DNA of 64,000 nucleotides, taken from positions 26,370 through 90,369 of IMG/VR virus record IMGVR_UViG_3300034104_003795; one strand, given 5' to 3'. A program made the position numbers and the translations under genes. Source of the DNA: a virus. Numbering within the stretch: the stretch's first letter is position 1; each line of letters begins with the position of its first letter. A model generated the notes under the pieces. That model did not search any database. It had not been told where the DNA came from and saw nothing but the letters and a program-made list of their open reading frames with translations. Positions 1 to 64,000 of this stretch are shown here, one piece after another.

Positions 1-65
1 GAAAGAAACCCAATATCGTAGTATGTAGTATTTTATTTTACTCATACTAATAAATATTAACTAAA

Positions 66-1445
66 CTAAATACCGATTTCTTTAAGACGGAGTAACTCCT
101 GCTGAATATGTTTATTGAAAGGATTCCATTTAATATTTTCTAACATCCACTTACGATACCAAATTGGAATCTTACGAATTTCAGTATCTTTGTATTTTCC
201 GAATGTCATCTTAACCACCGGTCCTTGTGCAGCTATATCGTGCGGCGATGGTTGATTTTGTTTATGTAAACCAATTTCATGAAGTGGAATACCTGTCAAT
301 AACTTCTGACCTTCTCCATATAATTTCCAAAGGGGTACTTCGTAATCAAAATATAAATCTTCTACCTTCCCGAACTTCGGTACACTTCCCACGAAATCAA
401 TTATAAGCCCATTCTGCTTCTCAGGATGGATACGTGTCACTCTACCAACAAATTGATACCACCAACTCAAAGAAGCCGTAGGTCTCCCCGTAATGATACA
501 ATCCAGTTGTGGATGGTCAAACCCTACTGAAAGGATTGTAACTTGTACGATGATTCTTAATACACCTCTTTTAAATTCATCTATTATCCTATCTCTATCG
601 GCATCCGCCATACCACTATATATCGGTGCACAACTTGGTAGACGGGTTGAAAGTTCTTTTGCTTCTTCAATTGAAGGAACTGCCACCAATATTGATTTTC
701 TATCCGGTAATTGAGCTATTTTACGAATTATCTTACCTGCAATATCCTGGTCTTTGTACGCCCTTCTAATACTTTCTTCGGTATATTCAGCATTTGTTGA
801 ATTATATACTAAATCACCGGTTTCAAAATCGTATGATTCATATTGTAGTGGTGACCAGAATCCTAAATCAACCATTTCCTTAATTTGAGCAACGTGGATG
901 ATTTCTTTGAAGAAATTACCCTTTTTACTCTTTGAAGTAAGCATTACTAACTTTGAAAATGGTTTTCCGAACTCATCCATATTAGTTTGTAACTTTAAAG
1001 GGGTTGCTGTTAATCCTAATATGTGTGTTATTTTAGATGCAGTTAAAAATCTCCTTAACATACCATCTGGTTCTCTAGGAAAACGGTCACATTCATCAAT
1101 AATCACCTTTTTTATCCCTAATTCGTGGAATTTCCAAGCAATATTAACAATTGAACCGATTGTAGCATAAGTTACATCACCAATCTCCTTTTCATTCATA
1201 GATGCGGAGTAAATTGATGCTTTTCCACCTAAATTGATGAATTTATTGTAATTTTGTTCTAATAACTCTTTTGAAGGCTGAATAACTAGGATTTTTTCAC
1301 CCAATTGGTGAGCAATTTCAGCAATAACGATACTTTTACCAAAAGCGGTAGGGGCAACAATGATTGAAGGGTGCGGCTTCTTACTTTTAAAGAATTCCAC
1401 ACCCTTTTTTACAGGTTCTATCTGATTCGGTCTTAATTCCATCAA
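66..1445 (-). CDS. Superfamily-2 DEAD/DEAH-like DNA/RNA helicase
   Basis: 459-aa ORF; Walker A 'APTAFGKS', DExD-like 'IIDECDRF', motif III 'LGLTATP', motif VI 'QFVGRVTR'. Confidence 0.7.
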   Translation of the reverse strand: MMELRPNQIEPVKKGVEFFKSKKPHPSIIVAPTAFGKSIVIAEIAHQLGEKILVIQPSKELLEQNYNKFINLGGKASIYSASMNEKEIGDVTYATIGSIVNIAWKFHELGIKKVIIDECDRFPREPDGMLRRFLTASKITHILGLTATPLKLQTNMDEFGKPFSKLVMLTSKSKKGNFFKEIIHVAQIKEMVDLGFWSPLQYESYDFETGDLVYNSTNAEYTEESIRRAYKDQDIAGKIIRKIAQLPDRKSILVAVPSIEEAKELSTRLPSCAPIYSGMADADRDRIIDEFKRGVLRIIVQVTILSVGFDHPQLDCIITGRPTASLSWWYQFVGRVTRIHPEKQNGLIIDFVGSVPKFGKVEDLYFDYEVPLWKLYGEGQKLLTGIPLHEIGLHKQNQPSPHDIAAQGPVVKMTFGKYKDTEIRKIPIWYRKWMLENIKWNPFNKHIQQELLRLKEIGI

Positions 1446-1446
1446 A

Positions 1447-1797
1447 TTATTTTAAATATTCCGGTCCATACACACCATATTGGGCAGTTCCATCTATAAT
1501 ATTACCTCTAGCGTGCTTTGCTGGAGCTTTCCAAGTGGCTGCTTTCAATAAATCACCTTTTTTTATCGGTGAACCTTTCAAATCACCATCAACTCTACTA
1601 ATAAATCCCCAACAAGATGTACCTTGCCAAATTCTAATGAATTTATTACCAACTTCAATCACTACCGGTTTGTATTGATTGGGCATACTACATTTTTCGT
1701 AATATTCTTTACGTTCTTTATCCAATTTTTCAATAAAATTAGCTACAATAGGGTTACTTTTCAAATAATCCAATGCTTTTTGATTCGGTGTTCTCAT
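1447..1797 (-). CDS. hypothetical protein (116 aa)
   Basis: ORF separated by 1 nt from helicase ORF; no recognisable motif. Confidence 0.45.
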   Translation of the reverse strand: MRTPNQKALDYLKSNPIVANFIEKLDKERKEYYEKCSMPNQYKPVVIEVGNKFIRIWQGTSCWGFISRVDGDLKGSPIKKGDLLKAATWKAPAKHARGNIIDGTAQYGVYGPEYLK

Positions 1798-2044
1798 ATT
1801 TCTTAATTTTTATTTACAATTTTTAAAATCAAAGGTGAATTTCTTACGAGCCCACTCTTTTTTCTCTTTTTTCTTCTTGTCAACTACTGTTTTTTCACGA
1901 AAACGTCCATCGTAAGCTCCCGCTTGTATCATATCGGCTCGTTTTAACGTTAATTCATAATTTTTCATAATCATAATCTTTTTACTATGTAAAAATACGA
2001 AAAAATTTCCAATTTTCCAAATTTTTTTTCATAAAAATACCCTC

Positions 2045-2129
2045 ATAAGTCATTGAAAATCAACAAATTATGAACTTTTTTGAGTTTTTTATAAATATTT
2101 GATTATCAACCACTTATAAGTCATTGACC
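2045..2129. promoter_or_regulatory. intergenic regulatory motifs: ATAAGTCATTGAAAATCAA (2045-2063) and TTGATTATCAACCACTTATAAGTCATTGACC (2098-2129)
   Basis: same palindromic TTGAT..ATCAA / TCATTGA..TCAATGA motif family recurs in >=9 intergenic regions of the window. Confidence 0.5.
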
Positions 2130-2151
2130 TTCAATAATTTATCTCAAAATA

Positions 2152-2183
2152 TTTGGTTTGGTGGAAATTTTTTCGTATATTTG
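2152..2183 (+). promoter_or_regulatory. Bacteroidetes-type sigma-A promoter candidate (-33 TTTG, -7 TATATTTG)
   Basis: TTTG at 2152-2155, TATATTTG at 2176-2183 (spacer 20 nt); upstream of 2380 ORF with ~190-nt leader. Confidence 0.35.
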
Positions 2184-2379
2184 TTAAACTTTTACAAAAA
2201 ATGAATATAGTTATAAGAGTAAAAAATGTTTCAAAGCCTATGAATGTAGAATATACATATACAAATTTATATATAACGAATTTGACTGTAAAAAGTCATA
2301 AACTCTAAAAGGGTATGGGGAGTAATCTCTATACCTTTTTTATTTTTAATGGTTACAATTTAAACAAAAAACAAAACAC

Positions 2380-5300
2380 ATGAAAAAAATCGGAAAATTT
2401 CTCCTTATGGTAGTGATAACACTATTATCATTTGGAGCAAGTGCGCAAGAAACTACCTCTGAAATTCAGGGTTTGGTTTCTGATGGAAAAGCCGGATTAG
2501 CAGGTGTAACAATTGTAGCTACTCACCAGCCAACGGGTACGAAGTATAGTACTTCTTCTCGTACTGATGGTAGATACAACTTGCCAAACTTGAAAATCGG
2601 TGGACCGTATTCAATTCACGTAACATCAATTGGTTTCAAAGCAGAACATCAAGACGATATTACATTGTTATTGGGTCAGTCACACAAGGCAAACTTTATT
2701 TTGAAAGAAGCATCAACAACTTTGAAAGAAGTAGTTGTAACTTCAGGACAAAGTAAGGTATTTAACTCTAGCCGTAATGGTTCTCAAGAGATTATCAACA
2801 GACAATTGATTGAGAGAATACCAAACGTTAATAGAAGCTGGAAAGATTTAGTTAAATTAGTACCTTCACAAAACAACTTATCATTTGGTGGTTTATCTTC
2901 TCAATTGAATAACGTTACTTTGGATGGTGCTAACTTCAATAACTCTTTCGGTTTAGGTGATGGTACATTGGGTGGTCAAACTGGAGCACAACCAATCTCA
3001 TTGGATGCGATTGAGCAAATCCAAGTTAACGTTTCACCGTTTGATGTTAAGTTCGGTGGTTTCGCAGGTGGTTCAATCAACACCGTAACTCGTAGTGGTA
3101 AGAACCAATCATTCGGTTCGGTTTACCAATTCTTTAAGAATAAAGATTTACAGGGTTACAAAGTTGGTGATGTAACTTTACCAAAGCAAGATTTCACTTA
3201 TGATTTAAAAGGATTCACCGCAGGTGGAGCAATTGTTAAAAACAAATTGTTCTTCTTTGTAAATGGTGAACAAGAAAGTAGAATGGAACCTGGTACACAA
3301 TGGGTAGCATCTGATGCCAACAATACACCAAATGGTATCAACGTATCTCAAGCTAAAGCAGCTGATTTGGATGCATTGAGAAAGTTCTTAATTGAAAAAT
3401 ATAATTACGATCCAGGTGCATATCAAGGATACCAATATGGTTCAGTATCAAAAAGATTGACTACTAAATTAGATTGGAATATTAATAGTAAAAATTCATT
3501 CTCATTGAAATATACACTATTACGTTCATCAGCAGATATTCCAGCATCTAACTCACAATCGGTAAATGCATCAAATGGTAGAAGACCAAGTACAACTTCA
3601 ATGCCGTTTTATGGTGGTGGTTATACGATTAATAACAATGCGGATATTATTATTGGTGAGTTAAACACTAGATTCTCAAATAACGCTTCCAACAAATTAC
3701 AAATTGGATACACTAAATTGAGAGATTTTAGAGGAACATTGACTAGTGGTAATTTCCCACAAGTAGATATATTAGATGGTAACGGTCAACCTTTCACAAC
3801 TTTTGGTTATGAAAGATTTACTTATGGTAACGTTTTAAATTCAGATGTAATTCAATTGAATAACATTTTCAACTTATATAAAGGTAAGCATGAATTTACA
3901 TTCGGTACACAAAATTCATTTAAGAAATATTCAAATGGATTCTCACCTAACTATGCCGGAGCATTCCGTTTTAATAGTTTAGCTGATTTCTACGCATCTG
4001 CAGAAGGTACAAAACCGGCAGCTGCGTATGATTTATCGTGGTCATTAACCGGTGATTTTCCGTTGGTTGGTCCAAAGAATACTGAATTAAGTTTATTTGC
4101 TCAGGACAAATTTAGAGTAAAAGATAACTTAACAATCACTTACGGTTTGAGAGCGGATTATGTATCTTTCGCTGATAATTTCCTTTACAATCCAGTAGTT
4201 GATACATTATCTAAATTCTATGATGGTGTAAGATTAAATACAGGTTTAGCACCTAAAAATGCTTTACAACTTTCGCCTAGAATTGGTTTCAACTGGGATG
4301 TGAATAATGACCAAACATTGCAAGTTCGCGGTGGTACTGGTTTATTTCAAGGACCTCCACCATTCGTTTGGATATCTAACCAAGCATCTAATAGTGGTAT
4401 GGCATTATTCGGAAGTATTACAAACGCAACCGGATATATGTTTAATCCAGATATTAATGCATATAGACCAACTCCAACACCTGGTTTATCTAGAGCATAT
4501 TCTCTTAACGTAACTGACCCTAACTACAAATTCCCTCAAGTATGGAAATCAACGTTAGCAGTAGATAAGAAAGTATTAGGATGGACCGTAACTGCGGAAG
4601 GAACTTATATTAAGAACATCAACGCTACTGTATTCCAAAACGTTGCATTACCTTCAACAGGAAATATTACGTTAAGTGATGGTAGAACTCGTTTCATCAA
4701 ACGTTCAGTTTACGATGCAACTGGAACTGCTCAAACATCAGCTAATCCAAACATTGGTAACGCAATTTATATGACTAATGCAAACGTTGGTTATGTATTA
4801 TTCGGAACATTGCAGGTTCAAAGACAATTTAAGAATTTAGCGGTAAACGCTTCTTACACTCGTCAAACTGCAAAAGATGGTACAATCAATGGTTCTACTG
4901 CATTTACAATGTGGGGAGCTAGACCAACATCTACAAACCCTAATAACTTTGAAGAAGGTTTTTCAAACAACTACCTACCTCATAGAATCATAGGTTCATT
5001 TGTTTATGGTAAAGAGTTTATTAAGAATACAAGAACTTCAATTGGTTTATTATATGAAGCTTCTCCAAATTCTCCACAATCTTCTCTATCTTACACATAC
5101 GCGGGTGATTTGAATAATGATGGTTTCAATGGTAATGATTTAATCTTCGTTCCTAAAGATGCATCTCAAATCAAATTAACTAACGCATCTGCAGTAGGTG
5201 GTGTAGCTGATACTCGTACACAAGAAGAATTATGGAATCAATTAGATGCTTTCATTTCAAATAACAAATACCTTTCAACTCGTAGAGGCCAGTTTGCTGA

Positions 5301-5640
5301 AAGACAAGCATTAGTATTACCTTGGGTTCATAGATTAGATTTGAATTTCACACAAGATGTTTATATCAAAGTTAAAGATACAAAACATACTTTAAGATTC
5401 ACAGCCGATATCTATAACTTCACAAACTTCATCAGCAAAGATTGGGGTGTAAACCAAACTCCAACAACTGTAACTCCACTTAACTTCGTAAGATTGGATA
5501 CTGATGGAAAAACTCCGGTATTCTCATTCCCTTATTTAGATGGAAGAAACAAAGTTCCGTTTACTGATTCATTCAGAGATAACGTAGGATTTAGTTCTCG
5601 CTACCAAATTCAATTGGGTGTAAGATATATCTTTAACTAA
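2380..5640 (+). CDS. TonB-dependent receptor-like outer-membrane protein (SusC/RagA-type, N-terminal carboxypeptidase-regulatory-like domain)
   Basis: 1086 aa; signal peptide MKKIGKFLLMVVITLLSFGASAQE; N-terminal 'GLVSDGKAGLAGVTIVATH...GRYNLPNLKIGGPYSIHVTSIGF' CarbopepD_reg-like; Gly/Asn/Thr/Tyr-rich beta-barrel-like body ending ...GVRYIFN. Confidence 0.7.
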   Translation: MKKIGKFLLMVVITLLSFGASAQETTSEIQGLVSDGKAGLAGVTIVATHQPTGTKYSTSSRTDGRYNLPNLKIGGPYSIHVTSIGFKAEHQDDITLLLGQSHKANFILKEASTTLKEVVVTSGQSKVFNSSRNGSQEIINRQLIERIPNVNRSWKDLVKLVPSQNNLSFGGLSSQLNNVTLDGANFNNSFGLGDGTLGGQTGAQPISLDAIEQIQVNVSPFDVKFGGFAGGSINTVTRSGKNQSFGSVYQFFKNKDLQGYKVGDVTLPKQDFTYDLKGFTAGGAIVKNKLFFFVNGEQESRMEPGTQWVASDANNTPNGINVSQAKAADLDALRKFLIEKYNYDPGAYQGYQYGSVSKRLTTKLDWNINSKNSFSLKYTLLRSSADIPASNSQSVNASNGRRPSTTSMPFYGGGYTINNNADIIIGELNTRFSNNASNKLQIGYTKLRDFRGTLTSGNFPQVDILDGNGQPFTTFGYERFTYGNVLNSDVIQLNNIFNLYKGKHEFTFGTQNSFKKYSNGFSPNYAGAFRFNSLADFYASAEGTKPAAAYDLSWSLTGDFPLVGPKNTELSLFAQDKFRVKDNLTITYGLRADYVSFADNFLYNPVVDTLSKFYDGVRLNTGLAPKNALQLSPRIGFNWDVNNDQTLQVRGGTGLFQGPPPFVWISNQASNSGMALFGSITNATGYMFNPDINAYRPTPTPGLSRAYSLNVTDPNYKFPQVWKSTLAVDKKVLGWTVTAEGTYIKNINATVFQNVALPSTGNITLSDGRTRFIKRSVYDATGTAQTSANPNIGNAIYMTNANVGYVLFGTLQVQRQFKNLAVNASYTRQTAKDGTINGSTAFTMWGARPTSTNPNNFEEGFSNNYLPHRIIGSFVYGKEFIKNTRTSIGLLYEASPNSPQSSLSYTYAGDLNNDGFNGNDLIFVPKDASQIKLTNASAVGGVADTRTQEELWNQLDAFISNNKYLSTRRGQFAERQALVLPWVHRLDLNFTQDVYIKVKDTKHTLRFTADIYNFTNFISKDWGVNQTPTTVTPLNFVRLDTDGKTPVFSFPYLDGRNKVPFTDSFRDNVGFSSRYQIQLGVRYIFN

Positions 5641-5648
5641 TAATAAAT

Positions 5649-5676
5649 GGGGAGAAGAAATTCTCCCCTTTATTTT
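5649..5676 (+). terminator. rho-independent terminator
   Basis: GGGGAGAA-gaaa-TTCTCCCC hairpin followed by TTTATTTTG. Confidence 0.7.
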
Positions 5677-5704
5677 GTCCTTTAAATAAATTTTCGTATA
5701 TTTG
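5674..5704 (+). promoter_or_regulatory. Bacteroidetes-type promoter candidate (-33 TTTG, -7 TATATTTG) directly abutting ATG 5709
   Basis: TTTG 5674-5677, N19, TATATTTG 5697-5704; implies near-leaderless transcript. Confidence 0.4.
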
Positions 5705-5708
5705 TACA

Positions 5709-6248
5709 ATGAGTAAAATTATTAATCTATTCGGTGGACCTTCAATTGGTAAATCCACACAAGCGGCCGGTTTGTATTATGAAATGAAAAAGGCAGGATA
5801 CAATGTTGAGATGCCTTATGAGTTTCCAAAGTTACAAGCTTGGGAAAGAAATGTATATGCAGTTAAAGACCAATTTTATATTACCGCTAATCAACATCGT
5901 AACATTTCTCGTCTTTATGGACAGGTAGATTATATTATTGTTGATTCTCCAATTCTATTTGGATTAATTTATAAAAATCACTATAACGAAGAACCGGAAT
6001 ATCCTTCTATGTTTTATGGATATAAGTTTGACGAGTTTATTGTTGACTTGCATGGACATTACGATTCTCTTAATATAGTGTTAGATAGAGACCCTACAAT
6101 GTACCAAGAAGATGGAAGATTTCAAAATTTAGAAGAAAGTATAGAAATTGATAAAGAGATTGTTGGTATGCTTGAAAAATACAATGTAGAGTATTTTAAA
6201 GTACCAATCAATAATGATACAGCCAATATCATTATATCACTATTATAG
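5709..6248 (+). CDS. P-loop NTPase / putative nucleoside(-tide) kinase
   Basis: 179 aa; Walker A 'LFGGPSIGKST' at N-terminus; small kinase-like size. Confidence 0.5.
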   Translation: MSKIINLFGGPSIGKSTQAAGLYYEMKKAGYNVEMPYEFPKLQAWERNVYAVKDQFYITANQHRNISRLYGQVDYIIVDSPILFGLIYKNHYNEEPEYPSMFYGYKFDEFIVDLHGHYDSLNIVLDRDPTMYQEDGRFQNLEESIEIDKEIVGMLEKYNVEYFKVPINNDTANIIISLL

Positions 6249-6552
6249 TATAATACATTTTATTAACTATCACAATTAAAGTTGTTTATCACAATGTGGA
6301 TAGCTAGTATTACCATACCTTTTTATACGATATTTATTAAAACAAATTAGCGCTTGTTTTATTATTATGTTATTTTGATTAACTTAAACAAATAGAAACA
6401 TGCAAACAATTGTAGATTTCGTATTCAATTTTCACTTCCTTGTAGGTGGATTAGTTGGATACTTCGCTGTTCCTTTCTTAGTAAAATTCGCTAAAGGATT
6501 CCTAAAGAAGTAATAGTAAATTAAAAACAAAGTTGATATTAGCTAATCAAAC

Positions 6553-6590
6553 AAACCCTCATAGAAATATGGGGGTTTTTTATTTTTTCA
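6553..6590 (+). terminator. rho-independent terminator
   Basis: ACCCTCATA-gaaa-TATGGGGGT hairpin followed by TTTTTTATTTTTT. Confidence 0.65.
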
Positions 6591-6707
6591 TTATATATAT
6601 TATTGAAACCTTGTGGTTAATCCTTTAGTGTTCTCCGAAACATTTGAGTTGAAAATAAAACCCTCAACGAATAAAGGCTTAAATAAACAAACAAAAACAA
6701 GAAAATT

Positions 6708-7496
6708 ATGTACAACATTACAAACACGTGGTCTGCTACAAAAAGACCAGAAGCCTTCATTACGAAAGGTAAAAAAAGAATCAAACAATTTGATGGACAA
6801 GTATATCTCTCCGATGGAGATGAATACGAAATCGAATTATTCAATCCTACACAAGAAGTAGTATTAGCAAAAATTAAAATTGATGGAGATTATATTGCCG
6901 GTGGTGGTATAGTTCTTCGTAGGGGTGAAAGAGTATTTTTAGAACGATTCTTGGATTCACCAGAGAAGTTTAAATACTCAACCTATGTAGTTAATGGAAA
7001 TAATACAGAGGTTCAGGATGCGATTGCAAATAACGGATATGTAGAGATTGAATTCTATTCAGAATACAAACCAACTTGGAATAGTGGATTCCTAACAACA
7101 GGTACATTCAACCCCCAAACCATTAATGGAAATCCAATAACATATACTACAACGGGTAATAGTGGAAATTTCACTTTAACATCAGGCAATACAACTAGTA
7201 CATTCTATAATGCTAGTTTAACTTCTAATACATTAGCCGGTCCAAATATTAGAAACCTATCCAATAAGATAGAAACCGGTACAACTGAAAAGGGTAGTAG
7301 TTCAGACCAAACATTTCAACATACAAACAAAACATTCAATTCGTTTTCGTTTTGGAATGTAGCTTGGCAAATTCTACCAACATCGCAAAAACAATATACG
7401 GCAGAAGAAGTAGGTGTAAACTATTGTGGAAATTGTGGAGCTAAAAGAAAGAAATCATCTTTTAAATTCTGCCCGCACTGCGGAAATAAATTCTAA
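6708..7496 (+). CDS. hypothetical protein with C-terminal CxxC...CxxC zinc ribbon and Ser/Thr/Asn-rich central region
   Basis: 262 aa; C-terminus 'NYCGNCGAKRKKSSFKFCPHCGNKF'. Confidence 0.5.
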   Translation: MYNITNTWSATKRPEAFITKGKKRIKQFDGQVYLSDGDEYEIELFNPTQEVVLAKIKIDGDYIAGGGIVLRRGERVFLERFLDSPEKFKYSTYVVNGNNTEVQDAIANNGYVEIEFYSEYKPTWNSGFLTTGTFNPQTINGNPITYTTTGNSGNFTLTSGNTTSTFYNASLTSNTLAGPNIRNLSNKIETGTTEKGSSSDQTFQHTNKTFNSFSFWNVAWQILPTSQKQYTAEEVGVNYCGNCGAKRKKSSFKFCPHCGNKF

Positions 7497-7528
7497 TAAG
7501 TTATAATAAATCACAAGGTATTCAAAGA

Positions 7529-7556
7529 AAAAGGGAAGTGTAATTACTTCCCTTTC
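7529..7556. terminator. bidirectional rho-independent terminator between convergent genes
   Basis: AAGGGAAGT-gtaatt-ACTTCCCTT hairpin flanked by A-run upstream and T-run downstream. Confidence 0.7.
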
Positions 7557-7573
7557 TTTTTTATAATAATTTA

Positions 7574-8152
7574 TTAAAATGGTTCACCGGTTGTTAAATC
7601 TCCACCCGTTATTTTTGGTTTAGAAGTCCACCAGTCTTTGGGTAAAGTATTTAAAATAAATACTTGAGCCCTTGCGGTAAAATCCGGACGCATTATCGTA
7701 AATAATAATAGTTTTGCAAAAAACTGCTCATCTTCTTTTGTAAGCTTATGTTTTGTTTTTAGTTTCTTATATGAAGATGTTTTTAATAGTTTTTCTACAA
7801 CTCTTTTTGCAGTTGAATTCGGCTTGAAATCAGGAGCATTAATAGTTTTCCAAATTCTCCAAGTACCATGTAAATCAGATTTATCAGATGTTTTAACTTT
7901 TCTAAAGTCATCGGCTGTTTTTTCAAAGTCACCTTCATCGGAAAGAATCTTTGCAAAATCTTTTACAAATGGTTTATCATCCCACATATCATTTATTGCC
8001 TGAATAACGTTATCATTTGGAAGTGGTTTATCTTTTATTCCCGGTGTACCTTTATCCCAGTTTTTATTAATAAACTTTAATCCATACGATGCAAGATACA
8101 AAGCGGCTAATGTAAGTAAACCAGCACCTAAATCTTCTTTTAAAATTTTCAT
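7574..8152 (-). CDS. hypothetical membrane-anchored protein (192 aa)
   Basis: N-terminal hydrophobic segment 'AGLLTLAALYLASYGL'; Lys-rich body. Confidence 0.45.
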   Translation of the reverse strand: MKILKEDLGAGLLTLAALYLASYGLKFINKNWDKGTPGIKDKPLPNDNVIQAINDMWDDKPFVKDFAKILSDEGDFEKTADDFRKVKTSDKSDLHGTWRIWKTINAPDFKPNSTAKRVVEKLLKTSSYKKLKTKHKLTKEDEQFFAKLLLFTIMRPDFTARAQVFILNTLPKDWWTSKPKITGGDLTTGEPF

Positions 8153-8176
8153 ACATATAAATATAATGGAAACTAA

Positions 8177-8503
8177 TTATCCACTATACGCAGTAATGTG
8201 CTTTATCTTACCATCGTTAGTCCAATCAATTACATCCACTATTTTAAGTGTAGAACCACCAATTTCCAATTGTATGTGACCGTATGTACGATTACCACTA
8301 ATACGAACCTCATCAATCTTTAGATGAAATTCATTGTTAAAAAGGTTCTCATTCATTTCAAGTACAGCTAATCTACCCTTCCATTGTCCATTCCAATCAG
8401 TTAGGGTAATATCTTCACTATACAATTCTTCTAACCCTTTTGGGTTTTTACTCAAAAACAAGTTAAAGTACTTGTGTGTTAATTCAATTAAATTTAATTC
8501 CAT
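8177..8503 (-). CDS. hypothetical protein (108 aa)
   Basis: ORF in minus-strand operon; no motif recognised. Confidence 0.45.
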   Translation of the reverse strand: MELNLIELTHKYFNLFLSKNPKGLEELYSEDITLTDWNGQWKGRLAVLEMNENLFNNEFHLKIDEVRISGNRTYGHIQLEIGGSTLKIVDVIDWTNDGKIKHITAYSG

Positions 8504-8516
8504 AATATTTTATTTT

Positions 8517-10391
8517 TTAAACTACATCTTTTTGTTTACGGTTGATATCTCTATCGGATAACTCTATGTTTGATACGGCACTAGAACCACCTTTTGCTCT
8601 TGCTTTATTATGTGCTCTATCTGTTTCTTCTGTAGACCCTAGCAGATTTACTAACTCGTCAAAATCGGATGAAACCAATTTAGAAACGGTTGGTAGTTCG
8701 GAGCATGATATAAATCCAATTTCGCAAAAAGGATGTTTAGATGTTTTCATATCAATCATAGTAGTTTGAAATGCATGTTCAATGTGTTTGTTAAATACAT
8801 TAATAACACACGAGTGGTCATGTCCCCAAGTTAATAAATCACCAATAAAGTGTCTACCAAAAGACTTTTCAATATCTTTTGTTTCGTTTTTTTCACATTT
8901 CTTTTCAATATCTACCCAATCATTTTGGTATTCTTTAGCCAAGTCTTTTGCAGAAAGAGGATGTGGTTTTGTTGTAAAATCAAAAGCTTTCTTACTTTTC
9001 CAAAATTCAATCTGGTCCTTACCATCTTCGGTTTGCCAATAATTAGTATTTTGTGGATGTGTTATTTTAGATTCTATAAAACATACCATAAGAATACTAT
9101 GAATAAATTCATACATATTTGAATCTTTTATATCCAATTTCCACTTATCTCTTCCGTGAGAATATACATAATTGTTTCTATAATAATTCAAAGCAAACAT
9201 ACAATATATGAAAAAGGAAGCCTTCTCATAAGTTTTTTTGAATACTTTAGCGTTGGGTTGGGCATCAATATCTGATATAGCAGCCATAACTTTTACCATA
9301 TCCGTAAGAAGTTTATCACCCCATTCTATTATAAAAGGCGAATCATCTTTAAATAAGATTTTACAAATGTCTGATTTTGTTTTTACCTCAAATCTATTAA
9401 TGGATTGTGGTTGAGCATAAATTGTAGCCATTAGTACTCCTATAAAGTATTGCCAACCACCATCATTTCTCTTAAAAGTACCTTTAGAGATTGATAATGG
9501 ACTTGTTTTAGTATAGAATAATTTCTCGTATTTATTTAAATCATTTGTTCTCTCTGGCATCAAATTATCTCTAAACCAAGTAGAATATGCGGAAAATGAT
9601 TGAATTGCTTCGAATGCAAAGTCATCCCATCCAGCCGATTGGTTACTTCGTTTAACGTATGTCATTATACTACTAAAATCATTTGAATCAACAATTTCAA
9701 TTATACATAATTGACAAGATTCCAAATAACTTTGAAATATATTTTTTCTTTCATCGTAACTCAAATCTTTTGCAAAATCATATAATAACCACTCACCTGC
9801 GGAACAAAGTTTTGTTTTTAATTCATGCAAACTCGTAACGGTTTCATTATAAACTTCACCATTAATTTCCGCCTTTAAATTAGAGTATTCAACTTGAGTT
9901 GTTTTTTTCTTATTTTTAGGTTCAAGATTTCCCAAATAATCTTGTTTTATAGAATCAAATCTATGTTGTCCATTGATTATGAAATACTGACCAGTTTTTT
10001 CAGTAAAGTAATTCAGATAAATTGTTAAACTAGCAATTACACTTTCGTATCTTTCAATCAAAACATTATTTTGCTTTGATTTTTTTGATTGTTCGTACTT
10101 TATATCTTCTCGTTTTTCATCAATCTGTCTTTTGATTATATTAACAACGGTTTCTGCTTTTATAATATAATACCCTGCGGAAGTACCATACCCAGTTGTT
10201 ACTGATGCGCACATTCCCTTTTGTGTATCAAAATTCAACTCTCTCATTAAGCGATTTAGAGTTGGGTCATTGATGATTACATCAATATTATCAATTAATG
10301 ATTTTAGAGAAGTTCCAAATATTCTAGTGAGAATATCTTTAGATGCTGTTATTTTTATAGCATCGTTTTCAAATAAAGGAGAATATATCAT
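8517..10391 (-). CDS. large nuclease-like protein, possibly GmrSD-like (DUF262 ParB-like + DUF1524 His-Me finger)
   Basis: 624 aa; 'YFIINGQHRF' resembles DUF262 (I/V)DGQQR motif; C-terminal 'GHDHSCVINVFNKHIEHAF' His-rich HNH-like patch; weak, by-eye only. Confidence 0.35.
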   Translation of the reverse strand: MIYSPLFENDAIKITASKDILTRIFGTSLKSLIDNIDVIINDPTLNRLMRELNFDTQKGMCASVTTGYGTSAGYYIIKAETVVNIIKRQIDEKREDIKYEQSKKSKQNNVLIERYESVIASLTIYLNYFTEKTGQYFIINGQHRFDSIKQDYLGNLEPKNKKKTTQVEYSNLKAEINGEVYNETVTSLHELKTKLCSAGEWLLYDFAKDLSYDERKNIFQSYLESCQLCIIEIVDSNDFSSIMTYVKRSNQSAGWDDFAFEAIQSFSAYSTWFRDNLMPERTNDLNKYEKLFYTKTSPLSISKGTFKRNDGGWQYFIGVLMATIYAQPQSINRFEVKTKSDICKILFKDDSPFIIEWGDKLLTDMVKVMAAISDIDAQPNAKVFKKTYEKASFFIYCMFALNYYRNNYVYSHGRDKWKLDIKDSNMYEFIHSILMVCFIESKITHPQNTNYWQTEDGKDQIEFWKSKKAFDFTTKPHPLSAKDLAKEYQNDWVDIEKKCEKNETKDIEKSFGRHFIGDLLTWGHDHSCVINVFNKHIEHAFQTTMIDMKTSKHPFCEIGFISCSELPTVSKLVSSDFDELVNLLGSTEETDRAHNKARAKGGSSAVSNIELSDRDINRKQKDVV

Positions 10392-10466
10392 TTTTTATGT
10401 TTTATGGGTTTAAAATCTTTTAACTATACAAATATACAACTATTTTTTCAGACCACCAAATCTTTT

Positions 10467-10973
10467 TTAATATTTTATTAGGGATACCACATTTTTACCA
10501 CCGATTCGGATATCACCATGTAGGTAGGTTAAATCAATAAGGGTTACTGCTCCAATCACATTATACCCAGCTAACCTCAATAGTTCCTCTGCCGCAAGTA
10601 AAGTTCCGCCAGTAGCAAGAACATCATCTACAATCACTATATCACCTTTACCTTCTTTAACCTCTAATATATCATGTCCATACTCTTTGGATGAATCTAT
10701 TTTTATTGTAGGTGGTGGTAACTTACCTGCCTTACGAATAGGAACGAATCCTTTACTATCTACTCCTGCGATTGCGGAAGCAAATATAAATCCTCTTGCC
10801 TCTATTCCTGCAACTGAATGACAAGGAAAGTTTTCATCTATTAAAACTACCATTTCATCTATCGCAGATTGAAATGCTCTACCATCTGAAAGGAGTGGTG
10901 TTATATCCCTAAAAGTTACTCCGTCAATCGGAAATCCTTCTACATCGTTAATTAATCTTTTTAAATTTTCCAT
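10467..10973 (-). CDS. apt: adenine phosphoribosyltransferase
   Basis: 168 aa; 'GVTFRDITPLL' N-terminal APRT signature and PRPP-binding 'IVIVDDVLATGGTLLAA'. Confidence 0.85.
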   Translation of the reverse strand: MENLKRLINDVEGFPIDGVTFRDITPLLSDGRAFQSAIDEMVVLIDENFPCHSVAGIEARGFIFASAIAGVDSKGFVPIRKAGKLPPPTIKIDSSKEYGHDILEVKEGKGDIVIVDDVLATGGTLLAAEELLRLAGYNVIGAVTLIDLTYLHGDIRIGGKNVVSLIKY

Positions 10974-10974
10974 T

Positions 10975-11280
10975 TTATATTGTGTTTAAATAATGTACCA
11001 ATGATTCGCCAAAAAGTTCCATATCATGTAATGTTGCTTGATATACAACATCTTCTATAATATCTCCAGTAGAATCATTCATAAGTTTTATATCATAGGT
11101 AAGTTCACTCCATTCATCATTTAATAAACCTTGCCTAAATATAACCAATGTTATTGTTCGTTTACCATCTTTATGTCTGGCCTGCAAAGCATAATGTTCT
11201 TTACCCGCATCGGTTCTACCAATCTGCCAATCACCATACCATTGGTTTTGTATCTTCTTAAAATTTTCTATTGTTAGCAT
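10975..11280 (-). CDS. MLTIENI-family small protein (array A, member 1)
   Basis: starts MLTIENFKKIQNQWYGDWQIG; conserved N-terminus and W-x-I...Y-x-F pattern. Confidence 0.6.
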   Translation of the reverse strand: MLTIENFKKIQNQWYGDWQIGRTDAGKEHYALQARHKDGKRTITLVIFRQGLLNDEWSELTYDIKLMNDSTGDIIEDVVYQATLHDMELFGESLVHYLNTI

Positions 11281-11282
11281 AA

Positions 11283-11753
11283 TTAAAAAGGTATTACTGG
11301 ATGGTATTTATCAACTATTTCTTCTACCATTCCCCAAAAGTTTTTATAATTCAAATCATGCCCTCTAAACCAACCTCTATAATCCCATTCACCTTTATCA
11401 TCGTTAATATACACTTGATACATCATTTCTGGATAATATGGTACAGGTGCAACTTGAAGTTCTCTACCCAAAGTAATATATACTCTCAATTTTTTATCTT
11501 CTCTATGTACAAGTTGAAATGTATATACTTCTTCCGATTCATCCGCAGATAGAATATCCCATCCCCAAAAAATCATCGTAGTAAGTTCTTTATCGTAATT
11601 TTGTATATGTAATTTTTTCTTTTTCATATTTGGTTCTTTTGGTGTAACTGTTACTATAACCTTTCCATAGTTTTTAGGATTGATTGGTTTACTATATCCC
11701 TTTCTAATAAGTTGGTTAGGTCTAAATCCACCTTTTAATTTATTTATTCTCAT
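11283..11753 (-). CDS. MLTIENI-family related protein with N-terminal extension (array A)
   Basis: internal 'LHIQNYDKELTTMIFWGWDILSADESEEVYTFQL' matches family pattern; start could alternatively be internal MKKKK. Confidence 0.5.
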   Translation of the reverse strand: MRINKLKGGFRPNQLIRKGYSKPINPKNYGKVIVTVTPKEPNMKKKKLHIQNYDKELTTMIFWGWDILSADESEEVYTFQLVHREDKKLRVYITLGRELQVAPVPYYPEMMYQVYINDDKGEWDYRGWFRGHDLNYKNFWGMVEEIVDKYHPVIPF

Positions 11754-11754
11754 A

Positions 11755-12063
11755 TTACATTGATGCCTTTAAGCAACTACTAAACGTTCTCATCACATTT
11801 GTAAATTTTCCAAACCATTTCGCAGTTATAATATGAATTGGACAATTAGGATAGTTTAATCGGTATTCCCATGCCTTCTCAATATCATTATAATGCCCAA
11901 TCTTACTTACCTCAATCCAAATATAACGGTGTACACCGGAACTATCATCTCTGAATTGAAATCTATAATTTGTATCCGTTTCAATAGCCTCAGTACAAAT
12001 AAATCTTTCTTTATGAAACATCGCTGTTACTATCTTATCGTAATTTTGTATTATTAGTTTCAT
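11755..12063 (-). CDS. MLTIENI-family divergent member (array A)
   Basis: MKLIIQNYDKIV...; family-like pattern. Confidence 0.5.
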   Translation of the reverse strand: MKLIIQNYDKIVTAMFHKERFICTEAIETDTNYRFQFRDDSSGVHRYIWIEVSKIGHYNDIEKAWEYRLNYPNCPIHIITAKWFGKFTNVMRTFSSCLKASM

Positions 12064-12067
12064 TCAT

Positions 12068-12376
12068 CTATTTTTTATGTTCTGATTGAATATAACATTC
12101 CATCATCAACCAAAATTGCTCCTTATCTTTAAATTGAGAAAGTGGTAGTTGCCCTTTCCAAATTATATTCGTATAAGAACGATACATAACACTAACCTCA
12201 ACTTTACCATTTTTAATTTCTCTCCCTAATTGTACCGCAGCATGTGTAGTATTACCATCAATACATTTCAATTTAAATGTATAATACTGATTGGTTTCTT
12301 GTGCAAAATATATTACCCAATTTTGTATTAGATAATTCTTTAAATCTGCGTAATTACTAATATCTAACTTTTTCAT
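12068..12376 (-). CDS. MLTIENI-family divergent member (array A)
   Basis: 'NYLIQNWVIYFAQETNQYYTFKL' family pattern. Confidence 0.5.
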   Translation of the reverse strand: MKKLDISNYADLKNYLIQNWVIYFAQETNQYYTFKLKCIDGNTTHAAVQLGREIKNGKVEVSVMYRSYTNIIWKGQLPLSQFKDKEQFWLMMECYIQSEHKK

Positions 12377-12384
12377 TTATTATA

Positions 12385-12687
12385 TTATCTTTGTAACCCA
12401 CCCATTATTTCGGTGAATTTGTTCACTAAATTATTTATATCTTTTATATAGTCAAGCGTTACCGCATATCCTATTGGTTTATCATCTAATGTAAATTTAT
12501 ATTCTCCACTACTTTCAGCAATTCTATTAAGAGATAATTTCCTTACATCATCTATTTTACCTGTTAAAGGGTTTTTTCTTAACAATACGAAGTGATACCA
12601 ATTGTCAGTTTCACTAATACTATCCACCAACCAATGTTTGTCAAACGCATATTGGTTTAATTTATTTACATTTAATATTGTTAGCAT
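12385..12687 (-). CDS. MLTIENI-family member (array A)
   Basis: MLTILNVNKLNQYAFDKHWLV... Confidence 0.6.
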   Translation of the reverse strand: MLTILNVNKLNQYAFDKHWLVDSISETDNWYHFVLLRKNPLTGKIDDVRKLSLNRIAESSGEYKFTLDDKPIGYAVTLDYIKDINNLVNKFTEIMGGLQR

Positions 12688-12688
12688 G

Positions 12689-12964
12689 TTATATTAATTC
12701 ATCTATTAAAAATCTTACAAACTCATCTCTATCTCCCATACACTCTATTGGTAGATAATGTTCTTTTTGTGTTTCTAAACAATAGACATGATAATCACCA
12801 TGCTTTGTTTTCTTCCTATCAATACAAAGGTTAAACATATCAAAAGGTGAACCATTGTGTATTGTCTTTATATAGTAGATATCATCTCCTATTGACAAGT
12901 TATGTATCTTCCAATGGCCTATATACTTACCAGCCAATGTATTTATGTTTTGTATTGTTAGCAT
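12689..12964 (-). CDS. MLTIENI-family member (array A)
   Basis: MLTIQNINTLAGKYIGHWKIH... Confidence 0.6.
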   Translation of the reverse strand: MLTIQNINTLAGKYIGHWKIHNLSIGDDIYYIKTIHNGSPFDMFNLCIDRKKTKHGDYHVYCLETQKEHYLPIECMGDRDEFVRFLIDELI

Positions 12965-12965
12965 T

Positions 12966-13286
12966 TTATATCTTTTCTTTGTTCATTAAAATATATTCCA
13001 ATTGGTTAATCATATTATCTTTATCGGCTATGAAATCTGCGGTGACACATACATCGGTTCGTTTTGAATCAAATATGAAGAAGTACGATAAGTTAGGTGA
13101 ACCAACACCTCTAATACCAGTTCTCTCCAACATAATCTTATGTCTTGTTGTGAATCCACTCCCATCCCAATCCTTAACCAATTCAAATATGTAAGTATCG
13201 GGTCTACCTTCATATATCAGTTGTATTGTCCAACCATCTGCCAAAGGTCTCCCTTCTAATTTCAATATGTTTTCTATTGTTAGCAT
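12966..13286 (-). CDS. MLTIENI-family member (array A)
   Basis: MLTIENILKLEGRPLADGWTIQ... Confidence 0.6.
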   Translation of the reverse strand: MLTIENILKLEGRPLADGWTIQLIYEGRPDTYIFELVKDWDGSGFTTRHKIMLERTGIRGVGSPNLSYFFIFDSKRTDVCVTADFIADKDNMINQLEYILMNKEKI

Positions 13287-13287
13287 C

Positions 13288-13668
13288 TTAAATTAAATTT
13301 TGGTCTTTAGCCCATCTCATTATCACCTTGGTTGCGTACATTTCTAAATTGTTTTGGAATAGTTTCATATCCTTTATTTGTGATATCTTTAACCAATCAT
13401 CACTATCCATTAAATTATTTTCCATTTGGTATATTCCTTTTTCATCCGGCGTTCTACGAAGATAGATACAAAGTGGTACATCATAATCCGAAACGGCTTT
13501 ATATTCAAATCGGTATGATTCATCCGTCTCACCTGTTACTGCAGTTACATCACCGGGAAACTCAATAACTCGCTCACACTCCCATTCTAATAATTCAGAA
13601 GGGACGTACAAGTTTTGAAGTTTTATTTTAGTACCTACTAATTTTTCTATGTTCTTTATTGTTATCAT
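13288..13668 (-). CDS. MLTIENI-family member (array A)
   Basis: MITIKNIEKLVGTKIKLQNL... Confidence 0.55.
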   Translation of the reverse strand: MITIKNIEKLVGTKIKLQNLYVPSELLEWECERVIEFPGDVTAVTGETDESYRFEYKAVSDYDVPLCIYLRRTPDEKGIYQMENNLMDSDDWLKISQIKDMKLFQNNLEMYATKVIMRWAKDQNLI

Positions 13669-14036
13669 CCGAATACTAAATTTTTAATATCATCATATTG
13701 TTTAATACTAGCACCATTCAAACTATTTTTTACAATATACACACCAAACCTTCTCAACGAGCCCATCATTACTCTTTTAGAATTAAAGGAATTTGACCTA
13801 ACTCTTAAAGGATACGCCATATCTTTGGAATGATTAACTAAATAACAACCCCAACCCAATTCTTTTGGATGGGCTGAACTTCTCATAATGATAAGATAAC
13901 AAATGTGGTTCTCTATACCATCGTTGTACATAAACTCAATAGCATACAAATCTCTTTGAGCAACACAATATATTACCGATATCTTATCATCGGTCCATCC
14001 ACCTAACTTTTCAACACCATCAATAGTTAATCTCAT
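13665..14036 (-). CDS. MLTIENI-family member (array A)
   Basis: MRLTIDGVEKLGGWTDDKISVIYC... Confidence 0.55.
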   Translation of the reverse strand: MRLTIDGVEKLGGWTDDKISVIYCVAQRDLYAIEFMYNDGIENHICYLIIMRSSAHPKELGWGCYLVNHSKDMAYPLRVRSNSFNSKRVMMGSLRRFGVYIVKNSLNGASIKQYDDIKNLVFG

Positions 14037-14127
14037 ATTATACGTTTAGCAGGATATCAATAACATTAATAAGAGTATAAGCAAATACACTCCTAACATT
14101 TTCATTGTAGTCCAATCGTTTTTCTTT

Positions 14128-14487
14128 TTAGTTTTCATCCCAATACTTTTTACCTTTACGAACAACCTCATGCATACAAGCGATGAAGTATCCAAATTTC
14201 TTTATATCATCTACATCCAAATACTCAATCGTTACACCATGCAATCCCATCCAAAACAATTCGTACTTACCAGATACGTTTGGGTTTCGGTAAAGATAAA
14301 TTTTGAAACTATCTTCCCATTGTTTATATGGATTATTGGTTTTGGTGATGAAAGGTATTGCCGGAAAATGGAATACATACGCACTCCCATTAACTATCTC
14401 ACCTTTCTCTACCGTTATCTTTTCAATAGTACGATTGTGGAAATGGTGACCGGTAAGTTTGTTGATACCTTCTATGTTTAAGACCAT
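14128..14487 (-). CDS. MLTIENI-family divergent member (array A)
   Basis: MVLNIEGINKLTGHHF... Confidence 0.5.
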   Translation of the reverse strand: MVLNIEGINKLTGHHFHNRTIEKITVEKGEIVNGSAYVFHFPAIPFITKTNNPYKQWEDSFKIYLYRNPNVSGKYELFWMGLHGVTIEYLDVDDIKKFGYFIACMHEVVRKGKKYWDEN

Positions 14488-14723
14488 ATACCTTTCAGTT
14501 TTAAAAAGTTAAGGAATGAAGATTTCGGAGATACAGTCGAAAAATCATATTGGTCGTTGAGGTAATTTGCTTTGATAGTACTTTCCGGGTCTACATACGA
14601 TTGAGAAACCTTCAACTCCGCCTTCCATTGTTGGTATTGAGGATTTAGCATAGTAGTTGTTCTTTCGTTTTCCAAGACCTCATACGCTTGGACATCATTG
14701 TAGTTGTTATAAGTTGTACTCAT
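14478..14723 (-). CDS. hypothetical protein (81 aa)
   Basis: ORF overlapping upstream neighbour by 10 nt. Confidence 0.4.
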   Translation of the reverse strand: MSTTYNNYNDVQAYEVLENERTTTMLNPQYQQWKAELKVSQSYVDPESTIKANYLNDQYDFSTVSPKSSFLNFLKLKGIWS

Positions 14724-14745
14724 AATAAGGGTTTTATAATATAAA

Positions 14746-14961
14746 TTAATCTAAATAGTTATCAAATAGTAGGTATATCGTCCATACTACACCGAATACC
14801 AATACACCTGCTATAAAGGCAATGGAAACCGGTGGTATTAATAGGAATACCTTAAATGGCCGTTCCTTTAACCATCTCTTATCAGTATCGGAGAATATAA
14901 ATTGAATACCTAATGCTGATAGGAAGTTTAATAGGAATAGGATAAGGAATAGTAATACCAT
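14746..14961 (-). CDS. small membrane protein (2 TM, 71 aa)
   Basis: two hydrophobic helices. Confidence 0.45.
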   Translation of the reverse strand: MVLLFLILFLLNFLSALGIQFIFSDTDKRWLKERPFKVFLLIPPVSIAFIAGVLVFGVVWTIYLLFDNYLD

Positions 14962-15206
14962 TATTTCTTTGATTTAGTACGTTTAGTAGAAGCGGGTTTA
15001 GTTTCTTCTACAATCCCTGTGTTATCTGATGCCGTAGGGATTGTATCATCTATAAACTGACCACCATACGGAAAGAATTGTTTCCCACTAATACTGATGG
15101 AATGGATACGTCCAACTTTTCCTTTGATATGTGATTCGGATGGGTTTTCGGAATAGTACACACCATCTACTAACATCTTACCTTCTCTAACTTTAAAACT
15201 TTTCAT
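14961..15206 (-). CDS. hypothetical protein (81 aa)
   Basis: start/stop overlap with neighbour. Confidence 0.4.
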   Translation of the reverse strand: MKSFKVREGKMLVDGVYYSENPSESHIKGKVGRIHSISISGKQFFPYGGQFIDDTIPTASDNTGIVEETKPASTKRTKSKK

Positions 15207-15241
15207 AATCTTTAATTTTTGTTTTTATAATGAATAATTGT

Positions 15242-15598
15242 TTATACTAAATAATTTTGTTGAACGAACTTTAAGATATTGGTTCTATCCTTACCCGATA
15301 CACCTTTGAATGATTTGAACGAATAGATATCATCCGCCCAATACTTTGTCATAGTGTTGGTATGTGTAGGACGTACCTCAAAGAAACGTACAAAGAAGTA
15401 ATTGGGTTCACCACCGAATTCACTTTTGATACTAATAGGTACATATACTACCTCGCAACTATCCGAAGGAATCTTTGTTACTTCATCTAACCATATATCA
15501 ATAGGTTTAGAGAAATGTGAAAACCTCTCTATCTCATTGTAGAACCTTTTCCAAGTACTCTTACTTAACTTAATTGAATCTACATACTTCATAGCCAT
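15242..15598 (-). CDS. hypothetical protein (118 aa)
   Basis: ORF only. Confidence 0.45.
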   Translation of the reverse strand: MAMKYVDSIKLSKSTWKRFYNEIERFSHFSKPIDIWLDEVTKIPSDSCEVVYVPISIKSEFGGEPNYFFVRFFEVRPTHTNTMTKYWADDIYSFKSFKGVSGKDRTNILKFVQQNYLV

Positions 15599-15617
15599 AA
15601 TCTTAATTTTTATTTTA

Positions 15618-15941
15618 TTACTTTGTGTTTAATGCGGGTTTGTGTTTCTTAACCAATTCCATCTCTCTAATGTGAGCGGCCTCTTTACCTCTTACTACAT
15701 CTAATACCGATACTTCATATACCAATTCTAAATCATCAATGTAGTTGAACATATCCATATACAATTTCCAATCCCAATTTTCCCTTCTCGCTCTACTAAA
15801 ATGTTTTTGTAACCGAACCTTTGCGGAACGAAGGAACGCCCGACCGGTTGAAGCCGTAATACCAATATATTCGTTACCATTGAAGGTATTTGTAATAAGG
15901 TATATAATATGATTCCTATCTGTACGTTTCTTCCTACTCAT
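15618..15941 (-). CDS. GIY-YIG domain endonuclease (free-standing, homing-endonuclease-like)
   Basis: 'HIIYLITNTFNGNEYIGIT' = GIY-x10-YIG motif near N-terminus; start set at internal ATG 15939-15941 (MSRKKRTD...) because the ORF-track start at 16073 is TTG and a promoter-like motif lies at 15963-15994. Confidence 0.6.
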   Translation of the reverse strand: MSRKKRTDRNHIIYLITNTFNGNEYIGITASTGRAFLRSAKVRLQKHFSRARRENWDWKLYMDMFNYIDDLELVYEVSVLDVVRGKEAAHIREMELVKKHKPALNTK

Positions 15942-15962
15942 ATCTAACTTAACTTTTATACC

Positions 15963-15994
15963 TAAAATTACGAAAATTAATTGAGACCACCAAA
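15963..15994 (-). promoter_or_regulatory. Bacteroidetes-type promoter candidate (minus orientation: -33 TTTG ... -7 TAATTTTA)
   Basis: +strand 'taaaattacgaaaattaattgagaccaccaaat'; same architecture as other minus-strand promoters in window. Confidence 0.35.
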
Positions 15995-16079
15995 TTCTAC
16001 CTAAAAGTTCTCGATTGGAAATCAACCCTTTATAGATATATTTTAACCCCATACATAAGTCATTGACCGTCAACCAAGT

Positions 16080-16400
16080 ATATATTAACCCCTTTCCGTT
16101 CCATTTTAACCCTATGAACCCCTAAACCATACCTTTACCCTACCCATCCAAAATAACCCCAAGAAACCCCCTCGAAATGATTCATATATACGGCTATACT
16201 GTACAACCCACTGGTACCCCAATCCTAACCTATTGATTGTCAATGAGTTATAACCAATTGATAATGAAGGGGTTATATATAGGGAATATCCACCATACCA
16301 ATAAGGACGGATACAATAAAGACAGGTACAATAGTAATAAAGACTATATACCATTAGGGGTAATATATAAAAATCTCGTATAGCGAAAAACTTGGGCTCG
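16080..16400. other. strongly strand-asymmetric (C/pyrimidine-rich on + strand; G-tract-rich on - strand) non-coding region
   Basis: runs such as ccctttccg..aacccctaaacc..cccaagaaaccccctcg; only Tyr-rich spurious ORFs; candidate ncRNA / G-quadruplex-forming / origin-like element. Confidence 0.35.
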
Positions 16401-16475
16401 ATACGAGAAGGGGTTAGGGGGCCCTCTAATAAAAAAATATTTTCTACGGTTCCAAGAAATTCAGTCCCCTACAGT

Positions 16476-16554
16476 CCCTATGGCGCCTACGTTCCAGAGG
16501 ATTGGTATGCATGTATATATGTGTGTCCTCTACAATCCTTATGGCGCCTACGTT
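16476..16554. repeat. 18-nt direct repeat CCCT(A/T)TGGCGCCTACGTT x2 (16476-16493, 16537-16554)
   Basis: seen directly; one mismatch; 43-nt spacer. Confidence 0.6.
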
Positions 16555-16729
16555 GCGTGAGATTGTGTTTTTGATTGAAGTAAAATCTTTTTTGTTAAGG
16601 TAGTCCGTCCATGTGGGTAAGTTATAGACACAAGAAAGGGGACCCGATTCCCAGTCAGTCCCCTCAGTCAACTTGCTCATTTAATAAACGTCAAATCACC
16701 AAACACTCCTCATTCAAGAGGATAATATT

Positions 16730-17035
16730 TTATTTATTCATATAGTCCAATCCTATGTAGATATCGAACCATTGATTTATAACTCTATACTTTAGCCCCA
16801 TTCCTTTACTATCATAATCTGTATAATCAGGTCCAGCTACCGCCTTCACTTCATTATATAGTGCTTCCGCATCTTCTTTGTGTATGGCACATAGGGCGTG
16901 TATTTTTGCTTTAATACTAGCTTCGTGTCTCATACCTACTTCCCATACCGAGTGGCTATCTGACATCATATAGGACCAATCATGCTCATTCACTAACTGC
17001 ATTAGGTCACTTCTCATTGTATTACTTATACTCAT
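16730..17035 (-). CDS. hypothetical protein (101 aa)
   Basis: ORF only. Confidence 0.45.
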   Translation of the reverse strand: MSISNTMRSDLMQLVNEHDWSYMMSDSHSVWEVGMRHEASIKAKIHALCAIHKEDAEALYNEVKAVAGPDYTDYDSKGMGLKYRVINQWFDIYIGLDYMNK

Positions 17036-17279
17036 ATACTTAATTTTTTATAATAAATAAAATGTTACTGTCTCAGCTTTCCGCCAGGGTATATCATTTT
17101 GGGTACCGGGTCTATATGCATTACCCAGCACAGCCTTTCGGTTACTATGTCTACCACGTGGACGGACACGGCCACCACCACAGGTTGCAGATAGTAACTT
17201 CTTTATAGATAATATCTGGATTTCGGACTCAAACTTTACAGTCAATAATTTTTCACTCATTGTATAAGGGGTTTATGAA

Positions 17280-17579
17280 TTAATAAGAATAAGCCTTTGT
17301 ACTAGCTTCTTCCATCTCTGCCAAATAGGCTTTACCATTGGCTGTACCCCAATATGATTTAGGGATACTATTATCGTATGGATTTGTACGCACAATACGT
17401 TCAATCACTTCCGCTTCCAACTCATTCGAGCGTAGAAAACCATTCACCAATTTTTCCATAAGGTCAGAACGTGTCTCACGTCTGTCCAACTTATTGTATG
17501 CGGCCAAGGCCATAACTAATGTTTTCAACTCTTTATTTGAGAAAGCCGATACTAACAGGTCACAATTTTGATTATACAT
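17280..17579 (-). CDS. hypothetical protein (99 aa)
   Basis: ORF; AACCCCTT box 12 nt upstream of ATG. Confidence 0.45.
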   Translation of the reverse strand: MYNQNCDLLVSAFSNKELKTLVMALAAYNKLDRRETRSDLMEKLVNGFLRSNELEAEVIERIVRTNPYDNSIPKSYWGTANGKAYLAEMEEASTKAYSY

Positions 17580-17604
17580 ATAGATAATTTAAGGGGTTTA
17601 AAAA

Positions 17605-17913
17605 TTACTTCAAAAGGTATTTAGAACACATACCGAAACCAGCAGACTGTAAGTCCGATTTGATTTCCTTATGGAACTTTTTAGGGAACTTACCCATTGA
17701 AACCGGATACTCTCTCAAGATTGAATTGATCTTGGTTGTTTCAGATTTGAAAAGGGAAAGGAACTCTCTAGCCTCATTGAAGGCTTTACGAGTCTTACAT
17801 TGGATACGGTGGGTATTACCCAAGAAGTCAGTATATTCTACTGATACGTTAAAACGGGGGTTTTCACTCATTTTAGAGGCTGAGAAACTCTTAAAGGGAT
17901 TTTGCGTATTCAT
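17605..17913 (-). CDS. hypothetical protein (102 aa)
   Basis: ORF only. Confidence 0.45.
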   Translation of the reverse strand: MNTQNPFKSFSASKMSENPRFNVSVEYTDFLGNTHRIQCKTRKAFNEAREFLSLFKSETTKINSILREYPVSMGKFPKKFHKEIKSDLQSAGFGMCSKYLLK

Positions 17914-17934
17914 ATCTTATCATTTTTATTACAT

Positions 17935-18340
17935 AATAAAGATAGGGGTATTTTCCGAGCTGGCCAAACTTTTTGGGACTTATTTTAAAAATTCTTGCTT
18001 GAGAATCAATGACTTATGTAAGGGGTTGAATATCAATGACTTATAAAACGTTGGTTTTCAATGAGTTACGATTCAGTATAGATTAGGGGTATTTCACCCA
18101 GCCCCTACACAGATTCCAGAAGACCTGTCCAGAAAATGTGGATAACTTGATAAAAAACGGGTAAAACTACACAGAAAAATGTTCAAAATATAATATGTAG
18201 CATGTTAGTGTGTTAATTAGTATATTAACCCCACCAGTCCATCTGGGCCCAGGTCCCGCGGGACTTGTGGTACTTTGGGAACATCAGCGAGGTACATTGG
18301 GTACATTAGGGACATAAAAAAACCGGTCACATCGGACCGG
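17935..18340. other. long non-coding region: candidate replication origin / regulatory hub
   Basis: three TCAATGA(C/G)TTA(T/C) motifs (18006-18069), perfect DnaA box TGTGGATAA (18137-18145), adjacent GC-rich palindromes CTGGGCCCAG + GTCCCGCGGGAC (18243-18264), direct repeat GGTACATT(G/A)GG (18291-18315). Confidence 0.4.
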
Positions 18341-18341
18341 C
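18313..18341 (-). terminator. rho-independent terminator (minus strand)
   Basis: CCGGTC-acatcg-GACCGG hairpin preceded on + strand by A7 (T-run on minus). Confidence 0.55.
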
Positions 18342-18366
18342 TAATTATTTACTAACCTATCTTAAT

Positions 18367-18540
18367 TACTTAACGATAGTAGTAGTATCAGCTGCTACTG
18401 GAGCTACAGTTGAATCCACAGCTACTGCTGTTGTATCTACTGCTACTGCTGTTGAATCAGTAGTTACTTCTGTTGAAGTTGAACCACCACAAGCTACCAA
18501 TGATGTAGCGATTACGAAAATTGCGATTACTTTTTTCATC
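18367..18540 (-). CDS. small secreted lipoprotein with TTAVAVD repeats (57 aa)
   Basis: MKKVIAIFVIATSLVAC (signal peptide + lipobox LVAC) followed by Thr/Ala/Val-rich repeats; not in ORF track (<60 aa); bracketed by two terminator hairpins. Confidence 0.5.
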
Positions 18541-18605
18541 TTTGTTGTTTTTATATTTGTTTTATTGTTTACCCATTAAAATAACAGGTATAAGTATTGG
18601 TTGTC

Positions 18606-18646
18606 TTAAAAAATTGGGACCGGCTAAATAGGTATCTGCCGGTCCC
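18606..18646 (-). terminator. rho-independent terminator (minus strand)
   Basis: GGGACCGGC...GCCGGTCCC 9-bp stem, A6 on + side (T-run on minus). Confidence 0.65.
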
Positions 18647-18667
18647 TAATAAATTTATCAGTTAAGA

Positions 18668-18862
18668 TTAACCAACCCACTCATTACGAAGAGTCTTCGC
18701 TTTCTTTAATGAAGTCTCATATTGAGAATAAGTGATACCATCTTCGGTAACTCTCACGCGATAAGATACAGTACCAGATGGACGTGTAATCTTTTGAATG
18801 TTGTTAGAAACTGTTTCGTACATGTTTCCACGCTTTGCTGCTTTTTTTGACTTATTAGCCAT
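18668..18862 (-). CDS. small basic protein (64 aa)
   Basis: ORF; Lys/Arg-rich. Confidence 0.45.
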   Translation of the reverse strand: MANKSKKAAKRGNMYETVSNNIQKITRPSGTVSYRVRVTEDGITYSQYETSLKKAKTLRNEWVG

Positions 18863-18948
18863 AGTTTTGAACGGTTGACCTCTTACACCGCTAGGTTTAG
18901 TTTATTTCGGTCCAACTTATTAATAGGGGTGGTCCTTACCCTTTATCT

Positions 18949-19146
18949 TTATAGAATATCAAAGATACGAAATATTTCTGATACTTCCAAATTTATTTTT
19001 TCCTTACGTTCAAGGTCAGCAATAACCCTATCTACCATTGCTTCTGTTATTTGGGGTGATGCCATGCTCATATCTTTCATTAACTCTTGCATCGCTTCCC
19101 ACTTGTCACCTTCAACTTCTATACAAATATACGAATAATTTCCCAT
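18949..19146 (-). CDS. hypothetical protein (65 aa)
   Basis: ORF only. Confidence 0.4.
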   Translation of the reverse strand: MGNYSYICIEVEGDKWEAMQELMKDMSMASPQITEAMVDRVIADLERKEKINLEVSEIFRIFDIL

Positions 19147-19163
19147 ACTACCAAATTTATTTT

Positions 19164-19421
19164 TTAGGATGTAAAATACAACTCACCATTGTTGCTATAT
19201 ACCCTATCCACACTATTTTCTACAATAGTAACCAAGTTACCCTTGCGTAACCCTTCGGAATAGAATTTAGCATACTGGTCAGTAGATTGCTCTAATACTT
19301 CAATAAACGGTCCAGCATCTATTGTACGGCACCCAACAATCGGGGTATGTGTAAATGCAATGCGGACTTGGGGAAAGTCACTTAACAGTTGACGATAATA
19401 ACCTTTTGGCGGTAAATTCAT
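19164..19421 (-). CDS. hypothetical protein (85 aa)
   Basis: ORF only. Confidence 0.45.
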   Translation of the reverse strand: MNLPPKGYYRQLLSDFPQVRIAFTHTPIVGCRTIDAGPFIEVLEQSTDQYAKFYSEGLRKGNLVTIVENSVDRVYSNNGELYFTS

Positions 19422-19432
19422 ATTATTTGTTT

Positions 19433-19900
19433 TTATTTTGTAACTAACAATGCGTTAAATGGATTTCTATCTACAACCTCAACGGCTGCTATACCAAGGT
19501 CTGCTAACTCATCAGCTACTTTGGTTAAACCTTTCGCTACGATGTTAAAACCGTGTACCTCATCAATAGCAATCTTTGCGTACTCTAAATTCACATACCT
19601 ACGTCCGCTAAGGTCATCCATAATCTTTGCCGGTCCCATTGTGATTTGAACCATCTCTGGAAACTTCTCATTACTTACATCCGATATTGCGCAGTTTAAG
19701 TACTTAATGTGCGGTAACGGGTTCTTTTTACTACCAGCTTTAAAACCTTCTCTTAATGCTTGGATGGTCTTAATACTCTTAGCCTTCTTTGTAGCGGGCT
19801 TCTTTGCTGTTTTCTTTACAACCTTTTTAGTGGCTGCTTTCTTAACTACTTTTTTAGCTACCTTTTTAGGTGCTGACTTCTTTGTGACTTTCTTATTCAT
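19433..19900 (-). CDS. Lys/Ala-rich histone H1-like / AlgP-like DNA-binding protein
   Basis: N-terminal 'KKSAPKKVAKKVVKKAATKKVVKKTAKKPATKKAK' repeat tract followed by globular C-terminal domain. Confidence 0.5.
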   Translation of the reverse strand: MNKKVTKKSAPKKVAKKVVKKAATKKVVKKTAKKPATKKAKSIKTIQALREGFKAGSKKNPLPHIKYLNCAISDVSNEKFPEMVQITMGPAKIMDDLSGRRYVNLEYAKIAIDEVHGFNIVAKGLTKVADELADLGIAAVEVVDRNPFNALLVTK

Positions 19901-19928
19901 ATCTTATTAAATTAAAGGGGTTATTAAA

Positions 19929-20228
19929 TTACTTCACCATACCAATACGCTTCCAACTACCATTCCATTCCTCACCATTCAGGTACCAATTCCAATTCTT
20001 TTGTTTGATGTGTACGCCGGGTATACCATTCAGACGTTCTTTTGTAGTGTTTGAGGACCATCCAGCGTTTGTTATACTCAATACTCCTAGCTCGTCAATA
20101 GTTGCAATAGTATTACCATGCAATCTGAGCTTATATATACCATAGGACTCTTCTACACTCATATTAGATTTGCGGAAGGTCTCTTTACTTAAAAACTTGT
20201 CAATAGATTCTTTTGTGATTTTTCTCAT
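19929..20228 (-). CDS. hypothetical protein (99 aa)
   Basis: ORF; AACCCCTT box 4 nt upstream of ATG. Confidence 0.45.
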   Translation of the reverse strand: MRKITKESIDKFLSKETFRKSNMSVEESYGIYKLRLHGNTIATIDELGVLSITNAGWSSNTTKERLNGIPGVHIKQKNWNWYLNGEEWNGSWKRIGMVK

Positions 20229-20246
20229 AATAAGGGGTTTAACGGA

Positions 20247-20525
20247 TTACTTAACAATTTCAACCATACTCAAAGGTACGTTAAATGTACCAATACCAAA
20301 TCGGACTTTACAACGGGTACGATTGATTTCAATTACTGAACCAGTCGAACCTTGTACTCTGGGTGAATTCACTTTAACGTTGTCACCAACTCTTAATTGG
20401 TTTTTAACTTCATACGCCCTATCTAATCGAGATTCTTTTAATAGGGATACTACATAGGAATTCAACAACTTCAAGTCAAGTGAACTCATTTTTTGAATTT
20501 CTGCACGCATTTTTGAACTAATCAT
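20247..20525 (-). CDS. hypothetical protein (92 aa), KOW-like C-terminus
   Basis: 'VGDNVKVNSPRVQGSTGSVIEI'; AACCCCTT box 6 nt upstream. Confidence 0.45.
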   Translation of the reverse strand: MISSKMRAEIQKMSSLDLKLLNSYVVSLLKESRLDRAYEVKNQLRVGDNVKVNSPRVQGSTGSVIEINRTRCKVRFGIGTFNVPLSMVEIVK

Positions 20526-21300
20526 ATAATAAGGGGTTTAAATTTTAATACTTAATGTGAACACCATTCTGGTCATCCACAACTTTTGGATACCCGATGT
20601 TCGGCTCTCTAATAACAAAAGCAACGAAAACGATACCAAACCAAAGGATTGTCTTTAACATAGGGGTTATTTAGAAGTTTTGAAATAGTACTCATAAACG
20701 GTTTTACCTAAAACATATCCAAAAAGTGAAACTCCACTTATAAGGACGAACTCTAAAATTGTAATGTGTGTCATATCTCTTAATCTTATATACCAAAACT
20801 ACACCTATTTTTTAATATATCCAAGCTTTTTATCCACTTTTTTTGGTCCCCAAAGCGTAACTCGTTGATACTCAATCAAGAATTTTTTGGTAAAAAGCTG
20901 GATCTTGGTAAGTCATTGATTATCAACCACTTGCGGCAGCCGGACTTAACATAATATAATTTATAGGCGATTTAGGGGTTTTTCCATCGTAACACATTGA
21001 TTATCAACGAGTTGTGGACTTAACATAATATCCGTTATTGGGGGTCTCACTCAAAGGACGTACCCCGCCCTCCACTCCCTAAAGTTACGAAAAATACCTG
21101 ATATTTCCAACAGGTGTGGATAACTTTTTAATTAGTTGATAATCAATTCGTTATATGCCATCTCTAAACAATCCAACCAGTCTGCCGTGTCACCATCGGT
21201 TTCCAGTTGTCTTTTTATTTGTTTGGCATAACTAACTAACTCTTCGTCCATACCTAATTGGACAGCCCGTTGAATCATTTGAAGTTCTGTAAGCATATAT
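20526..21300. other. 775-nt non-coding region: candidate origin/regulatory region
   Basis: ~45-nt imperfect direct repeat (20909-20960 / 20996-21040: CATTGATTATCAAC..TTG.GGACTTAACATAATAT), TTGATACTCAATCAAGAATTTTTT (20865-20890), TTGATAATCAA (21136-21146), perfect DnaA box TGTGGATAA (21115-21123), near-DnaA box TTATCCACT (20830-20838); only tiny hydrophobic ORFs. Confidence 0.4.
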
Positions 21301-21304
21301 AACA

Positions 21305-21580
21305 TTATAGGTCAGTATCGGACCACTCATTTATTTTATCTAAACACCTTTGTAGTTTTAGAAGTTCCCTTTCGGCATCCTCTATTTGTTTACGTTTGTC
21401 CGCCATAATCGTTTGGACCAATGTAGTGGCGGCGTATTTCCTACCCCAGACTTTCGGATAATGGAAATTTGAACCAATAGGGATGTATTCACCTCTTATC
21501 AATGCATACCTGTCACCTCTTATGACAACCGCATCGTATTCACCCTCACCATTTTCCATTAACCTCATATCGTTATGCAT
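21305..21580 (-). CDS. hypothetical protein
   Basis: ORF-track frame 21305-21775 overlaps neighbour by 130 nt; start probably internal Met (MHNDMRLMENGEGEY...). Confidence 0.4.
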   Translation of the reverse strand: MHNDMRLMENGEGEYDAVVIRGDRYALIRGEYIPIGSNFHYPKVWGRKYAATTLVQTIMADKRKQIEDAERELLKLQRCLDKINEWSDTDL

Positions 21581-21644
21581 GGCACGATTTGATGCCACTT
21601 GCTCACCTGGTTTGACATGAGTATTTTTATGAGTCTTTTTTTCT

Positions 21645-22001
21645 TTACTTTCCTTTCTTTCTGTATGCACGTTTGACAAGTTTTTCGTTTTCCCTTGCTT
21701 GTATTTCGTATGGGTTATTTTTGTACCCGTATTTAATTTGATAATGATTGTACCAGCGGTATGACTGTTGTGCATGTGTCCATTCGTGTAGAATTGTTTT
21801 CTGAACCGCCACCATTCGTTTACATTGTGCTAAATTAATCCAAATTGTTTTTTCCCAATCGTAGTAACCACATTCGGCATCCTCTTTGGTATCCCAGTAA
21901 AAAGCAATTGCTCCACATCTGCTTTCACCCAGTTTTTCATGAGCCCAATTCCATAAACGGTTACAATCAAACTTCATTCCTATTTTATTACTTACACGCA
22001 T
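21645..22001 (-). CDS. putative zinc metallopeptidase-like protein (HExxH)
   Basis: 'ILHEWTHAQQSYRWYNHY'; paralog of 49120-49488 ('IVHEYTHYLQDPRWMTRYY'). Confidence 0.5.
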   Translation of the reverse strand: MRVSNKIGMKFDCNRLWNWAHEKLGESRCGAIAFYWDTKEDAECGYYDWEKTIWINLAQCKRMVAVQKTILHEWTHAQQSYRWYNHYQIKYGYKNNPYEIQARENEKLVKRAYRKKGK

Positions 22002-22039
22002 AAATATCTTTTAGATTTTAAATAGATTAATTAGATATA

Positions 22040-22071
22040 CAAATATACGAAAAAAAATCCATTCCACCAAA
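22040..22071 (-). promoter_or_regulatory. Bacteroidetes-type promoter candidate (minus orientation)
   Basis: +strand 'CAAATATAcgaaaaaaaatccattccacCAAA' = rc of TTTG-N20-TATATTTG. Confidence 0.45.
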
Positions 22072-22447
22072 TCTAATGCCAGTAAGGGTTACAGTAGTAT
22101 AGTGTATTAAATTCATATAAAAAAATTTTTTTGCGTGGAAAAGAATTCGTATATACCTCACATTATGACTGACATATACTAATTTTGACATCGTTTTTAT
22201 TGTGAAGTGGTAAAAAGTGGGATTTTGTGTTAAAGTGTGTTTTCATTGACACCCATCGGTTTTCAATTACTTTGTACTATCAAATTACATTTCATTAAAA
22301 ATTGTGACACTTACCCCTTAAAACGTAATTAAATTTTAGTAGTATCAAAATAGGGTTTTATCAAGTTTCAACGCAAGTCCCAACACCCTTTTGCTCACCA
22401 TCGTACTATCAATATTCGGACACAAAAAAGGGACCATTTAAGTATCC

Positions 22448-22642
22448 CTATTCTATTTCGTTTGTTGTACTATTGGTAGCGAGTAACTCGTATTTTTTAT
22501 TGATTAGGTTTCGTATTTGGGTACAAAGCTCGTATTCCTCAATCCCAATACATTCTTTTAATAACCATTGGAGACGTTGTATTTTATGTTGAAGTTCAAG
22601 GCGTTCCCTTTGTGTTAAACCGTGTGTGTGATTAGTATCCAT
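22448..22642 (-). CDS. hypothetical coiled-coil protein (64 aa)
   Basis: ORF only. Confidence 0.4.
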   Translation of the reverse strand: MDTNHTHGLTQRERLELQHKIQRLQWLLKECIGIEEYELCTQIRNLINKKYELLATNSTTNEIE

Positions 22643-22702
22643 AACATTGTAATTAATGCGGTTATCAATAGGAGCTCGGACCCATTACCTTTAATACGCC
22701 CC

Positions 22703-22894
22703 TTATTTATTCTTTTTGTTTTCATTTGGTTTATGTTCGTAATCCCATTCAGTTCCCCTACGGATTACGATATCTTTTTTGTTTTCTTTTGTACCGTATT
22801 CCTTACTATATACCAATATCTTTAAGGTTATGTAGAACCCTATAAAACCTATTAGAGCAAGGATATCAAAGAGGTTTATTTCATTACTCGGCAT
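22703..22894 (-). CDS. small membrane protein (63 aa)
   Basis: single TM helix; followed by further tiny hydrophobic ORFs 22895-23200. Confidence 0.4.
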   Translation of the reverse strand: MPSNEINLFDILALIGFIGFYITLKILVYSKEYGTKENKKDIVIRRGTEWDYEHKPNENKKNK

Positions 22895-23198
22895 CTTCTA
22901 TTCTATTGATTTGTTTTATTAGGTCTATTACACACCATACAGTCATTATACCTATTAACCCTATTACTATTCCCATAACTTATTTGTTTTTATTTTGTCT
23001 CCTTATTTCCCTATATATCAGTATTACTACTATTAACGTTATTAATCCCATTATCTATTAGTCTTTGTTTATATCCTTATGATTTTCGTTTATGTATCTG
23101 TCTACTATATACTGACCTATTCCATACCCTACTAACATTCCTATTACTATTACTACTATTAACATCTGTACTATAATTATTTTTATCTACGTCCGCTC

Positions 23199-23471
23199 TT
23201 ATTCCCAAACAAACTCCCAACTCCTATCAGCTCTTTGAACACTTAAACGAAATGGACCAACTCTTGGATGTGTCCCTCTTATAACCCATTCGGTTGGAGT
23301 AGTTATCAATTCCCTATCTACAAAATCCGCTGGTATACACGCCTTGTAATGTTTCTCTATTGCTTCAAACCCCATACCAGCAGTAACTCCAAAACCCCCA
23401 CCACCAGTGATATACCTTTCAAATGATTCTTGCCACCATGTATCCGTGTTTGTACTAAAATCTATTGCCAT
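23199..23471 (-). CDS. hypothetical protein (90 aa)
   Basis: ORF only. Confidence 0.45.
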   Translation of the reverse strand: MAIDFSTNTDTWWQESFERYITGGGGFGVTAGMGFEAIEKHYKACIPADFVDRELITTPTEWVIRGTHPRVGPFRLSVQRADRSWEFVWE

Positions 23472-23829
23472 ACTATTTGTTTTTAATTGTTTGTTATAAA
23501 TATATATTCAAATCTTATTTTTATTTCCTATTAATCCATTCTCTATTAATCAAGGCAGACACTATCAAAAATTTTCCCTATCGACCCGAACACCGATTCA
23601 CCGATACGATATATACTACAAGTACTGAATATACTATATGTATTATACTATGTATTACTATTGTCCGATTTTATTTTCTTATAGTTCGGAAATTACTTGC
23701 ACCCTTTGTTAGTTCCCTCAATTCCTTTACTTCATATAACAGGCAAAACATACCTATTGTAGCTACTATCATTAATATAAAGGTTATCCCCTCTAATATA
23801 TCTTTTGTTTTTAGTTCGTTATTCATATT

Positions 23830-24156
23830 TTATTGATTTACTATATTTTTTATATGAGTGTCCAAGCAAAAAGTAAAACTACTTATGGTCCTCATATACT
23901 CTATATCCCATGCCGAACGTCCATGAAAGCTTTGTTTTACTAGTCCGGTCTCCATTACATACCCACCTATTGTTTTTACTCTATTCAATTTTATAGTCAA
24001 CTCATCACGCCTAAAACCCCCGATTGTCCAATAACCTACCCGTTTATGGATTACAAATATATAGTTTTGTTCACCTATAAACATTTCACCTATCCGCCAT
24101 TCGGGTGTACCGGCAAACTTACTATTGAGTATGTTTATGTTTTCTATTGTTAGCAT
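23830..24156 (-). CDS. MLTIENI-family member (array B)
   Basis: MLTIENINILNSKFAGTPEWRIG... Confidence 0.6.
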   Translation of the reverse strand: MLTIENINILNSKFAGTPEWRIGEMFIGEQNYIFVIHKRVGYWTIGGFRRDELTIKLNRVKTIGGYVMETGLVKQSFHGRSAWDIEYMRTISSFTFCLDTHIKNIVNQ

Positions 24157-24157
24157 A

Positions 24158-24466
24158 CTATTCTTTTAACATTTTATCAATTAAGTTTCCTATAAAATAC
24201 GGCGTTATTTGATGCATACTCAACCATCTATTTACTTTACTTTGGTCAAAATCTTTATATAACCTATAAACGGGTTCGTTTCTGCCACTTACATATTGGC
24301 TCTCTCTATTCAAATAAAATACATTTTGTACCTTACCGTTTACAGAAACAGCAAATGCATATACATCCTTATAAACATCGGTTGTTTCTATCGCTTCACT
24401 TATATACCATATGTTAATAGATGAACCCACATTTATTATTTTATCTATGTTTTGTATTGTTAGCAT
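24158..24466 (-). CDS. MLTIENI-family member (array B)
   Basis: MLTIQNIDKIINVGSSINIWYIS... Confidence 0.6.
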   Translation of the reverse strand: MLTIQNIDKIINVGSSINIWYISEAIETTDVYKDVYAFAVSVNGKVQNVFYLNRESQYVSGRNEPVYRLYKDFDQSKVNRWLSMHQITPYFIGNLIDKMLKE

Positions 24467-24783
24467 AGTATATATTTGTTTACTAAAAATTCTATTGAGC
24501 TTACAAACTGTCTCATGTCCGATATATCCTTTGTTCTTAAATATATTCTACTCGTAGGATTACTATTATCATACATCGCGTAGGTTGTTTCCATATTAGG
24601 ACCAAATACGTCCGAAGTTCTAAGTAAAACTAATAACTCGTCAGATTTTGATTTACGCGGACATCTTAAATGTATTTGATATGCTCTTTCATATTGAGTA
24701 GTATTTCTTATATAATATTCTACAACACGATTCTTAACTATTGGTACATCTAATATCTTATATGTATTTTCTATTGTTAGCAT
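24460..24783 (-). CDS. MLTIENI-family member (array B)
   Basis: start set at internal MLTIENTYKILD (ORF track started 54 nt upstream at alternative codon). Confidence 0.55.
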   Translation of the reverse strand: MLTIENTYKILDVPIVKNRVVEYYIRNTTQYERAYQIHLRCPRKSKSDELLVLLRTSDVFGPNMETTYAMYDNSNPTSRIYLRTKDISDMRQFVSSIEFLVNKYILC

Positions 24784-24793
24784 ATTATTTGTT

Positions 24794-25117
24794 TTAATTA
24801 CTGAAACTATGCAATTGACCACCCAATATACCAACAAACATTTTCAATTGTAAGTAACCTTTTGTTAGTATTGTATAACCATTATCTTGGTCATTATACA
24901 TTTTCCACTCACCTAACGTACTACTAAATTCATTATATCTTAATAGTTTAAAGTTTACATACTTTGGATGCTTTACGCCAAATGTAGTACCATACTCAAA
25001 TCTTACTTTAATAATATAATCATGCTTTTGTTCCTCTATACTCATTACTACCCAATGTGCATGTGGTGTATGTATTTTTTTTCCTACTATCTTTTGTATG
25101 TTTTTTATTTTTAGCAT
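24794..25117 (-). CDS. MLTIENI-family member (array B)
   Basis: MLKIKNIQKIVGKKIHTPHAHWVV... Confidence 0.55.
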   Translation of the reverse strand: MLKIKNIQKIVGKKIHTPHAHWVVMSIEEQKHDYIIKVRFEYGTTFGVKHPKYVNFKLLRYNEFSSTLGEWKMYNDQDNGYTILTKGYLQLKMFVGILGGQLHSFSN

Positions 25118-25127
25118 ATATTATTTT

Positions 25128-25451
25128 TTATATATCGTATGAGGTATCAATCATTTCAGTCATTCGTTTTATCAATAACCTCTTATCACTTATAGTTTCA
25201 ATTGGTATGTATGTTTTAATCTTATACATTCTTTGCATACCCGGCCCACCTGCTGATATTCCAAATTCATATCCAATTCCATGTAGGTTTTGTTTATTCA
25301 AAGCAAATATTTCTTTTGGGCCTTTTCTATTTTCAATTAAGATTAGGTATTCATCGGTGTCATCTATAATTTTGTCCACTACCCAATACATACCCATCTT
25401 ATCATAAAACGAATCACTTATTAACCGTCCTCTATTTTCTATTGTGAGCAT
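25128..25451 (-). CDS. MLTIENI-family member (array B)
   Basis: MLTIENRGRLISDSFYDKMGMYWVV... Confidence 0.6.
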   Translation of the reverse strand: MLTIENRGRLISDSFYDKMGMYWVVDKIIDDTDEYLILIENRKGPKEIFALNKQNLHGIGYEFGISAGGPGMQRMYKIKTYIPIETISDKRLLIKRMTEMIDTSYDI

Positions 25452-25758
25452 ATATCATTCCAGTTTGTATGTGTAACTCTAATATGAAGTTTTTCATTGT
25501 AAGGTTTTCCGGCGTTACATAAACATTTTGTTTTAGTTTTGCCGATGTCATTTCATATCCCCTACTATTCCTTATAGTTCGCATCAATTTATATACAATA
25601 CCATCGTTTATACTTGCCACATTGTTTTCCATCAAAGGAAATACCCCAAAACTATAATGGTCATAATATGCTCTTGCGATACCAATTATAAACTTCCGTC
25701 CGCTACTCAATTGGAATTCCTTACCGTCTATATTTTGTATGTTTTCTATTGTCAACAT
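25432..25758 (-). CDS. MLTIENI-family member (array B)
   Basis: MLTIENIQNIDGKEFQLSSGRKFII... Confidence 0.6.
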   Translation of the reverse strand: MLTIENIQNIDGKEFQLSSGRKFIIGIARAYYDHYSFGVFPLMENNVASINDGIVYKLMRTIRNSRGYEMTSAKLKQNVYVTPENLTMKNFILELHIQTGMIYAHNRK

Positions 25759-25918
25759 TCATTCCGTTTATTAGGTCTTTTAAAATAACATTCCAATTAT
25801 CCGCATTGTCCATTACTACTCTTTGATATTGCTTTAATATCGTATCCCTTTGCTCCTTTGTTAATTCTACGTCTAATTCTTGCTCTATTCCTTTGATATC
25901 GTCTATTGTAACATTCAT
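25721..25918 (-). CDS. hypothetical protein (65 aa)
   Basis: ORF only. Confidence 0.4.
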   Translation of the reverse strand: MNVTIDDIKGIEQELDVELTKEQRDTILKQYQRVVMDNADNWNVILKDLINGMNVDNRKHTKYRR

Positions 25919-25927
25919 ACGATTTAT

Positions 25928-26236
25928 TTATTTAGATATTGCTTTACTAATTATGTCCACAATCCTATTCAACCGCCATTCACTCTTTTTTTCTCTTATT
26001 GTTTTCGGTTCGTCATCCTTTGTATTGTTATATACATTGACGGATGTATTGTATTGACTTATTAAGGATTGATAATAGATTTGATGTAAGTGATGCGGGA
26101 TGTTTGTAAAATCAGCTTCAACAGTTACAGGCATTTTAGTACCTGTTCCGTATATTTGTATTGAAGTTTTGATTTGTACTTTACCATTACCCTTCATTGT
26201 AAGGTGTCTACTATCCGTTGAAATGTTTATACTCAT
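25928..26236 (-). CDS. hypothetical protein, paralog of 38114-38419
   Basis: shared 'V..EADF.NIP....Q' core (VTVEADFTNIPHHLHQ vs VKIEADFDNIPEKYQ). Confidence 0.5.
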   Translation of the reverse strand: MSINISTDSRHLTMKGNGKVQIKTSIQIYGTGTKMPVTVEADFTNIPHHLHQIYYQSLISQYNTSVNVYNNTKDDEPKTIREKKSEWRLNRIVDIISKAISK

Positions 26237-26366
26237 CCGAAACTATTTAATACTTTTTTAATTACTCTTTTTACCATTCGTTGTGCCACAAATAATGCAA
26301 TTAGTGCACCAACTCCGGCTCCTATTAAGAAGCCCCAAATAAATTGAAATTCTATACTCATATTTT

Positions 26367-26675
26367 TTATTTTAAAGATTCTAACATATCTTTTATCAAA
26401 TCAGTCACATATACAGTGCCTAACTTCAAATCCGGTTTATTTAATATCCTTCTAATTGGTATTCCACTTCCCGATTGATTAGACCAAAACCATAATTCAT
26501 AAAGTGCCGAATCACTCTTACCTATTGCGGTTCGTTCTAAATTAACTTGCAATCGTAGGCCATTGGATTTTCTTAATTCAATTAGGTATGCACTATCCAA
26601 TGTTACTACTTTACCTATTCTCCATTCACCTACATCCTGTTTGTAAAGTTTTTCTATGTTTACTATTGTTAGCAT
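26367..26675 (-). CDS. MLTIENI-family member (array B)
   Basis: MLTIVNIEKLYKQDVGEWRIGKV... Confidence 0.6.
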   Translation of the reverse strand: MLTIVNIEKLYKQDVGEWRIGKVVTLDSAYLIELRKSNGLRLQVNLERTAIGKSDSALYELWFWSNQSGSGIPIRRILNKPDLKLGTVYVTDLIKDMLESLK

Positions 26676-26676
26676 A

Positions 26677-26973
26677 CTAAATAAATGATTCTAAATGATT
26701 ACTGAATATATCAATATTTTTCATATCGTCTCTGTGTATATACTTTTTTTCATTTCCACATTCTAATTTGTATTGGTGTCCAAGTTTAAACGGTGAAAAA
26801 CTTCTGTCCAAAACTATTTTCTTGTCCCAACCATTTTCAGTTTGCTCAATAAAAATTACATAGTGATTCAAATGTGGTCTTATTGAAGTTACAACCCATT
26901 CCATTGGACCGGCACTTCCGCTACCATGCAATATAGTACCTAATAACTTTTTTTCGTTTTCTATTGTTAGCAT
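26677..26973 (-). CDS. MLTIENI-family member (array B)
   Basis: MLTIENEKKLLGTILHGSGSAGPMEWVV... Confidence 0.6.
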   Translation of the reverse strand: MLTIENEKKLLGTILHGSGSAGPMEWVVTSIRPHLNHYVIFIEQTENGWDKKIVLDRSFSPFKLGHQYKLECGNEKKYIHRDDMKNIDIFSNHLESFI

Positions 26974-26974
26974 C

Positions 26975-27337
26975 TTAATAAGTGTTTGGTAGCATATATC
27001 TTAATACATCAATAAATTTATCCATTGTGTCTATATCGGTACAATATCCACGTTGTACTTGTCCATAACAAAACAATTCATATGTATTTTCATGTTGAAC
27101 TCTATAAAAACTTAACTTAGCTTCCTCAATTCTTGCACGAGTCATAGAATAGTATTGCTGATTAGGTGAACTTATAACAGGCACTTGCGTTTGGAATTGA
27201 AATACATATGTAATTTCGTCATCCATCGTTACATTGACGTTTGTTACACACCAAATCAAATTACCGGTTGCACTTGGTATAATTGTTTTTAATAACTTTT
27301 CAGGATTTTTTAATATCATTTTATTTGTTATTATCAT
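26975..27337 (-). CDS. MLTIENI-family divergent member (array B)
   Basis: MIITNKMILKNPEKLL...GNLIWCV. Confidence 0.5.
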   Translation of the reverse strand: MIITNKMILKNPEKLLKTIIPSATGNLIWCVTNVNVTMDDEITYVFQFQTQVPVISSPNQQYYSMTRARIEEAKLSFYRVQHENTYELFCYGQVQRGYCTDIDTMDKFIDVLRYMLPNTY

Positions 27338-27548
27338 CTAAACATTTGTTACAACTTCCGTCCTCATTCAATAATGTACTATGTATTGGACAGATATCGT
27401 TTCGTTTATCTTCGTCCAAAACTATATAACGATACCCATCTTTTGTTTGAGTAAACTCGCCCAACTTCGCTATTTGTTTTACTACATTCATTTTTCCGGT
27501 ATTCGCCATCAAAGCAATTGTGTCCTCTAAATAAATTATTTTTGCCAT
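27321..27548 (-). CDS. hypothetical Cys-containing protein (75 aa)
   Basis: 'CPIHSTLLNEDGSCNKC'. Confidence 0.4.
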   Translation of the reverse strand: MAKIIYLEDTIALMANTGKMNVVKQIAKLGEFTQTKDGYRYIVLDEDKRNDICPIHSTLLNEDGSCNKCLDDNNK

Positions 27549-27757
27549 TCTTTACGATGTTTTATAAACCAATAAATGTGAATCATTAATACACAAGCAT
27601 TAACTACAATTGTAGGTCCCGCCATAATACCCAATCCGTAAACTATCCAAAACATAGAACCGATTGAATTTATTAAACGCAATCGGTAAATGTTTTCTAT
27701 TGTGAACGAATAAAGGACCACTACAGTTCCTATGTATCCGAATATATCCCAATTCAT
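27536..27757 (-). CDS. small membrane protein (73 aa, 2-3 TM)
   Basis: hydrophobic helices. Confidence 0.45.
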   Translation of the reverse strand: MNWDIFGYIGTVVVLYSFTIENIYRLRLINSIGSMFWIVYGLGIMAGPTIVVNACVLMIHIYWFIKHRKEWQK

Positions 27758-27759
27758 AA

Positions 27760-28011
27760 CTAATCAAATAAATCTTTAAATAATCCGGCTTCAACTCTTT
27801 TACCAAATGCTTCACCTAATAATTCAATTGTAAGTTCATTAGCTTTATCTTGCCTTTCAACTTCCTTACTGAATCTTTCAGGTGTTAATTCGTCCAACTC
27901 TTTGATATTGAAATGCTGTGTTGGTATTGTGAATACTACATACCCCTCGTTTGTTTTACGAATATCAATCCCGTCTTTAATCCATTCTTTTAACTCAATC
28001 ATTTTCTTCAA
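27760..28011 (-). CDS. hypothetical protein (83 aa)
   Basis: ORF only. Confidence 0.4.
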   Translation of the reverse strand: MKKMIELKEWIKDGIDIRKTNEGYVVFTIPTQHFNIKELDELTPERFSKEVERQDKANELTIELLGEAFGKRVEAGLFKDLFD

Positions 28012-28198
28012 TGTTAAATTCTATATTGTCAATAATTGTTCTACTAACTGGATAATATGCAATTCCAATTGCTTTACCCTGCTCATTTCGTTTCCAAAAT
28101 TCGTAAAGACCGGAGTCTGACCAAGATATTCCATCTGCTTCAACTTTACGATTCATATAAGATTCGCCTGTTATAACTAAAATGTGGTATGCATTCAT
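27995..28198 (-). CDS. hypothetical protein (67 aa)
   Basis: ORF only. Confidence 0.4.
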   Translation of the reverse strand: MNAYHILVITGESYMNRKVEADGISWSDSGLYEFWKRNEQGKAIGIAYYPVSRTIIDNIEFNIEEND

Positions 28199-28201
28199 AA
28201 A

Positions 28202-28648
28202 TTAAATGTTTGTTTCATTAATCACTTCAATTGAAATAATAGAATCACCTTGTCTGATAAAATCAACCACTTCAACCCCTTCAATTACTTTACCGAAGCA
28301 AGTGTGATTGCCGTCCAAATGTGCAACTCCTGCTCTATTGTGACAAATAAAGAATTGTGAACCACCAGTATTTCGACCGGCGTGTGCCATACTTAATACA
28401 CCCCTATCATGAAATTGCTTTGGTGCATTCACCTCACACGGAATTGTATAACCAGGTCCGCCATCACCTCTACCGTTCGGACATCCACCTTGAACCATAA
28501 AGTTTGGAATAACTCTATGAAAGTTTAATCCATTGTAAAATCCTTTTTCAACTAATTTTTTAAAGTTACCAGATGCAATTGGTGTCTCGTCATATAGTTC
28601 GACTACCATGTTACCTTTTGCTGTTTTAAATAATACTTTTGTTGCCAT
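28202..28648 (-). CDS. peptidyl-prolyl cis-trans isomerase, cyclophilin type
   Basis: 'FHRVIPNFMVQGGCPNG...GPGY', 'GVLSMAHAGRNTGGSQFFICH' cyclophilin signatures. Confidence 0.85.
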   Translation of the reverse strand: MATKVLFKTAKGNMVVELYDETPIASGNFKKLVEKGFYNGLNFHRVIPNFMVQGGCPNGRGDGGPGYTIPCEVNAPKQFHDRGVLSMAHAGRNTGGSQFFICHNRAGVAHLDGNHTCFGKVIEGVEVVDFIRQGDSIISIEVINETNI

Positions 28649-28653
28649 AATTT

Positions 28654-28965
28654 TTATTTTATAATCATTAATAATTCTTGTTCTCTGAATAAATAATATT
28701 CTTTGTTTTCTAGTTTCACAATTTGTGCAGTCCCGATTTGTGGCATCATAACCTTATCGCCTACTTTCACACTCATTGGAATTTTAACCCCATCGTTTGT
28801 GTATATACCTTCACCAACTGAAACTACAACTCCAATCTTTGTATCTTCTGCTCTAGCGGTTTCTGGAATGATAATACCACCTGTTGTTTTTGTTTGTACT
28901 TCTTCTTTCTCAATAAGTACTCTGTCCGCTAACGGCTTTGCTAATTGAAATGTTTCTTTGCTCAT
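28654..28965 (-). CDS. groES: co-chaperonin GroES (Cpn10)
   Basis: 103 aa; 'KPLADRVLIEKEE..TKTTGGIIIPETA....IGVVVSVGEG' and C-terminal 'YYLFREQELLMII' GroES pattern. Confidence 0.8.
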   Translation of the reverse strand: MSKETFQLAKPLADRVLIEKEEVQTKTTGGIIIPETARAEDTKIGVVVSVGEGIYTNDGVKIPMSVKVGDKVMMPQIGTAQIVKLENKEYYLFREQELLMIIK

Positions 28966-28976
28966 TATTGTTTTTG

Positions 28977-29570
28977 TTAAATTTTTACATTAAAGTTTAT
29001 AATACATCGAGTATCCTTTGAAGGTCCAGAGCTTGAATGGTATCTATTTCCATTGAATAACACTACTCTACCTTTTTTTGGACTTACTCTTTTTAGTATT
29101 TCAGGCTTTGCATCTTTTGAAATCGGTCCATCATTTTTTGTTCTATTGAATATAAACGTATCCCCATCGGTATCGTTTACATAATATAAACAAACAAGAT
29201 GTTCGTAACCAATATCAATATGCGGATTGTCATATTCCTTTCGTAATTCACTTGCCAATGGAAAATGCATAAAACTTCTTGCGTTATAAATTTCTTTACA
29301 TTCTTTTCCAATTTTTTTACAAGCTTCATTTGGTATAATTTTCACTTCATTTAATAATGAATCATTTACAAAACGCGGATTATCCTGTTTGATGTAACAT
29401 GCTATACCAGGTGTTAATTGTTTAATACCCAATCTTTTTATTTCAGATAAAGGTAAAGCGATATCTTTAAAAAATATCCATGACAATCTTGTAGAACTAA
29501 AAAGTTCTTCTAATTTGTCTTGGGTAGATTTTGGTAAAAAATCGTCAATCACAATTATATCGTCAATCAT
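28977..29570 (-). CDS. 2OG-Fe(II) oxygenase superfamily protein (prolyl-4-hydroxylase-like)
   Basis: HxD...H triad 'PHIDIG...YYVND' and 'GNRYHSSSG'; 'GRVVLFNG'. Confidence 0.65.
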   Translation of the reverse strand: MIDDIIVIDDFLPKSTQDKLEELFSSTRLSWIFFKDIALPLSEIKRLGIKQLTPGIACYIKQDNPRFVNDSLLNEVKIIPNEACKKIGKECKEIYNARSFMHFPLASELRKEYDNPHIDIGYEHLVCLYYVNDTDGDTFIFNRTKNDGPISKDAKPEILKRVSPKKGRVVLFNGNRYHSSSGPSKDTRCIINFNVKI

Positions 29571-30184
29571 TATGCTTTTGGTTTTGTTGTTTTCTTTTTT
29601 GTTTTTACAAATGGTGCATCGGTTTTAATTCCGTCCATTTGTTTAGGGTTTTTCTTTTTAGGTTGGATTTTATTAACAATTGAAACTCTGTCCTTATCAG
29701 CCGATTCTACTAATACATCTTTTGCTAATTGGTCAATAACAGGACCTAATTCTGATTCAATCATTTGTTTAGTTTGTGCATCCAATCTATCGGAAATATC
29801 TTGCTTAGCAATTTCAGCCATTTTCTTTTTACCTTCGTCCGATACTCTACTCATTGGAACCTGTGCCAATGGGTCACTATCCCCATAACTGCCACCAATT
29901 GTAGTTAGTTTTGCCGTAGTTACCGGTATTGATGGGTCTGGTGCTGGAAATTCTCCCTTCCTTAATTCCTCTTTAAGTTTTTCCTCGTCAATAATATTGT
30001 TATTAACTAAAAATTGGCGAACTTCATCATTAGGATTCGTTGGTATAATACCTGCTAACTTTTGAAGTGCATCCTTATCAAATCCATCTTCGTTTTTTGT
30101 TGGTTTGTTTTTCTTTTGTTGTACATCGTAAACTAGCTTACCAACGAATGCTAATACTACGAATAGGAAAATCCATGCTAACAT
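29570..30184 (-). CDS. membrane-anchored protein (N-terminal TM, 204 aa)
   Basis: 'MLAWIFLFVVLAFVGKLVY'; Lys-rich C-terminus; a 41-aa TM mini-ORF lies just upstream (30194-30319). Confidence 0.45.
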   Translation of the reverse strand: MLAWIFLFVVLAFVGKLVYDVQQKKNKPTKNEDGFDKDALQKLAGIIPTNPNDEVRQFLVNNNIIDEEKLKEELRKGEFPAPDPSIPVTTAKLTTIGGSYGDSDPLAQVPMSRVSDEGKKKMAEIAKQDISDRLDAQTKQMIESELGPVIDQLAKDVLVESADKDRVSIVNKIQPKKKNPKQMDGIKTDAPFVKTKKKTTKPKA

Positions 30185-30330
30185 ATTGTTTTATTTTAAA
30201 ATTGATTGTAAAAGTATCCAGAACATTCTAAATCCAAAATATAGAATATAAAATCCTAACCCTATTACAGCTAGGTATCCGAATGTTTCTAATGCTTTTG
30301 TTAATTTTTCTTTCATAATTTATTATTTTA

Positions 30331-30594
30331 TTATCCATTCACTCTTTTAATAGTACAATCCTCATATCTACAGTCATAGTACTCTTCTTGATTATCAGGA
30401 TTAATAACCAATAATCTTGCTCCAATCATTTTGATAATTGCCGGCTGATATGTAACCGGTGATAAAACTCTTTCACCTACATATTCTCTAATATGAATCT
30501 TAGCATTATCATATCGTACTATTTCAATGTGTTTATTACTCATTTGTGTTTCTTTTAATCCTTTGTCCCAAACTTCTCTTTGAGCTAAACTCAT
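30331..30594 (-). CDS. hypothetical protein (87 aa)
   Basis: ORF only. Confidence 0.4.
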   Translation of the reverse strand: MSLAQREVWDKGLKETQMSNKHIEIVRYDNAKIHIREYVGERVLSPVTYQPAIIKMIGARLLVINPDNQEEYYDCRYEDCTIKRVNG

Positions 30595-31175
30595 TATTTT
30601 CTTTTTTTCTTTGGTGTTTCAATAGTTGCAGATGCTTCGCGTGGTTTCCAATATTCATCAAAACTTTTTTTAGCTTCACCCCTATCAACCATGTCATAAT
30701 ACATTTTTAAAGCGTAATTACGGCAAATAGTTCGAACCCATCCGTTATTCCAAATTCCAACTTCAACTTCTGAACCGCTTTCCTCACATACTCCATATGA
30801 TTTTTGTTCGGCGTTTCTAATCAATGCCCAATTTTTATCGGATGTACCTGTCACATAGAAACGTAACCCACCGAATTTTTCTTTGCATTGTGTAACCTTT
30901 GTAATCCAGTCACCTTTTTTTAAGTCATTAACTTTGATACCATCCACTAATTCGTAAATAATTTTAAACCAACCATTACCAACTTCAAACTCATATCTAT
31001 ACGGATTTGTTTGTTGGATGTAATCAATTTTACGAGTCCACTTTATATTTTTATGGATATACGCTAACGCTTTATTGTATGTTTTTTCAAACATATTGTG
31101 CTCATATCCTCTAACTGTGAATGTAAACATTTCTGGATACAATTCAACAATCTTCATACTATTTTCCTTTGTCAT
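30594..31175 (-). CDS. hypothetical protein (193 aa)
   Basis: ORF only. Confidence 0.45.
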   Translation of the reverse strand: MTKENSMKIVELYPEMFTFTVRGYEHNMFEKTYNKALAYIHKNIKWTRKIDYIQQTNPYRYEFEVGNGWFKIIYELVDGIKVNDLKKGDWITKVTQCKEKFGGLRFYVTGTSDKNWALIRNAEQKSYGVCEESGSEVEVGIWNNGWVRTICRNYALKMYYDMVDRGEAKKSFDEYWKPREASATIETPKKKRK

Positions 31176-31419
31176 CTTTTACTTTTTTCTTTTTACCTTT
31201 CAATTGTTTTTCGGCAATAGTTAATTCATCGGTTTCATCCGGTGATACAATCGTATCATTCTTTACTATTGCGGTTTTCAATGTTCCCTTCCATTCTTGT
31301 TTAGGAATAAATTTCCAAACGCCACTCCTTACTTTTTCTTCTGCGTCCTGGTCATCGGTTCTACGAATTTCATCCAAATCGTAGCTCTTTGTTTGTTTAA
31401 TACATTTAATACACTTCAT
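31159..31419 (-). CDS. hypothetical protein (86 aa)
   Basis: ORF only. Confidence 0.4.
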   Translation of the reverse strand: MKCIKCIKQTKSYDLDEIRRTDDQDAEEKVRSGVWKFIPKQEWKGTLKTAIVKNDTIVSPDETDELTIAEKQLKGKKKKVKDDKGK

Positions 31420-31511
31420 TGGTTTAAGCCTCCATGCTTATTTTTGTTTGTTAATTTATACAAATATACAAAAAAGTCTTGGAATTACCAAGACTTTATG
31501 TAATTATTTTA

Positions 31512-32486
31512 TTATTGAATGCTTTTAAACAACTGCGGTACAGTACCATATACTGGCAATTTACCATCCCACTTTTGTACATATTCTAATTGAATAAGTA
31601 ATGGTGTCAATGTTTGTTGCTTCATTCTATTTGCTTCAGCTTCAGCTTTTGCCGATGTAAGTAATGCTTGTGCGTTACCTTCCGCAGTTGCTACTTTAAT
31701 CTTTGCTTCAGCTTCGGCAGTTTTTACTTTATTTTCAGCCATCAATGCCGCCTGAACTGCGTTATTCTTAGCCTCAATTGCCGTTTTGAATGTTTCAGGA
31801 TATACTAAATTTGATGTAAACTGATTAACAATAAATCCTTCTGCTAATAGTTGCCCTTCTAATATCTTACGAACCTCAACTTCATATGCTTGTCTATTAC
31901 CAATTAATTCATCAGCTGTATATTTGTTGGTTGCCAATCTGAATGCGTCAAATACGGATGTTTTCAAAAACCCTTCTTCTATTTGGTCCAAACTTCTACG
32001 ATATTTAGCGAAGATTGATGGAACTTTCTCTCTCTTTACTGAATAGTTAATGATTGGTGAAACGTGAAACTCACTACCATCTTTACTATTTACTACAAAT
32101 GAATTTTCACCTGTATATTCTTTGTGTTGAATGAATGTAGGGAACTCATAGATTGAATGTGTAATTGGATTATAGAATACCATACCAGTTACTTCAGTCA
32201 CATCACTTACACCTTTGTTATCACCATAAAGGTTTACTTTAACACCCACGTGTCCTGCATCAATTCTTTCGCAAGACTTAAATAAAAATACCATTAGAAA
32301 TAATCCAACGATACTACCACCGATAATCTTTGTCATCTTTTTAATTTTTAATTGTTGTTCTAATTTATATTGTTGTAATTGTTCTTCACGCTCTTTTTGT
32401 TGGCGAGCATACCTTTCTTCAAACGATTCGAATGCCATATTACTTTGTTTTTTTAGTGTACTTACGTTTTGGTTTACTTTGCTCAT
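31512..32486 (-). CDS. SPFH/band-7 (prohibitin/HflK-like) membrane protein
   Basis: N-terminal TM 'IIGGSIVGLFLMVFLF', SPFH core, C-terminal Ala/Glu-rich 'AEAEAKIKVATAEGNAQALLTSAKAEAEA' coiled coil. Confidence 0.65.
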   Translation of the reverse strand: MSKVNQNVSTLKKQSNMAFESFEERYARQQKEREEQLQQYKLEQQLKIKKMTKIIGGSIVGLFLMVFLFKSCERIDAGHVGVKVNLYGDNKGVSDVTEVTGMVFYNPITHSIYEFPTFIQHKEYTGENSFVVNSKDGSEFHVSPIINYSVKREKVPSIFAKYRRSLDQIEEGFLKTSVFDAFRLATNKYTADELIGNRQAYEVEVRKILEGQLLAEGFIVNQFTSNLVYPETFKTAIEAKNNAVQAALMAENKVKTAEAEAKIKVATAEGNAQALLTSAKAEAEANRMKQQTLTPLLIQLEYVQKWDGKLPVYGTVPQLFKSIQ

Positions 32487-32727
32487 CTAATATTTTTTGA
32501 GCTTCCTTCAATTCCTCTTTATCAACTATACCACCTTTATCCGATGTTATATAGCTGTAAAGTGCTAATCCACCCCATACAATCAATAACAAAAATCCAA
32601 TACCTGCTAATATGTTTGATACGGTATCGGCCTTTGTAAGACCAGGATAAATTACGAATTCTAAAATCAAAAATATCGTAATGATATTAAAGATTTGCGT
32701 TTTGTACTTTTTTAAAAAATCTATCAT
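32440..32727 (-). CDS. small membrane protein (95 aa, 2 TM; NfeD-like partner position)
   Basis: two TM helices; immediately upstream of SPFH gene. Confidence 0.4.
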   Translation of the reverse strand: MIDFLKKYKTQIFNIITIFLILEFVIYPGLTKADTVSNILAGIGFLLLIVWGGLALYSYITSDKGGIVDKEELKEAQKILDEQSKPKRKYTKKTK

Positions 32728-32748
32728 TTTATTTTATGTTTTATTTTA

Positions 32749-32780
32749 CAAATATACGAAATTATTTTGAATATACCAAA
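32749..32780 (-). promoter_or_regulatory. Bacteroidetes-type promoter candidate (minus orientation)
   Basis: +strand 'CAAATATAcgaaattattttgaatataCCAAAT' = rc of TTTG-N20-TATATTTG. Confidence 0.45.
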
Positions 32781-32781
32781 T

Positions 32782-33066
32782 TTATTTAAGAATCTTATTA
32801 ACTAACTTATTCCACTCTTGCACTTCAATCTTATCGGCGTTATACATTTCAAACTCAAATTCATCAACGTTGGCCGGTACTACTAATATGTGATAATCAT
32901 CTTTAATATCGTCTTTAAACATACTATCCCTAACTTGTCTAATTTCGGTACTGCTCATAGCTTGTGGTACTCTAATTACAAATATAGGTTTTGCTTTTGT
33001 AGAAAACATCATTGGTTGCTGATTTAATTGAGCTACCATTTGTTGTGCTATTTGTGTTGGATTCAT
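32782..33066 (-). CDS. hypothetical protein (94 aa)
   Basis: ORF only. Confidence 0.4.
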   Translation of the reverse strand: MNPTQIAQQMVAQLNQQPMMFSTKAKPIFVIRVPQAMSSTEIRQVRDSMFKDDIKDDYHILVVPANVDEFEFEMYNADKIEVQEWNKLVNKILK

Positions 33067-33067
33067 A

Positions 33068-33403
33068 TTAAGGTATTAAATGTCTTACTAATATTGTTAA
33101 TGAAATCACTATCCATATCGTATTGAATGCAATCAATGTAGGTAAATCCTTTCTCATTGATGCCCAAATTAACAAAGAGGATGTAATCAATGTTAAGAAA
33201 TGAAATTGCCAAATCTCAATGCCAAATATTAAACCTGGAATGATAATGATTGCTTTGGCAAACCATGCAAAGAATTCAATCACATTATAATCTGTCCAAT
33301 AATTTTTGTCCAAGAACATTTTATAACGTTTGAATATTTTTTTAATTCCAATTCCTAAATACAAAGCGAATAGGAATACAATATATGTGATTATGTATTT
33401 CAT
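33068..33403 (-). CDS. polytopic membrane protein (111 aa)
   Basis: 3-4 hydrophobic helices. Confidence 0.45.
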   Translation of the reverse strand: MKYIITYIVFLFALYLGIGIKKIFKRYKMFLDKNYWTDYNVIEFFAWFAKAIIIIPGLIFGIEIWQFHFLTLITSSLLIWASMRKDLPTLIAFNTIWIVISLTILVRHLIP

Positions 33404-33981
33404 TACTTTAAATCTTTTTTAACATCTTCTTTTACTTTTTCCAAATAAACTAATCTGTCATTGTGAGAAACAAATGGCACACTCCAAAATTGTCTTGTCT
33501 TTGTTTTGAACCAACCGAACACAAATGAATATACACCCATCACCAATCTTAATTTTACCGAATTCAAATAAAGTGTCATAACAGGTAAAGCAGGTGCACC
33601 ATGTGTTAAATAAGTTCTTACTTTTTTGTCACTTAACAAAGGAGTTGGATATCCATACACCTTTGTAACAGGCGTAAACTTATATGCAAATCCAGGTGTA
33701 AAGATTTGGTCAAAGAATGATTCCATAGCCGGCGAACATCTAAACCAATATACCGGTGATACGAAGTAAATCTTATCAGCCCAAGTAATTAATTGTTTGT
33801 ATTCACTAACTTTATCTTTATGGAATTCAAACGTTTTGTTTTCTGCATACAAATCAATTACAAATACTTCTTGCTTATTTTTCTCAAGAGTTTCTTTGAT
33901 TGTCTTTGCAATACCATTGGTGCAAAAACTTTCTTTGTTTGGATGCCCAATTACTATTAAATTTTTCATAACTTTATCCAT
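33403..33981 (-). CDS. flavodoxin-like NAD(P)H:quinone oxidoreductase / FMN reductase family protein
   Basis: 'MKNLIVIGHPNKESF' and 'IYFVSPVYWF' flavodoxin_2-like signatures. Confidence 0.6.
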   Translation of the reverse strand: MDKVMKNLIVIGHPNKESFCTNGIAKTIKETLEKNKQEVFVIDLYAENKTFEFHKDKVSEYKQLITWADKIYFVSPVYWFRCSPAMESFFDQIFTPGFAYKFTPVTKVYGYPTPLLSDKKVRTYLTHGAPALPVMTLYLNSVKLRLVMGVYSFVFGWFKTKTRQFWSVPFVSHNDRLVYLEKVKEDVKKDLK

Positions 33982-34376
33982 TTGTTATTGGATTCTAATC
34001 TTGTTGCACCTATAAATTTCATATTCCATTCATCAGGTGCTATTAATGAAAGGAATGGACTACCATCATTTTTTTCGTATAGATAATATGTTTCACCTAT
34101 TACAGGTATAAAGTTGTAAGTTACTGAATATACAAATTCATTCCAACTAACTTCATCCACTAATTTTTTGAATTCATCTTTTATTTCCTCATACTTTTTA
34201 GTGAATATCTTATTAGCGTTTTGAGCTTGTATTTGTTTCCAACCACCAACATCTTCTAATTTAATAGCAGGTGCTCCATTGTTACTACCATAGACTAATT
34301 CTCTTGGATAGTAACCGCGTTCCTCATCCCATACAACTAAATCGGGTTTCTTTTTACTCATAACTTGCTCTATCAA
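33966..34376 (-). CDS. hypothetical protein (136 aa)
   Basis: ORF only. Confidence 0.45.
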   Translation of the reverse strand: MIEQVMSKKKPDLVVWDEERGYYPRELVYGSNNGAPAIKLEDVGGWKQIQAQNANKIFTKKYEEIKDEFKKLVDEVSWNEFVYSVTYNFIPVIGETYYLYEKNDGSPFLSLIAPDEWNMKFIGATRLESNNKWIKL

Positions 34377-35466
34377 TATTAATTACAAAAGGAAAACGAG
34401 GAATACCATCCGGTGTTAAATTGAAATACTTAATCGTTGCTTGTTTACCTATTAGTTTCTTTTTACTCTTTAACATTTCAGCAGTTTCTTCCCATGTCCC
34501 CTTTACATTTGATTTGAAAGGTTTACCATCTGCGGTTTCAAATACCATATAACCGGCAGTTCCAGTTCTATTACCCTCACCCTCACAAATATCTTTAATG
34601 ATATATTCTTCGTCCACAAATGATTTATGTTTCAATAAAGATTTGCTTCTCTTATTCTCATACTTACTATCCAATCGTAACATCTGGCCTTCGAATCCTT
34701 TATCTACATACTCACCATACAATTCCATAACTTCATCTTCGCTATTACACGTATCGGTTTCAACTAATACACAATGTTTTTCAAACGAATCAAGTTCAAC
34801 ATCAAATAACTGGTCCAATGCATAACAACGTTCACCAAAGTTTGAACTATTACTTGGTATATCATAAATCCAATACTGAATATTCTTTTTACTTTCAAGC
34901 AAATCAGCATCGGTTGGTTTTGTTTTCTTAACCAACGATACAATTGCATTGAAATCGTTAGCGAACTTATCAGCATATAACTCACCATCCAATATCAATG
35001 TAGGGTGCGTTTCAAATACACTATTCAAACTCTCTCTAATGTGTGGTGCTGAAATGATTGGTTTACCATTTCTACTAAACATACCATCCTTTGTAACTAT
35101 ACAACGAATACCATCTAGCTTTGGCTGTGAGAATATTGGATATGTAACCTTATCTTTATAATCATCCCACTTAGCCGCTAACATTGGTTCAAAGTATTGA
35201 GTCTTATTGATGTGTTTGATATTCTCAAAGTAACCACTCTCTAATTTCTTTGTACGTTTAGCTTCAGCTTCTTTAAGAGCTTGTTCATTATCGGTAGTAC
35301 CATTTGCTTTACCTACATTCTTACCATACACTACTGTCCATTCGTTTGTAGTGATTGCCCCACCAACTTGTCCACTATGGGTTCGGTATTTGTTACTCAC
35401 TACTTCAATTGTCCACTCTTGAGTAGCGCCTGTCTTTGTTTTTTTGTAAATTGTTTCTAACTTCAT
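34354..35466 (-). CDS. ATP-dependent DNA ligase
   Basis: motif I 'PKLDGIRC' (KxDGxR), motif III 'ILDGELY', motif IV 'EGQMLR', motif V 'LLKHK'. Confidence 0.8.
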   Translation of the reverse strand: MKLETIYKKTKTGATQEWTIEVVSNKYRTHSGQVGGAITTNEWTVVYGKNVGKANGTTDNEQALKEAEAKRTKKLESGYFENIKHINKTQYFEPMLAAKWDDYKDKVTYPIFSQPKLDGIRCIVTKDGMFSRNGKPIISAPHIRESLNSVFETHPTLILDGELYADKFANDFNAIVSLVKKTKPTDADLLESKKNIQYWIYDIPSNSSNFGERCYALDQLFDVELDSFEKHCVLVETDTCNSEDEVMELYGEYVDKGFEGQMLRLDSKYENKRSKSLLKHKSFVDEEYIIKDICEGEGNRTGTAGYMVFETADGKPFKSNVKGTWEETAEMLKSKKKLIGKQATIKYFNLTPDGIPRFPFVINIDRASYE

Positions 35467-35477
35467 ATCTTATTTTT

Positions 35478-35840
35478 TTACATTTTTTGATTAATAATTT
35501 CAGCCAAACTTTTTAATACTTTAAAAAATAATTCAGGTGTTTTGAGTGCACCATTATTAACTTCTACCTTACCATTATGCCCTTCATTGGTCATAGCCGT
35601 TATTTTATATGTTGGTACTATTTCAGTATCATATTCAATGCTAAATACAACATGCGGCGGAACAAGATAGTTTGTACCTTTGTTTTCAAATTTAGCTAAT
35701 ACAACTGCTCCCCAATTACCGTTTGATGAACCTACTTTATCCAAAGTATTTACACTCTCAACTTTATATACAGCTTCATTTGCATGGGCTATTGGAAAAT
35801 TAAACTCACTTCCTTTTATTTTTTCTATACCTACTATCAT
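35478..35840 (-). CDS. hypothetical protein (120 aa)
   Basis: ORF only. Confidence 0.45.
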   Translation of the reverse strand: MIVGIEKIKGSEFNFPIAHANEAVYKVESVNTLDKVGSSNGNWGAVVLAKFENKGTNYLVPPHVVFSIEYDTEIVPTYKITAMTNEGHNGKVEVNNGALKTPELFFKVLKSLAEIINQKM

Positions 35841-36178
35841 AATAATTTATTTATTAGGGTTACTACATAAGTTTTAAAGTAATCCTTTTTTCTAAAATGA
35901 ACTTTACTAACATAATCTTCTATTAATGCCGGCGTAGATTCACCTTTTTTATAAACACAAACCTTATTCATTTTGTTTATATTATCCGCGAATATACCTA
36001 CTGAATATTTCACATTTGAAACAGGAGCAACTACTCTTTTTATATCAAAGTATTCAATCAGTTCCGGCTCACTACTTGTACGAATAATATTATTAGGGGC
36101 TATCACAAACACATCACCATTCTTAGCAAAGAGTTCGGAACGATATAATTTTTCAAAATTTTCTATTTTCTTAACCAT
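35837..36178 (-). CDS. hypothetical protein (113 aa)
   Basis: ORF only. Confidence 0.45.
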   Translation of the reverse strand: MVKKIENFEKLYRSELFAKNGDVFVIAPNNIIRTSSEPELIEYFDIKRVVAPVSNVKYSVGIFADNINKMNKVCVYKKGESTPALIEDYVSKVHFRKKDYFKTYVVTLINKLL

Positions 36179-36179
36179 G

Positions 36180-36443
36180 CTAATTATGTTTCATACCTTT
36201 ACAAACACCATATCCCTGCCTTTGTGATAACTTATACAATCTATTTGCATCTTCCATCGGCATTATCTGAATTTCATTACCAGTTTTGTGGTTAGCTATT
36301 GCTACCCCACCAACTCTTTGTGTTGTACTACAATTCACACAACTTCTATAACCATACTTTGTGAATCGTAAAAGTGGCATATCATTACCACATTTAACAC
36401 AACTAGTCATTTCTAATTTGTTTACATTTACTTTCATATTCAT
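36180..36443 (-). CDS. C4 zinc-finger protein (TraR/DksA-like)
   Basis: 'CVKCGNDM...YGYRSCVNCS' CxxC-x17-CxxC. Confidence 0.4.
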   Translation of the reverse strand: MNMKVNVNKLEMTSCVKCGNDMPLLRFTKYGYRSCVNCSTTQRVGGVAIANHKTGNEIQIMPMEDANRLYKLSQRQGYGVCKGMKHN

Positions 36444-36455
36444 ATCTTATAATTT

Positions 36456-36926
36456 TTATACCATTGGAAAACCAGCAGCTGAATTTGTTGTTGAGTTTTT
36501 CCAAGATGGATTAGCTGCAAGAGCATCAATTGATGAACCCATAGGGGCTTTTATTGTTGGGGCCCAACCTTTTGAATGGGTACTAAAATGTTTACTGAAT
36601 TGTGATGCTAAACCTCTACCTCTAATTTGTTGTGTAGGTTGTCCGATACTATCCCAAGCACTTTCCCACTTAACAGGTAAGATACCATCCCTAACAGTAA
36701 TTTCACAAATCGCTGTAGGTTTGAAATTAACAATATCTTTTCTATCTACTTTACGGAAAATGTTTTGGCGATTTTCTCTATCAACTTCTATAAAAGTAAT
36801 TGAACGAGCTTTTACACTACATACTTTTAATTCTTTTGTTCCGGTTTTACCATTAAGGGAAACGTGAACTTTACATACCAATCCCTTAATAAAGGAATCC
36901 GGCAACTGAATAGGTAATTGTTTCAT
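36456..36926 (-). CDS. hypothetical protein (156 aa)
   Basis: ORF; promoter-like motif 36949-36980 upstream. Confidence 0.45.
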   Translation of the reverse strand: MKQLPIQLPDSFIKGLVCKVHVSLNGKTGTKELKVCSVKARSITFIEVDRENRQNIFRKVDRKDIVNFKPTAICEITVRDGILPVKWESAWDSIGQPTQQIRGRGLASQFSKHFSTHSKGWAPTIKAPMGSSIDALAANPSWKNSTTNSAAGFPMV

Positions 36927-37138
36927 ATCTTTAAATTTTTAATACAACGTAAAGATACGAAAAAAGCCTGAAACGGCCAAATTTATTTTGAAGTTTTTTT
37001 GGGGAATTAGGGTAATTTAAGGTGATAAAACGTACAGAAACACCCCAAATTTCCCCTAAAATACACAAGTAAGGTGAATATACCACCCACCATATTAGGC
37101 CAGTTTATATGTATAACTCATTGAGAACCAATAAGTTA

Positions 37139-37164
37139 TAAGTCATTGATTATCAATCAGTTAT
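37139..37164. promoter_or_regulatory. TAAGTCATTGATTATCAATCAGTTAT palindromic motif
   Basis: member of recurrent TTGATNATCAA motif family; overlaps 3' end of 37153-38112 gene. Confidence 0.45.
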
Positions 37165-38112
37165 GATGGCATGTATTTTTTGATTCAGGTCTATAAATTT
37201 ATTAGTTATATCCTGACAAATACCATTGTTATAATTTTCGGAATTTTGAATAGGAATTATTTTTGATAAAAATCCAGAAGGTCTCAAATAATCAACTTTA
37301 TCACGTATTCTAAAATTTTCCTGATACATAGTTTGTCCGTTTACTTCTTTATTATAATCGGAAACTCTACCTTGATTATGCGTTCTTACAAAACACAAAA
37401 TCTTTTTTATTGAATTATGTCCCAATCCTAAATAATCTAAACTTCCCAAAAATTCAAGATCATCAACAAAAAAAGATGTTAGATTTATTTTATCTTTAAC
37501 TCTTTTTACCGAAGAAGTTCTCATTGAATATGAATGATAAATTGATAATTGATTTGCTTTTGCCGCATGAATTATTGAAGTATAATGTTGCGGGGTTTCA
37601 AAGTAATTATCTATAAATTGCCACGGATTTGTCCACGGACTATTGTTTGGAATAGTATAACCTGCCCACATAGCTCTTGTTTTTTCGTGCTCAAATGGAT
37701 TTTTGGTTTCAACTAATGATGTTAGTTTATTATCATTAAAAAATATAGATGAACCATATGTAAAATCTAATTCACTATTAGTAGTATAAACATCTACTAA
37801 AAATTTCAAAGAATCATTTAATAGAATATCATCATCATCTAATCTAATCATTATTTCTCCCAATGAAAGTTCTGGTGATAGAATCCAGCTATTTTGAAAT
37901 AAATCATAACTAGATTTAGTACTCATATACAAAACTCTCTTATCAGAATTTCTTTGCTTAAACCATTTATAAATTGAAAAATTAATATCAGATGCAGAAT
38001 CATCAAACATTAATACTTCCCAATCAGTATGTGATTGTAATTCAATTGACGCCAATGCCTCTTTTAAAAACTCTGGTCTATTGCATGTTCGTACTACTAC
38101 GGTTACTTTCAT
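37153..38112 (-). CDS. family-2 glycosyltransferase
   Basis: 'MKVTVVVRTCNRPEFLKEALASIELQSHTDWEVLMFDDSASD' GT2 N-terminal Rossmann signature with DDS (DxD-like). Confidence 0.6.
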   Translation of the reverse strand: MKVTVVVRTCNRPEFLKEALASIELQSHTDWEVLMFDDSASDINFSIYKWFKQRNSDKRVLYMSTKSSYDLFQNSWILSPELSLGEIMIRLDDDDILLNDSLKFLVDVYTTNSELDFTYGSSIFFNDNKLTSLVETKNPFEHEKTRAMWAGYTIPNNSPWTNPWQFIDNYFETPQHYTSIIHAAKANQLSIYHSYSMRTSSVKRVKDKINLTSFFVDDLEFLGSLDYLGLGHNSIKKILCFVRTHNQGRVSDYNKEVNGQTMYQENFRIRDKVDYLRPSGFLSKIIPIQNSENYNNGICQDITNKFIDLNQKIHAIITD

Positions 38113-38113
38113 A

Positions 38114-38419
38114 TTAAATATTTACATTAGCTTTCCAAAACTGCCACCATTTTTTCTTTGGCGGTGGTACACATTGTGAGAACGGATTATCTCCAAATGA
38201 AACCGTATCCAAGTATTTAGCACTCATCATATTCAAGAATACCTCTTGATATTTTTCAGGAATATTATCAAAGTCAGCTTCAATTTTTACATCTAAACTA
38301 ATAGCACCATCACCAATTGTAGTTAATTTTAAGTTATTGTGAATAGTTACTACTTTGGCGGCTTTTACATTTATATTAGCACCACCACCTAAATATAATT
38401 CACGTTCTTTCTTTGTCAT
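38114..38419 (-). CDS. hypothetical protein, paralog of 25928-26236
   Basis: shared EADFxNIP core. Confidence 0.5.
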   Translation of the reverse strand: MTKKERELYLGGGANINVKAAKVVTIHNNLKLTTIGDGAISLDVKIEADFDNIPEKYQEVFLNMMSAKYLDTVSFGDNPFSQCVPPPKKKWWQFWKANVNI

Positions 38420-38420
38420 A

Positions 38421-38825
38421 TTAATCTATTTTTATAACTCTAGTAACACGTCCGGTTACCATTTTCATTTTCTTTTGTGAAGCCGGTGGTTCACCTATGC
38501 CGTTAGCCATCCAGCTTTTTATTTCCATCTCACCCAAATAATCGGATACGTTTGGAATATATTTTTTACCAAAATCTTCTAATATATGCCACTCACATAT
38601 ATCTTTTACCGAAACTAATTTACCATCTGAATTATGGATATACTCGCCAAAAATTGGTATCATAACTTCGAAGATAAAAAACATATTATGTGTCAATGCA
38701 CGATGTCTATTATCGGAAAAGTATTTTTTACTACTATCCATTTTGTTATGAAGTGGTAAGTAATCTTCTACCTTGCCACCCCATAACTTAACGGATGATT
38801 GAGAATGTTTTAAGGGATTTGCCAC
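38421..38825 (-). CDS. hypothetical protein (134 aa)
   Basis: ORF only. Confidence 0.45.
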   Translation of the reverse strand: MANPLKHSQSSVKLWGGKVEDYLPLHNKMDSSKKYFSDNRHRALTHNMFFIFEVMIPIFGEYIHNSDGKLVSVKDICEWHILEDFGKKYIPNVSDYLGEMEIKSWMANGIGEPPASQKKMKMVTGRVTRVIKID

Positions 38826-38831
38826 TTTAAA

Positions 38832-39212
38832 TTAGTTTTGAGTTTCTACAATATCGTCATCTTCATCTTCTTCCAACTCACCATAGTAATCATCGGATAC
38901 AGTTGTTTCACAAGTCAACTCACCATCTTCATAACGAATACGGCCTGTTGTACCGGCATTATTGAAATTATACACCACACCGGTTGCATCAATAATTTCA
39001 AATAAGAAATCAATATCATCGCCTTCACTCATATCCCAATCACCTTTTACCTCTGACCACTTTCCGTCTTTATAATCGGATACGTGAATTGAATGAAATG
39101 AATCAAAGTTATCACCACCACCACAAAACTCAATTTCAACTTCCGAAGTTTCTGAATTGAAATCAGGATAATACTCTTTAATTTTAGCTAAAAATTGTTT
39201 TTTAAGTCCCAT
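38832..39212 (-). CDS. acidic hypothetical protein (126 aa)
   Basis: Asp/Glu-rich C-terminus. Confidence 0.45.
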   Translation of the reverse strand: MGLKKQFLAKIKEYYPDFNSETSEVEIEFCGGGDNFDSFHSIHVSDYKDGKWSEVKGDWDMSEGDDIDFLFEIIDATGVVYNFNNAGTTGRIRYEDGELTCETTVSDDYYGELEEDEDDDIVETQN

Positions 39213-39229
39213 AACATTTGTTTTTGTTT

Positions 39230-39667
39230 TTATAAATTGTTTTCTTCTATTTTATTTTCTACTCTTATTCTTATACAGGTTTGAGGTAACTTACAACTCA
39301 TTAAATAATTGTTTACATACCCCATTATATTAGCTGAACCAATTGGGTTAGCCGAATGTACATAGATTTGTGGTAAAGGTATATTTTTAGTCATACTTTC
39401 AGCCACCAACCATTTAGCACAATCATATCCAGTTTTTTCATTTACTATATTATCGTAATTCAATTTGTAATTTGGAAGTGCATTGTTATAAAATTCATCT
39501 GTAGCTTGTTCACCTAAATCGTGGTCTAATGAAATCACTTCATAATTTTCTAAACCATTCAATCTAATATGTGCTACAAAGTCATCATAACTTCTGACAA
39601 TTGTCCAATCTTCTGCAATTGGAGTTCTAATATCATCCAAATACAATCTTATTTTTTGTTTTTTCAT
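39230..39667 (-). CDS. hypothetical protein (145 aa)
   Basis: ORF only. Confidence 0.45.
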   Translation of the reverse strand: MKKQKIRLYLDDIRTPIAEDWTIVRSYDDFVAHIRLNGLENYEVISLDHDLGEQATDEFYNNALPNYKLNYDNIVNEKTGYDCAKWLVAESMTKNIPLPQIYVHSANPIGSANIMGYVNNYLMSCKLPQTCIRIRVENKIEENNL

Positions 39668-39671
39668 AACT

Positions 39672-40433
39672 CTACATTAAAAATTCAATCTCACCAGTTT
39701 CAAAATTATAATTGAAGCTAATCGGATTATTTTCAGCCTCATATCTTAAATTGCAACTACATCCATTAAAAGTATGCAAATCATGCCACTTAGTCAATCC
39801 CATAGTTTTCCAACCATATGCCTCATGTATATGTCCCGCAAAATGTAAGTGTGGTTGCACTTCTCTTAATCGGTGATATAAATCTGAACATCCTACATTT
39901 TGATTCGTATTAGATGCCCTATCATTGTATCCGTATATTGGAGTATGTGTAATAACAATATCGGTATCCATTGGTATTTCATTCCAACATTGTGTTATAT
40001 CATGCCCCCTATCTTTATTAAATGCCCACCCATATCCAAAAGACGGTGAATGTGGTGAACCCCAAATGTTAATACCTTCTAACTTAATAGAACTATTCTC
40101 TAAATAATAAACGTTATCGGGTAAATTATCTAATAACTCAATTAACCAATCGGGTTTACCTTCACTACCCGGCGTATCAAATACCCTTCTCTCAAAGTAT
40201 GCAGATTTTTCTTCGTACATTCGTTCACTTTGAAATGTAAGGTCGTGGTTACCAGCTATAAACACTTTGTGTGTATAATCCTGCTTATCAAACCATTCAA
40301 TAAACTTTTCCACTTCGTGCTTTCTACCAATAGACGTGAAATCGCCTGAATGGATTAATAGTTGTCCACCAGGCAATTTACCATTAAGTTGATTATGCTT
40401 ATTGTGTGTATCCGAAATGTGCGTAATTCTCAT
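39672..40433 (-). CDS. calcineurin-like metallophosphoesterase
   Basis: motifs 'ISDTH', 'GDFT', 'GNHD', 'GHIH'. Confidence 0.75.
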   Translation of the reverse strand: MRITHISDTHNKHNQLNGKLPGGQLLIHSGDFTSIGRKHEVEKFIEWFDKQDYTHKVFIAGNHDLTFQSERMYEEKSAYFERRVFDTPGSEGKPDWLIELLDNLPDNVYYLENSSIKLEGINIWGSPHSPSFGYGWAFNKDRGHDITQCWNEIPMDTDIVITHTPIYGYNDRASNTNQNVGCSDLYHRLREVQPHLHFAGHIHEAYGWKTMGLTKWHDLHTFNGCSCNLRYEAENNPISFNYNFETGEIEFLM

Positions 40434-40609
40434 AACATATTAGTTGTAACAAAGATACGAAATTAATTTTAATTTTCAAAATCTTTTATTTTATCGGGCC
40501 ATTTATCCCTCATATATTGTACATATCGGTCTTGTTGCATTCCGTTATAGAACATCCAAGCAAAGTAGTAATCAAACCACCATTCTAATTTTCGTAACAT
40601 TTTTTCTAA

Positions 40610-40873
40610 TTAAAAGTAAATAGTTGCTTCATTGTTTTCATTAATAGAAACTTCAACCGTATGCTTTAACACATTAAGTATGTACAAAATTTCAGGTTGG
40701 TCTAAAACTGCATCAACTAATGAAACTTGTCTTATATTAGCTCCTTCATTTTCGCTTACATACTTAATTTCAGAAAATTGAACACACTTTAAGTTTTCAG
40801 TAATTTGAAGAACTGCGTGTTCTGGTTGTCCTGCCAAGCCGATATTTACTATTCTTGCTGTTTGTTTTTCCAT
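40610..40873 (-). CDS. hypothetical protein (87 aa)
   Basis: ORF only. Confidence 0.4.
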   Translation of the reverse strand: MEKQTARIVNIGLAGQPEHAVLQITENLKCVQFSEIKYVSENEGANIRQVSLVDAVLDQPEILYILNVLKHTVEVSINENNEATIYF

Positions 40874-40895
40874 AGTTTTTATTTTTATATAAGTA

Positions 40896-41309
40896 TTAAT
40901 TTAAACAAATATTTTTAAGGATATCTTCACCATCCTTAATTCTTTTTACTTTCTCATTTAGTTTATCAACCAATACTCTAGCTTCTTTTACACTTTCCAT
41001 TAATTGTGCACGATAGTTTTCAACACCCTTCTTTTCCTCAATTTCTAAACAAAATCTATCAATAGAATTGTTGATAAGATTTGCAAGTGGTTCATCATCA
41101 CCATCTATAAAACTAACTTCCATCATATTGAGTAAAGATGCACACATAGCAGATTTGATACTTCCACTAACACCTTTTTCACTATCCAATACATTACATA
41201 ATAGAATAATCAAAGCAAATCTTTGCTCGTTTATTCTCATATTTTTTTCACCTGCGGTTAATTTCTTTTTTCTCATTTTAAAAGTTTTGTGAGCTGAATT
41301 AAATACCAT
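40896..41309 (-). CDS. hypothetical protein (137 aa)
   Basis: ORF only. Confidence 0.45.
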   Translation of the reverse strand: MVFNSAHKTFKMRKKKLTAGEKNMRINEQRFALIILLCNVLDSEKGVSGSIKSAMCASLLNMMEVSFIDGDDEPLANLINNSIDRFCLEIEEKKGVENYRAQLMESVKEARVLVDKLNEKVKRIKDGEDILKNICLN

Positions 41310-41466
41310 TTTGGTACTTCAAATTGAGCTCTAATAAATAGTACTAATTGAAATGATGTCTTATATCTAAGCTCATCATCCGTTTCTTCCATTTTCCTAT
41401 TAACATGTCTAACAATAGGAAAGCTTAGAAGAATCCATACTAATAAAATTGTTAATCCATCCATAC

Positions 41467-42186
41467 CTATAAATATCTACTGAATACCTTTCGGTACTCT
41501 TTATTCAATTGTTTACAAAGTTTTTTACTCACACCCTTACTAAATTTAGCGTAGTCCCATCCCCAACTTAAATATGCTTGAATCTCATCATCAATCACAC
41601 TTTCAGTATATCCCATATCCAATAAATTTTGACGGAATTTCGTATAATCTTTCAAAGGAATTGTTTGAGTAATTTCATTCATTAACTCCTTATACTCTTT
41701 GTTAGTGTAATACAAACCATGTGCAACTTCGTGCTGAAATGTATCACCTTCCATATCCTTAGCTCCGATAATATAAGCGTTCCAGTTACGAGTATTCTTT
41801 TTATTGAACATCTTTAATTCAATAGTACCTACAATATCGCTCATCGTTTCATCCCATTTACTTTTCCAAGTATCAGGCATTGAACGAACACCATTGTAAC
41901 TATTTTTTGGGTTTCGGTTTTCTTTACCTTCATAACATTCCCATGCAGTTTTCAATGGAATATTAAACCCACCCCAATCAAACGCGTAAGTAAAAGCACC
42001 TTTCTTTGTACGGCTATACCATTCAATATAATCCCAAATGTTAAAGTGCTTACCTCTAAAATCAGGGTTAGGTGATTCATAAAACTCTTGAACTCTACAA
42101 AAGGTCATAGCTCTATCATAGGCATCTTCAATAGTTACAGCGAATACTCTATCTCTAACTTCGGTTATTTTATAATCTATTTTCAT
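41467..42186 (-). CDS. putative zinc metallopeptidase-like protein (HExxH)
   Basis: 'FQHEVAHGLYY'. Confidence 0.45.
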   Translation of the reverse strand: MKIDYKITEVRDRVFAVTIEDAYDRAMTFCRVQEFYESPNPDFRGKHFNIWDYIEWYSRTKKGAFTYAFDWGGFNIPLKTAWECYEGKENRNPKNSYNGVRSMPDTWKSKWDETMSDIVGTIELKMFNKKNTRNWNAYIIGAKDMEGDTFQHEVAHGLYYTNKEYKELMNEITQTIPLKDYTKFRQNLLDMGYTESVIDDEIQAYLSWGWDYAKFSKGVSKKLCKQLNKEYRKVFSRYL

Positions 42187-42187
42187 A

Positions 42188-42382
42188 CTATCTATTTTTT
42201 GTTGGTGTCCTAATACTCGTCACCTGAGCTTTACTTACCGTCAATAAATTATCACTATTAAGTACCTTTCCACATTCAATACATTTAAACTTCGCGGTAG
42301 GTAGTTCTTTATCCCAAACCAATTCTTTTGTTAGTGCTCCACATTTACATTGATAAGTGTGATTCTTTAATGTACTTTTCAT
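42188..42382 (-). CDS. zinc-ribbon protein (64 aa)
   Basis: 'CKCGA...CIECGK'. Confidence 0.4.
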   Translation of the reverse strand: MKSTLKNHTYQCKCGALTKELVWDKELPTAKFKCIECGKVLNSDNLLTVSKAQVTSIRTPTKNR

Positions 42383-42568
42383 TTTCTAAAAGTTTACAAT
42401 TCTTCAATGATTCCTAATATCTCAGCCAATCCAAATGTGATTGCTGAATTACCAAATTGTTGATTGAATAGGAAATAACATGCTCCTAATCTTAATACAC
42501 TTTTAAACAGTGAAATGTAAAAGTGACTTTTTGCATTACTTGCTTTTGGCTGTGCCATAATTTTATTT

Positions 42569-42805
42569 TTAACTAATTACAAAATCGTATAAATCTCTTA
42601 CTGAATAAATTCCATCTCTACTACTCATTGTATCAATGTCCGAAAGTCTTTCAACATTACAACCTTCGTTAATCTCATCATAGGTACAATTGATATTACA
42701 ACTACCTTCTACACAATACCAACGTTTGCCGCTGTTTGTTTCATATACAAAAATAGTACCTCTATTTCGGGTACCATAAAATCCATTTACTTCATATAAA
42801 TTCAT
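42569..42805 (-). CDS. hypothetical protein (78 aa)
   Basis: ORF only. Confidence 0.4.
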   Translation of the reverse strand: MNLYEVNGFYGTRNRGTIFVYETNSGKRWYCVEGSCNINCTYDEINEGCNVERLSDIDTMSSRDGIYSVRDLYDFVIS

Positions 42806-42967
42806 AACTTTATTTTTTATTTTACAAATATTTCACATTGACCGTTAAGAGCTAAATTCTTACGAACATACTCTAAATTAGCTTTGGTAGGTTTAAGGTC
42901 AGATTTAGTCCATTTACCTTCCCAATTTTTATACCATATACTTTTCATATCTTATATTTTATTTTAA

Positions 42968-43327
42968 TTAAATTCCTTGCTCTCTACGAAGGTCATATTC
43001 TTCCTTCTCAATTTCGTTATACTCAACTACTTTTAAGTAAGGTTTGAAATCGGTCATATAGTAACCATTAAGGTTAGCCAAACTAATCATCGTATCAATA
43101 AATGATTTACGAACATAGGTCATATCAGATGAACCAAATCCCTGGTCACTCGGCCAATCTTGGTAATCTTCGGCTACATCATTAAGTGCTTCATACACCG
43201 CATCGGCGTAAGTTATAATTCTTTTAGAATATCTTCCCTCAACCGGGAAAGTGTTTCTAACTACATCGAACCCTTCTACCAAAGAAGCGGTTGCTAATAC
43301 TGAATTCAAATTGAAAGGTAAACTCAT
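42968..43327 (-). CDS. hypothetical protein (119 aa)
   Basis: ORF; AACCCCTT box 4 nt upstream. Confidence 0.45.
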   Translation of the reverse strand: MSLPFNLNSVLATASLVEGFDVVRNTFPVEGRYSKRIITYADAVYEALNDVAEDYQDWPSDQGFGSSDMTYVRKSFIDTMISLANLNGYYMTDFKPYLKVVEYNEIEKEEYDLRREQGI

Positions 43328-43342
43328 AATAAGGGGTTTTAA

Positions 43343-43570
43343 TTATTTGTTATTGAATAAATTAGAAATTTGTGTTGGGGTATATCCACATTTGAACACA
43401 TCATTCAAAGTACATACTGTATCGTACTTCAAATTTAACCAACTATCCGAATCACACAAATCATCAATACAATTTTGAATAGCGATTGGATACTTTTGAA
43501 GTTCGGCAAGAAGAACATTAATGTTATCAACATTCATTCGGTTGATAATTGGATTTTGAGAATTCATCAT
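43343..43570 (-). CDS. hypothetical protein (75 aa)
   Basis: ORF only. Confidence 0.4.
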   Translation of the reverse strand: MMNSQNPIINRMNVDNINVLLAELQKYPIAIQNCIDDLCDSDSWLNLKYDTVCTLNDVFKCGYTPTQISNLFNNK

Positions 43571-43653
43571 AATTTTAAATTTTATTACATAGTAAAACTA
43601 CAAAATTACATTGAGACCACCAAATTTTTAGGGTAAAATCTTTAAAAAAAGTT

Positions 43654-43721
43654 CATTGAAAATCAATGACTTATGGGTAATAAAATCAAATATTCGTAAC
43701 TCATTGATAATCAACGGATTA
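43654..43721. promoter_or_regulatory. perfect inverted repeat TCATTGAAAATCAATGA (43654-43670) plus CTCATTGATAATCAACGGATT (43701-43721)
   Basis: recurrent intergenic palindromic motif family. Confidence 0.5.
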
Positions 43722-43822
43722 CATATTAAAGGGTTTCTAGGTAATTTTAGGGGTTATTTTCCAATAAAGGATGTCTAACCCTACCAACACCAAGAAACCC
43801 TTCAGGATTCGTTAAAAATAGG

Positions 43823-44200
43823 TTATTCTACACCATTTTTGGTATTCCAAACATCGTTCAATTTACCCATTATCATACTGGTTAAAACAGGCCCTGCTAA
43901 CCCATCCAACACATATAAAATATCGTTATCTGTGTACTTTAACTTTATACTATCGTTTATGTCATCAATTTCAGATTGAGCATAAAATTCGTTTTCCAAT
44001 TCAGTTTGTTCCTGAATTAATTGTCCAACCACCTCATCGGGTAATTGTTCACTTTGTTGTTTATAATTTTCCATATATTCTACATATTCAAATGCCGAAA
44101 TTTCAAATCGTTCATCCATTTCTTCCGGCGTTAAGTTATTGAGTAACGTTTCTTTTAGTTTTCCCATATTAAATATTTTCTTCCCTATAAATTCTTTCAA
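43823..44200 (-). CDS. acidic hypothetical protein (125 aa)
   Basis: ORF only. Confidence 0.45.
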   Translation of the reverse strand: MKEFIGKKIFNMGKLKETLLNNLTPEEMDERFEISAFEYVEYMENYKQQSEQLPDEVVGQLIQEQTELENEFYAQSEIDDINDSIKLKYTDNDILYVLDGLAGPVLTSMIMGKLNDVWNTKNGVE

Positions 44201-44789
44201 ACTTTTTGGGTAACTTACTATAATCCATTTTAAAGTTAGCCGGCATTGCTGCCACTAAACGTTTGTTGTTATATGGCTGGTTACCTGGTTTACTCCATTT
44301 TCTAGATTGTTTTAACCAATTGTAGAACATCAAATATGCATTAGCTCTCTTAATGTACTTATCGGTATCAATACTCAATCCCCATTCGTTAATCATTCGT
44401 ACACTTCTCATCTCATTATCCCTTTCCAAACCAATAGCAATTTCAAATGCTTTGTTCAATGTTTGAGGTCTTTTGTACTTACCTTCCAACCACTCATCAA
44501 TAACAGGTAATGCTCTACCTGCTTTTTTCCACAAATGAAATCCATCTTGCCATTGTGTAAGGTGACAATATTCGTGAACCAATATTTCCAATCCATCCGG
44601 CTTACCCATTGAAGCTGCCAGTATAGCACCTTTTTCAGGATCCGCCTCATCAAAGTATCCACTACATCTAATTGTAGGTGATAACTTTACATAAGCCACA
44701 TCTTTAATGTGGTTCTTTACACCCAAGCGTTTACACTCATCCTTTACGAACTGAATGAATGCTTTATCATTTTTTGTATAACGTTTCAT
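44169..44789 (-). CDS. putative zinc metallopeptidase-like protein (HExxH)
   Basis: 'LVHEYCHLTQWQDGFHLW'. Confidence 0.45.
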   Translation of the reverse strand: MKRYTKNDKAFIQFVKDECKRLGVKNHIKDVAYVKLSPTIRCSGYFDEADPEKGAILAASMGKPDGLEILVHEYCHLTQWQDGFHLWKKAGRALPVIDEWLEGKYKRPQTLNKAFEIAIGLERDNEMRSVRMINEWGLSIDTDKYIKRANAYLMFYNWLKQSRKWSKPGNQPYNNKRLVAAMPANFKMDYSKLPKKFERIYREENI

Positions 44790-44804
44790 ATTAAGGGGTT
44801 TTTA

Positions 44805-44836
44805 CAAATATACGAAATTATTTTGAATCTACCAAA
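44805..44836 (-). promoter_or_regulatory. Bacteroidetes-type promoter candidate (minus orientation)
   Basis: +strand 'CAAATATAcgaaattattttgaatctaCCAAAT'; TATATTTG box ends 13 nt before ATG 44789. Confidence 0.45.
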
Positions 44837-44837
44837 T

Positions 44838-45257
44838 CTATACTATTTGATTCACAAAAATCGTACTCAATACTTTTATTTTGTTTCTTTTGTTTTGAGC
44901 ATGATTATATGAATAACCATGTCTTTTTCTGAATTCAATAATCAACTTATCAGCTTCTACCGAATATCCATACTTTCTTAAAGTTAGAATTGCCCAACTA
45001 TCAGCTTCAGCTTCATCATTTGGACCTTTAATACCCGTATGATTGAATACTATATGCCCAACTTCATGTGCCTCTACTATCTTTTGTGTTGAAGCAGATT
45101 GGTCACCATCAATGAATATCAACTTTTGGTCAGGTGCTACAAACCCATAACCATACTCATTGAATAGTGGTGCGAGTTGTTGATATTGATAATCACCCTT
45201 ATCAACAACCGCTACAATCACTCCTTTATGAAATTCACTTTCAAATACTTTTCCCAT
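44838..45257 (-). CDS. ImmA/IrrE-like (peptidase M78-type) HExxH metallopeptidase domain protein
   Basis: 'VEAHEVGHIVFNH'. Confidence 0.5.
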   Translation of the reverse strand: MGKVFESEFHKGVIVAVVDKGDYQYQQLAPLFNEYGYGFVAPDQKLIFIDGDQSASTQKIVEAHEVGHIVFNHTGIKGPNDEAEADSWAILTLRKYGYSVEADKLIIEFRKRHGYSYNHAQNKRNKIKVLSTIFVNQIV

Positions 45258-45260
45258 AAC

Positions 45261-45752
45261 TTACCAAATTTCAAATCCACCACATCCTCTCAAGAACGTA
45301 ACGAACTCTTTTATTCTACCTAATGATGTACTATGTGCCGATTCTACTACCATACCATCTTTAGTTACAACCGAACTAAAAAGGATACTACCATACTCAT
45401 ACTGCTGATTTAATTCGGTTTCCTTTTCAGAACCAATAAATTTACCAGTACCGGCTTCGCACCAAGCACCCAATACTATTTGAATACGGTCATCATTATC
45501 AACCATATATTCATTGTAAGTGGCACTATTAGATATAAGTAGTTCAATAGCATCTGCCAACTTATCACATTGCTTTTGTGTTCTCAATCCTTTACCATCG
45601 TTTGAACCCCAATAAGAGAAATCAATCTTTAACTTTGATTGTTCAGCTGCTAATTGGCAAATGTAATTGATAGGTCTCCAACCCCACCAATTAGCCCTAA
45701 AATAATCACCTTCGTTTGTTGTAGGCTTTCTGCCTGAAATATCAACTCCCAT
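45261..45752 (-). CDS. hypothetical protein (163 aa)
   Basis: ORF only. Confidence 0.45.
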   Translation of the reverse strand: MGVDISGRKPTTNEGDYFRANWWGWRPINYICQLAAEQSKLKIDFSYWGSNDGKGLRTQKQCDKLADAIELLISNSATYNEYMVDNDDRIQIVLGAWCEAGTGKFIGSEKETELNQQYEYGSILFSSVVTKDGMVVESAHSTSLGRIKEFVTFLRGCGGFEIW

Positions 45753-45771
45753 AACTTATAATTTAATTTGT

Positions 45772-46230
45772 TTACCAACTTGCCCTATATGCGAAATCGT
45801 CAGCCGATTCATCACTAAGCGCTTCTTCTAAAATTTCAATTGTGTTATCAATATCTTGGTAGTAATACTCATCGTATCCAGTACTACCAAAAAAGAAACC
45901 GCTTTGTGTAGGTAACAATTGTTCAGCTTTTCTTTTATCAATCTTTACAATCCTACATATCCCAAGCAATTCTTCTAACTTCTCTCTACTCACATAAGAT
46001 TCTTGACACTCATCTTTACCATCCTGCACATTGTCAACAAACCAATTGTGAATTTGATTAGCTTTTCTCCAATAACCAACTTCCTCAACTACATACTTAA
46101 CCCTATTAGGTTTAATTGTGGTATCTACATCACCACCTTTCTTTACAAGAACTTCTTGCTTAATTTCCGGCTTTACCCATTCACCTTGCCAAATGTAATT
46201 CTTTTTGTACAAATACATGTCTAATCCCAT
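45772..46230 (-). CDS. hypothetical protein (152 aa)
   Basis: ORF only. Confidence 0.45.
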   Translation of the reverse strand: MGLDMYLYKKNYIWQGEWVKPEIKQEVLVKKGGDVDTTIKPNRVKYVVEEVGYWRKANQIHNWFVDNVQDGKDECQESYVSREKLEELLGICRIVKIDKRKAEQLLPTQSGFFFGSTGYDEYYYQDIDNTIEILEEALSDESADDFAYRASW

Positions 46231-46268
46231 AACTTTAATTTTTATTTTTGTTTATTAATAATTTATTT

Positions 46269-46715
46269 TTATGATTCATAATCTTCTTCATCATCCCACA
46301 TATCATTATTCTCATCTTCATCATCATCACCATAAAAGAATCCCTGCTCATCACAACTATCAGGTCCACTCATTTGATAAACCCAACCATCAGCTTGCTC
46401 CACTAAATTAGGATAGTACACACCATCCGTTCCAACTCCACTGCCATTGTTTTTACCAAATGCTAAACTAATACCCTCTTGTCTCATATCAAAGGTATAT
46501 TTTTCACCACCCTCATAAACCGATGTTACTCCATTCATTTCAGCAAGTAATTCATAATAATCCTTACCACCAAATACACCATAACCATCGTAATCATCTT
46601 CGGTCCATACATTACCTTTGTTATCCATCATTTGTACTCTAAACGTTCTACGAATAGAATATTTGTTAGCGATACTCTTATCGGTATCTTGCGTTTTCCA
46701 ACTAAAAAATCCCAT
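46269..46715 (-). CDS. hypothetical protein with poly-acidic C-terminus (148 aa)
   Basis: 'DDDEDENNDMWDDEEDYES'. Confidence 0.45.
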   Translation of the reverse strand: MGFFSWKTQDTDKSIANKYSIRRTFRVQMMDNKGNVWTEDDYDGYGVFGGKDYYELLAEMNGVTSVYEGGEKYTFDMRQEGISLAFGKNNGSGVGTDGVYYPNLVEQADGWVYQMSGPDSCDEQGFFYGDDDEDENNDMWDDEEDYES

Positions 46716-46718
46716 AAC

Positions 46719-47060
46719 TTACTTTTTATTTTTTATTAATATAATATGTTTACAATCTTTACCACGTCCGAAACTATGCGCAGGACAACTACAATTCCAA
46801 ACACCTTCATCATTTATCACTTTGTAGGTATTACCTTTACTACCTGCTACTTCGTATTCCTTACGTTCTTTCTTAACAGGTTTTACTTTATCTTTAACAC
46901 CATACTCAATTTTATCCCAAAGTTTTTCCAACTCATCCCATCTATAACTTCTATCTACTTTTACCCAACCATCACCAGCGGAACTACATATGATATACCA
47001 TTGTTTACTGAATATACCTTGAAAGGATACCGGTGGAAAGTGTGAACGAAATCTTCTCAT
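46719..47060 (-). CDS. SWIM zinc-finger protein
   Basis: 'CSCPAHSFGRGKDCKHI' CxC...CxH. Confidence 0.45.
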   Translation of the reverse strand: MRRFRSHFPPVSFQGIFSKQWYIICSSAGDGWVKVDRSYRWDELEKLWDKIEYGVKDKVKPVKKERKEYEVAGSKGNTYKVINDEGVWNCSCPAHSFGRGKDCKHIILIKNKK

Positions 47061-47064
47061 TGTA

Positions 47065-47280
47065 TTATCTATATAGGGTTACAAAATGTCCGAAGTGTTT
47101 ATCAAAGGTTGCTACTAAATGTTCATAGTCACCTTTCATCATTTCGGCTTGGATAGCTTTACTATCTAATCCCAATTGTTTAGCCAAATTACTAGCTCTA
47201 CCAATTAACATAAACGCGTTACCATCAGGTCCCGTCAAATCAATTTCAATTCCTAAACTTTGTTTTTTACTTTTTATCAT
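47065..47280 (-). CDS. hypothetical protein (71 aa)
   Basis: ORF only. Confidence 0.4.
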   Translation of the reverse strand: MIKSKKQSLGIEIDLTGPDGNAFMLIGRASNLAKQLGLDSKAIQAEMMKGDYEHLVATFDKHFGHFVTLYR

Positions 47281-47297
47281 AACTTAATTTTTAACGA

Positions 47298-47510
47298 TTA
47301 ATAAAAGAAACTATTCCAAGCAATCCAATTCGGTACTTTGTACTTAACACCAACAAACTCCGGTTTAGGAAACTTATTGTAAGGTGATGGAACTGATTCA
47401 AATGTTGAATTCACTTTGTTTACTTTAACCAATCTTGCTCTACAAGTTGGTGATTGATTTTGAGAAGTATCTTTCCCAATAACCGATTTTAATTCTTCTA
47501 TCTTATTCAT
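47298..47510 (-). CDS. hypothetical protein (70 aa)
   Basis: ORF only. Confidence 0.4.
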   Translation of the reverse strand: MNKIEELKSVIGKDTSQNQSPTCRARLVKVNKVNSTFESVPSPYNKFPKPEFVGVKYKVPNWIAWNSFFY

Positions 47511-47513
47511 AAC

Positions 47514-47714
47514 TTAATATTTACTAATTTTCTTTTCGTATTGTTTTGTAATTGTGATTGATTTTAATTCAGGATTACTATTTGCTATTATCATAATAGT
47601 CGAATAACTCAATCCTTTAATTATAATCTTATCACCTGACTGTGATACTATTTCAATATCATGTGTTGTTTTGTAATTCATATTAGGCAACTTTATGATA
47701 AATTGTTTCACCAT
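47514..47714 (-). CDS. hypothetical protein (66 aa)
   Basis: ORF only. Confidence 0.4.
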   Translation of the reverse strand: MVKQFIIKLPNMNYKTTHDIEIVSQSGDKIIIKGLSYSTIMIIANSNPELKSITITKQYEKKISKY

Positions 47715-48213
47715 TAGAGAATCTAGCGGTAACTCCTAACTTCATAGAATAATCTTTGAATATATTTTCAGTTACTTCAACTAATTCATTCCTTAACTTC
47801 TCAGCTTTTTTCTCAGCCAATAAAGCGTAAGCTTTGATTTTAGAATTTGATAAAGCTGTATTGTATCCAATACCATTTTCTAATTCACCAATCTCATATT
47901 CATCACCATTGATAAAATAATGAGCGTTCCAATCCAAATTCACACCTTCATAGTAACCACTACGAATAACAGGTGAAACCCAAACTTCTAAACTGAAATC
48001 GTTGTATGAAAACTCTTTTGTTAATGAACCCAAAACACGTGAAGGAAAACTTCTACATTCGTGCGGGTCACTTTTGTTACCATCGTACCAATCGGCGTGG
48101 TTTTTAAATTCATAAGTAAGATTATCTACTAAATCTTCATAATCCCATTCGTTCTCTAATGAACACGCGAAAATGTGGGTAGCGTTTACATTGTGGAAAT
48201 TGCTTGTAGCCAT
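47683..48213 (-). CDS. hypothetical protein (176 aa)
   Basis: first gene after large regulatory intergenic region 48214-48571. Confidence 0.45.
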   Translation of the reverse strand: MATSNFHNVNATHIFACSLENEWDYEDLVDNLTYEFKNHADWYDGNKSDPHECRSFPSRVLGSLTKEFSYNDFSLEVWVSPVIRSGYYEGVNLDWNAHYFINGDEYEIGELENGIGYNTALSNSKIKAYALLAEKKAEKLRNELVEVTENIFKDYSMKLGVTARFSNGETIYHKVA

Positions 48214-48307
48214 AATTTTTAAGTTTTATTACATCGTAAAACTACAAAAAAGGCATGAAACTACCAAATATTTTAGGGGTTATTTTTAGGGGTAAAGACG
48301 TAACTAA

Positions 48308-48391
48308 TTGATTCTCAATCAAGAATTTTTTAGGGGGCGTAACTGATTGATTTTCAATGATTTATAACTCATTGATTATCAACGAGTTAGA
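48308..48391. promoter_or_regulatory. cluster of three palindromic motifs: ATTGATTCTCAATCAAGAATTTTTT, TGATTGATTTTCAATGATTTAT, CTCATTGATTATCAACGAGTT
   Basis: same three-part arrangement as 52375-52463; upstream of minus-strand operon. Confidence 0.5.
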
Positions 48392-48571
48392 ATCTCTCCT
48401 TTTTAACGTCCTTTATTATCTGATGAACTGATAATTCCGGGTGCTCCTTTGCATAAGCTATTACTCTTAAAATGAATATAGCAACTTCATCTTTTTTTTC
48501 TAATTTCTTAACCAAATTTATTAGGTCATCTAAATTCTCATAAAACTTACCCATAGGTTATAATTTATTAA

Positions 48572-48898
48572 TTAATCTATCCACTGTGAACGATGTGTTT
48601 TATGTCCCCTCACATTTAATTCAGGAACTTTTGCGGTAATATGTTTAGCCGCTTCTTTTAACTTATCATTACGAACCATCTCACCTTCTCTACCAATTTC
48701 TTTTGCTCTTTTTAATTGCTTTGTTGACAGATTCCCACCCATAGTTACTGATGCGAACTTCTTAACGTGATACTGGTCCAAAGGTACTGATTGTTCTTTT
48801 AGGTATGCCGATTTACTATCCAAATATTCAAAGAAAGCATCTTCGGATAATTCCTTCATTTGCTCATCGGTTAATTCTTGTTCAGGATTATATTTCAT
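48572..48898 (-). CDS. hypothetical protein (108 aa)
   Basis: ORF only. Confidence 0.45.
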   Translation of the reverse strand: MKYNPEQELTDEQMKELSEDAFFEYLDSKSAYLKEQSVPLDQYHVKKFASVTMGGNLSTKQLKRAKEIGREGEMVRNDKLKEAAKHITAKVPELNVRGHKTHRSQWID

Positions 48899-48916
48899 AA
48901 GTGTATAAATATTAAG

Positions 48917-49129
48917 TTAATCATTTACTATTTCAGCTTCGGATACTTCGTTTACTAAATAGTGGGTATCATCCGGTCCTCTCAATAGTTTTTCTACACA
49001 ATAGTATTCACATACTTCTTGTGCATTGAATTTGTTTGAGAATAAACCTTGCACAAACCAACTATCTGCTTTGAACTTTCTTTTCACTATCCACAAAGAG
49101 TTGTTAGCGTTTAAAAATTCTATTTGCAT
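48917..49129 (-). CDS. hypothetical protein (70 aa)
   Basis: ORF only. Confidence 0.4.
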   Translation of the reverse strand: MQIEFLNANNSLWIVKRKFKADSWFVQGLFSNKFNAQEVCEYYCVEKLLRGPDDTHYLVNEVSEAEIVND

Positions 49130-49488
49130 ACTTTATACCAATTTAAATCTTCCATTATAAATGCCTGTTTTTCGTATGGGTGATTATTGTATTTGTATCC
49201 CATATTATAATAGCGTGTCATCCATCTAGGATCCTGTAAATAATGTGTGTATTCGTGCACTATTGTTTTTGCCAAATCACTTTTTGATGTTATATTTTTT
49301 GAATAGATTATAATTTCGTTTTCTTCTGGGTCATACTCACCATGCCATTCGTTATCTATACCTTCCGATTCCGGAGTTTTTTCTATAACTAAATACGGCG
49401 TATGTGTATGGTATTTACTTTCACCCAAAAGTTCAACAGTCCTATCAAAATATAATTCAGCCAATCTCTCCACTTCTTTTTTATTCAT
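49120..49488 (-). CDS. putative zinc metallopeptidase-like protein (HExxH), paralog of 21645-22001
   Basis: 'TIVHEYTHYLQDPRWMTRYY'. Confidence 0.5.
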   Translation of the reverse strand: MNKKEVERLAELYFDRTVELLGESKYHTHTPYLVIEKTPESEGIDNEWHGEYDPEENEIIIYSKNITSKSDLAKTIVHEYTHYLQDPRWMTRYYNMGYKYNNHPYEKQAFIMEDLNWYKVCK

Positions 49489-49795
49489 AATTTTGTATTT
49501 TAGCTGATAACAGCTTTTTAAATGTATCCATTCTTTTTAGGTCTAATTTAGACATATCAAATATCTCAATTGGATTCCATTGGTTATCTATATAGACACC
49601 GCATGCAATACGTTTATCCAACATCGTAATAACAATAGTAAATGCTTTATTATCCTGATTACCACCACTAACAGGATTCAGTCTTAATGTATGTGATTGT
49701 GGTGCAACTGTCATAGTATCTTTACAAACTTCATACATTACATTGTTAGTATAAAGATGTTCACCATAAATTTTATTCCAATTTTCTATTAACAT
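49481..49795 (-). CDS. hypothetical protein (104 aa)
   Basis: ORF only. Confidence 0.45.
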   Translation of the reverse strand: MLIENWNKIYGEHLYTNNVMYEVCKDTMTVAPQSHTLRLNPVSGGNQDNKAFTIVITMLDKRIACGVYIDNQWNPIEIFDMSKLDLKRMDTFKKLLSAKIQNYE

Positions 49796-49961
49796 AATTT
49801 ATTATTTAATCCATTCATAATATGCATGTTGGTATGCCTCTACGGGTGTAAAACCTTCACTAATATATCTTTGTGCGTATTCCTCAACTTCTACTCTCAA
49901 TCCATATGCAGATGCTTCTTCTAATATCAATTCAATATCCATTTGTTCATCTATTGTAATA

Positions 49962-50177
49962 CTATTTGTCATTGTTTTCTCTTTTAATAGTTACATTTGA
50001 TTTGAAAAGAATATTTGCCAAAAAGTTTATACCCATAGCTTGATATAATGTAATTTGCGTTACACCAAATATATTAGGCATCAACCAATTCCATAACCAC
50101 ATTGTTGGAAATGCCAAAATGATTGCTGATAATAACAGCAATCCTACTACAATTAAAAATGCTTCTAATGCTTTCAT
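49962..50177 (-). CDS. small membrane protein (71 aa)
   Basis: hydrophobic helices. Confidence 0.4.
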   Translation of the reverse strand: MKALEAFLIVVGLLLLSAIILAFPTMWLWNWLMPNIFGVTQITLYQAMGINFLANILFKSNVTIKRENNDK

Positions 50178-50178
50178 T

Positions 50179-50448
50179 TTATGATATGTTTGTTGTTAAT
50201 AATTCATCGGTATCACTATAAAATAATTCAGCAGTTGATTCGCCACCATTATCACCGGGTTCCATATCGGTTTCAGTACCATATAAACTTTCACTATCTT
50301 CATAGGTATTATCAAAATTATCATTTTTGAAACACTCAATCATTTTAGTTTTAGCTTCATCCAATGTCTCACATTCAATTGTGTGATGTTCCCTTACCCA
50401 CATTGTTATTTTCTTATCAATGTAGAAATTAAATTTTTCGTTACTCAT
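50179..50448 (-). CDS. acidic hypothetical protein (89 aa)
   Basis: ORF only. Confidence 0.4.
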   Translation of the reverse strand: MSNEKFNFYIDKKITMWVREHHTIECETLDEAKTKMIECFKNDNFDNTYEDSESLYGTETDMEPGDNGGESTAELFYSDTDELLTTNIS

Positions 50449-50466
50449 AATTTTTATTTTTAATTT

Positions 50467-50730
50467 TTAAAACCCACCAACAAAGCAATTAGCTTTACAC
50501 ATTGTTAATAAATAAATGTTGTTTCTACAATCGACATCTGCTCTACTCATAGCAAGGTACAAGTTGTTATCAACTACGGCCTGTACAAACCCGCCACCGG
50601 CGTAGGAACTCTTATCACGTGTACACATAATAGAAACCATAACATCCAAAATATGTTCACTTACATTTGTGAACCCATAATCAATAGCGAATTGAGTAGC
50701 TCGCTCTCTACATTGTTCTCTAATATCCAT
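50467..50730 (-). CDS. hypothetical protein (87 aa)
   Basis: ORF only. Confidence 0.4.
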   Translation of the reverse strand: MDIREQCRERATQFAIDYGFTNVSEHILDVMVSIMCTRDKSSYAGGGFVQAVVDNNLYLAMSRADVDCRNNIYLLTMCKANCFVGGF

Positions 50731-50752
50731 AACTTTATTTTTATTGTTTTAA

Positions 50753-50965
50753 TTAATCAATTTCTCCAAACATTCTAATCCATTCCTCGTGTGTAATTCC
50801 CGTCATAAGAAACTCTCTATCTTCCATAGATAAGTTGGGAACAATATTCTGAATTAATTCAGAAGTATTCCGTCTACTTTCAATTCTAAGCAATTGCTCC
50901 GGCGTAACATCAATGTTTAATGTATTTTCTTTACCGGTCAAACTACTTATTTTTGTAACATTCAT
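50753..50965 (-). CDS. hypothetical protein (70 aa)
   Basis: ORF only. Confidence 0.4.
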   Translation of the reverse strand: MNVTKISSLTGKENTLNIDVTPEQLLRIESRRNTSELIQNIVPNLSMEDREFLMTGITHEEWIRMFGEID

Positions 50966-51006
50966 ATCTTTATCGTTTTTATTTATTACTATTTTTATTG
51001 TTTTAA

Positions 51007-51738
51007 TTAATCAATTTCAACTACTACCCAATTTGATGGATTCGCTACCTTAATGATATATTTAGCATCGGTATATCTTTTACCTTCTTTAGCTATATAT
51101 CTTTGTGTTTTACGATTCTTATAAGGAGTTCTCAATGATTGTAAAATGTGTGAGAAACTATTAGAACCGGTAAGTTGTTTGTAGTATGTTTCCAATTCAC
51201 CATGCGATACTGCACCTTTCCTATCCACATAATCTAAAAGAGCTTGTGTAATATATCCACGTTCTCTTATATTTTTTAAGTGGTTATCGTAATCTTTACT
51301 AACCGATGATTCATATCTATCTGAATCTTGTTGCAACGTTGAACGATAATCTTCATCGGCTTCTTCGTTACTTACAAAATGTGAATTCGTATTATCAAAC
51401 ACATTCACATCTAAAAGGTCCTGATAGGTATATTTTTCAATACCACCATTACAGTTGTATATAGTTAAGGTCTTTCCATCCCAATCCCAATCTTCATAAT
51501 CATCACCATTTTTAAGCCATCTTTGAATAGCATCCAATTGTGATTGAGTTGGTTCATCAAACCAATCTGATTCACTAACTTCTTCATCAATAGCTTCTTC
51601 GGCTATTTTAGAATTCAATTCACCATATAATTTTTCTAACAAAGATTCATTAACTTCTTTATTAACAAAGTTACCATTATGGTAGGTAATACCCAACGAA
51701 TAAATGAGTTCGTTAATCTCTTTAATACTTAAATTCAT
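51007..51738 (-). CDS. hypothetical protein
   Basis: ORF-track frame extends to 51828 and overlaps the next gene; internal Met (MNLSIKEINELIY) gives non-overlapping start. Confidence 0.45.
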   Translation of the reverse strand: MNLSIKEINELIYSLGITYHNGNFVNKEVNESLLEKLYGELNSKIAEEAIDEEVSESDWFDEPTQSQLDAIQRWLKNGDDYEDWDWDGKTLTIYNCNGGIEKYTYQDLLDVNVFDNTNSHFVSNEEADEDYRSTLQQDSDRYESSVSKDYDNHLKNIRERGYITQALLDYVDRKGAVSHGELETYYKQLTGSNSFSHILQSLRTPYKNRKTQRYIAKEGKRYTDAKYIIKVANPSNWVVVEID

Positions 51739-51742
51739 ATTC

Positions 51743-52021
51743 TTATTTTTTACTTTTATAATATTGAAATAATTCAGCCCAACCACTACAAGCATCCCAA
51801 TCGTACTTATAGAATGTTTTTGTACCAAATGATACTGAACCGATACATTCAGGTCTACCGCCTAACTTTGATTCGTTCATATCCTTTAACTTTAAGAACT
51901 TCTTATAACCGGACATCAAATCTTTACCATCCGAATTTTCCATAAGGTTACATACCAAAGGATACTTTTTAAGGAAAGCTACACAAGCCTTCTCATTAAC
52001 TTTAAAAACTAGCTTATTCAT
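51743..52021 (-). CDS. hypothetical protein (92 aa)
   Basis: ORF only. Confidence 0.45.
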   Translation of the reverse strand: MNKLVFKVNEKACVAFLKKYPLVCNLMENSDGKDLMSGYKKFLKLKDMNESKLGGRPECIGSVSFGTKTFYKYDWDACSGWAELFQYYKSKK

Positions 52022-52027
52022 ATTTTA

Positions 52028-52282
52028 TTATTTATTATCAATTAAGTAAATTGTACCTTTAACATAAGGACCACCCCATCTTTGATATTCAAATAATTCA
52101 TTCCATAACCAATCACAATAGTCATCGGTTACACCTTTAGTCAAATCTTCATTAAAGAATGTTATTGCTTTAACAAACTTCAATCTTCGTTTAGCTAATT
52201 GCGGGTTAATACTTACTTCAATCATAGCATCGTTCAAATGTGAACCCACTATAATACCTAAATTTGTTTCAAAACTACTCAT
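52028..52282 (-). CDS. hypothetical protein (84 aa)
   Basis: first gene after regulatory intergenic region. Confidence 0.4.
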   Translation of the reverse strand: MSSFETNLGIIVGSHLNDAMIEVSINPQLAKRRLKFVKAITFFNEDLTKGVTDDYCDWLWNELFEYQRWGGPYVKGTIYLIDNK

Positions 52283-52374
52283 ATTTTCAATCTTTATTAT
52301 ACCTAAAACTACAAAATAGTTACCAATCTACCAAATATTTAAGGGACTATTTTTACCCCTAAAAGCGTAACTAA

Positions 52375-52463
52375 TTGATTCTCAATCAAGAATTTTTGGG
52401 CAAAAAATAACCCATTGAAAATCAATGAGTTATGAATGTGTTGAAAATCAATGAGTTATGAAT
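52375..52463. promoter_or_regulatory. cluster of three palindromic motifs: ATTGATTCTCAATCAAGAATTTTT, CATTGAAAATCAATGAGTTATGAAT x2
   Basis: same motif family and same arrangement as 48308-48391. Confidence 0.5.
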
Positions 52464-52789
52464 TATCCATAATTTTCCCAATAATATTGCCTTACAGCTC
52501 CACCCAATTCCATATCATTAGGATATTGTTCAACTAGGTATTTAGGTATTGAAATAAGTTCTCTACCCGCTGAACTTCCTTTGGTATAACAAATACCACA
52601 AAGTTGTCCAACTCCTTCTACATATCCAGTTCTTATATCAATATGTGTGCTTGTTTTATATTGTGTTTTCTTTCCACAAATTACACAATTATCATATTGA
52701 ACGTCATCTTTAATTGTAGTAAATGCAGGATTAATTCCTGTTACTAAATTATCTTCTCCAATTTGTAATGTTACGTGATGTTCTCCCAT
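52463..52789 (-). CDS. hypothetical Cys-rich protein (108 aa)
   Basis: 'CVICGKK...CGICYTKGS'. Confidence 0.45.
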   Translation of the reverse strand: MGEHHVTLQIGEDNLVTGINPAFTTIKDDVQYDNCVICGKKTQYKTSTHIDIRTGYVEGVGQLCGICYTKGSSAGRELISIPKYLVEQYPNDMELGGAVRQYYWENYG

Positions 52790-52825
52790 AGTATTAATAT
52801 TTATTGTTTATATAAATATATAGTT

Positions 52826-53257
52826 CTATTTTGAATTTTCCAAATCTAAATTGGCAGTGTACCATTCTAATATTTCTTCACCTGCTATTATATCCCTAGT
52901 TGCAACTCCATCTGTTGTTATATTAATATTTTCTTCATTTGGATATGCCGAATTACAATACGATACCGAATGACAAATGAAATTTATCCCTTTAAACAAT
53001 CTAAATAATTTATAACCACAATCTTCGTTTATAAAATACATATCCAAAAGGTCTTGTACCCCTTCTGGTAAATTTTTTAATTTATCTTTGGGAAGCATAT
53101 ACACACCCGTTTCTCCATCCCATTGTGGAAATACTTGCTCTCCTTTTTTTATATCTTTAATTGCAAATACACCTATCCCGTGAATTGGTGATGGTGCAAT
53201 TTTGCTTTTCACATTCATTTCTAAATGGTCTATAACCTTTTGTATATTTGTATTCAT
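52826..53257 (-). CDS. SET-domain protein (putative lysine methyltransferase)
   Basis: 'HGIGVFAIKDIKKGEQVF', 'FICHSVSYCNSAYPNE' (NHSCxPN-like), C-terminal 'EILEWY' (ELxxDY-like). Confidence 0.5.
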   Translation of the reverse strand: MNTNIQKVIDHLEMNVKSKIAPSPIHGIGVFAIKDIKKGEQVFPQWDGETGVYMLPKDKLKNLPEGVQDLLDMYFINEDCGYKLFRLFKGINFICHSVSYCNSAYPNEENINITTDGVATRDIIAGEEILEWYTANLDLENSK

Positions 53258-54792
53258 TAACTATAAAATTTTCCTGACATTAAATTCTTTATAAATTGTT
53301 CCTGTGTTTGTAATAACTTAGCTCCTTCATCCGCACGTCTTATAATTTTAGTGTGTAGTTGTTTTGTATAATGTATAAGAGAATATTTTTTTAATGTATT
53401 AAATACTGCGGGTTTAGATAGAGTTTCCAATCCGTACAATGTCCAACACCAAACACCCCAACCAGATGAACCATTGTAACTGGAAAAATCAAATGTAGAA
53501 GGACTTCTATATTTACAAATTTCTATGATATTTTTTACAAAATCACTCATTGGTAATTCGTTATTACAAAACTTCCAAAATTCTGAATCATTTCGTTTAT
53601 TATAGTAATGGATTCGTATTAGGTCTTTATACTCATCTACCAGAGTTCCCATAACCTCATTGTATCGTTTTAAATTTTGTTCTAAAAAAAATTCTTTTTT
53701 ATTTAAAGAAAAGAAATTACTGAATAACGTATCAACTTGTAATAACGTTGTATGAATTGACGTAGCTTGAAGTGGTTCTAAAAATGAAGATGATAATCCT
53801 ATCGCTACAACATTTTTAATCCAAAATTTATCTAATCTACCTGGATCAAAACTTAATTTTCTTATCGGTTGTATTTTCCTACCAGTTGTTTTTTCCAATT
53901 CTTCAAGCGCCTTATCATCACTTACAAATTTATCGCAATATACATAACCACATCCATATCTTTCTTGCGTTGGTATTTGCCACATCCAACCATTCGGCAT
54001 TGACCAAGCCAAAGTTTCTAATTTAGCTTCTTCCGGTCCTTTTTCGTATTGATGTATATAAGGTAATGCGGAATTTACGGGAAGTTCATTTGAATAACTT
54101 ATCCATTTTGCACCCATTTTATTAATTAACTTCTTATGAAATCCAGTACAATCTATCCAAAAGTCTGCCTCTAACGGAATTAAGTTACCTTCCAATTTTA
54201 CGCTATCACATTCACCTGTTATTGGATTTATATTAACATCATCAACTTTAGCATCTATGTGTTTTACACCGTTTTCTATACAAACACTTTTAAAATATTC
54301 ACCAACTTTATGGGCATCAAAGTGATAACCATGTATACCCATATTTTCTTTACCGTTAATGTGATAATCCGATATTCCTCTGGACATAAAATGTCCCGCT
54401 ATGGATGAATCATAAAAATTACCCTGCATACAGGAAGCAAGAAATTCACTATCTACGTTATATCCCGCGGTTTCAGACGGTTGTATGGGACTTAAAAATT
54501 CAGTACCAACCCCATTCCAATCTTTAAAACGTATTCCGTATTTTGGCACTGCACGTGACCCTTTAAAAAAGTTAAATTCAGTTTTTTTCAAAGCAGAAAA
54601 ACGAGTAGCTACCATTTGTTGCATTAACGCAGTAGTTCCTTCTCCGGCCCCGATAATTGGTATATCGGAACTTTCAATTACAGTAATATCTATTTGCTCT
54701 AATCTATCCTGTTTGTATAATTGGTTTTGATTTGCAAAGAATGCCGCAGTCAACCAACCCGCTGTTCCCCCACCTACTATAACAATTTTCAT
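53257..54792 (-). CDS. flavin-dependent halogenase (tryptophan-halogenase family)
   Basis: N-terminal FAD fold 'MKIVIVGGGTAGWLTAAFFA'; 'IIGAGEGTT'; diagnostic 'GWMWQIP' (WxWxIP); 'SFLEPLQATSI' (= F(I/L)EPLxSTGI motif). Confidence 0.75.
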   Translation of the reverse strand: MKIVIVGGGTAGWLTAAFFANQNQLYKQDRLEQIDITVIESSDIPIIGAGEGTTALMQQMVATRFSALKKTEFNFFKGSRAVPKYGIRFKDWNGVGTEFLSPIQPSETAGYNVDSEFLASCMQGNFYDSSIAGHFMSRGISDYHINGKENMGIHGYHFDAHKVGEYFKSVCIENGVKHIDAKVDDVNINPITGECDSVKLEGNLIPLEADFWIDCTGFHKKLINKMGAKWISYSNELPVNSALPYIHQYEKGPEEAKLETLAWSMPNGWMWQIPTQERYGCGYVYCDKFVSDDKALEELEKTTGRKIQPIRKLSFDPGRLDKFWIKNVVAIGLSSSFLEPLQATSIHTTLLQVDTLFSNFFSLNKKEFFLEQNLKRYNEVMGTLVDEYKDLIRIHYYNKRNDSEFWKFCNNELPMSDFVKNIIEICKYRSPSTFDFSSYNGSSGWGVWCWTLYGLETLSKPAVFNTLKKYSLIHYTKQLHTKIIRRADEGAKLLQTQEQFIKNLMSGKFYS

Positions 54793-54797
54793 ATATT

Positions 54798-55007
54798 TTA
54801 TTTTTTAGTTTCTTCCATATTACCAACATATTGATATACATCCCATAATCTTCCTAATGCGTATTCCAATTGAAATTTAAGTTCACTATCAGTTTCCGTT
54901 AATGGATGTTCTACACAATGGTCATTTAGGGTACACATTATAACATGCAATCTGTCCATCAATTCTAAATAGTGTCCATCATTAATTTTTGTTTCATTTT
55001 CTGGCAT
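54798..55007 (-). CDS. hypothetical protein (69 aa)
   Basis: ORF only. Confidence 0.4.
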   Translation of the reverse strand: MPENETKINDGHYLELMDRLHVIMCTLNDHCVEHPLTETDSELKFQLEYALGRLWDVYQYVGNMEETKK

Positions 55008-55018
55008 ATATCATTTGT

Positions 55019-55735
55019 TTAAAATTCAGTTATACATCCTGTATTTTTGAAATTACTTCTATAATGAACCCGAATACCTCTGTCTTTTTGAGTTGCTATG
55101 TATGGTTTAAGTTCATTAATATCAAATATGTCAAACCATTTTTTCATATAACTATCCCAAGATATAGTGTTACATATATCAAACATTTTTTCAATTGAAT
55201 AGTTTTCTTTTTGTTGAACATATGCCATACCAAGACTTGATTCAGGTGTATTATTATTCCTTAAATTGTTAATTAGATTGTCTTTTGTTTTATTAAACAT
55301 GATTTTCATATTCTCAACAGTACCACATATTATATGGTCTCCTATGTGAAATGGATATGGACAATTCAATGGTCTAAAAAACATAGAACTACATAATAGT
55401 TTTTCATCTGACTTTAATGAATGGAACATCTTATCAATATCGGTCCAGTATTCATCACCTCTAACTTTAATAGCATATTTTGTTTCAGTTAAATTCAATC
55501 CATTTAAAGTTGATACCAATTGATATTCTAAGTTTTGCATATGTCCCTGTCCGGCGAATTCAAAATCAACTCCATCTGCTTTTACCACTTTCCAATTTGA
55601 TGGTATTTCAAATGGTATAGTATAATCATTCCAAGTTGATATGATAACTTTATGATTTGAATAATTTTCAATCCACATTTTCAATGGCTCATCTTCACAT
55701 CTTCCTTGTATTATAATTGTTAAATCATTTATCAT
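55019..55735 (-). CDS. hypothetical protein (238 aa), possibly glycosyltransferase-like
   Basis: in-operon ORF; no firm motif. Confidence 0.4.
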   Translation of the reverse strand: MINDLTIIIQGRCEDEPLKMWIENYSNHKVIISTWNDYTIPFEIPSNWKVVKADGVDFEFAGQGHMQNLEYQLVSTLNGLNLTETKYAIKVRGDEYWTDIDKMFHSLKSDEKLLCSSMFFRPLNCPYPFHIGDHIICGTVENMKIMFNKTKDNLINNLRNNNTPESSLGMAYVQQKENYSIEKMFDICNTISWDSYMKKWFDIFDINELKPYIATQKDRGIRVHYRSNFKNTGCITEF

Positions 55736-55738
55736 ATT

Positions 55739-56464
55739 TTATTTTTTAACCTTTTCATATAAAATTTCCCAATCAATAAAAGATTGCACTTTGTCACCAT
55801 ACTCTTTCATATACCACTCATGCATTTGTTCTGCATGTGTAATATCTATATTATAATCAACATACATATTTTCTATTGAATCAAACATATGAAAATATTT
55901 GTACATCGCATCGGGTTCACCATACGCAAAATAATCGCTCCAATGTGTTTCTATTTTATAGAATTCAATGTTACTTTTTGGAACTACGAATTTAGCTTTT
56001 TTGAGTTCAATCTGATGGAATAACATGTCAAATCTTACTCTCATTATAACATCGTACTGATGTGGATTTTCTATTAAATCCCAAGCACGCTTAACCATCC
56101 ACCATTGGTCTCTTATTCTTTCAACATAATAAGTTCCATGATATATTGCTCTTGGATTTACTTTAAACACATCATCATCTCTATCTAAAAATGAAATATT
56201 AGGGAATCTATTTTTTTCATAATTTTCCCAAGATTCAAAGTTATAATTTTTAAGATATGGTTTTAATTTTGATATTAAACTATCTTTATCAACTGGATGA
56301 TATGCTAAATTAAACTTACCAACACTATTGATAGAATGTTGATTGACATCCCAAGTATTAAAATAAACATCTGCATTATATTTTTTAAATAAATGTTCTT
56401 CTAAATTAGCAAATACTAATTCAAAATCTCTACAATGTCCTGTTAATACAATTGCTACTTTCAT
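55739..56464 (-). CDS. hypothetical protein (241 aa), possibly glycosyltransferase-like
   Basis: 'MKVAIVLTGHCRDFE' Rossmann-like start; no firm motif. Confidence 0.4.
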   Translation of the reverse strand: MKVAIVLTGHCRDFELVFANLEEHLFKKYNADVYFNTWDVNQHSINSVGKFNLAYHPVDKDSLISKLKPYLKNYNFESWENYEKNRFPNISFLDRDDDVFKVNPRAIYHGTYYVERIRDQWWMVKRAWDLIENPHQYDVIMRVRFDMLFHQIELKKAKFVVPKSNIEFYKIETHWSDYFAYGEPDAMYKYFHMFDSIENMYVDYNIDITHAEQMHEWYMKEYGDKVQSFIDWEILYEKVKK

Positions 56465-56465
56465 A

Positions 56466-56921
56466 TTATATTTTAACTAAATGGTCAGCCGCATAAGTTG
56501 CAATTGGACCTAATGTTTTATATCTAACTTCATATCCCATACCTTCTACTAAACCAACCGCTTGTCTAAACACTTCATTTGATTTAAAGCGTGGGTCTGG
56601 ATTTAAATCAATATCAATCCATTTTGGTTTTGGAATACCAGCTTCTTTTAAAAATTCCGCAGTTTCAATTGCATACCAAACTTCATTCAATAATCTAACT
56701 GAACGAGTAAACTCTCTATCTGCTTTCCATCTTCTATAAAGTACATGCGCACCTTTTCCGGTAGTGTACAAAGCCACAACAACCGCATATATTGTTTTAT
56801 CTGCAAAGTTTTGGGAATCGCATCCAATAAGAATTTCAATTCCATCATTGTTTTCCAAATAATTTTTAACATAAGGGATAAGTTCAAATTCTTCTTTACC
56901 ATACAATTTTTTGTACTTCAT
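56466..56921 (-). CDS. hypothetical protein (151 aa), possibly RNase-H-like fold
   Basis: weak resemblance to YkuK/DUF458 family; by-eye only. Confidence 0.3.
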   Translation of the reverse strand: MKYKKLYGKEEFELIPYVKNYLENNDGIEILIGCDSQNFADKTIYAVVVALYTTGKGAHVLYRRWKADREFTRSVRLLNEVWYAIETAEFLKEAGIPKPKWIDIDLNPDPRFKSNEVFRQAVGLVEGMGYEVRYKTLGPIATYAADHLVKI

Positions 56922-56926
56922 ATATT

Positions 56927-57739
56927 TTATTTTTTACCAAAGTGAGATACTATGTGTTTTACTATTAAACTCATTTTATCTGCACTTTCATTTGCTACTC
57001 TTTGCACTTCTTCGTGCGTTATTTCTACTATCTTACCTGCAACTCCTAAATCAGTAATCAAAGACATTGAGAATACTTTAACCCCCATATGTCTAGCAAC
57101 TAATACTTCAGGTATAGTTGACATCCCAACTGCATCTCCACCTATTATACTCATATATCTATACTCTGCTGGCGTTTCATAGTTTGGACCGGATACTGCT
57201 ATCAATACTCCTTCATGCGTTCTAATATCAACTTCACATTGTTTCGCTACTTCAATCATTTCCTTATCATATGCCGCACTAACATCTAAAAAACGAGGTC
57301 CCATTGAATCATCATTTGGACCTAACAATGGATTATCACCCATTAGATTAATATGGTCATTTACAAACATCACATCACCAATTTCAAAGTTAGGATTCAT
57401 ACCACCCGTTGCGTTGGATGTTATCAATCTTTCGATACCTAACATTTTCAGTATTCGTATTGGGTATGTAATTTCTTGCATTGTATATCCTTCGTAATAA
57501 TGATTTCTACCCTGAAGTGCTACTACCGGTACTCCATCAAGTGTACCAAATATTAAATTACCACTATGCCCTTCAATCGTTGGTGTGATAAAACCCGGAA
57601 TATCTTTATATGGTATTGTAGCTGTAATATCTATATCGTTAGCCACATCACCTAATCCTGAACCCAATACCAATCCTATCTTTGGTCTAGTATATGTAAA
57701 CTTATTAATGTAATTTAATGTTTCGTTATATTGTGCCAT
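56927..57739 (-). CDS. purine nucleoside phosphorylase (PunA-type, PNP/MTAP family)
   Basis: 'IGLVLGSGLG', 'HSGNLIFGTLDGVPVVALQGRNHYYEG', 'SNATGG'. Confidence 0.8.
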   Translation of the reverse strand: MAQYNETLNYINKFTYTRPKIGLVLGSGLGDVANDIDITATIPYKDIPGFITPTIEGHSGNLIFGTLDGVPVVALQGRNHYYEGYTMQEITYPIRILKMLGIERLITSNATGGMNPNFEIGDVMFVNDHINLMGDNPLLGPNDDSMGPRFLDVSAAYDKEMIEVAKQCEVDIRTHEGVLIAVSGPNYETPAEYRYMSIIGGDAVGMSTIPEVLVARHMGVKVFSMSLITDLGVAGKIVEITHEEVQRVANESADKMSLIVKHIVSHFGKK

Positions 57740-58157
57740 TTGTTATTCTTTTTTTAATTTCGGTTGTACTGATTCCTCTGGTGTATGATAGGTAAACTAA
57801 TACAATATCATTTTCATCCAGCCAATCCTGTGTGAATTGCATTTGTGTATAATAATCTTTCTTTGCCCAATCATCACCAATTGCTATGATATCAGGTTTA
57901 ACTTGTAATATTGATGGTTTACTATCTGCACCCCCGATGTTAGGAATAACCTCATCAACAAACTTACAAAACTCCAAAGACTTCTTTCGTTCTTCGTAAG
58001 TCATAATTGGTGGTTTACCTTTATAGTATTCAATAAACTCATCTGTGTTTAGTGATACTATTACTTTATCAGCTATTTTAGAACATTGTTTAAGAAAGTT
58101 CATGTGGCCATAATGTAATATGTCAAATGTTCCACCGGTGTATAATATTTTACTCAT
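57726..58157 (-). CDS. cytidylyltransferase-like nucleotidyltransferase (TagD/RfaE-domain-II type)
   Basis: 'LYTGGTFDILHYGHMNFL' (HxGH motif). Confidence 0.7.
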   Translation of the reverse strand: MSKILYTGGTFDILHYGHMNFLKQCSKIADKVIVSLNTDEFIEYYKGKPPIMTYEERKKSLEFCKFVDEVIPNIGGADSKPSILQVKPDIIAIGDDWAKKDYYTQMQFTQDWLDENDIVLVYLSYTRGISTTEIKKRITNGTI

Positions 58158-58845
58158 ATATTCGTTTAAAAGGTATATTTACTCTGTTTAATTCTGCTTC
58201 AATTTCTATTACATTATTTGTATGTAATCCATCCCCACAATAATCCGTATATTTTCTAGTAGGAAGTTCTAATATAATTGAATTTTCTATTTGTTTTGTT
58301 TTATCATATAATTCATGTCCTAATAATATTTCAATAGATTCATTTCTTTCGAGAATTGGAAATAGATGATTTAATTTTTTAGGATTTATTGCAAGTGTAC
58401 AAGCATTAACTTCATACGATGGTCTAGTTGCATATGCAATTGGAGGCCACGGTGGTGCGGGCCAATCTCCACATGCTAAATCAAATGTATTATCTAAAAG
58501 AAATCTAATTGTTTCACCGCTTGTAAAAAATGAATCTTCATCTAATATTAGAACTTTATCATATTCTCTAGTTAGAGCCTGTATTTTATTTATACCTTCA
58601 GTAAAGTAAAATCCATTTAATGTAGAACCTGCTGCAGATGTATTTCCAAAATTCCATTTCTTCTTATCAAAATAAATTGATACTCCTAATTCTAAAAACT
58701 TTGGTATGTATTGAATGTATTCGCTTATATCATTATCATATAAAAAAAGACATCTTATATCAATATTAGGAAAAAGATGTCTCACCGATTGAACCGATAA
58801 ATAAGTTCTATCAGTTCGTTTATAATCTTTAAAAAATACTATCAT
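58150..58845 (-). CDS. hypothetical protein, possibly glycosyltransferase-like
   Basis: ORF-track start 58869 is a TTG inside tRNA-Leu; internal ATG (MIVFFKDYK) used; 'VLILDEDSFF' DxD-like. Confidence 0.4.
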   Translation of the reverse strand: MIVFFKDYKRTDRTYLSVQSVRHLFPNIDIRCLFLYDNDISEYIQYIPKFLELGVSIYFDKKKWNFGNTSAAGSTLNGFYFTEGINKIQALTREYDKVLILDEDSFFTSGETIRFLLDNTFDLACGDWPAPPWPPIAYATRPSYEVNACTLAINPKKLNHLFPILERNESIEILLGHELYDKTKQIENSIILELPTRKYTDYCGDGLHTNNVIEIEAELNRVNIPFKRIYE

Positions 58846-58861
58846 ATTATTAAGTTGTTTG

Positions 58862-58942
58862 TGCCCCAAGAGAGATTCGAACTCTCACACCTCTCGATAT
58901 CAGTTCCTAAAACTGATGTGTCTACCGTTCCACCATCAGGGC
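58862..58942 (-). tRNA. tRNA-Leu (anticodon TAG)
   Basis: type-II cloverleaf; acceptor GCCCTGA/TTGGGGC, anticodon loop TTTAGGA, 13-nt variable arm, T-arm GAGAG-TTCGAAT-CTCTC. Confidence 0.8.
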
Positions 58943-59470
58943 ATATTTTTGTAATGATTTTAAAAATAATTCAATTCCTTTGTTGTGATTAGCTTCCCAA
59001 TCATCCGGATTACCGCTATCACTTACATATTTGTATGCAGTAAAATCAAATCCATAAATCTTACATACCTTTGCAATTGAGTATGCTTCCATATCACATA
59101 TTACAGATGGTGTGGTTTGAAAATGGTCTTGTGTATAACATATATTATATCCCAATCCATTGAAATCAATATTACCCATCAATATTTCATTATCAAATGG
59201 TGTTTTTGTTTTATCTGCAAATGGTCTAGCGTCCATATCGTTTTGGACAAATGTTTTACACTTAAATAAACTACCAACCATAACGGCATGCCCACCCGCA
59301 CTTCCGTAGTTTATAACTACTACATCTTTGGGGTCTAAATCTTTAAGAGTTTCAGTTGCTTTTATAGCCGCATTTACTTTTCCAACACCAGTATAAACAA
59401 CTTTAACACCTTCCGGTGCTTTTTCCTTTGGAAACTCATTTTCTAATGCAACAAATAATATAACGTTCAT
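58922..59470 (-). CDS. mtnN: 5'-methylthioadenosine/S-adenosylhomocysteine nucleosidase
   Basis: 'MNVILFVALENEF', 'VVYTGVGKVNAAIKATETL', 'VINYGSAGG', 'DMEAYSIAKVC'; start set at internal ATG 59470; 3' end overlaps tRNA-Leu by ~21 nt. Confidence 0.7.
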   Translation of the reverse strand: MNVILFVALENEFPKEKAPEGVKVVYTGVGKVNAAIKATETLKDLDPKDVVVINYGSAGGHAVMVGSLFKCKTFVQNDMDARPFADKTKTPFDNEILMGNIDFNGLGYNICYTQDHFQTTPSVICDMEAYSIAKVCKIYGFDFTAYKYVSDSGNPDDWEANHNKGIELFLKSLQKYALMVER

Positions 59471-59477
59471 AACAATA

Positions 59478-59565
59478 AGTATGCTGTTAGAGTAGGATTC
59501 GAACCATACAGGAGGAGATTCAAAAAGTAACATTTAGTGCTTGCAAGCTGGTGGTCAACCCCATA
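59478..59565 (-). other. tRNA-like fragment with degenerate T-arm (possible pseudo-tRNA)
   Basis: contains GGTTCGAATCC T-loop but T-stem pairs only 2 bp and no acceptor pairing found. Confidence 0.25.
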
Positions 59566-59661
59566 TTACTTTTCTATTTCTTTATCCTCGCCCACGAGAC
59601 GAGTGGGTGTGTTTGCCAGGTTATAACATAGATAACCAATTTCACCATCTAACAATTTTTG

Positions 59662-59746
59662 CGGAGAAACAGGGATTCGAACCCCAGAACCTGTTACAGT
59701 TGCCGGTTTTCAAGACCGGTGCATTCAACCACTCTGCCATTTCTCC
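59662..59746 (-). tRNA. tRNA-Ser (anticodon TGA)
   Basis: acceptor GGAGAAA/TTTCTCC, anticodon stem-loop CCGGT-CTTGAAA-ACCGG, long variable arm. Confidence 0.85.
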
Positions 59747-59763
59747 GTTAAGTACTCTAATAA

Positions 59764-60027
59764 TTAGAATACTTTTTCTTCGCTTTTACCGTCTAAACTA
59801 TTTTCGGTATCGGCATGCTTTCTTCTAGCTTCTTCTGCTTCTTTATATATTCTAACCCAAGTTAAGAATATATCTACTGGCGCTAATATCCAACACATAA
59901 TCAATAGAGCCATAGAATCTAATCCAGGTGAAATACCTAATCCACCAGCCATTACATCTCTATTCCATTTTCGTATTGACATTATAACACAATAGATGAA
60001 ACACATTACATAATAAGTAATAAACAT
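59764..60027 (-). CDS. small membrane protein (87 aa) within tRNA island
   Basis: ORF with 2-3 hydrophobic helices; uncertain. Confidence 0.3.
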   Translation of the reverse strand: MFITYYVMCFIYCVIMSIRKWNRDVMAGGLGISPGLDSMALLIMCWILAPVDIFLTWVRIYKEAEEARRKHADTENSLDGKSEEKVF

Positions 60028-60046
60028 AACATTTGTTTTTAATGAG

Positions 60047-60118
60047 TTACCCGAACTGGACTCGAACCAATACGAACAGAATCAAAATCTGTGATGCTAA
60101 CCATTACATCATCGGGCA
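60047..60118 (-). tRNA. tRNA-Gln (anticodon TTG)
   Basis: U1-A72 acceptor TGCCCGA/TCGGGTA, anticodon stem-loop ACAGA-TTTTGAT-TCTGT. Confidence 0.8.
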
Positions 60119-60254
60119 ATAATCTCAAGCATTCTACTTCCCGCAGTGCGAAATTGTATCTTACTTAGCCCATCGCTAGCGGTATGGGTACTTGAGTTTT
60201 AGTAATTGAAAAACATCTATTCTTCTTGCGGCCTAATACTAACAGGCCCACTTG

Positions 60255-60327
60255 AGCGAGAGACCAGGCTCGAACTGGCCACCTGAAGCTTGGAAGGCTA
60301 CCGCTCTACCAAATGAGCTACTCTCGC
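60255..60327 (-). tRNA. tRNA-Gly (anticodon TCC)
   Basis: acceptor GCGAGAG/CTCTCGC, D-arm GCTC-ATTTGGTA-GAGC, anticodon loop CTTCCAA. Confidence 0.85.
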
Positions 60328-60385
60328 TAAAGAGTGTAGTGGAAGATATCATTCCTGCAGTTACTACACGTTTTATCTGCTTTGG

Positions 60386-60458
60386 AGCGGAAGACCAGGC
60401 TCGAACTGGCCACCCTGACCTTGGCAAGGTCATGCTCTACCAAATGAGCTACTTCCGC
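60386..60458 (-). tRNA. tRNA-Gly (anticodon GCC)
   Basis: acceptor GCGGAAG/CTTCCGC, anticodon stem-loop TGACC-TTGCCAA-GGTCA. Confidence 0.85.
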
Positions 60459-60515
60459 AATTAATAGGTGAGGCTATTACCATCATTAAGTCTTTAATGC
60501 TTTAGACACCTATTG

Positions 60516-60589
60516 TGGACCCACTTGGAATCGAACCAAGCACCTAATGATTATGAGTCATTTGCTCTAACCGAATGAGCTATAGGTCC
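60516..60589 (-). tRNA. tRNA-Met (anticodon CAT; elongator/initiator/Ile2 not distinguishable)
   Basis: acceptor GGACCTA/TGGGTCC, anticodon stem-loop AATGA-CTCATAA-TCATT. Confidence 0.8.
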
Positions 60590-60593
60590 GATG

Positions 60594-60667
60594 TGGAGAA
60601 GAAGGGATTCGAACCCATGACCCCCTGCGTGCAAGGCAGGTGCTCTAGCCAACTGAGCTACTTCCCC
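60594..60667 (-). tRNA. tRNA-Ala (anticodon TGC)
   Basis: acceptor GGGGAAG/CTTCTCC with G3:U70 identity pair, anticodon stem-loop CCTGC-CTTGCAC-GCAGG. Confidence 0.85.
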
Positions 60668-60678
60668 ATAAGTGAACG

Positions 60679-60763
60679 TACCGGGGATGGGATTCGAACC
60701 CACACGAGCGATTTCTGCTCAAAAGATTTTAAGTCTTTCATGTCTACCATTCCATCACCCCGG
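60679..60763 (-). tRNA. tRNA-Leu (anticodon TAA)
   Basis: acceptor GCCGGGG/CCCCGGT, anticodon loop CTTAAAA, long variable arm GAGC-AGAAATC-GCTC. Confidence 0.85.
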
Positions 60764-60789
60764 CGGCGATACTATTTTTAATAACTATA

Positions 60790-60831
60790 CAAAGATACGA
60801 ATAATAATTTAATTATCCAAATCCTTTTTTA
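60790..60831 (-). promoter_or_regulatory. Bacteroidetes-type promoter candidate driving minus-strand tRNA cluster
   Basis: +strand 'CAAAGATAcgaataataatttaattatCCAAAT'. Confidence 0.4.
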
Positions 60832-61258
60832 TATTATATATTTTAACCCTTCTGATTTTAGTTCCACTCTCATCAGGATTAATTAATATATCAATTTTTT
60901 TTCTCCACCTCTTTGCCATCAAATCTCTGACAGTATAAACACCATCTAATTTTCCAGCACCCTTCACTCTTACTTTTTGTCCAAACTTATACTTTCGTTT
61001 CAGGTCTCTACTAATCGCTATTACCTTTTGTTTCTTTGGATTAAGACTATCCAACTTATAACCACTTGCGGTAATTAAGGGAGTTGAATCGGTTTGGCCG
61101 GCGGATACCGTATATGTTGTAACCGTAACTACATCATAAGGTATGTGTTTCTTTTCTATCATTATATCCGCAACTTCTTCCTCACTCATTTCGGAGTCAA
61201 TCATATTATGTGGAATAAACATAATAACAGTTAAGAATAAAAGAATAACTTTTCTCAT
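60809..61258 (-). CDS. 3D-domain (MltA/YuiC-like) putative peptidoglycan hydrolase, secreted
   Basis: signal peptide MRKVILLFLTVIMFIP; 'VTVTTYTVSAGQTDSTPLITASGYKL' and 'GVYTVRDLMAKRWRKKIDIL' match 3D-domain pattern. Confidence 0.6.
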   Translation of the reverse strand: MRKVILLFLTVIMFIPHNMIDSEMSEEEVADIMIEKKHIPYDVVTVTTYTVSAGQTDSTPLITASGYKLDSLNPKKQKVIAISRDLKRKYKFGQKVRVKGAGKLDGVYTVRDLMAKRWRKKIDILINPDESGTKIRRVKIYNIKKDLDN

Positions 61259-61276
61259 AACTTATTTTTTATTTAG

Positions 61277-61350
61277 TGATTCGGAAAGGATTCGAACCTT
61301 TGACCCCAAACTTAGAAGGTTTGTGCTCTATCCAGCTGAGCTACCGAACC
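61277..61350 (-). tRNA. tRNA-Arg (anticodon TCT)
   Basis: acceptor GGTTCGG/CCGAATC, anticodon stem-loop CAAAC-CTTCTAA-GTTTG. Confidence 0.85.
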
Positions 61351-61456
61351 ATATAGTAAGAGAGATACTACGTCTAATATCTCAATGTTTCTACCGGCCG
61401 TCTATGGAATATGCGCACTGACCATAAACTAAACTTTCGTCTGCTCTTACTACTTG

Positions 61457-61527
61457 CGGAAAGTACGGGAATCGAACCCGTCACATTGCCGTGACAAGGC
61501 AACATTATACCGATTAACTAACTCTCC
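61457..61527 (-). tRNA. tRNA-Asp (anticodon GTC)
   Basis: acceptor GGAGAGT/ACTTTCC, anticodon stem-loop TTGCC-TTGTCAC-GGCAA, 4-nt variable loop. Confidence 0.8.
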
Positions 61528-61556
61528 AAATTACATTATCGTTCTTTAACTAATTT

Positions 61557-61814
61557 TTATTTTTTATTGTTAGTTAATTTTTGTTCTAATTTATCCAATC
61601 TCGAATCTAATTGAGAAAAGATGTGATTTTCTAATTCATCTGCTCTACGATTAAAGTCAGTTTGATTTCTATCAACTTGACGATACAAATCTTCGCCGAT
61701 GCTTTCTAATTCTTTTTCTATTTTTCTTGCCTTAACAAGCCCAATAACAGCAACTATCGACACTGCGATAACCACCACTACAGACATTCCTAAAACGAAT
61801 GATAATATTTCCAT
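61557..61814 (-). CDS. small membrane-anchored coiled-coil protein (85 aa)
   Basis: N-terminal TM 'FVLGMSVVVVIAVSIVAVIGLV' + charged helical region. Confidence 0.4.
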   Translation of the reverse strand: MEILSFVLGMSVVVVIAVSIVAVIGLVKARKIEKELESIGEDLYRQVDRNQTDFNRRADELENHIFSQLDSRLDKLEQKLTNNKK

Positions 61815-61851
61815 AATTTATTTCTCCTATATGTCAAAGAACGATAATGTG

Positions 61852-61924
61852 AGCCCAAGACAAGAATCGAACTTGCGACCTACTGATTACAAATCAGTTG
61901 CTCTACCTGCTGAGCTACTCGGGC
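61852..61924 (-). tRNA. tRNA-Thr (anticodon TGT)
   Basis: acceptor GCCCGAG/CTTGGGC, anticodon stem-loop ACTGA-TTTGTAA-TCAGT. Confidence 0.85.
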
Positions 61925-62024
61925 GTTTAGGAAAGTAGAAGATGGGTGCGTGGACATCTACTTTTATGATTGGCATTTCTAACCGATTTATGCATACTAA
62001 TATGCTTATCCCAATCAACCTTTG

Positions 62025-62096
62025 TACTCTGTACGGGATTCGAACCCGTATTACATCCGTGAAAGGGATGTGACCTAACCCTTAGTCGAACAGAGC
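62025..62096 (-). tRNA. tRNA-Glu (anticodon TTC)
   Basis: acceptor GCTCTGT/ACAGAGT, 3-bp D-stem with 10-nt loop, anticodon stem-loop CATCC-CTTTCAC-GGATG. Confidence 0.8.
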
Positions 62097-62114
62097 GTTA
62101 ATGTTAATGTTATA

Positions 62115-62146
62115 CAAATATACGAATAATATCTGATATAACCAAA
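62115..62146 (-). promoter_or_regulatory. Bacteroidetes-type promoter candidate driving minus-strand tRNA cluster
   Basis: +strand 'CAAATATAcgaataatatctgatataaCCAAAT'. Confidence 0.4.
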
Positions 62147-62309
62147 TCTATTTTAACAATAGGTTTTATATTTTTTTATACCACCTTTCAAACGTCTTAT
62201 ACATATCATACAAGCTCCGTTTTCTCTTATTATTTTTCTTATTCGGTATAACTTATTACTTCGTCTATTAATTTCAAACTTATCATTTTTCATAATGTCC
62301 AATTTAATG

Positions 62310-62398
62310 CGGAGAATGTTGGATTCGAACCAACGGTACAACTTTCATCGTACAACGGTTTAGCAAACCGGCCCCATCGTCCACTCGGGCAATTCTCC
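62310..62398 (-). tRNA. tRNA-Ser (anticodon GCT)
   Basis: acceptor GGAGAAT/ATTCTCC, anticodon loop TTGCTAA, long variable arm, T-arm GTTGG-TTCGAAT-CCAAC. Confidence 0.8.
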
Positions 62399-62400
62399 GT

Positions 62401-62475
62401 TGGGGTGTAAGGACGGTATCGAACCGTCTTATCTAGCTCCACAAACTAGCGCATCACCTTAATGCTTCAAACACC
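62401..62475 (-). tRNA. tRNA-His (anticodon GTG) with G-1 and genomically encoded CCA
   Basis: extra 5' G pairing with C73; anticodon stem-loop CTAGT-TTGTGGA-GCTAG; 3' ...CTTACAC-C-CCA. Confidence 0.8.
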
Positions 62476-62481
62476 ATTTGG

Positions 62482-62550
62482 TTGCGGGGCCAGGAATCGA
62501 ACCTGAATATCTGGCTTATGAGACCAAACGGATTACCTAATCTCCCCACA
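62482..62550 (-). tRNA. second CAT-anticodon tRNA (Met/fMet/Ile2) with shortened D-arm
   Basis: acceptor TGTGGGG/CCCCGCA, anticodon loop CTCATAA, T-arm TCAGG-TTCGATT-CCTGG; D-arm only ~13 nt. Confidence 0.55.
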
Positions 62551-62558
62551 ATATCAAG

Positions 62559-62629
62559 AGGCGAGTACAAGATTCGAACTTGTGTAAAAGCTTTTGCAGA
62601 GCTCCATATAACCACTCTAACAACTCGCC
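62559..62629 (-). tRNA. tRNA-Cys (anticodon GCA)
   Basis: acceptor GGCGAGT/ACTCGCC, anticodon stem-loop GAGCT-CTGCAAA-AGCTT, T-arm ACAAG-TTCGAAT-CTTGT. Confidence 0.75.
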
Positions 62630-62635
62630 ATTTTG

Positions 62636-62708
62636 TAGCCCCTAAAGGATTCGAACCCATACTCCGAAGTCCGTAGCTTCGTGTGCTAATCCATTACACC
62701 AAAGAGCC
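62636..62708 (-). tRNA. tRNA-Arg (anticodon ACG)
   Basis: acceptor GGCTCTT/AGGGGCT (three G:U pairs), anticodon stem-loop CGAAG-CTACGGA-CTTCG. Confidence 0.7.
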
Positions 62709-62712
62709 ATAG

Positions 62713-62783
62713 CACCGGTGGAAGGACTCGAACCCTCACAAACAGTTTTGGAGACTGGTATGCTACCATTACACTACACCGAT
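62713..62783 (-). tRNA. tRNA-Trp (anticodon CCA)
   Basis: A1-U72 acceptor ATCGGTG/CACCGGT (as in E. coli tRNA-Trp), anticodon loop CTCCAAA. Confidence 0.8.
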
Positions 62784-62789
62784 ATATTG

Positions 62790-62863
62790 TTGGAATAAAA
62801 AGAATCGAACTTTTAACCTTCCGCGTATCAGACGGATGCTCTAACCAATTGAGCTATATTCCA
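62790..62863 (-). tRNA. tRNA-Ile (anticodon GAT)
   Basis: acceptor TGGAATA/TATTCCA, D-arm GCTC-AATTGGTTA-GAGC, anticodon loop CTGATAC. Confidence 0.8.
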
Positions 62864-62911
62864 ATTTTGCACTTCCTATTTCCCAATGCTGTGTAGTGCG
62901 AACCATATCGG

Positions 62912-62985
62912 TTGGGAATGCAGGATTCGAACCTACGGCCTCTAGCTCCCAAAGCTAGCGCGATACCTGACTACGCTAATTCCCA
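62912..62985 (-). tRNA. tRNA-Pro (anticodon TGG)
   Basis: acceptor TGGGAAT/ATTCCCA, anticodon stem-loop CTAGC-TTTGGGA-GCTAG. Confidence 0.8.
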
Positions 62986-63060
62986 ATGTGATAAGTTTCC
63001 ATCCTATCGTATAATGTGTACATCATTATTTTAACTCAATATTAAGTTCGGAACTTTTTG

Positions 63061-63134
63061 TGACCCCTAATGGATTCGAACCATTGACTCCTATATTAAA
63101 AGTATAGTGCTCTAACCAACTGAGCTAAGAGGTC
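63061..63134 (-). tRNA. tRNA-Lys (anticodon TTT)
   Basis: acceptor GACCTCT/AGGGGTC, anticodon stem-loop CTATA-CTTTTAA-TATAG. Confidence 0.85.
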
Positions 63135-63174
63135 TGACTTTTGTCATACTTGTCACTTTCCATAGTATTTGTTT

Positions 63175-63384
63175 TTAATTGTTATCTTCTAATTCTATTT
63201 TACAATATTCGTCCAATGATATTTTATCAAATGTTATCCATTGTCCATTTCCAAAATCTACTGCGAACTTACCATCTTCTGGTAGATACGCAGTTACTAT
63301 TCCTTTACTACCCATTTCAATTTTTCCTTTTGGTGTCACCAACTCTTTTATTAATGTACCAACTCCATGATTAAAATCTGCCAT
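63175..63384 (-). CDS. hypothetical protein (69 aa) inside tRNA island
   Basis: ORF not overlapping tRNAs. Confidence 0.4.
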   Translation of the reverse strand: MADFNHGVGTLIKELVTPKGKIEMGSKGIVTAYLPEDGKFAVDFGNGQWITFDKISLDEYCKIELEDNN

Positions 63385-63406
63385 AATTGTTTTTTTAATT
63401 GTTAAG

Positions 63407-63479
63407 TGGTAATGAGTGGTATCGAACCACTTCCTAAAGATTTTCAGTCTTTCGCTTCTACCTAGTTAGCTTCATCACC
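63407..63479 (-). tRNA. tRNA-Phe (anticodon GAA)
   Basis: acceptor GGTGATG/CATTACC, anticodon stem-loop AAAGA-CTGAAAA-TCTTT. Confidence 0.8.
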
Positions 63480-63483
63480 GGTG

Positions 63484-63565
63484 TTGGGGTAGACGGACTC
63501 GAACCGCCGAACTCAAATGAGAGCTGATTTACAGTCAGCCGCAATTGCCACTATGCGATACCCCA
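63484..63565 (-). tRNA. tRNA-Tyr (anticodon GTA)
   Basis: acceptor TGGGGTA/TACCCCA, anticodon stem-loop GCTGA-CTGTAAA-TCAGC, 14-nt variable arm. Confidence 0.8.
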
Positions 63566-63670
63566 ATGGCGTTCCATATAACTCACATTTGATAGCCCTA
63601 TCGTGCTACTCACTCAATCCTACAACAGCTTTCAACTGAGAGATTGTAGGAATGTGTATGGAACATGTTG

Positions 63671-63745
63671 TGGAAGTTACAGGATTCGAACCTATGACCC
63701 TCACGGTGTAAACGTGATGCTCTAAACCAACTGAGCTAAACTTCC
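63671..63745 (-). tRNA. tRNA-Val (anticodon TAC)
   Basis: acceptor GGAAGTT/AACTTCC, anticodon stem-loop TCACG-TTTACAC-CGTGA. Confidence 0.85.
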
Positions 63746-63778
63746 TACTTATCCAATATGTCAAAGAACTTAATCTTG

Positions 63779-63850
63779 CGCTCCCTCTTGGATTCGAACC
63801 AAGGACCAACAGATTAACAGTCTGCTGCGCTACCGCTGCGCCAAAGGAGC
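63779..63850 (-). tRNA. tRNA-Asn (anticodon GTT)
   Basis: acceptor GCTCCTT/AGGGAGC, anticodon stem-loop GCAGA-CTGTTAA-TCTGT. Confidence 0.85.
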
Positions 63851-63851
63851 T

Positions 63852-63892
63852 TAAAACGAAAAAACCTCTAACCGATTTTATTCAGTTAGAGG
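63852..63892 (-). terminator. rho-independent terminator (minus strand), upstream boundary of tRNA island
   Basis: CCTCTAAC...GTTAGAGG 8-bp stem; + side A-run (T-run on minus strand). Confidence 0.6.
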
Positions 63893-64000
63893 TCTTTCTA
63901 TTTAAGTTAAGTTATGTAATTACCCAACATCAGTGTCCTCTAACTGCTTCGTACTAATATAATCCACCTTGCCTAAATTTAAGTTTGCCGGATTACTTAA

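Follow-up and report, generated by a model that had tools for sequence, protein, structure and literature searches.

Bacteroidota, the host group of the phage studied here, do not use Shine-Dalgarno (SD) pairing. In phage T4, the RegA sites are AU-rich and overlap the AUG, and RegB cuts GGAG within SD sequences. A "Kozak-like" initiation region with A at −3, −6, −12, and −13 was described in Bacteroidia (Baez et al. 2019, PMC6847099), and in a Flavobacterium johnsoniae reporter, changing positions −14 to −11 to UCCC and UUUU cut translation by 90% and 60%, respectively (PMC6847099). PeSLs consist of an early promoter and a stem-loop terminator and span about 50 nt or more (PMC2839356, PMC4122927). 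Here, we describe a short, cytosine-rich box, AAACCCCTTA, located a few bases 5′ of the start codon in about ten small genes of a large Bacteroidota phage. The window, that is, the whole stretch of DNA analysed, comprised 64,000 nucleotides. The box is real and conserved; it matched no Rfam family, and no paper describing such an element was found.

Occurrence of the box upstream of start codons

The boxes in start regions and two associated promoters are as follows.

14727–14735, minus strand: three-C variant AAAACCCTTATT, before the ATG of ORF 14478–14723 (81 aa)
17266–17273, minus strand: box AACCCCTT, about 5–6 nt before the ATG of ORF 17048–17260 (70 aa)
17591–17598, minus strand: box AACCCCTT, about 11–12 nt before the ATG of ORF 17280–17579 (99 aa)
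19915–19922, minus strand: box ATAACCCCTTT, 14–15 nt before the ATG of ORF 19433–19900 (155 aa)
20232–20239, minus strand: box TAAACCCCTTATT, 4-nt gap to the ATG of ORF 19929–20228 (99 aa, Pfam Kyano_Gp96)
20531–20538, minus strand: box TAAACCCCTTATTAT, 6-nt gap to the ATG of ORF 20247–20525 (92 aa)
20662–20669, minus strand: variant box TAACCCCT, abutting (gap 0) the ATG of the 38-codon ORF 20545–20661
20793–20824, minus strand: host-type promoter TTGG...TAGTTTTG, heading the operon that runs from 20774 to about 19164
43331–43338, minus strand: box AAAACCCCTTATT, 4-nt gap to the ATG of ORF 42968–43327 (119 aa)
44793–44800, minus strand: box AAAAACCCCTTAAT, 4-nt gap to the ATG of ORF 44169–44789 (206 aa)
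44805–44837, minus strand: host-type promoter of the 44793 box, with −33 element ATTTGGTAG (44829–44837) and −7 element TATATTTG (44805–44812)

An earlier note on this DNA had listed seven plus-strand positions (17266, 17591, 19915, 20232, 20531, 43331, and 44793), all of which carry exact AAGGGGTT; the same sequence was additionally found at 998, 16267, 16408, and 18020. Counting both strands, AAGGGGTT matched 13 times; shuffled sequences gave an expectation of 2.5 and never as many as 13. The coding (minus) strand carried 22 copies of ACCCCT, 18 of them outside ORF calls, and AACCCCT was found 15 times on this strand versus 3 times on the opposite one. As the note had also proposed, the genes concerned form a clustered subset, at 14.7–20.7 kb and 43.3–44.8 kb. 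ACCCCT was also present upstream of ORF 16112–16354, a doubtful ORF.

For the enrichment analysis, crude ORF calls giving 143 starts in the window were used as the gene set. ACCCCT lay within 20 nt 5′ of 7 of the 143 starts (pooled-shuffle mean 0.04) and CCCC within 20 nt of 8 (pooled-shuffle mean 0.26, maximum 3 in 2000 shuffles), which upholds the proposed positional enrichment, although for the window alone, ATG proximity among non-coding sites was only modestly above expectation for any intergenic motif. GGGG and AGGGGT were found within 20 nt upstream on the coding strand at none of the 143 starts. The coding-strand 6-mers with the highest fraction of copies within 20 nt of a start were CCCCTT, CCCTTA, AACCCC, and ACCCCT. 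The consensus, derived from 30 non-redundant sites taken from the window and from seven further loci, was nAAACCCCTTA, with a gap from CCCCT to ATG of 4–7 nt in 20 of the 30 (range 0–15). What speaks strongly for the box is its exact extended sequence, its bias to one strand, its tight spacing, and its conservation across genomes, not ATG proximity within the window. Most genes of the window have an A-rich leader, AAAAATWAAGWT-ATG, instead of the box. No paralogy was found among the box genes, and the motif is thus not a relic of duplication.

Probable transcription through the box and predicted RNA folding

The boxes were situated downstream of canonical Bacteroidota promoters (−33 TTTG, −7 TAnnTTTG) at variable distances. 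Downstream of the promoter at 20793–20824, four consecutive ORFs each had a box in the preceding gap of 0–28 nt, and no terminator-like site was found between 20.8 and 19.2 kb. Among tightly packed cistrons of the window, stop codons were 0–13 nt 5′ of the box: the 17266 box lies inside the 19-nt gap 3′ of the stop codon of 17280–17579, and the TAA in the 20662 variant is the stop codon of the 35-codon ORF 20667–20774. Because the boxes are either downstream of host-type promoters or inside operon gaps (12–28 nt), they are very probably transcribed, as judged from the promoter consensus.

At 44.8 kb, the box had been placed between a sigma-A-type −7 box and the ATG, and this arrangement was borne out: TATATTTG ends 5 nt before ACCCCT. 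Transcription in F. johnsoniae starts 4–5 nt past the −7 element (PMC6847099). Since the 44793 box begins 5 nt after the −7 box, it would make up nearly the whole predicted leader of 10–11 nt.

Viral contigs were scanned for TATATTTG-N1-30-AAACCCCTTA, with the reversed box as a control, yielding 59 and 75 non-redundant hits, respectively. An ATG within 15 nt that opened an ORF of at least 40 codons followed 15 of the 59 hits but only 3 of the 75 control hits, and hits combining such an ATG-ORF with a −33 TTTG numbered 8 of 59 versus 0 of 75. The spacer from the −7 element to the box was 3–20 nt across many independent phage contigs.

Alternatively, the box itself may form the −7/−10-like core of a promoter specific to the phage. 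The polymerase would be either a phage enzyme or that of the host equipped with a sigma-like factor from the phage, and transcription would begin at the ATG or immediately upstream of it, yielding middle or late mRNAs with no leader or almost none. Strand-specific, short, AT-flanked motifs immediately 5′ of genes typify phage promoters, the T4 late promoter TATAAATA being an example. With the common gap of 4–6 nt, a start 4–6 nt after AAACCCCT would coincide with the A of ATG; the host-type −7 box 4 nt from the ATG of 5709–6248 suggests that leaderless mRNAs occur in this phage, and the copies that no ATG follows (18021, 18085, 20974, and 43749) could be further promoters. T4-type hyperplastic regions have approximately one promoter per small ORF (PMC2839356, PMC4122927). 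However, the information content upstream of the box was about zero from −30 to −4 in the 30 sites, so that there is no second promoter element, and the gap to the ATG varies from 0 to 15 nt, being 2, 4, or 10 nt for the same gene depending on the strain; gaps of 0–2 nt would place the start within the ORF. A second promoter would be redundant where the box lies 3–20 nt 3′ of a complete host-type promoter, as it often does. The box was missing at 22 structural-gene loci in other phages of Bacteroidota type that encode bS21, in the 10 kb left of the window, and in the tRNA cluster, and leaders shorter than 10 nt account for only about 3.7% in Bacteroides (PMC7366714). We consider such a promoter unlikely. 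The earlier note had offered both a phage promoter giving near-leaderless mRNAs and a translation-initiation or RNA-level signal; the former is disfavoured and the latter favoured by the host-type promoters 3–20 nt upstream, the occurrence of the box once per operon ORF, the lack of upstream conservation, and the 0–2 nt gaps.

The box regions were not more stably folded than 127 other start regions, and the C-run was unpaired in the predicted minimum-energy structures shown. These two results indicate that the box is not a structural element.

Copies outside start regions

The following copies were found outside start regions or within other elements.

16083–16173, minus strand: cluster of about six reverse-complement copies, (A)GGGGTT(A), on the transcribed strand
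16268–16414, minus strand: orphan ACCCCT copies (16268–16273, 16356–16361, and 16409–16414) where genes are sparse and no credible ORF follows
17944–17949, minus strand: ACCCCT abutting the −7 box ACCCCTAtcTTTA in the promoter of 17605–17913
18922–18943, minus strand: leader hairpin of the 64-aa gene 18668–18862, with ACCCCT (18925–18930) as its 3′ arm
48275–48293, minus strand: tandem ACCCCTAAAA copies, which in the promoter of 47683–48213 form the extended −33 region CCCTAAAA(T)ATTTGGTRG

Among the non-coding copies reported earlier, that at 18020 was recovered, whereas those put at 16255 and 16330 were misplaced, the real sites being 16267, 16355, and 16408; at 43748 and 48274, the sequence is ATAACCCCTA and not AACCCCTT. 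Pooling all copies into one class was not justified, as several of those in long non-coding DNA are parts of other elements: 48275/48288 and about 43630 to the extended −33 element, 17944 to the −7 flank, and 18925 to the leader hairpin. The extended −33 element CCCTAAAA(T)ATTTGGTRG recurs at about 43626–43634 (ACCCT at about 43630) and in L015. The 17944 copy, conserved in L021, is a promoter flank and no start-codon box, and the closing pair of the hairpin changes from A-U to U-A in L021. The gene calls of relatives pass over the stretch at 16268–16414. The cluster at 16083–16173, weakly conserved in L279, could represent either an anti-box RNA or oppositely oriented DNA sites.

The latter possibility leads to a reading in which the box is recognised as double-stranded DNA by a sequence-specific protein of the phage or the host. 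That protein might serve as an operator or roadblock just past promoters or be a nucleoid, origin, or recombination protein; proximity to the start codon would then be secondary. The C-boxes at 16046–16170 (plus) and 16268–16414 (minus) converge in opposite orientations on a palindrome at 16233–16251, and some copies adjoin promoter elements (17944, 48275/48288, and L279 5370); both kinds of copies suit a DNA-level reader better and count against action at the RNA level. L004 carries an inverted pair, AAGGGTTATAACCCCTT, and the very conserved, basic 64-aa protein (18668–18862) encoded in the gene cluster could be a DNA binder. However, this protein had no Pfam or PHROG hit and was found only in close relatives, and the promoter-adjacent copies have other flanks (ACCCCTAAAA and ACCCCTAtcTTTA) and look like separate motifs. 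Each copy near an ATG stands alone and is asymmetric, with neither dyad nor repeat partner, and the orientation of the copies is strongly biased relative to transcription; their spacing follows the ATG, not the −7 box, and the operon-internal ones between abutting ORFs have no promoter to regulate. A DNA site thus appears decidedly improbable.

If the cluster instead encodes an RNA, the boxes might be targets of a phage antisense RNA from the gene-free 16.0–16.25 kb, with roughly six GGGGUU(A) motifs that are the complement of (U)AACCCC; by base-pairing across the start regions, it would silence the cistrons jointly. Five GGGGTT and several GGGTTA motifs are present on the transcribed strand at 16049–16173 in a window of 31–38% GC, a 16-nt match with 88% complementarity links 16080–16095 to the box at 19914–19929, and the C-runs, predicted to be single-stranded, would be free for pairing. 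Nevertheless, the syntenic G-motifs of L279 are poorly conserved (GGGGTG or GGGGTGGTT), neither a promoter nor a terminator bounding a small RNA was found at 16.0–16.25 kb, no Rfam hit was obtained, and other box-using contigs lack such a cluster in the stretches available. This explanation is very far from probable.

Conservation and possible cassette exchange

Orthologous genes in L279, L086, L015/L016, and L020 retained boxes at protein identities of 35–90% and also conserved the gene-specific spacings of 4, 15, and 12–15 nt, which points to purifying selection on the box. The 17280–17579 orthologue in L279 has its box 13–15 nt upstream, and the long spacer of 19433–19900, an ORF with a Lys-rich N-terminus, is conserved there as TTAATTTAATAA. 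The 20232 box was retained in L020 and L279, and the three-C variant of 14478–14723 is a full CCCC box in the orthologues of L086 and L279. The 44793 box is kept in L014 (gap 10) and L015/L016 (gap 2) and lost in L017. Low-GC contigs of unrelated phages, with no detectable genes in common, also contained the box. L135 has three consecutive ORFs about 300 nt apart with a box 5–7 nt before each ATG.

The box gives way freely to a promoter or an A-rich leader among orthologues in L017, L021, and L015: L021 has a host-type promoter in place of the 20232 box, and in L015 and L017, the orthologues of 42968–43327 are preceded by a promoter or an A-rich leader instead of a box. The box is therefore dispensable for any given gene, which counts against a role in initiation, and its sharing between phages could partly reflect horizontal spread of linkers rather than functional selection.

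Taken further, the box would have no role in expression and would be the conserved core of a linker spread by PeSL-like cassette-exchange microhomology among co-infecting phages, or an exchange scar. The boxes at 20531 and 20662 form the two edges of a strain-variable cassette; in strain L002, which lacks ORF 20545–20661, the sequence is joined exactly at the two boxes. Linker similarity extends to the last codons of upstream ORFs (TGAAGTAAT...), 3 of the 7 ORFs ending in AAG-TAA are upstream of boxes, box and non-box leaders are interchangeable among orthologues, and the higher GC content of the box region (0.37 versus 0.31) is that expected of imported DNA. Against this, homologous exchange would have to rely on a microhomology of 10 nt, which is very short, and a mere scar would erode, whereas the box is kept at orthologous sites while flanks and proteins diverge (35–70% identity). 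The distance to the ATG is constrained, and the box occurs behind promoters of unrelated genes in unrelated contigs well above the composition-matched control. We therefore regard a box without a role in expression as quite improbable.

Proposed role in translation initiation

The reading we prefer, to which we give about an even chance, is that the box is a cis-acting mRNA element of the translation-initiation region that replaces the A-rich leader and tunes or conditions initiation. It is consistent with the enrichment, the strand bias, the SD-like placement, and the presence of one box per operon cistron. A subset of small accessory genes, probably early, would thus have a leader differing from the A-rich type, with an unpaired run of four C at about −6 to −11 amid ribosome-favoured adenines (A at −3 and about −12). 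The box would be read on the RNA where the leader crosses the 30S platform, either by the ribosome itself or by a protein or RNA binding the initiation region, and may set or condition the initiation frequency of its cistrons. Because a C-run there strongly lowered translation in F. johnsoniae, we guess that it damps initiation or makes it factor-dependent. The data show that the box exists, is strand-specific, and has a set position, is single-stranded in predicted folds, lies 3′ of host-type promoters, is conserved at orthologous sites, recurs in unrelated phage contigs, and marks a cassette junction; that RNA and not DNA is its level of action, whether it raises or lowers initiation, and whether it has a partner, and which, are matters of inference. 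A search for a partner had no success: the Bacteroidia 16S 3′ tail showed no complementarity to the box, and no RegA/RegB-like or other RNA-binding domain was found among the 115 proteins of the window. The ~25-nt intergenic linker around the box (stop codon, A/T, box, ATG) may double as a recombination joint for the gain and loss of small ORF cassettes.

Comparison with known systems

Similar to the SD sequence, the box is a short single-stranded element in a leader or intercistronic spacer, one per cistron; its core ends about 5–9 nt 5′ of the AUG, and the spacing may vary by several nucleotides. However, it is pyrimidine-rich (CCCC) and has the same sense as the anti-SD ACCUCCUU rather than being its complement, so that SD–anti-SD pairing is impossible; the earlier note had rightly set it apart from SD sequences. 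As in the calicivirus TURBS, a short motif between a stop and the next AUG could hold the ribosome for reinitiation, but TURBS lie inside the upstream ORF and pair with 18S rRNA, whereas the box is also found in first cistrons right behind promoters, and we know of no rRNA complement of it.

In the PeSL cassettes of T4-type phages (PMC2839356, PMC4122927), too, short motifs recur between genes and flank small ORFs in variable regions, and the junctions of indels between strains fall in the repeats. Unlike PeSLs, the box has neither a promoter consensus nor a stem-loop and is about 10 nt long, or about 25 nt with the linker. The T4 RegA operators and RegB sites resemble it in that a large phage has a short sequence where ribosomes bind on some of its early genes, most of them small, and the box would similarly permit joint post-transcriptional control of its subset; on the other hand, no homologue of RegA or RegB was found in the window, and the box occurs in phage contigs sharing no detectable genes. 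In comparison with the Kozak-like region, the box places C at −6 to −9, positions that favour A, but both belong to the same phylum and the same mRNA region with an unstructured start region, and the box flanks, at the common 4-nt gap, keep A at −3 and at −10 to −12.

A C-rich box upstream of start codons

The C-rich box, with the core ACCCCT, occurs in 22 copies on the coding (minus) strand of the window, 18 of which lie outside ORFs. All seven exact coordinates given for it in the earlier note were correct, and the claim that it precedes at least eight genes was borne out: eight solid ORFs have the box 0–15 nt ahead of their ATG. The starts, as placed by the ORF calls, are as follows, together with one start preceded by a box variant and one doubtful case.

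17260, minus strand: start of a solid ORF with the box
17579, minus strand: start of a solid ORF with the box (99 aa, 17280–17579)
19900, minus strand: start of a solid ORF with the box (155 aa, 19433–19900)
20228, minus strand: start of a solid ORF with the box (99 aa, Kyano_Gp96, 19929–20228)
20525, minus strand: start of a solid ORF with the box
20661, minus strand: start of a solid ORF with the box (38 codons, 20545–20661)
43327, minus strand: start of a solid ORF with the box (119 aa, 42968–43327)
44789, minus strand: start of a solid ORF with the box (206 aa, 44169–44789)
14723, minus strand: start of ORF 14478–14723 (81 aa), preceded by a three-C variant
16354, minus strand: start of a doubtful ORF with the box

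Crude, mechanical ORF calling placed 136 of the 143 ORFs of the window on the minus strand. CCCC was present in the 20 nt upstream of 8 of the 143 starts, against 0.26 expected and a maximum of 3 in 2000 pooled shuffles, and ACCCCT upstream of 7 of the 143, against 0.04 expected; GGGG and AGGGGT were absent from the same 20 nt of all 143 starts. When all coding-strand 6-mers were ranked by the fraction located within 20 nt of a start, those derived from the box came first. The positional enrichment relative to start codons, which the earlier note had proposed to count, was confirmed within the 64-kb window. The box genes were unrelated to each other in an all-against-all BLASTP comparison, which rules out gene duplication as the origin of the repeated box, and gave no Pfam or PHROG hits beyond Kyano_Gp96 and weak SH3/KOW-like matches.

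Thirty non-redundant ATG-proximal sites, taken from the window and from seven further loci, were aligned. The aligned consensus was nAAACCCCTTA, with AAACCCCTTA as the box consensus; information was approximately zero from −30 to −4 of the C-run, and there was little beyond TTA. The gap between CCCCT and ATG was 4 nt in nine sites, 5 nt in two, 6 nt in five, and 7 nt in four, the remainder being scattered over 0–15 nt, and the distance from the end of the C-run to the ATG was 5–8 nt in most sites. The C-run was unpaired in predicted folds of the −35 to +35 region, and the predicted stability and accessibility of the box start regions were no different from those of the other 127 start regions. 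A local hairpin or structured leader was therefore rejected. A covariance-model search with Rfam 15 over 15500–23500 on both strands, at E values up to 1, yielded nothing except a chance match to an miRNA. The −1 frameshift heptamer A_AAC_CCC was ruled out because the box is positioned after stop codons.

Source of the sequence

The window is AT-rich, with a GC content of 30–33% (up to 0.37 at 16–22 kb), and has at its end 25 tRNA genes (58861–63850), which are without exception on the minus strand and represent 20 amino-acid specificities, with two tRNA-Met among them. Recognizable products include an ATP-dependent DNA ligase with best matches from T4-like phages, a helicase, Cpn10, cyclophilin, tryptophan halogenase, two PNP-family phosphorylases, and the Kyano_Gp96 protein. 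Starts are preceded by A-rich leaders with the consensus AAAAATWAAGWT-ATG and not by Shine-Dalgarno (SD) sequences, and intergenic promoters are of the −33 TTTG/−7 TAnnTTTG type, for example ATTTGGTAG-N15-TCGTATATTTGTA. We infer from the sequence that the source is a large phage of a Bacteroidota host. Near-identical copies of the window are contained in many freshwater metagenomes, and the full genome probably amounts to about 300 kb, of which the window represents 64 kb. The phage is abundant in the lakes of the JGI samples 3300044535, 3300044630, 3300042542, and 3300034101. In size class, GC content, and tRNA count, this phage is like the freshwater huge phages that encode bS21 (293–331 kb, 31–33.7% GC, and 5–25 tRNAs; PMC9723584), membership in that group being a matter of resemblance only.

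Three other genes had unusual features. An auxiliary gene at 2380–5640, on the plus strand and thus opposite to most genes, encodes a 1086-aa SusC-like TonB-dependent outer-membrane receptor with CarboxypepD_reg, Plug, and beta-barrel domains, 87% identical in the related contig L086. Also on the plus strand (5680–5711), a −7 box TATATTTG ends 4 nt short of the ATG of ORF 5709–6248 (AAA_28 domain), which predicts a leaderless mRNA. The sole good SD-like sequence seen, GGAGG (31417–31433), is located 9 nt upstream of the ATG of ORF 31159–31419. That stands out in a host phylum whose ribosomes are SD-blind, with host rpsU as the known SD user.

Position of the box relative to promoters

The promoters associated with the box at 44.8 kb and 20.8 kb are as follows.

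44829–44837 (−33) and 44805–44812 (−7, TATATTTG), minus strand: host-type promoter ending 5 nt before ACCCCT
20793–20824, minus strand: operon-head promoter, followed by a 35-codon ORF

As the earlier note had it, the 44.8 kb box lies between a sigma-A-type −7 box and the ATG, in a very short predicted 5′ leader. Because transcription in F. johnsoniae starts 4–5 nt past the −7 element (PMC6847099), this leader is predicted to be only 10–11 nt long and to be made of the box. In the 20.8 kb operon, the 35-codon ORF is followed by four more ORFs, each with the box in a 0–28 nt gap, and no terminator-like sites were found among them. A sigma-70-type promoter and terminator scan was uninformative for this phylum, with no more promoter-like matches than expected from shuffles; real terminators were detected at two places, 18316–18342 and 18608–18646.

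Viral contigs were scanned for TATATTTG-N1-30-AAACCCCTTA, with the reversed box as a control. Among 59 non-redundant matches, 15 had an ATG within 15 nt opening at least 40 codons, and 8 of these 15 also had a correctly spaced −33 TTTG, compared with 3 of 75 and 0 of 75, respectively, for the reversed box. The spacer between the −7 element and the box was 3–20 nt. These results suggest that the transcribed leader usually includes the box, whose position relative to the transcription start is not fixed. The box matches neither the −33 TTTG nor the −7 TAnnTTTG of Bacteroidota sigma-A promoters and lies downstream of complete promoters. The earlier note had offered two options: an RNA-level or translation-initiation signal, which is favored here, and a phage promoter producing near-leaderless mRNAs, which we consider unlikely.

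Conservation and distribution of the box

L279, a 117-kb contig, is syntenic with 21.8–10.9 kb of the window and encodes proteins 35–90% identical. It keeps the box upstream of the Kyano_Gp96-like gene (gap 4 nt), the 155-aa gene (gap 15 nt, its long spacer retained), the 99-aa gene (gap 13–15 nt vs 12 nt in the window), and the 81-aa gene. The box was also kept upstream of the 81-aa gene in L086 and upstream of the 206-aa gene in the contigs L014, L015, and L016, with gaps of 10 and 2 nt. In L017 (79% identity), a standard A-rich leader takes the place of the box at the 206-aa gene, the Gp96-like gene of L021 is located directly behind a promoter, and the 119-aa gene is without the box in L015 and L017. 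These comparisons indicate that the box is dispensable at individual orthologous genes. Its exchange with a standard leader on orthologues amounts to a paired experiment set up by nature, in which one gene occurs under either leader.

The box was also found in contigs with no nucleotide similarity to the window and hardly any proteins in common: in L001 it follows a −7 box at 17 nt, L004/L005 contain five copies in 3.6 kb, and each of three consecutive small ORFs in L135 has one. The one gene that L004 has in common with Cellulophaga phage phi18:1 is that for a methyltransferase, and no start-proximal boxes were found in that phage. The box was absent from the 10 kb left of the window and from 22 bS21/structural loci of other phages, which were collected with an approximate bS21 query and whose kinship to this phage is unestablished; a tie of the box to phage bS21 or late genes was thus not supported. 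No close relatives among cultured phages were found by megablast for the region, L001, or L135, and no protein common to the box-using contigs, as a candidate reader of the box, was found within the partial loci.

A bacterial-genome scan for AAACCCCTTAT-N0-4-ATG gave, among the matches listed, mostly chance occurrences within ORFs and a few plausible host leaders, namely those of a Flavobacteriaceae membrane protein (L218) and a parC/gyrA-like gene (L277). The same degenerate scan on viral contigs gave mostly single chance matches and led to L086 and L135. No description of the motif was found in Rfam or the searchable literature: searches for its sequence and for C-rich Bacteroidetes leaders returned nothing relevant, and the paper on bS21 phages reports no leader motif (PMC9723584).

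Copies belonging to other elements

The earlier note also reported copies in long non-coding regions, and several such copies belong to other elements. A conserved −33 extension, CCCTAAAA(T)ATTTGGTRG, accounts for the tandem ACCCCTAAAA at 48275/48288, for TACCCTAAAA near 43630, and for one copy in L015. The 17944 copy, which L021 conserves, adjoins a −7 box (ACCCCTAtcTTTA). At 18925, the copy makes up the 3′ arm of a hairpin in a leader, and the pair that closes this hairpin covaries in L021.

A second, highly conserved promoter class consists of CCCTAAAA(T)ATTTGGTRG, 14–16 nt, TTTGTAGTTTTAC, tATGTAATAAAA, and about 10 nt to the ATG; an ATG-TAA start-stop pair recurs in it close to where transcription is predicted to start. 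In addition, 22 TTGA-N3-TCAA cores, mostly within a 23-bp palindrome AACTCgTTGATAATCAAtGAGTT, are grouped in twos and threes just upstream of host-type promoters and look like operators of a dimeric repressor controlling early promoters.

43580–43634: second promoter class
48224–48280: second promoter class
About 52290–52330: second promoter class
L015, about 4160–4230: second promoter class
L021, about 2940–3000: second promoter class
2053–2134: TTGA-N3-TCAA group
16063–16243: TTGA-N3-TCAA group
17999–18036: TTGA-N3-TCAA group
20865–21146: TTGA-N3-TCAA group
43656–43714: TTGA-N3-TCAA group
48308–48382: TTGA-N3-TCAA group
52375–52451: TTGA-N3-TCAA group

The gene-free 15.95–16.73 kb region contains boxes in both orientations. 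That the box is a site for a protein binding double-stranded DNA is, in our view, quite improbable. A cluster of the reverse complement GGGGTT(A), on the transcribed strand at 16083–16173, is weakly conserved in L279; that the box is the target of a G-rich antisense RNA seems very improbable. The region itself (15950–16730) comprises about 780 nt without a credible gene and has a 41-nt direct repeat (16464–16504 and 16525–16565) and a hairpin, CTCGTAT...ATACGAG, at about 16375–16407. L279 conserves parts of it (GGGGGACTGAATTTCTTG and the hairpin region) at 6150–6300, and the region may represent a non-coding RNA, an origin, or a packaging region. Immediately downstream is a GIY-YIG homing-endonuclease-like ORF (15618–15941), for which the ORF call starting at 16052 is probably too long because a host-type promoter at 15961–15995 points to the ATG at 15941.

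Perfect DnaA-box-like nonamers TTATCCACA, each within a 26-nt repeat, are located in two long non-coding regions (18137–18145 and 21115–21123), and similar GGATAAC motifs occur in L001 beside its repeated AAACCCCTGAC elements. L001, which is unrelated to the window, has at least six copies of a repeat of about 50 nt, GGGGGAATTCCAGACAAATTTCCAAAACCCCTGACGGGGGT(GGATAAC), at 300–2900 and 13250; its AACCCC is able to pair with flanking G-runs, and it resembles an iteron array or a structured RNA.

A monocistronic unit at 18608–18992 has a promoter (18960–18992), a leader hairpin (18922–18943), a gene for a 64-aa basic protein (18668–18862), and a terminator (18608–18646). The protein, which had no Pfam or PHROG hit, is 89–95% identical in relatives, where neighboring genes are just 35–80% identical, and may be a key regulator.

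Interpretation of the box

Closeness to the start codon within the transcript, in a first or an internal cistron, was the feature common to all convincing copies, and a set distance to a promoter was not. This closeness, the SD-like spacing, the occurrence of one box per cistron, the unpaired C-run, the strand bias, and the lack of an upstream partner element argue for an element of the initiation region acting at the mRNA level, the best reading of the box, to which we give about an even chance. These statements on transcription and translation derive from sequence, and the comparison set consists of metagenomic contig fragments.

Changing −14 to −11 to UCCC in F. johnsoniae cut translation by 90%, vs 60% for UUUU, a result that its authors left unexplained (PMC6847099). 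From this indirect hint, we lean towards a box that would damp initiation or make it factor-dependent rather than enhance it.

Bacteroidia ribosomes sequester the anti-SD tail on bS21, bS18, and bS6 (PMC7797042, PMC13000457). The box, A-CC-CCUUA, resembles the 16S 3′ tail ACCUCCUUU and occupies the site of the would-be SD–anti-SD helix, and for these reasons it might be a ribosome-contact signal of a new kind for SD-blind Bacteroidia ribosomes. As an anti-SD mimic, it would dock in or beside the bS21/bS18/bS6 platform pocket; alternatively, it would be read differently by ribosomes carrying phage bS21. We regard this as very unlikely, and against a simple mimic of the 16S tail, the published contacts involve U1537, which is absent from the box. 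If true, it would let phages switch a set of genes on or off through a route of their own, and the 90% loss caused by UCCC would be a trace of the same interaction.

Start choice without SD sequences in Bacteroidota is partly understood, the known factors being upstream adenines, low structure, and the sequestered anti-SD. At the SD position, the box forms a discrete and conserved element that is not A-rich; it is common to several unrelated Bacteroidota-type phages and raises the question of whether there is a second class of initiation region in the phylum that phages use to control a gene subset. Even if it merely damps translation or serves as a recombination linker, it is useful in annotating huge freshwater phages, as a mark of start codons and of cassette boundaries.

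Comparison with known systems

Late (structural) genes of T4-type phages have the promoter TATAAATA about 6–7 nt ahead of the point where transcription starts. Two copies were found on the coding strand, both within ORFs and at least 55 nt from a start; the box is unrelated to it in sequence and was absent from the 22 structural-gene loci of other phages. An operator of the T4 RegA type requires a cognate repressor gene in the same genome, with a product that binds the start region, and no Pfam Translat_reg or other RNA-binding family was found for the 115 window proteins, among the families listed (the member 1 table and 25 of the 30 matched families).

Linkers carrying the box are like the PeSLs of T4-type phages (PMC2839356, PMC4122927) in their role at cassette joints. 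In strain L002 the 38-codon ORF 20545–20661 is missing, and the junction has as its exact ends the boxes at 20662 and 20532; this is the one case of a PeSL-style indel junction in the repeated motif. Linker similarity also continues into the final codons of upstream ORFs (TGAAGTAAT...). A PeSL is a composite of an early promoter and a stem-loop terminator, and the box has neither, as no conserved upstream element and no local hairpin were found at it. That the box is a functionless recombination linker is quite improbable.

An SD sequence is rich in purines and complements the CCUCC core near the 16S rRNA 3′ end. The earlier note's statement that the box is not an SD sequence was upheld: it is C-rich and of the same sense as the anti-SD, with which, judging from its sequence, it cannot pair, and G-rich counterparts are missing before starts. 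16S rRNA is not known to contain a convincing complement to it. The box shares with SD sequences a placement about 5–10 nt upstream of the start and an occurrence of one per cistron, seen in four consecutive cistrons. The A-rich (Kozak-like) initiation rule of Bacteroidia calls for adenines at −3, −6, −12, and −13 and an unstructured start region (PMC6847099). At the common 4-nt gap, the box provides A at −3 and at −10 to −12, but C at −6 to −9, and its region is likewise predicted to be unstructured, as in other genes.

Follow-up and report, generated by a model that had tools for sequence, protein, structure and literature searches.

In T4-type phages, less than 50 bp of homology suffices for recombination, and ORFs are shuffled at conserved linker sequences (PMC2839356). 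The PeSLs of the T4-type hyperplastic regions (Arbiol et al. 2010, PMC2839356; PMC4122927) are intergenic sequences of about 100 bp, placed directly upstream of an ORF; each combines a strong, sigma-70-like early promoter with a stem-loop terminator, and they flank unrelated ORFans. It is at this short repeat, which marks the cassette boundaries, that crossovers between close relatives insert, delete or replace whole ORFs. The T4 internal proteins (IPI, IPII, IPIII and the polymorphic IP locus) are diverse small proteins with a conserved N-terminus of about ten residues, the capsid-targeting sequence (CTS), and their repertoire, which varies between phages, is directed against host defence (PMC3012670). 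At its end the CTS carries a prohead-protease site, (L/I)-x-E, and it is cleaved off, the bodies of the proteins being unrelated folds; in phiKZ-like phages the prohead-protease motif is (A/S/G)-x-E. Finally, the virion paralog families A and B of SPN3US and phiKZ, large phages with T4-like recombination, have 2–20 members, with a copy number that varies widely between relatives (PMC5694885).

The window, by which we mean the whole stretch of 64,000 nucleotides analysed, belongs to a large, uncultured T4-like phage, which probably infects Bacteroidota. Two gene arrays in it, A and B, are like the PeSL-bounded regions in being plastic, in consisting of small genes without annotated function and in having at their cassette boundaries a short repeat that is the crossover point for the same whole-ORF events, and we regard the system as a novel form of the cassette shuffling described for hyperplastic regions in T4-type phages. 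It differs in that the linker of the MLTIENI family measures 17–21 nt and lies within coding sequence rather than between genes (the intergenic spacers being −20 to +14 nt), has neither promoter nor terminator, and joins paralogs of one family into a translationally coupled string. No terminator-like site was found in positions 22500–28500, where promoter-like matches numbered 25 vs 37 in shuffled sequence, and the motif TTG-N17-21-TAnnTTTG does not occur inside the arrays; no integrase is present among the genes annotated. With the SPN3US and phiKZ families the arrays share multi-member paralogy and widely variable copy number, whereas those paralogs are larger virion proteins, found by mass spectrometry, and not motif-delimited cassettes of 100 aa, and they have no sequence or Pfam relationship to the MLTIENI family.

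An earlier note on this DNA had placed nine family members at 23830–25758 and 26367–27337, and all nine ORFs are present there, on the minus strand. The features of array B are given below, with E values from a family HMM that was built from 83 members from outside the window and from which the first 12 residues were removed (the N-trimmed leave-window-out profile). L001 and L014 are relatives, the latter 95 % identical.

27690..27706, minus strand: motif-like relic TTCACAATAGAAAACAT, encoding FTIENI, within a 73-aa membrane-protein gene directly upstream of array B
26975..27337, minus strand: B1, divergent first gene, 120 aa, MIITNKMILKNPEKLL, without the canonical motif; E 7.8e-7; ortholog (98 %) in L014
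26677..26973, minus strand: B2, 98 aa, exact motif ATGCTAACAATAGAAAA at its start; E 2.3e-13
26367..26675, minus strand: B3, 102 aa, the family's best-connected member (hub); E 8e-11
26233..26361, minus strand: 42-aa hydrophobic mini-ORF interrupting the array, conserved in L014; dN/dS 0.26
25928..26236, minus strand: 102-aa non-family gene interrupting the array, conserved in L001 (92 % nt) and L014
25721..25918, minus strand: 65-aa gene with a non-family body, its start a degenerate, frameshifted motif ATGAATGTTACAATAGAC
25432..25758, minus strand: B4, 108 aa, ATGTTGACAATAGAAAAC; E 4.8e-7; 20-nt overlap with B5
25128..25451, minus strand: B5, 107 aa; E 7.6e-12
24794..25117, minus strand: B6, 107 aa, MLKIKN variant; E 2.4e-8
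24460..24783, minus strand: B7, 107 aa counted from the ATG (the listed TTG ORF is longer); E 3.4e-14; stop codon within the B8 motif (ATGCTAA overlap)
24158..24466, minus strand: B8, 102 aa; E 1.9e-9
23830..24156, minus strand: B9, last gene of the array, 108 aa; E 2.9e-10

The interruptions had been described as two unrelated small genes and a 42-aa transmembrane ORF. All three ORFs exist, and the 102-aa gene has no Pfam match and a family-HMM E value above 6, but the 65-aa gene is not fully unrelated: its start is a degenerate and frameshifted version of the motif, and in L014 its slot is filled by a 105-aa family member. Array A (10975..14487, minus strand) comprises ten family genes, and a probable divergent member lies elsewhere.

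14128-14487, minus strand: A1
13665-14036, minus strand: A2 (E 0.007)
13288-13668, minus strand: A3
12966-13286, minus strand: A4
12689-12964, minus strand: A5
12385-12687, minus strand: A6
12068-12376, minus strand: A7
11755-12063, minus strand: A8
11283-11753, minus strand: A9
10975-11280, minus strand: A10
35478..35840, minus strand: probable divergent family member adjoining a DNA ligase gene, MIVGIEKIKG...; E 7.9e-4

The ORFs at 35837-36178 and 49481-49795 are only possible further members. The estimate of about 20 paralogs, some 7 kb and more than 10 % of the window was close as to number, with 19 genes in the two arrays, but somewhat high as to extent, their total being 6,281 nt or 9.8 %.

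The genes of array B had been assigned to the same family as array A, and their alignment does extend past the first seven residues: because the N-trimmed profile still recovers all nine (E 3e-14 to 8e-7), homology runs through the whole protein. The same profile recovers the array A genes other than A2 at E 2e-18 to 1e-6, and a profile of array A only, searched against a database of 170 ORFs, found B2–B9 at E 5e-5 to 6e-10 and B1 at E 0.027 only. In metagenomes, grouping at 50 % identity divides the family into at least 391 clusters, all of about 100 aa with end-to-end matches; B9 has about 90 orthologs there, and the source name of every family member is 'hypothetical protein'. Neither megablast of positions 23000–28000 nor a tblastn search with B3 matched any of 50,697 deposited phages. 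The members in the window had no meaningful Pfam, PHROGs or PADLOC match. Among 132 family members none matched PHROGs at E ≤ 1e-3, and PADLOC and Pfam (including SUKH/Imm) returned only three and four single-member noise matches, respectively; profile membership of known anti-defence, defence or immunity families was thus found in none of these collections. The best match of the family profile to PDB sequences was to coatomer (E 0.44), and a literature search on tandem paralogs in Bacteroidota jumbo phages yielded no description of this previously undescribed family of about 100 residues. When the DNA motif, not the protein, was searched for in 185,579 genomes of bacteria and archaea, 19 matches came up, which we attribute to chance as none encodes a family member; this hints that the family may be restricted to viruses.

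AlphaFold models of B3 (pLDDT 90.5; helix, five strands, helix) and A6 (pLDDT 92.0) have identical topology, and in the fold confidently predicted for the family a short helix at the N-terminus is followed by an antiparallel sheet of five strands and a helix at the C-terminus. Foldseek searches of BFVD and PDB revealed no significant structural relative. The architecture resembles that of type III secretion chaperones (CesT/SycH-like), which, with the neighbouring GroES and cyclophilin genes, could point to chaperone-like or adaptor proteins, each paralog escorting a client of its own. The resemblance is one of architecture only, however: the central dimerisation helix of the alpha-beta3-alpha-beta2-alpha fold is missing in the models, and neither Pfam (132 members), a profile search of PDB sequences nor Foldseek against PDB placed the family among these chaperones. 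We consider a chaperone or adaptor role very improbable. A DNA-mimic function was also rejected, as the pI of members ranges from 4.7 to 9.6.

Residues L2, I4, N6, K9, W18, Y30, R48 and Y59 are invariant in the family, of which the N-terminal hallmark is MLTI-x-N-x-x-K-L. Positions 1–10 have a mean information content of 2.55 bits vs 1.07 for the remainder, and M1, L2, I4 and N6 are each at least 90 % conserved. An N-terminus of about ten conserved residues on very divergent small proteins of a T4-like phage recalls the internal proteins, a diverse anti-restriction set with only the CTS in common (PMC3012670), and virion paralog families of giant phages reach 20 members (PMC5694885); the family might accordingly be a repertoire carried in the head and delivered along with the injected DNA, neutralising host defences. 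We regard this as distinctly improbable. Unlike the T4 proteins, the family lacks a conserved protease motif: at position 5, K occurs in 45, E in 37 and Q in 24 of 132 members, P3 would be Thr and not Leu/Ile, and residues 1–20 contain no other conserved Glu. Residues 1–10 are modelled confidently (pLDDT 88–93, including a short helix at 7–10, in both B3 and A6), the bodies are homologous and share one fold, and the A9-type subfamily retains the amino-acid motif internally, after an extension of about 40 residues. Moreover, a targeting peptide would leave unexplained the conservation of the start at synonymous sites.

This last property, missed in the earlier note, is the most unusual feature. 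Each cassette begins 0–2 nt downstream of the preceding stop codon or overlaps it. The cassette start reads ATG CTA ACA ATA nnn AAC ATA, begins at the ATG and spans codons 1–7 (17–21 nt), and it is conserved at the nucleotide level, synonymous sites included. That every member starts at TTCTATTGTTAGCAT was an overstatement, since within array B the exact 17-mer ATGCTAACAATAGAAAA occurs in three of the nine genes, eight match with up to two mismatches, and B1 lacks it. A window-wide scan for the 17-mer with up to three mismatches gave 13 matches, all at family starts, vs 1.08 expected. In the window, Leu2 is encoded by CTA in 10 of 12 copies, vs 8 % genome-wide. Codons were counted in 106 copies that had not been ascertained via the motif; viral contigs had been searched for the exact 17-mer as DNA, and this ascertainment was corrected for. 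In the 106-copy set, CTA accounted for 62 of 87 (background 0.12), ACA for 61 of 64, counting the eight commonest codons of the table (background 0.46), ATA for 86 of 92 (background 0.61) and AAC for 57 of 94 (background 0.25), while codon usage at Leu10 was normal. CTA was confined to Leu directly following the ATG (96/122 vs 1/11, p = 7e-6). Motif variants switch between orthologs, and inspection by eye showed no inverted repeat in the motif ATGCTAACAATAGAAAAC.

Avoidance of a restriction site could account for CTA, as ATG-TTA-ACA would create GTTAAC, but leaves the ACA, ATA and AAC biases unexplained. A stop-codon explanation was rejected: the +1-frame TAA in ATGCTAA accounts for the frequent −7 overlaps, but not for CTA over TTA, as both yield TAA. 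The motif may instead be mainly an RNA or translation signal, whether the start-region operator of a RegA-like translational repressor, a context for re-initiation where genes are tightly coupled and the host does not use Shine–Dalgarno sequences, or a codon ramp dependent on phage-encoded tRNAs, with crossovers as a by-product. Consistent with this are the restriction of CTA to Leu adjoining the ATG, the tight gene packing (spacing −7 to +14 nt, the upstream stop often within ATGCTAA), the presence of an SD-like core upstream of only 4 of 133 genes, and the phage-encoded tRNA-Leu(UAG), tRNA-Thr(UGU) and two tRNA(CAU), which could decode CTA, ACA and ATA. Yet all 13 matches are family starts, the few other genes with Leu2 use TTA or CTT, and since within the window the motif is used by family genes alone, it is not a general initiation optimum; in addition, TTA is at least as A/U-rich as CTA, and neither a repressor gene nor an RNA structure was identified. 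We hold this explanation to be possible but rather doubtful. A signal of this kind would be compatible with a role in recombination.

Comparison among related phages shows the start motif to be the crossover point, at which whole genes are lost, inserted, replaced or brought into another order. In L001 the 3' end of B4 continues up to the motif and B9 follows directly, and from this junction B5–B8 are absent, the left breakpoint being the B5 start motif and the right that of B9; in L026 the 3' end of B8 continues up to the motif, followed by B6. At nucleotide resolution, each of the two junctions lies within the 17-mer. Of 54 distinct ends of homology blocks, 33 fall −15 to +40 nt from a family ATG, vs a mean of 7.7 and a maximum of 18 in 10,000 permutations, and blocks one gene long occur in permuted order (for example B8, B6, B4 in L021). 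The comparison of copy number across relatives suggested in the note gave 3 to 15 genes per slot, the slots being syntenic even in distant relatives. Ordinary tandem duplication and divergence might produce such arrays if the N-terminus were conserved for folding, the codons reflected chance or mutational bias, and breakpoints at gene boundaries reflected viability. From the hydrophobic pattern of L2, I4, I7 and L10 we infer that residues 1–10 pack against the core, N6 could cap the helix at 7–10, and the amino-acid motif is kept even where it is internal, all of which would fit. However, five motif positions deviate strongly from background codon usage in more than 100 independent copies and Leu10 does not, and illegitimate recombination would not repeatedly give joints so precise, in frame and inside the 17-mer; we find this account quite unlikely.

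Repeated duplication, and possibly recombination between the arrays, had been proposed. Duplication and recombination are borne out, but the documented crossovers are not array-to-array exchanges. Identity between paralog bodies is about 20 %, pairwise BLAST hardly rises above noise once the N-terminus is left out, and every paralog has orthologs of its own in relatives, so that the bodies give no sign of recent gene conversion between arrays; the paralogs are, to judge from these sequences, ancient. Arrays A and B were not reciprocally monophyletic in an N-trimmed profile–profile comparison, the resolution of which is poor: in hhalign, B3 links to A4, A6 and A10 (92–96 %) as strongly as to B2. 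Collinear duplication of a whole array, suggested by the reciprocal best BLAST pairs A1–B1, A6–B6 and A10–B9, was unsupported by this comparison and was rejected. For most copies dN/dS is 0.04–0.36, and most are, by this measure, functional and under purifying selection; against L014, B2 has a dN/dS of 0.05 and B6 of 1.2, and the dS of B7 (0.37; neighbours 0.05–0.16) points to allele replacement.

Our working hypothesis, which we consider reasonably probable, is that arrays A and B occupy two syntenically fixed slots, each filled with head-to-tail cassettes of one family that recombine at the start motif, and that the proteins form a host-interaction or counter-defence repertoire. The motif is the only DNA homology common to non-allelic cassettes, and the homologous-recombination machinery of the phage would for that reason cross over there, giving precise in-frame loss, gain, replacement and reordering of entire genes; every crossover would re-homogenise the motif. 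The proteins would be co-transcribed, cytoplasmic factors in which a shared conserved face serves a common partner or role and variable surfaces confer differing specificities, with an arms race keeping the repertoire diverse. It is tempting to speculate further that the motif is a dedicated, selected cassette-exchange signal, perhaps aided by a nuclease or recombinase of the phage, in a programmed diversity system for anti-defence adaptors, although we think this unlikely. Were it so, the motif would correspond, within coding sequence, to the attC site of an integron or to a PeSL, a single small binding domain would be rapidly reassorted in some 400 or more versions, and foreign ORFs such as the 65-aa gene could be captured too; the invariant N-terminus, together with the W18/Y30/R48/Y59 face, would attach to a common machine of the host or the phage while variable surfaces pick different targets, for example defence proteins.

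Paralogs are few in most phage genomes. The present family, which takes up about 10 % of a 64-kb stretch and forms at least 391 metagenome clusters, is therefore a sizeable piece of viral dark matter, and it extends the linker-sequence idea of modular evolution to the inside of coding DNA. If the proteins serve counter-defence or host takeover in Bacteroidota phages, the arrays would form a natural variant library built on one scaffold, and the motif a simple handle by which to find and engineer such cassettes.

Array B consists of nine ORFs of 98–120 aa on the minus strand (23830–27337), named B1 to B9 in order of transcription, and the gap between B3 and B4 is filled by three further small ORFs. 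Array A holds ten similar genes.

Genes of array B, ORFs between B3 and B4, and array A (window coordinates)
26975–27337, minus strand, B1
26677–26973, minus strand, B2
26367–26675, minus strand, B3
26233–26361, minus strand, hydrophobic ORF of 42 aa, between B3 and B4
25928–26236, minus strand, ORF of 102 aa, between B3 and B4
25721–25918, minus strand, ORF of 65 aa, between B3 and B4
25432–25758, minus strand, B4
25128–25451, minus strand, B5
24794–25117, minus strand, B6
24460–24783, minus strand, B7
24158–24466, minus strand, B8
23830–24156, minus strand, B9
10975–14487, minus strand, array A, ten similar genes (A1 to A10)

The earlier note was right to recognize here a second array of the same family, but its estimate of about 7 kb, or more than 10 % of the window, for the two arrays was too high, the 19 genes amounting to 6,281 nt (9.8 %). 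Family genes are tightly packed, with stop-to-start spacings of −20 to +14 nt; across 6 kb spanning array B, no terminator-like sites were found and promoter-like matches were fewer than in shuffled sequence. Taken together, these features suggest that array B is part of one long block, which reads as co-transcribed and translationally coupled.

Among the 170 window ORFs, a profile built from array A only retrieved B2–B9 (E 5e-5 to 6e-10), with B1 scoring only E 0.027, and the reverse search from B to A also works. When the first 12 residues were cut from these array-versus-array profiles, the other array still ranked top, though weakly. A profile of 83 public family members, with the window's own genes and their orthologs left out and the N-terminal 12 residues trimmed, retrieved every B gene (E 3e-14 to 8e-7) and, at E 2e-18 to 1e-6, nine of the ten A genes (A2 scored E 0.007). 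Array B thus aligns with array A past the first seven residues, so the failure that would have refuted the grouping in the earlier note is not seen. The same trimmed profile scored an ORF at 35478–35840 (minus strand) at E 8e-4, a probable extra member outside the arrays. Two isolated ORFs, 35837–36178 and 49481–49795 (both minus strand), have family-like N-termini (MVKKIENFEKLY and MLIENWNKIYG, respectively) with marginal profile scores (E 0.01–0.5) and could be highly diverged members that lie apart from the arrays. AlphaFold2 models of B3 and A6, built on a 132-sequence alignment (pLDDT 90.5 and 92.0, respectively; pTM 0.82), share one topology, in which a short helix (residues 7–10) is followed by five beta-strands in succession and then by two C-terminal helices.

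When 1.84 billion representative proteins were scanned in full with HMMER, at least 391 family clusters at 50 % identity were obtained (E ≤1e-3), nearly all of 90–125 aa and matching end to end; a word-indexed search added 125 clusters at 90 % identity, on contigs of up to 278 kb. These proteins are labelled 'hypothetical protein' in every source. The family had no match among Pfam, PHROG and PADLOC models, in a profile search of PDB sequences, in Foldseek searches of PDB and BFVD viral structures, or by tblastn in 50,697 deposited phage genomes. Conserved family-wide are M1, L2, I4, N6, K9, W18, Y30 (invariant), R48 and Y59, and information per column is 2.5 bits over the first ten positions versus 1.1 elsewhere. 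A capsid-targeting role for the N-terminus, in the style of T4 internal proteins, is less likely, given the lack of a conserved protease site, the confident modelling of the first ten residues (pLDDT 88–93) and the internal position of the motif in the A9-type subfamily. Family pI values span 4.7–9.6, which rules out a set of acidic DNA mimics.

The in-frame start motif of the family is ATG CTA ACA ATA nnn AAC ATA. The claim in the earlier note that every member starts with it goes too far; ATG CTA ACA ATA opens 10 of the 12 canonical window members. CTA makes up just 8 % of the Leu codons of this genome. Matches to the 17-mer (up to three mismatches), 13 in the window versus 1.08 expected, all lie at family starts. 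Codon usage was tabulated for 106 family genes from other loci, with copies retrieved via the exact 17-mer excluded.

Codons at conserved start positions in 106 family genes from other loci
Leu2, CTA, 62 of 87, background 0.12
Thr3, ACA, 61 of 64 (among the eight most frequent codons tabulated there), background 0.46
Ile4, ATA, 86 of 92, background 0.61
Asn6, AAC, 57 of 94, background 0.25
Ile7, ATA, 59 of 62 (among the eight most frequent codons tabulated there), background 0.61

Codon usage at Leu10 of the same genes is ordinary. At about 20 % identity between gene bodies, saturation of synonymous sites would be expected, which argues that the first ~21 nt are under constraint, or are homogenised, at the DNA or RNA level. 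In L062, a more distant relative, GTG replaces ATG at two cassette starts (8593, GTGCTTACAATAGAAAAC; 10001, GTGCTCACAATAGAAAAC); in both, the remaining motif is kept and the first Leu position still has C. The preference for CTA is found only if Leu directly follows ATG (96 of 122, versus 1 of 11 for offset or internal motifs; Fisher p = 7e-6). This dependence on ATG adjacency, along with phage-encoded tRNA-Leu(UAG) and tRNA-Thr(UGU), keeps alive the reading that selection acts on the motif as a signal in the mRNA or for translation. Both tRNAs belong to a cluster of 25 tRNA genes (58861–63850, minus strand) that also includes tRNA-Asn(GUU) and two tRNA(CAU), one of them a candidate Ile tRNA for AUA; the phage tRNAs could decode the conserved CTA, ACA, ATA and AAC start codons of the family. 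Two other readings are that the motif is selected for a role in crossover, and that crossovers themselves simply keep it uniform.

A comparison of copy number across related viral contigs, as proposed in the earlier note, revealed that slot content varies: slot B of L062 has three cassettes, and L021, L035 and L040 have 15–16, among which orthologs of window genes stand in a rearranged order. In L014, a near-identical relative, B1–B9 stand in order and one extra cassette is present; in L001-type phages, B4 is directly joined to B9. The L001 junction matches the 3′ end of window B4 through ATGCT and then B9 from AACATAAAC on, which places both breakpoints of this four-gene difference inside the B5 and B9 motifs. 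In an independent case, L026, the 3′ end of B8 is joined to the body of B6 within ATGCTAA. Blocks of blastn homology are typically one gene long, starting at a family ATG and ending 16–38 nt into the next gene, and 33 of 54 distinct block ends fall between 15 nt before and 40 nt after a family ATG (null mean 7.7, maximum 18; 10,000 permutations). Motif variants also switch among orthologs (B6 has MLKIKN in the window and MLTIEN in an ortholog of 87 % identity), which is what crossovers inside the motif would be expected to produce. One of the two small genes once taken for unrelated interruptions of array B, the 65-aa gene, is not fully unrelated: it begins with a degenerate, frameshifted motif, ATGAATGTTACAATAGAC, and its slot in L014 (95 % identical) is occupied by a bona fide 105-aa cassette (5374–5691), an arrangement that we describe as the putative capture of a non-family body. 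Upstream of B1, a gene for a 73-aa membrane protein (27536–27757, minus strand) contains an internal motif, TTCACAATAGAAAACAT, at 27690–27706, which encodes FTIENI and may be a relic of motif-mediated fusion.

The best-supported interpretation of these sequence comparisons is a cassette system, in which one small domain would have given rise to hundreds of variants, arranged head to tail in slots A and B. The in-frame start motif, as the only DNA in common among cassettes, would serve as the crossover site, and crossovers there would reassort whole genes. Recombination in T4-type phages acts on patches of less than 50 bp and shuffles ORFs at conserved linkers (PMC2839356).

Paralog-to-paralog BLAST similarity of N-trimmed sequences is at the noise limit. 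Comparison of profiles built from the orthologs of each paralog links B3 to A4, A6 and A10 (92–96 % probability) much as to B2 (92 %), so that the arrays are intermixed and not reciprocally monophyletic. The duplications are old, and gene bodies show no sign of recent conversion, the process that the earlier note had linked with intermixed arrays. Between the window and L014, dN/dS is 0.04–0.36 for B1–B5 and B7–B9; B6 is the only cassette with a value above 1 (1.22), its changes lying mostly in the C-terminal half. The several-fold higher dS of B7 (0.37, versus 0.05–0.16 for its neighbours) indicates replacement by a diverged allele.

The source of the window is an uncultured large phage. Relatives lie on contigs of 160–278 kb, and the DNA ligase is 45–46 % identical to those of a 595-kb uncultured phage and the T4-like phage Cr30. 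The cluster of 25 tRNA genes and, in relatives, the Kyano_Gp96 domain gene mentioned below speak for such a phage too. The host is probably a member of the Bacteroidota. Helicase best matches are from crAss-like, Bacteroides and Cellulophaga phages, and a Shine–Dalgarno-like core precedes only 4 of 133 genes, under the 8 % background. A SusC-like TonB-dependent receptor of 1,086 aa (2380–5640, plus strand), with CarboxypepD_reg, Plug and outer-membrane barrel domains, is encoded within the phage and keeps its position in two relatives, L005 and L060; as an auxiliary gene it is unusual, and it too points to the Bacteroidota. The order ligase, GroES, cyclophilin, slot B, slot A, TonB receptor gene and helicase is kept in more distant relatives, so that A and B mark two fixed sites whose content varies; a Kyano_Gp96 domain gene sits between them in relatives. 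Genes for a cyclophilin-type PPIase and GroES (Cpn10) lie side by side at 28202–28965 (minus strand), four small genes upstream of array B, a pairing kept in relatives. Also present on the minus strand are a 511-aa tryptophan-halogenase-family flavoprotein (53257–54792; Pfam E 7e-89), a phage-encoded 324-aa SPFH/Band-7 domain protein (31512–32486) and a 624-aa ORF lacking a Pfam match (8517–10391), which in relative L005 is kept beside the APRT-like gene downstream of array A. About 1 kb from array A, a 144-aa ORF (15618–16052, minus strand) has a GIY-YIG-like pattern by eye (IYLITN...NEYIGIT) and no Pfam match; should it encode a homing-type nuclease, it might bear on recombination nearby.

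Judged only by its evolutionary behaviour, the family is most likely a host-interaction or counter-defence repertoire, as suggested by its expansion, presence/absence polymorphism, the one copy with dN/dS above 1 and the location among small same-strand genes. A weak alternative is that the proteins might act as chaperones or adaptors, which a weak fold resemblance and the GroES and cyclophilin neighbours would favour. Large T4-like phages are already known to carry paralog families with as many as 20 members (PMC5694885) and to undergo linker-mediated shuffling (PMC2839356). What is new here is the protein family itself, together with a linker that is a short piece of coding sequence and whose synonymous sites are conserved.

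What the first reader, a model, noticed from the sequence alone, without database searches (positions are those of the whole stretch)
43654..43721. Recurrent palindromic intergenic motif family TCATTGAAAATCAATGA / TTGAT(T/A)ATCAA / TTGATTCTCAATCAA
Variants of the same inverted repeat (half-site TTGAT/ATCAA, often extended to TCATTGA...TCAATGA and followed by (C/G)TTAT) occur at 2045-2129, 16054-16075, 18006-18069, 20865-21014, 21136-21146, 37139-37164, 43654-43721, 48308-48391 and 52375-52463. They usually come in clusters of two or three, 60-200 nt upstream of the first gene of a minus-strand operon and distal to the sigma-A-like promoter. This is the signature of an operator for a dimeric DNA-binding regulator, phage- or host-encoded. 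It marks a regulon of roughly nine transcription units.
Basis: seen in the sequence. Interest (0 to 1): 0.6.

Follow-up and report, generated by a model that had tools for sequence, protein, structure and literature searches.

The report
Phage promoter-upstream palindromic protein-site arrays
A 25-29 bp palindrome repeated head-to-tail just upstream of one class of promoters in a large uncultured phage is a real, phage-specific binding-site array for an unidentified dimeric DNA-binding protein, and each half of it reads exactly like the E. coli IHF consensus.

Summary
The window holds 19 full and 4 half-variant copies of a palindrome, YRTAAsTnRTTGAwwwTCAAYnAsTTAYR. They lie in ten clusters, all between genes; the core alone occurs 14 times against 0.9 expected. 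Adjacent copies abut at 25 bp (sometimes 27). A tandem signature finds 101 stretches on about 86 viral contigs. It finds only 2 chance-like hits in 596 Gb of bacterial genomes, and a composition-matched control finds none.

The two arms do not covary and most copies would fold weakly, so this is a protein site and not a hairpin. Arrays start at the upstream gene's stop codon. The last site sits a fixed 60 nt (69 nt when inverted) before the -7 box of a Bacteroidota-type promoter, so sites centre near -71, -96 and -121. These promoters mostly have an off-consensus -7 box (TAnnTTTA).

Each half-site matches the IHF consensus WATCAANNNNTTR in the correct register. My best reading is upstream activating or architectural arrays for a homodimeric DNA-bending protein. 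The binder was not found, and a MarR-type winged-helix repressor remains a live rival. The kind of element is known; this variant appears to be undescribed.

The parts
2046..2141 (.). Array of three full palindromic sites (centres 2058, 2104, 2129). It lies between the minus-strand promoter at 1990-2021 and the plus-strand promoter at 2152-2183.
16056..16080 (.). Single full site (centre 16068), 98 nt upstream of the -7 box at 15963-15970.
16226..16275 (.). Abutting pair of sites (centres 16238, 16263; 25 bp apart) in a long stretch without called genes.
17992..18068 (-). Array of two full sites (18056, 18031) followed by a promoter-proximal half-variant (18004) in the orientation common in relatives. 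Its centre is 60 nt from the -7 box.
20858..21014 (-). Two full sites (21002, 20921; 81 bp apart) plus an inverted half-variant (20870), 69 nt from the -7 box TAGTTTTG at 20794-20801.
21129..21153 (.). Single site (centre 21141).
37114..37163 (.). Abutting pair (centres 37126, 37151), 169 nt upstream of the -7 box at 36950-36957. It lies ahead of the operon that includes the DNA ligase gene.
43649..43721 (.). The finding's own locus: two full sites (centres 43661, 43709; 48 bp apart). The proximal centre is 61 nt from the -7 box TAGTTTTA at 43593-43600.
48301..48389 (-). Two abutting full sites (48377, 48352) plus an inverted half-variant (48313), 69 nt from the -7 box.
52368..52458 (-). Two full sites (52446, 52420; 26 bp apart) plus an inverted half-variant (52380), 69 nt from the -7 box.
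43593..43624 (-). Array-linked promoter of the Bacteroidota type: TTTGG, about 20 nt, TAGTTTTA. This is one example. The equivalent promoters are at 1990-2021, 15963-15994, 17937-17968, 20794-20828, 36950-36981, 48237-48268 and 52304-52335.

Best explanation
The palindromes are binding sites for a sequence-specific homodimeric DNA-binding protein.

Layout. Two or three sites are laid head-to-tail, one dimer per 25 bp, immediately upstream of one class of promoters in a large phage. The phage is probably T4-like and infects Bacteroidota. In the commonest layout the sites centre at about -71, -96 and -121 relative to the start site. The promoter-proximal site keeps the consensus only in its distal half and runs into an A/T tract.

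Proposed mechanism. The occupied array bends or wraps the upstream DNA and helps host RNA polymerase use promoters whose -7 box is off consensus (TAnnTTTA rather than TAnnTTTG) and that often lack a -33 TTG. This would define a co-regulated, probably delayed-early or middle, set of transcription units.

Binder. My best guess is an IHF/HU-type (DNABII) homodimer, phage-encoded or taken from the host. Each half-site is the IHF consensus WATCAANNNNTTR, and the two halves are arranged exactly about the dyad that IHF uses.

Shown here:
- The motif is real, intergenic and phage-specific.
- Its spacing is constant and the arms do not covary.
- Its distance to the promoter is fixed.
- It is associated with one promoter class.

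Inferred, with my own estimates:
- Protein binding: about 0.85.
- Activation rather than repression: about 0.6.
- DNABII family: about 0.4.
For: 1. Enrichment. The core occurs 14 times against 0.87 expected. There are 23 matrix hits against 0.25 in shuffles, and 1 hit in 1.23 Mb of unrelated phage DNA.

2. Phage specificity. The tandem signature gives 101 stretches on about 86 IMG/VR contigs. A composition-matched palindromic control gives 0. Bacterial genomes totalling 596 Gb give 2 hits, and these lack the rest of the motif.

3. Array structure. There are 330 sites in 141 arrays. Spacing is 25 bp in 137 cases and 27 bp in 21. One array of 141 lies inside an ORF, and 110 lie between co-directional genes.

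4. Not a hairpin. Arm complementarity at the variable positions is no higher than chance (z from -2.8 to +0.5 at positions 6-9; position 7 pairs in 28% of sites). The median folding energy is -4 kcal/mol, against -13.5 for a perfect palindrome.

5. Promoter coupling. The last site centre lies exactly 60 nt from the T of the -7 box in 25 distinct promoter sequences, including several unrelated spacer sequences. It is 69 nt in the inverted layout.

6. Promoter class.
- In the window, 7 of 9 TAnnTTTA promoters carry arrays, against 1 of 12 TAnnTTTG promoters (Fisher p = 0.002).
- In relatives, 78 of 88 array-linked boxes end in A.
- A broader test gives p = 0.012.
- 46 of 66 array-linked boxes lack a TTG at 19-21 nt.

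7. IHF register.
- All nine specified positions of WATCAANNNNTTR are met in each half.
- The TT and AA steps lie 9 bp apart about the central W.
- This agrees with the proline-intercalation steps 9 bp apart (PMC1874591) and with T44 as the middle of TTR (bioRxiv 10.1101/382655).
Against: - No DNABII gene was found in the window, in about 17 kb of flanks, or in about 0.9 Mb of array-flanking DNA from relatives (phmmer; profile-profile comparison of 603 families).
- Precomputed Pfam hits show no HU, MarR or HTH family there.
- Canonical IHF sites are asymmetric, and IHF covers about 34 bp, more than the 25 bp available per site here.
- IHF proper is a proteobacterial heterodimer (my own knowledge).
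- The identical core TTGATTATCAA is the centre of the operator of FabT, a MarR-family repressor. The core alone therefore does not identify the protein family.
- The direction of regulation is inferred only from position and promoter quality. No transcription data exist for this uncultured phage.
- Many of the 60-nt cases come from related phages and are not fully independent.
Confidence: 0.5

Rival explanations
1. The arrays are classical operators. A phage-encoded winged-helix (MarR-like) or other helix-turn-helix dimer binds cooperatively to the tandem sites and shuts off a set of early promoters later in infection.
For: - The sites are palindromic, tandem and abutting, which is typical of cooperative repressors.
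- The core TTGATTATCAA is identical to the centre of the FabT (MarR family) consensus ANTTTGATTATCAAATT.
- From general knowledge of MarR-DNA structures, recognition helices near the dyad and wings in flanking minor grooves could read TTGA at +-3.5 and TAA at +-11.
- Site 2129 lies only 23 nt from the -33 element of the plus-strand promoter at 2152-2183.
Against: - Sites lie 60-150 nt upstream of the -7 box and do not overlap the -33 or -7 elements.
- Array-linked promoters are the weaker-looking ones.
- The flanks differ from FabT: position +-6 is reversed and the motif is 12 bp longer.
- No MarR or HTH family appears in precomputed Pfam hits over about 85 kb.
Confidence: 0.27
2. The arrays are PeSL-like mobile regulatory cassettes. 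Here the palindromes would be the stem-loop or terminator part of a terminator-promoter unit, whose main consequence is recombination and gene shuffling in the hyperplastic regions of a T4-like genome.
For: - The position is the same as for PeSLs: intergenic, among small variable genes, directly upstream of an early-type promoter with an A/T-rich stretch (PMC4122927).
- Near-identical array-plus-promoter units recur at 43.6, 48.3 and 52.3 kb.
- The flanks carry genes typical of T4-like phages: PhoH, Hsp20, a UvsW-like helicase and Kyano_Gp96.
- Arrays begin at the upstream stop codon.
- One site (52420) passes a terminator-like pattern.
Against: - There is no covariation and most copies fold weakly.
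- Only 1 of 23 sites looks like a terminator.
- The sequence itself is conserved across about 86 contigs, whereas PeSL stems vary in sequence.
- Homology breakpoints between the window and relatives are not enriched near arrays: 3 of 75 within 100 nt, against 3.7% expected.
- True GC-rich terminators, where present, lie upstream of the arrays.
Confidence: 0.1
3. The arrays belong to a replication origin or another non-transcriptional DNA-protein assembly, such as iterons or a packaging or partition site.
For: - The sites resemble IHF sites.
- A perfect DnaA-box sequence (TTATCCACA) lies inside a repeated 26-nt element near the arrays at 18137 and 21115.
Against: - There are ten dispersed clusters in 64 kb, each tied to a promoter at a fixed distance.
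- DnaA-box-like sequences are not enriched overall: 31 against 29.6 expected.
Confidence: 0.04

Closest known systems
IHF binding sites (consensus WATCAANNNNTTR; lambda H' site)
   Same: - Each half-site meets all nine specified consensus positions.
- The TT and AA steps are 9 bp apart about the W, which is the register of the two proline kinks.
- TTR lies four bases beyond.
- The half-variant sites carry the consensus in one half and an A/T tract in the other, reminiscent of H'.
   Different: - Full sites are two-fold symmetric, which implies a homodimer; IHF is a heterodimer on asymmetric sites.
- Sites abut at 25 bp, whereas IHF protects about 34 bp.
- The host is probably Bacteroidota.
- No DNABII gene was found.
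PeSL (promoter-early stem-loop) cassettes of T4-like phages (PMC2839356, PMC4122927)
   Same: Both are repeated composite elements in intergenic spaces among small variable genes. Both have a palindrome just upstream of an A/T-rich stretch and an early-type promoter.
   Different: - PeSL stems are short, GC-containing hairpins of variable sequence that are read as terminators.
- Here a fixed 25-29 bp sequence is repeated in tandem, without covariation.
- The promoters are of the Bacteroidota type.
- No enrichment of rearrangement breakpoints was seen.
phi29 p4 (with p6) at the A3 and A2 promoters (PMC1904284, PMC3100819)
   Same: - A phage dimer binds a long inverted repeat upstream of a promoter.
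- It reads A/T tracts indirectly and works with a DNA-bending protein (PMC1904284, PMC3100819).
- From my own knowledge, p6 binds about every 24 bp. That compares with 25 bp per site here.
   Different: - The p4 site is AACTTTTT, 15 bp, AAAATGTT, an unrelated sequence.
- There is one regulatory region per genome rather than many.
- The hosts are Firmicutes.
FabT (MarR family) operator ANTTTGATTATCAAATT
   Same: The central 11 bp, TTGATTATCAA, are identical.
   Different: - The FabT site is 17 bp and has different flanks.
- It lacks the outer TAA/TTA blocks.
- It acts as a repressor site at promoters of bacterial fatty-acid genes.
Upstream Fis sites plus UP element at rrn P1, and IHF-stimulated phage early promoters (Mu Pe, lambda pL); from my own knowledge
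   Same: Several sites for a DNA-bending dimer lie at about -70 and further upstream, next to an A/T-rich element, and boost a strong promoter.
   Different: The proteins, site sequences and spacings differ. Those sites are not abutting tandem palindromes.

Membership tests
IHF/DNABII-type binding site | Match to WATCAANNNNTTR | tested here: met
   In 255 unique sites:
- Position 0 is A or T in 254.
- +1 is A in 186.
- +2 to +5 are TCAA in 244-255.
- +10 and +11 are T in 233 and 240.
- +12 is A in 240 and G in 13.
The left half mirrors this.
IHF/DNABII-type binding site | Two kinkable steps 9 bp apart, centred on the protein dyad | tested here: met
   The TT step at -5/-4 and the AA step at +4/+5 are invariant. 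The register was checked against PMC1874591 and bioRxiv 10.1101/382655.
IHF/DNABII-type binding site | Asymmetric site: consensus in one half only, often an A-tract in the other | tested here: not met
   Full sites are symmetric. Only the promoter-proximal half-variants are asymmetric and have an A/T tract.
IHF/DNABII-type binding site | A DNABII protein available to bind it | tested here: inconclusive
   None was found in the window, its flanks or about 0.9 Mb of array-flanking DNA. The rest of the roughly 274 kb genome and the host could not be read.
IHF/DNABII-type binding site | Protein-induced sharp bend and minor-groove footprint | not testable with these tools
   This needs gel-shift, footprinting or structural work.
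PeSL cassette of T4-like phages | Intergenic, among variable small genes, directly upstream of an early promoter | tested here: met
PeSL cassette of T4-like phages | Stable stem-loop acting as a terminator | tested here: not met
   There is no arm covariation. The median folding energy is -4 kcal/mol. One of 23 sites is terminator-like.
PeSL cassette of T4-like phages | Association with insertions, deletions and exchanges between related genomes | tested here: not met
   Three of 75 homology breakpoints lie within 100 nt of a site, against 3.7% expected. This is a crude test.
MarR/FabT-type operator | Palindrome TTGA-N3-TCAA at the centre | tested here: met
MarR/FabT-type operator | Site overlaps or abuts the core promoter, and a regulator gene lies nearby | tested here: not met
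   Sites lie 60-150 nt upstream of the -7 box. No MarR or HTH Pfam hit appears in about 85 kb.
Intrinsic terminator | GC-rich hairpin followed by a run of T | tested here: not met
   Only site 52420 qualifies. Stems are AT-rich and mismatched.

The most novel reading that the evidence does not exclude
A widespread clade of large uncultured phages of Bacteroidota uses a homodimeric HU/IHF-family protein with true sequence specificity. The protein could be phage-encoded or host-derived. It would assemble one dimer per 25 bp into a phased, sharply bent nucleoprotein array that acts as an enhancer for a dedicated middle-type promoter class. Functionally this would be a counterpart of the T4 MotA/AsiA switch, built on DNA architecture rather than on sigma appropriation.
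Probability: 0.25. Interest if true: 0.75.

Novelty: new variant of a known kind. Interest (0 to 1): 0.55.

Why it matters
- The motif gives a simple sequence handle on gene regulation in an abundant but uncultured phage lineage. One of its proteins has more than 120 close variants in metagenomes, on contigs up to 274 kb.
- It separates two promoter classes in these genomes and predicts which transcription units are co-regulated.
- It predicts a specific, testable property of an unknown regulator: a two-fold symmetric dimer that reads TAA-N4-TTGA.
- If the binder is an HU/IHF-type homodimer, this would be a natural symmetrised IHF site used as a tandem enhancer. That would bear on how DNABII proteins gain sequence specificity.
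- The arrays plus promoters are also compact candidate parts for expression tools in Bacteroidota.

Tried and rejected
- RNA or DNA hairpin or terminator reading: rejected on covariation and folding energy.
- Chance in AT-rich DNA: rejected.
- Host-genome element: the tandem signature is essentially absent from 185,579 bacterial species genomes. The two hits lack the rest of the motif.
- Search for the binder:
  - phmmer with HU, IHF and TF1 against window and locus proteins found nothing.
  - Profile-profile comparison of 603 protein families against a DNABII alignment gave a best probability of 37% over 11 columns.
  - PHROG and Pfam scans of the first genes after arrays gave nothing useful.
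- Adjacency analysis of conserved families near arrays showed synteny only and no obvious regulator.
- Cultured relatives: there is none at the DNA level. Proteins are below 46% identity. The only cultured-phage match to an array is a weak three-site cluster in the crAss-like phage csAssE-Sib at 1900-1955.
- Literature search for the motif found only FabT and unrelated primers. No paper on Bacteroidota phage promoters with such repeats was found.
- PeSL-like recombination hot spot: no breakpoint enrichment.
- DnaA boxes or an origin: no enrichment.
- Host identification through the TonB-dependent receptor returned only phage-like metagenome variants without names.

Full report
**Context.** The window is 31% G+C and is packed with about 140 mostly small minus-strand ORFs. 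It carries 25 tRNA genes at 58.8-63.9 kb. Recognisable genes include:
- a SusC-like TonB-dependent receptor
- a UvsW-like helicase
- an ATP-dependent DNA ligase
- a tryptophan halogenase

The 10-kb flanks add PhoH, Hsp20, heme oxygenase, a bilin reductase, AdoMet decarboxylase and a Kyano_Gp96 homologue. No cultured phage is similar at the DNA level, and protein identities stay below 46%. The same phage recurs in many metagenomes on contigs up to 274 kb. I read it as the variable early region of a large, probably T4-like, uncultured phage.

**Promoters.** The promoters are plainly of the Bacteroidota type. About twenty copies of TTTG(G), roughly 20 nt, TAnnTTT(G/A) lie 15-30 nt before start codons. 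This matches the published Bacteroides motif TTG, 19-21 nt, TANNTTTG. Sigma-70-type promoters are not enriched, at 85 against 98.5 expected.

**The observation.**
- The core TTGAWWWTCAA occurs 14 times against 0.87 expected.
- The conserved variant TTGATTCTCAATCAAGAATTTTT occurs four times against none expected.
- Aligning the copies shows a longer palindrome, YRTAAsTnRTTGAwwwTCAAYnAsTTAYR. It has two conserved blocks per half: TAA at -12..-10 and TTGA at -5..-2.
- A weight matrix finds 19 full and 4 half-variant sites in ten clusters and nothing else above background. Shuffles give 0.25 sites at the same threshold. Unrelated phage DNA totalling 1.23 Mb gives one.
- All sites lie between genes.
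- Adjacent sites abut with centres 25-27 bp apart and share the junction TTATAA.

**Distribution elsewhere.** A signature for two abutting sites (22 specified bases) finds 101 stretches on about 86 IMG/VR contigs, many of 100-290 kb. A palindromic control of the same composition finds none. One genome from each of 185,579 bacterial and archaeal species yields two hits, and these lack the rest of the motif.

In the viral loci there are 330 sites in 141 arrays, mostly of two or three sites. Spacing is 25 bp in 137 cases and 27 bp in 21. One array lies inside an ORF, and 110 lie between co-directional genes. Fifty-nine of the 101 loci share at least one protein with the window. The element is therefore a conserved, phage-specific feature of a broad group of AT-rich large phages. 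Some further contigs carry many single or 48-bp-spaced sites (L045, L049).

**Protein site or hairpin.** Across 255 unique sites, complementarity between the arms at the variable positions is no greater than chance:
- Position 7 pairs in 28% of sites against 27% expected.
- Positions 6, 8 and 9 pair slightly less than expected.

The median predicted folding energy of a site is -4 kcal/mol, against -13.5 for the perfect palindrome, and 62% of sites are weaker than -5. Only one window site resembles an intrinsic terminator. The symmetry therefore lies in the consensus, as expected for a two-fold symmetric protein, and not in base pairing.

**Relation to genes and promoters.** Arrays begin at or within a few bases of the upstream gene's stop codon and end about 80-110 nt before the next start codon. 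The distance from the centre of the last site to the T of the -7 box is exactly 60 nt in 25 distinct promoter sequences, including several with unrelated spacers. Smaller groups fall at 50-53, 56 and 67-70 nt. A group at 84-86 nt arises where the degenerate last site was not scored.

The last site is a half-variant. Its distal half is consensus (TAACTnATTGA). Its proximal half reads TCAATCGAGAATTTTT and runs into an A/T tract. In the window one half-variant has this orientation (18004, 60 nt). Three are inverted (20870, 48313, 52380), each 69 nt from the box. With the -7 box starting near -11 or -12, sites centre at about -71, -96 and -121. A fixed position outside the core promoter suggests functional coupling to RNA polymerase from upstream.

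**Two promoter classes.**
- In the window, seven of nine promoters whose -7 box ends in A (TAnnTTTA) carry arrays. One of twelve with the canonical TAnnTTTG does (p = 0.002).
- Canonical, array-less promoters drive the tRNA clusters, the receptor gene and several others.
- In relatives, 78 of 88 array-linked boxes end in A.
- A noisier genome-wide comparison gives p = 0.012, and 46 of 66 array-linked boxes lack a TTG at the expected spacing.

Arrays on the weaker-looking promoters fit activation better than repression, but this remains an inference.

**What might bind.** Each half-site, read outward from the centre, is W-A-T-C-A-A-N4-T-T-R, the E. coli IHF consensus, met at all nine specified positions. 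The conservation profile is also similar: weak W, moderate A, strong TCAA, strong TT, and purine.

In the IHF-H' complex the two proline-intercalated ApA steps are 9 bp apart (PMC1874591), and T44 is the middle of TTR (bioRxiv 10.1101/382655). This places the pseudo-dyad on the W. In the palindrome the invariant TT and AA steps are 9 bp apart about the central W, and TTR lies at +10..+12. The palindrome is therefore the IHF site made two-fold symmetric in the correct register, as a homodimeric HU/IHF-family protein would require. This is a resemblance, not a demonstration.

Points against, or leaving it open:
- No DNABII gene was found in the window, its flanks or about 0.9 Mb of array-flanking DNA.
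- Scans of IMG/VR for DNABII genes were capped and uninformative.
- The identical 11-bp core is the centre of the operator of FabT, a MarR-family repressor. From general knowledge, winged-helix geometry could also read an inner major-groove block and an outer minor-groove block.
- No MarR or HTH family appears in the precomputed Pfam hits either.

The family of the binder is therefore unresolved. I put DNABII at about 0.4, winged-helix at about 0.25, and something else for the remainder.

**Comparison with known systems.** The closest anatomical analogue is the PeSL cassette of T4-like phages. It also has a palindrome just upstream of an A/T-rich stretch and an early promoter, in the variable regions (PMC4122927). 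The present element fails the defining stem-loop feature. In a crude test it shows no excess of homology breakpoints: 3 of 75 against 3.7% expected. True GC-rich terminators, where present, precede the arrays.

Functionally it resembles three arrangements:
- phi29 p4, which binds an upstream inverted repeat
- phi29 p6, which binds about every 24 bp (own knowledge)
- Fis or IHF sites upstream of strong promoters (own knowledge)

I found no description of this motif in the searchable literature.

**Verdict.** The finding is real and statistically secure. It is a new variant of a known kind of element: tandem upstream binding-site arrays that mark a promoter class in an abundant uncultured phage lineage. 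Its likeness to a symmetrised IHF site is striking and testable. The binder and the sign of regulation remain to be established.

Noticed in passing
window 1990-62146 (promoters listed): There are two promoter flavours. Canonical TTTGG-N20-TAnnTTTG promoters lack arrays and drive the tRNA clusters, the receptor gene, the gene at 5709 and others. TAnnTTTA promoters carry arrays. Array-linked promoters also share a conserved start region, such as ACnATGTAATAAAA.
   Followed up: partly
window 2380-5640 (+): A phage-borne SusC-like TonB-dependent receptor (CarboxypepD_reg + Plug + beta-barrel) is transcribed opposite to its neighbours from a canonical promoter abutting the array at 2046-2141. More than 120 variant clusters at 85% identity or above exist in metagenomes, so the lineage is abundant.
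   Followed up: partly
window 58861-63850 (-): A cluster of 25 tRNA genes. Canonical promoters lie at 60790 and 62115, and a single palindromic site lies just beyond the window end (L230 position 5524).
   Followed up: partly
window 15942-16729, 17914-18365, 20526-21131, 21776-23198: Unusually long stretches with few or no called genes and higher G+C (0.37), rich in GGGG runs. They hold arrays, a GC-rich terminator near 18300-18330 and possible extra -7 boxes. No Rfam family matches them. They may encode small RNAs.
   Followed up: no
window 18128-18153 and 21106-21131: A repeated 26-nt element contains a perfect DnaA-box sequence (TTATCCACA on the minus strand), each copy near an array. DnaA-like boxes are not enriched overall.
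   Followed up: partly
window 37034-37057 (-): The element AGGGGAAATTTGGGGTGTTTCTGT lies between the array at 37114-37163 and its promoter. It is conserved at the same place in relatives about 77% identical (L126, L131, L198). Its function is unknown.
   Followed up: no
window 36180-36443 (-): An 87-aa ORF with a C4 zinc-ribbon pattern (CxxC...CxxC) resembles DksA/TraR-type RNA-polymerase-binding proteins. It lies in the operon directly downstream of an array. Pfam hits were only marginal.
   Followed up: no
window 15618-16052 (-): An ORF gives weak PHROG matches to GIY-YIG or other homing endonucleases, next to the single site at 16068.
   Followed up: no
L230 693-1818 and 2227-2667; L232 14983-18601: The flanks of the window carry heme oxygenase, a ferredoxin-dependent bilin reductase, AdoMet decarboxylase, PhoH, NT5C and Hsp20. 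These auxiliary genes are best known from T4-like cyanophages, yet here they sit in a phage with Bacteroidota-type promoters.
   Followed up: no
L178 (IMGVR_UViG_3300042691_025170), L153/L147/L157: Some relatives carry sites with a changed inner block in one half: CTGA or TTCA instead of TTGA. This could be decay or a shifted specificity.
   Followed up: no
OR575929.1 (phage csAssE-Sib) 1900-1955: The only cultured or named phage with an array-like cluster is this crAss-like gut phage. It has three weak sites 27-28 bp apart. It also gives the best helicase match to the window (37%).
   Followed up: partly
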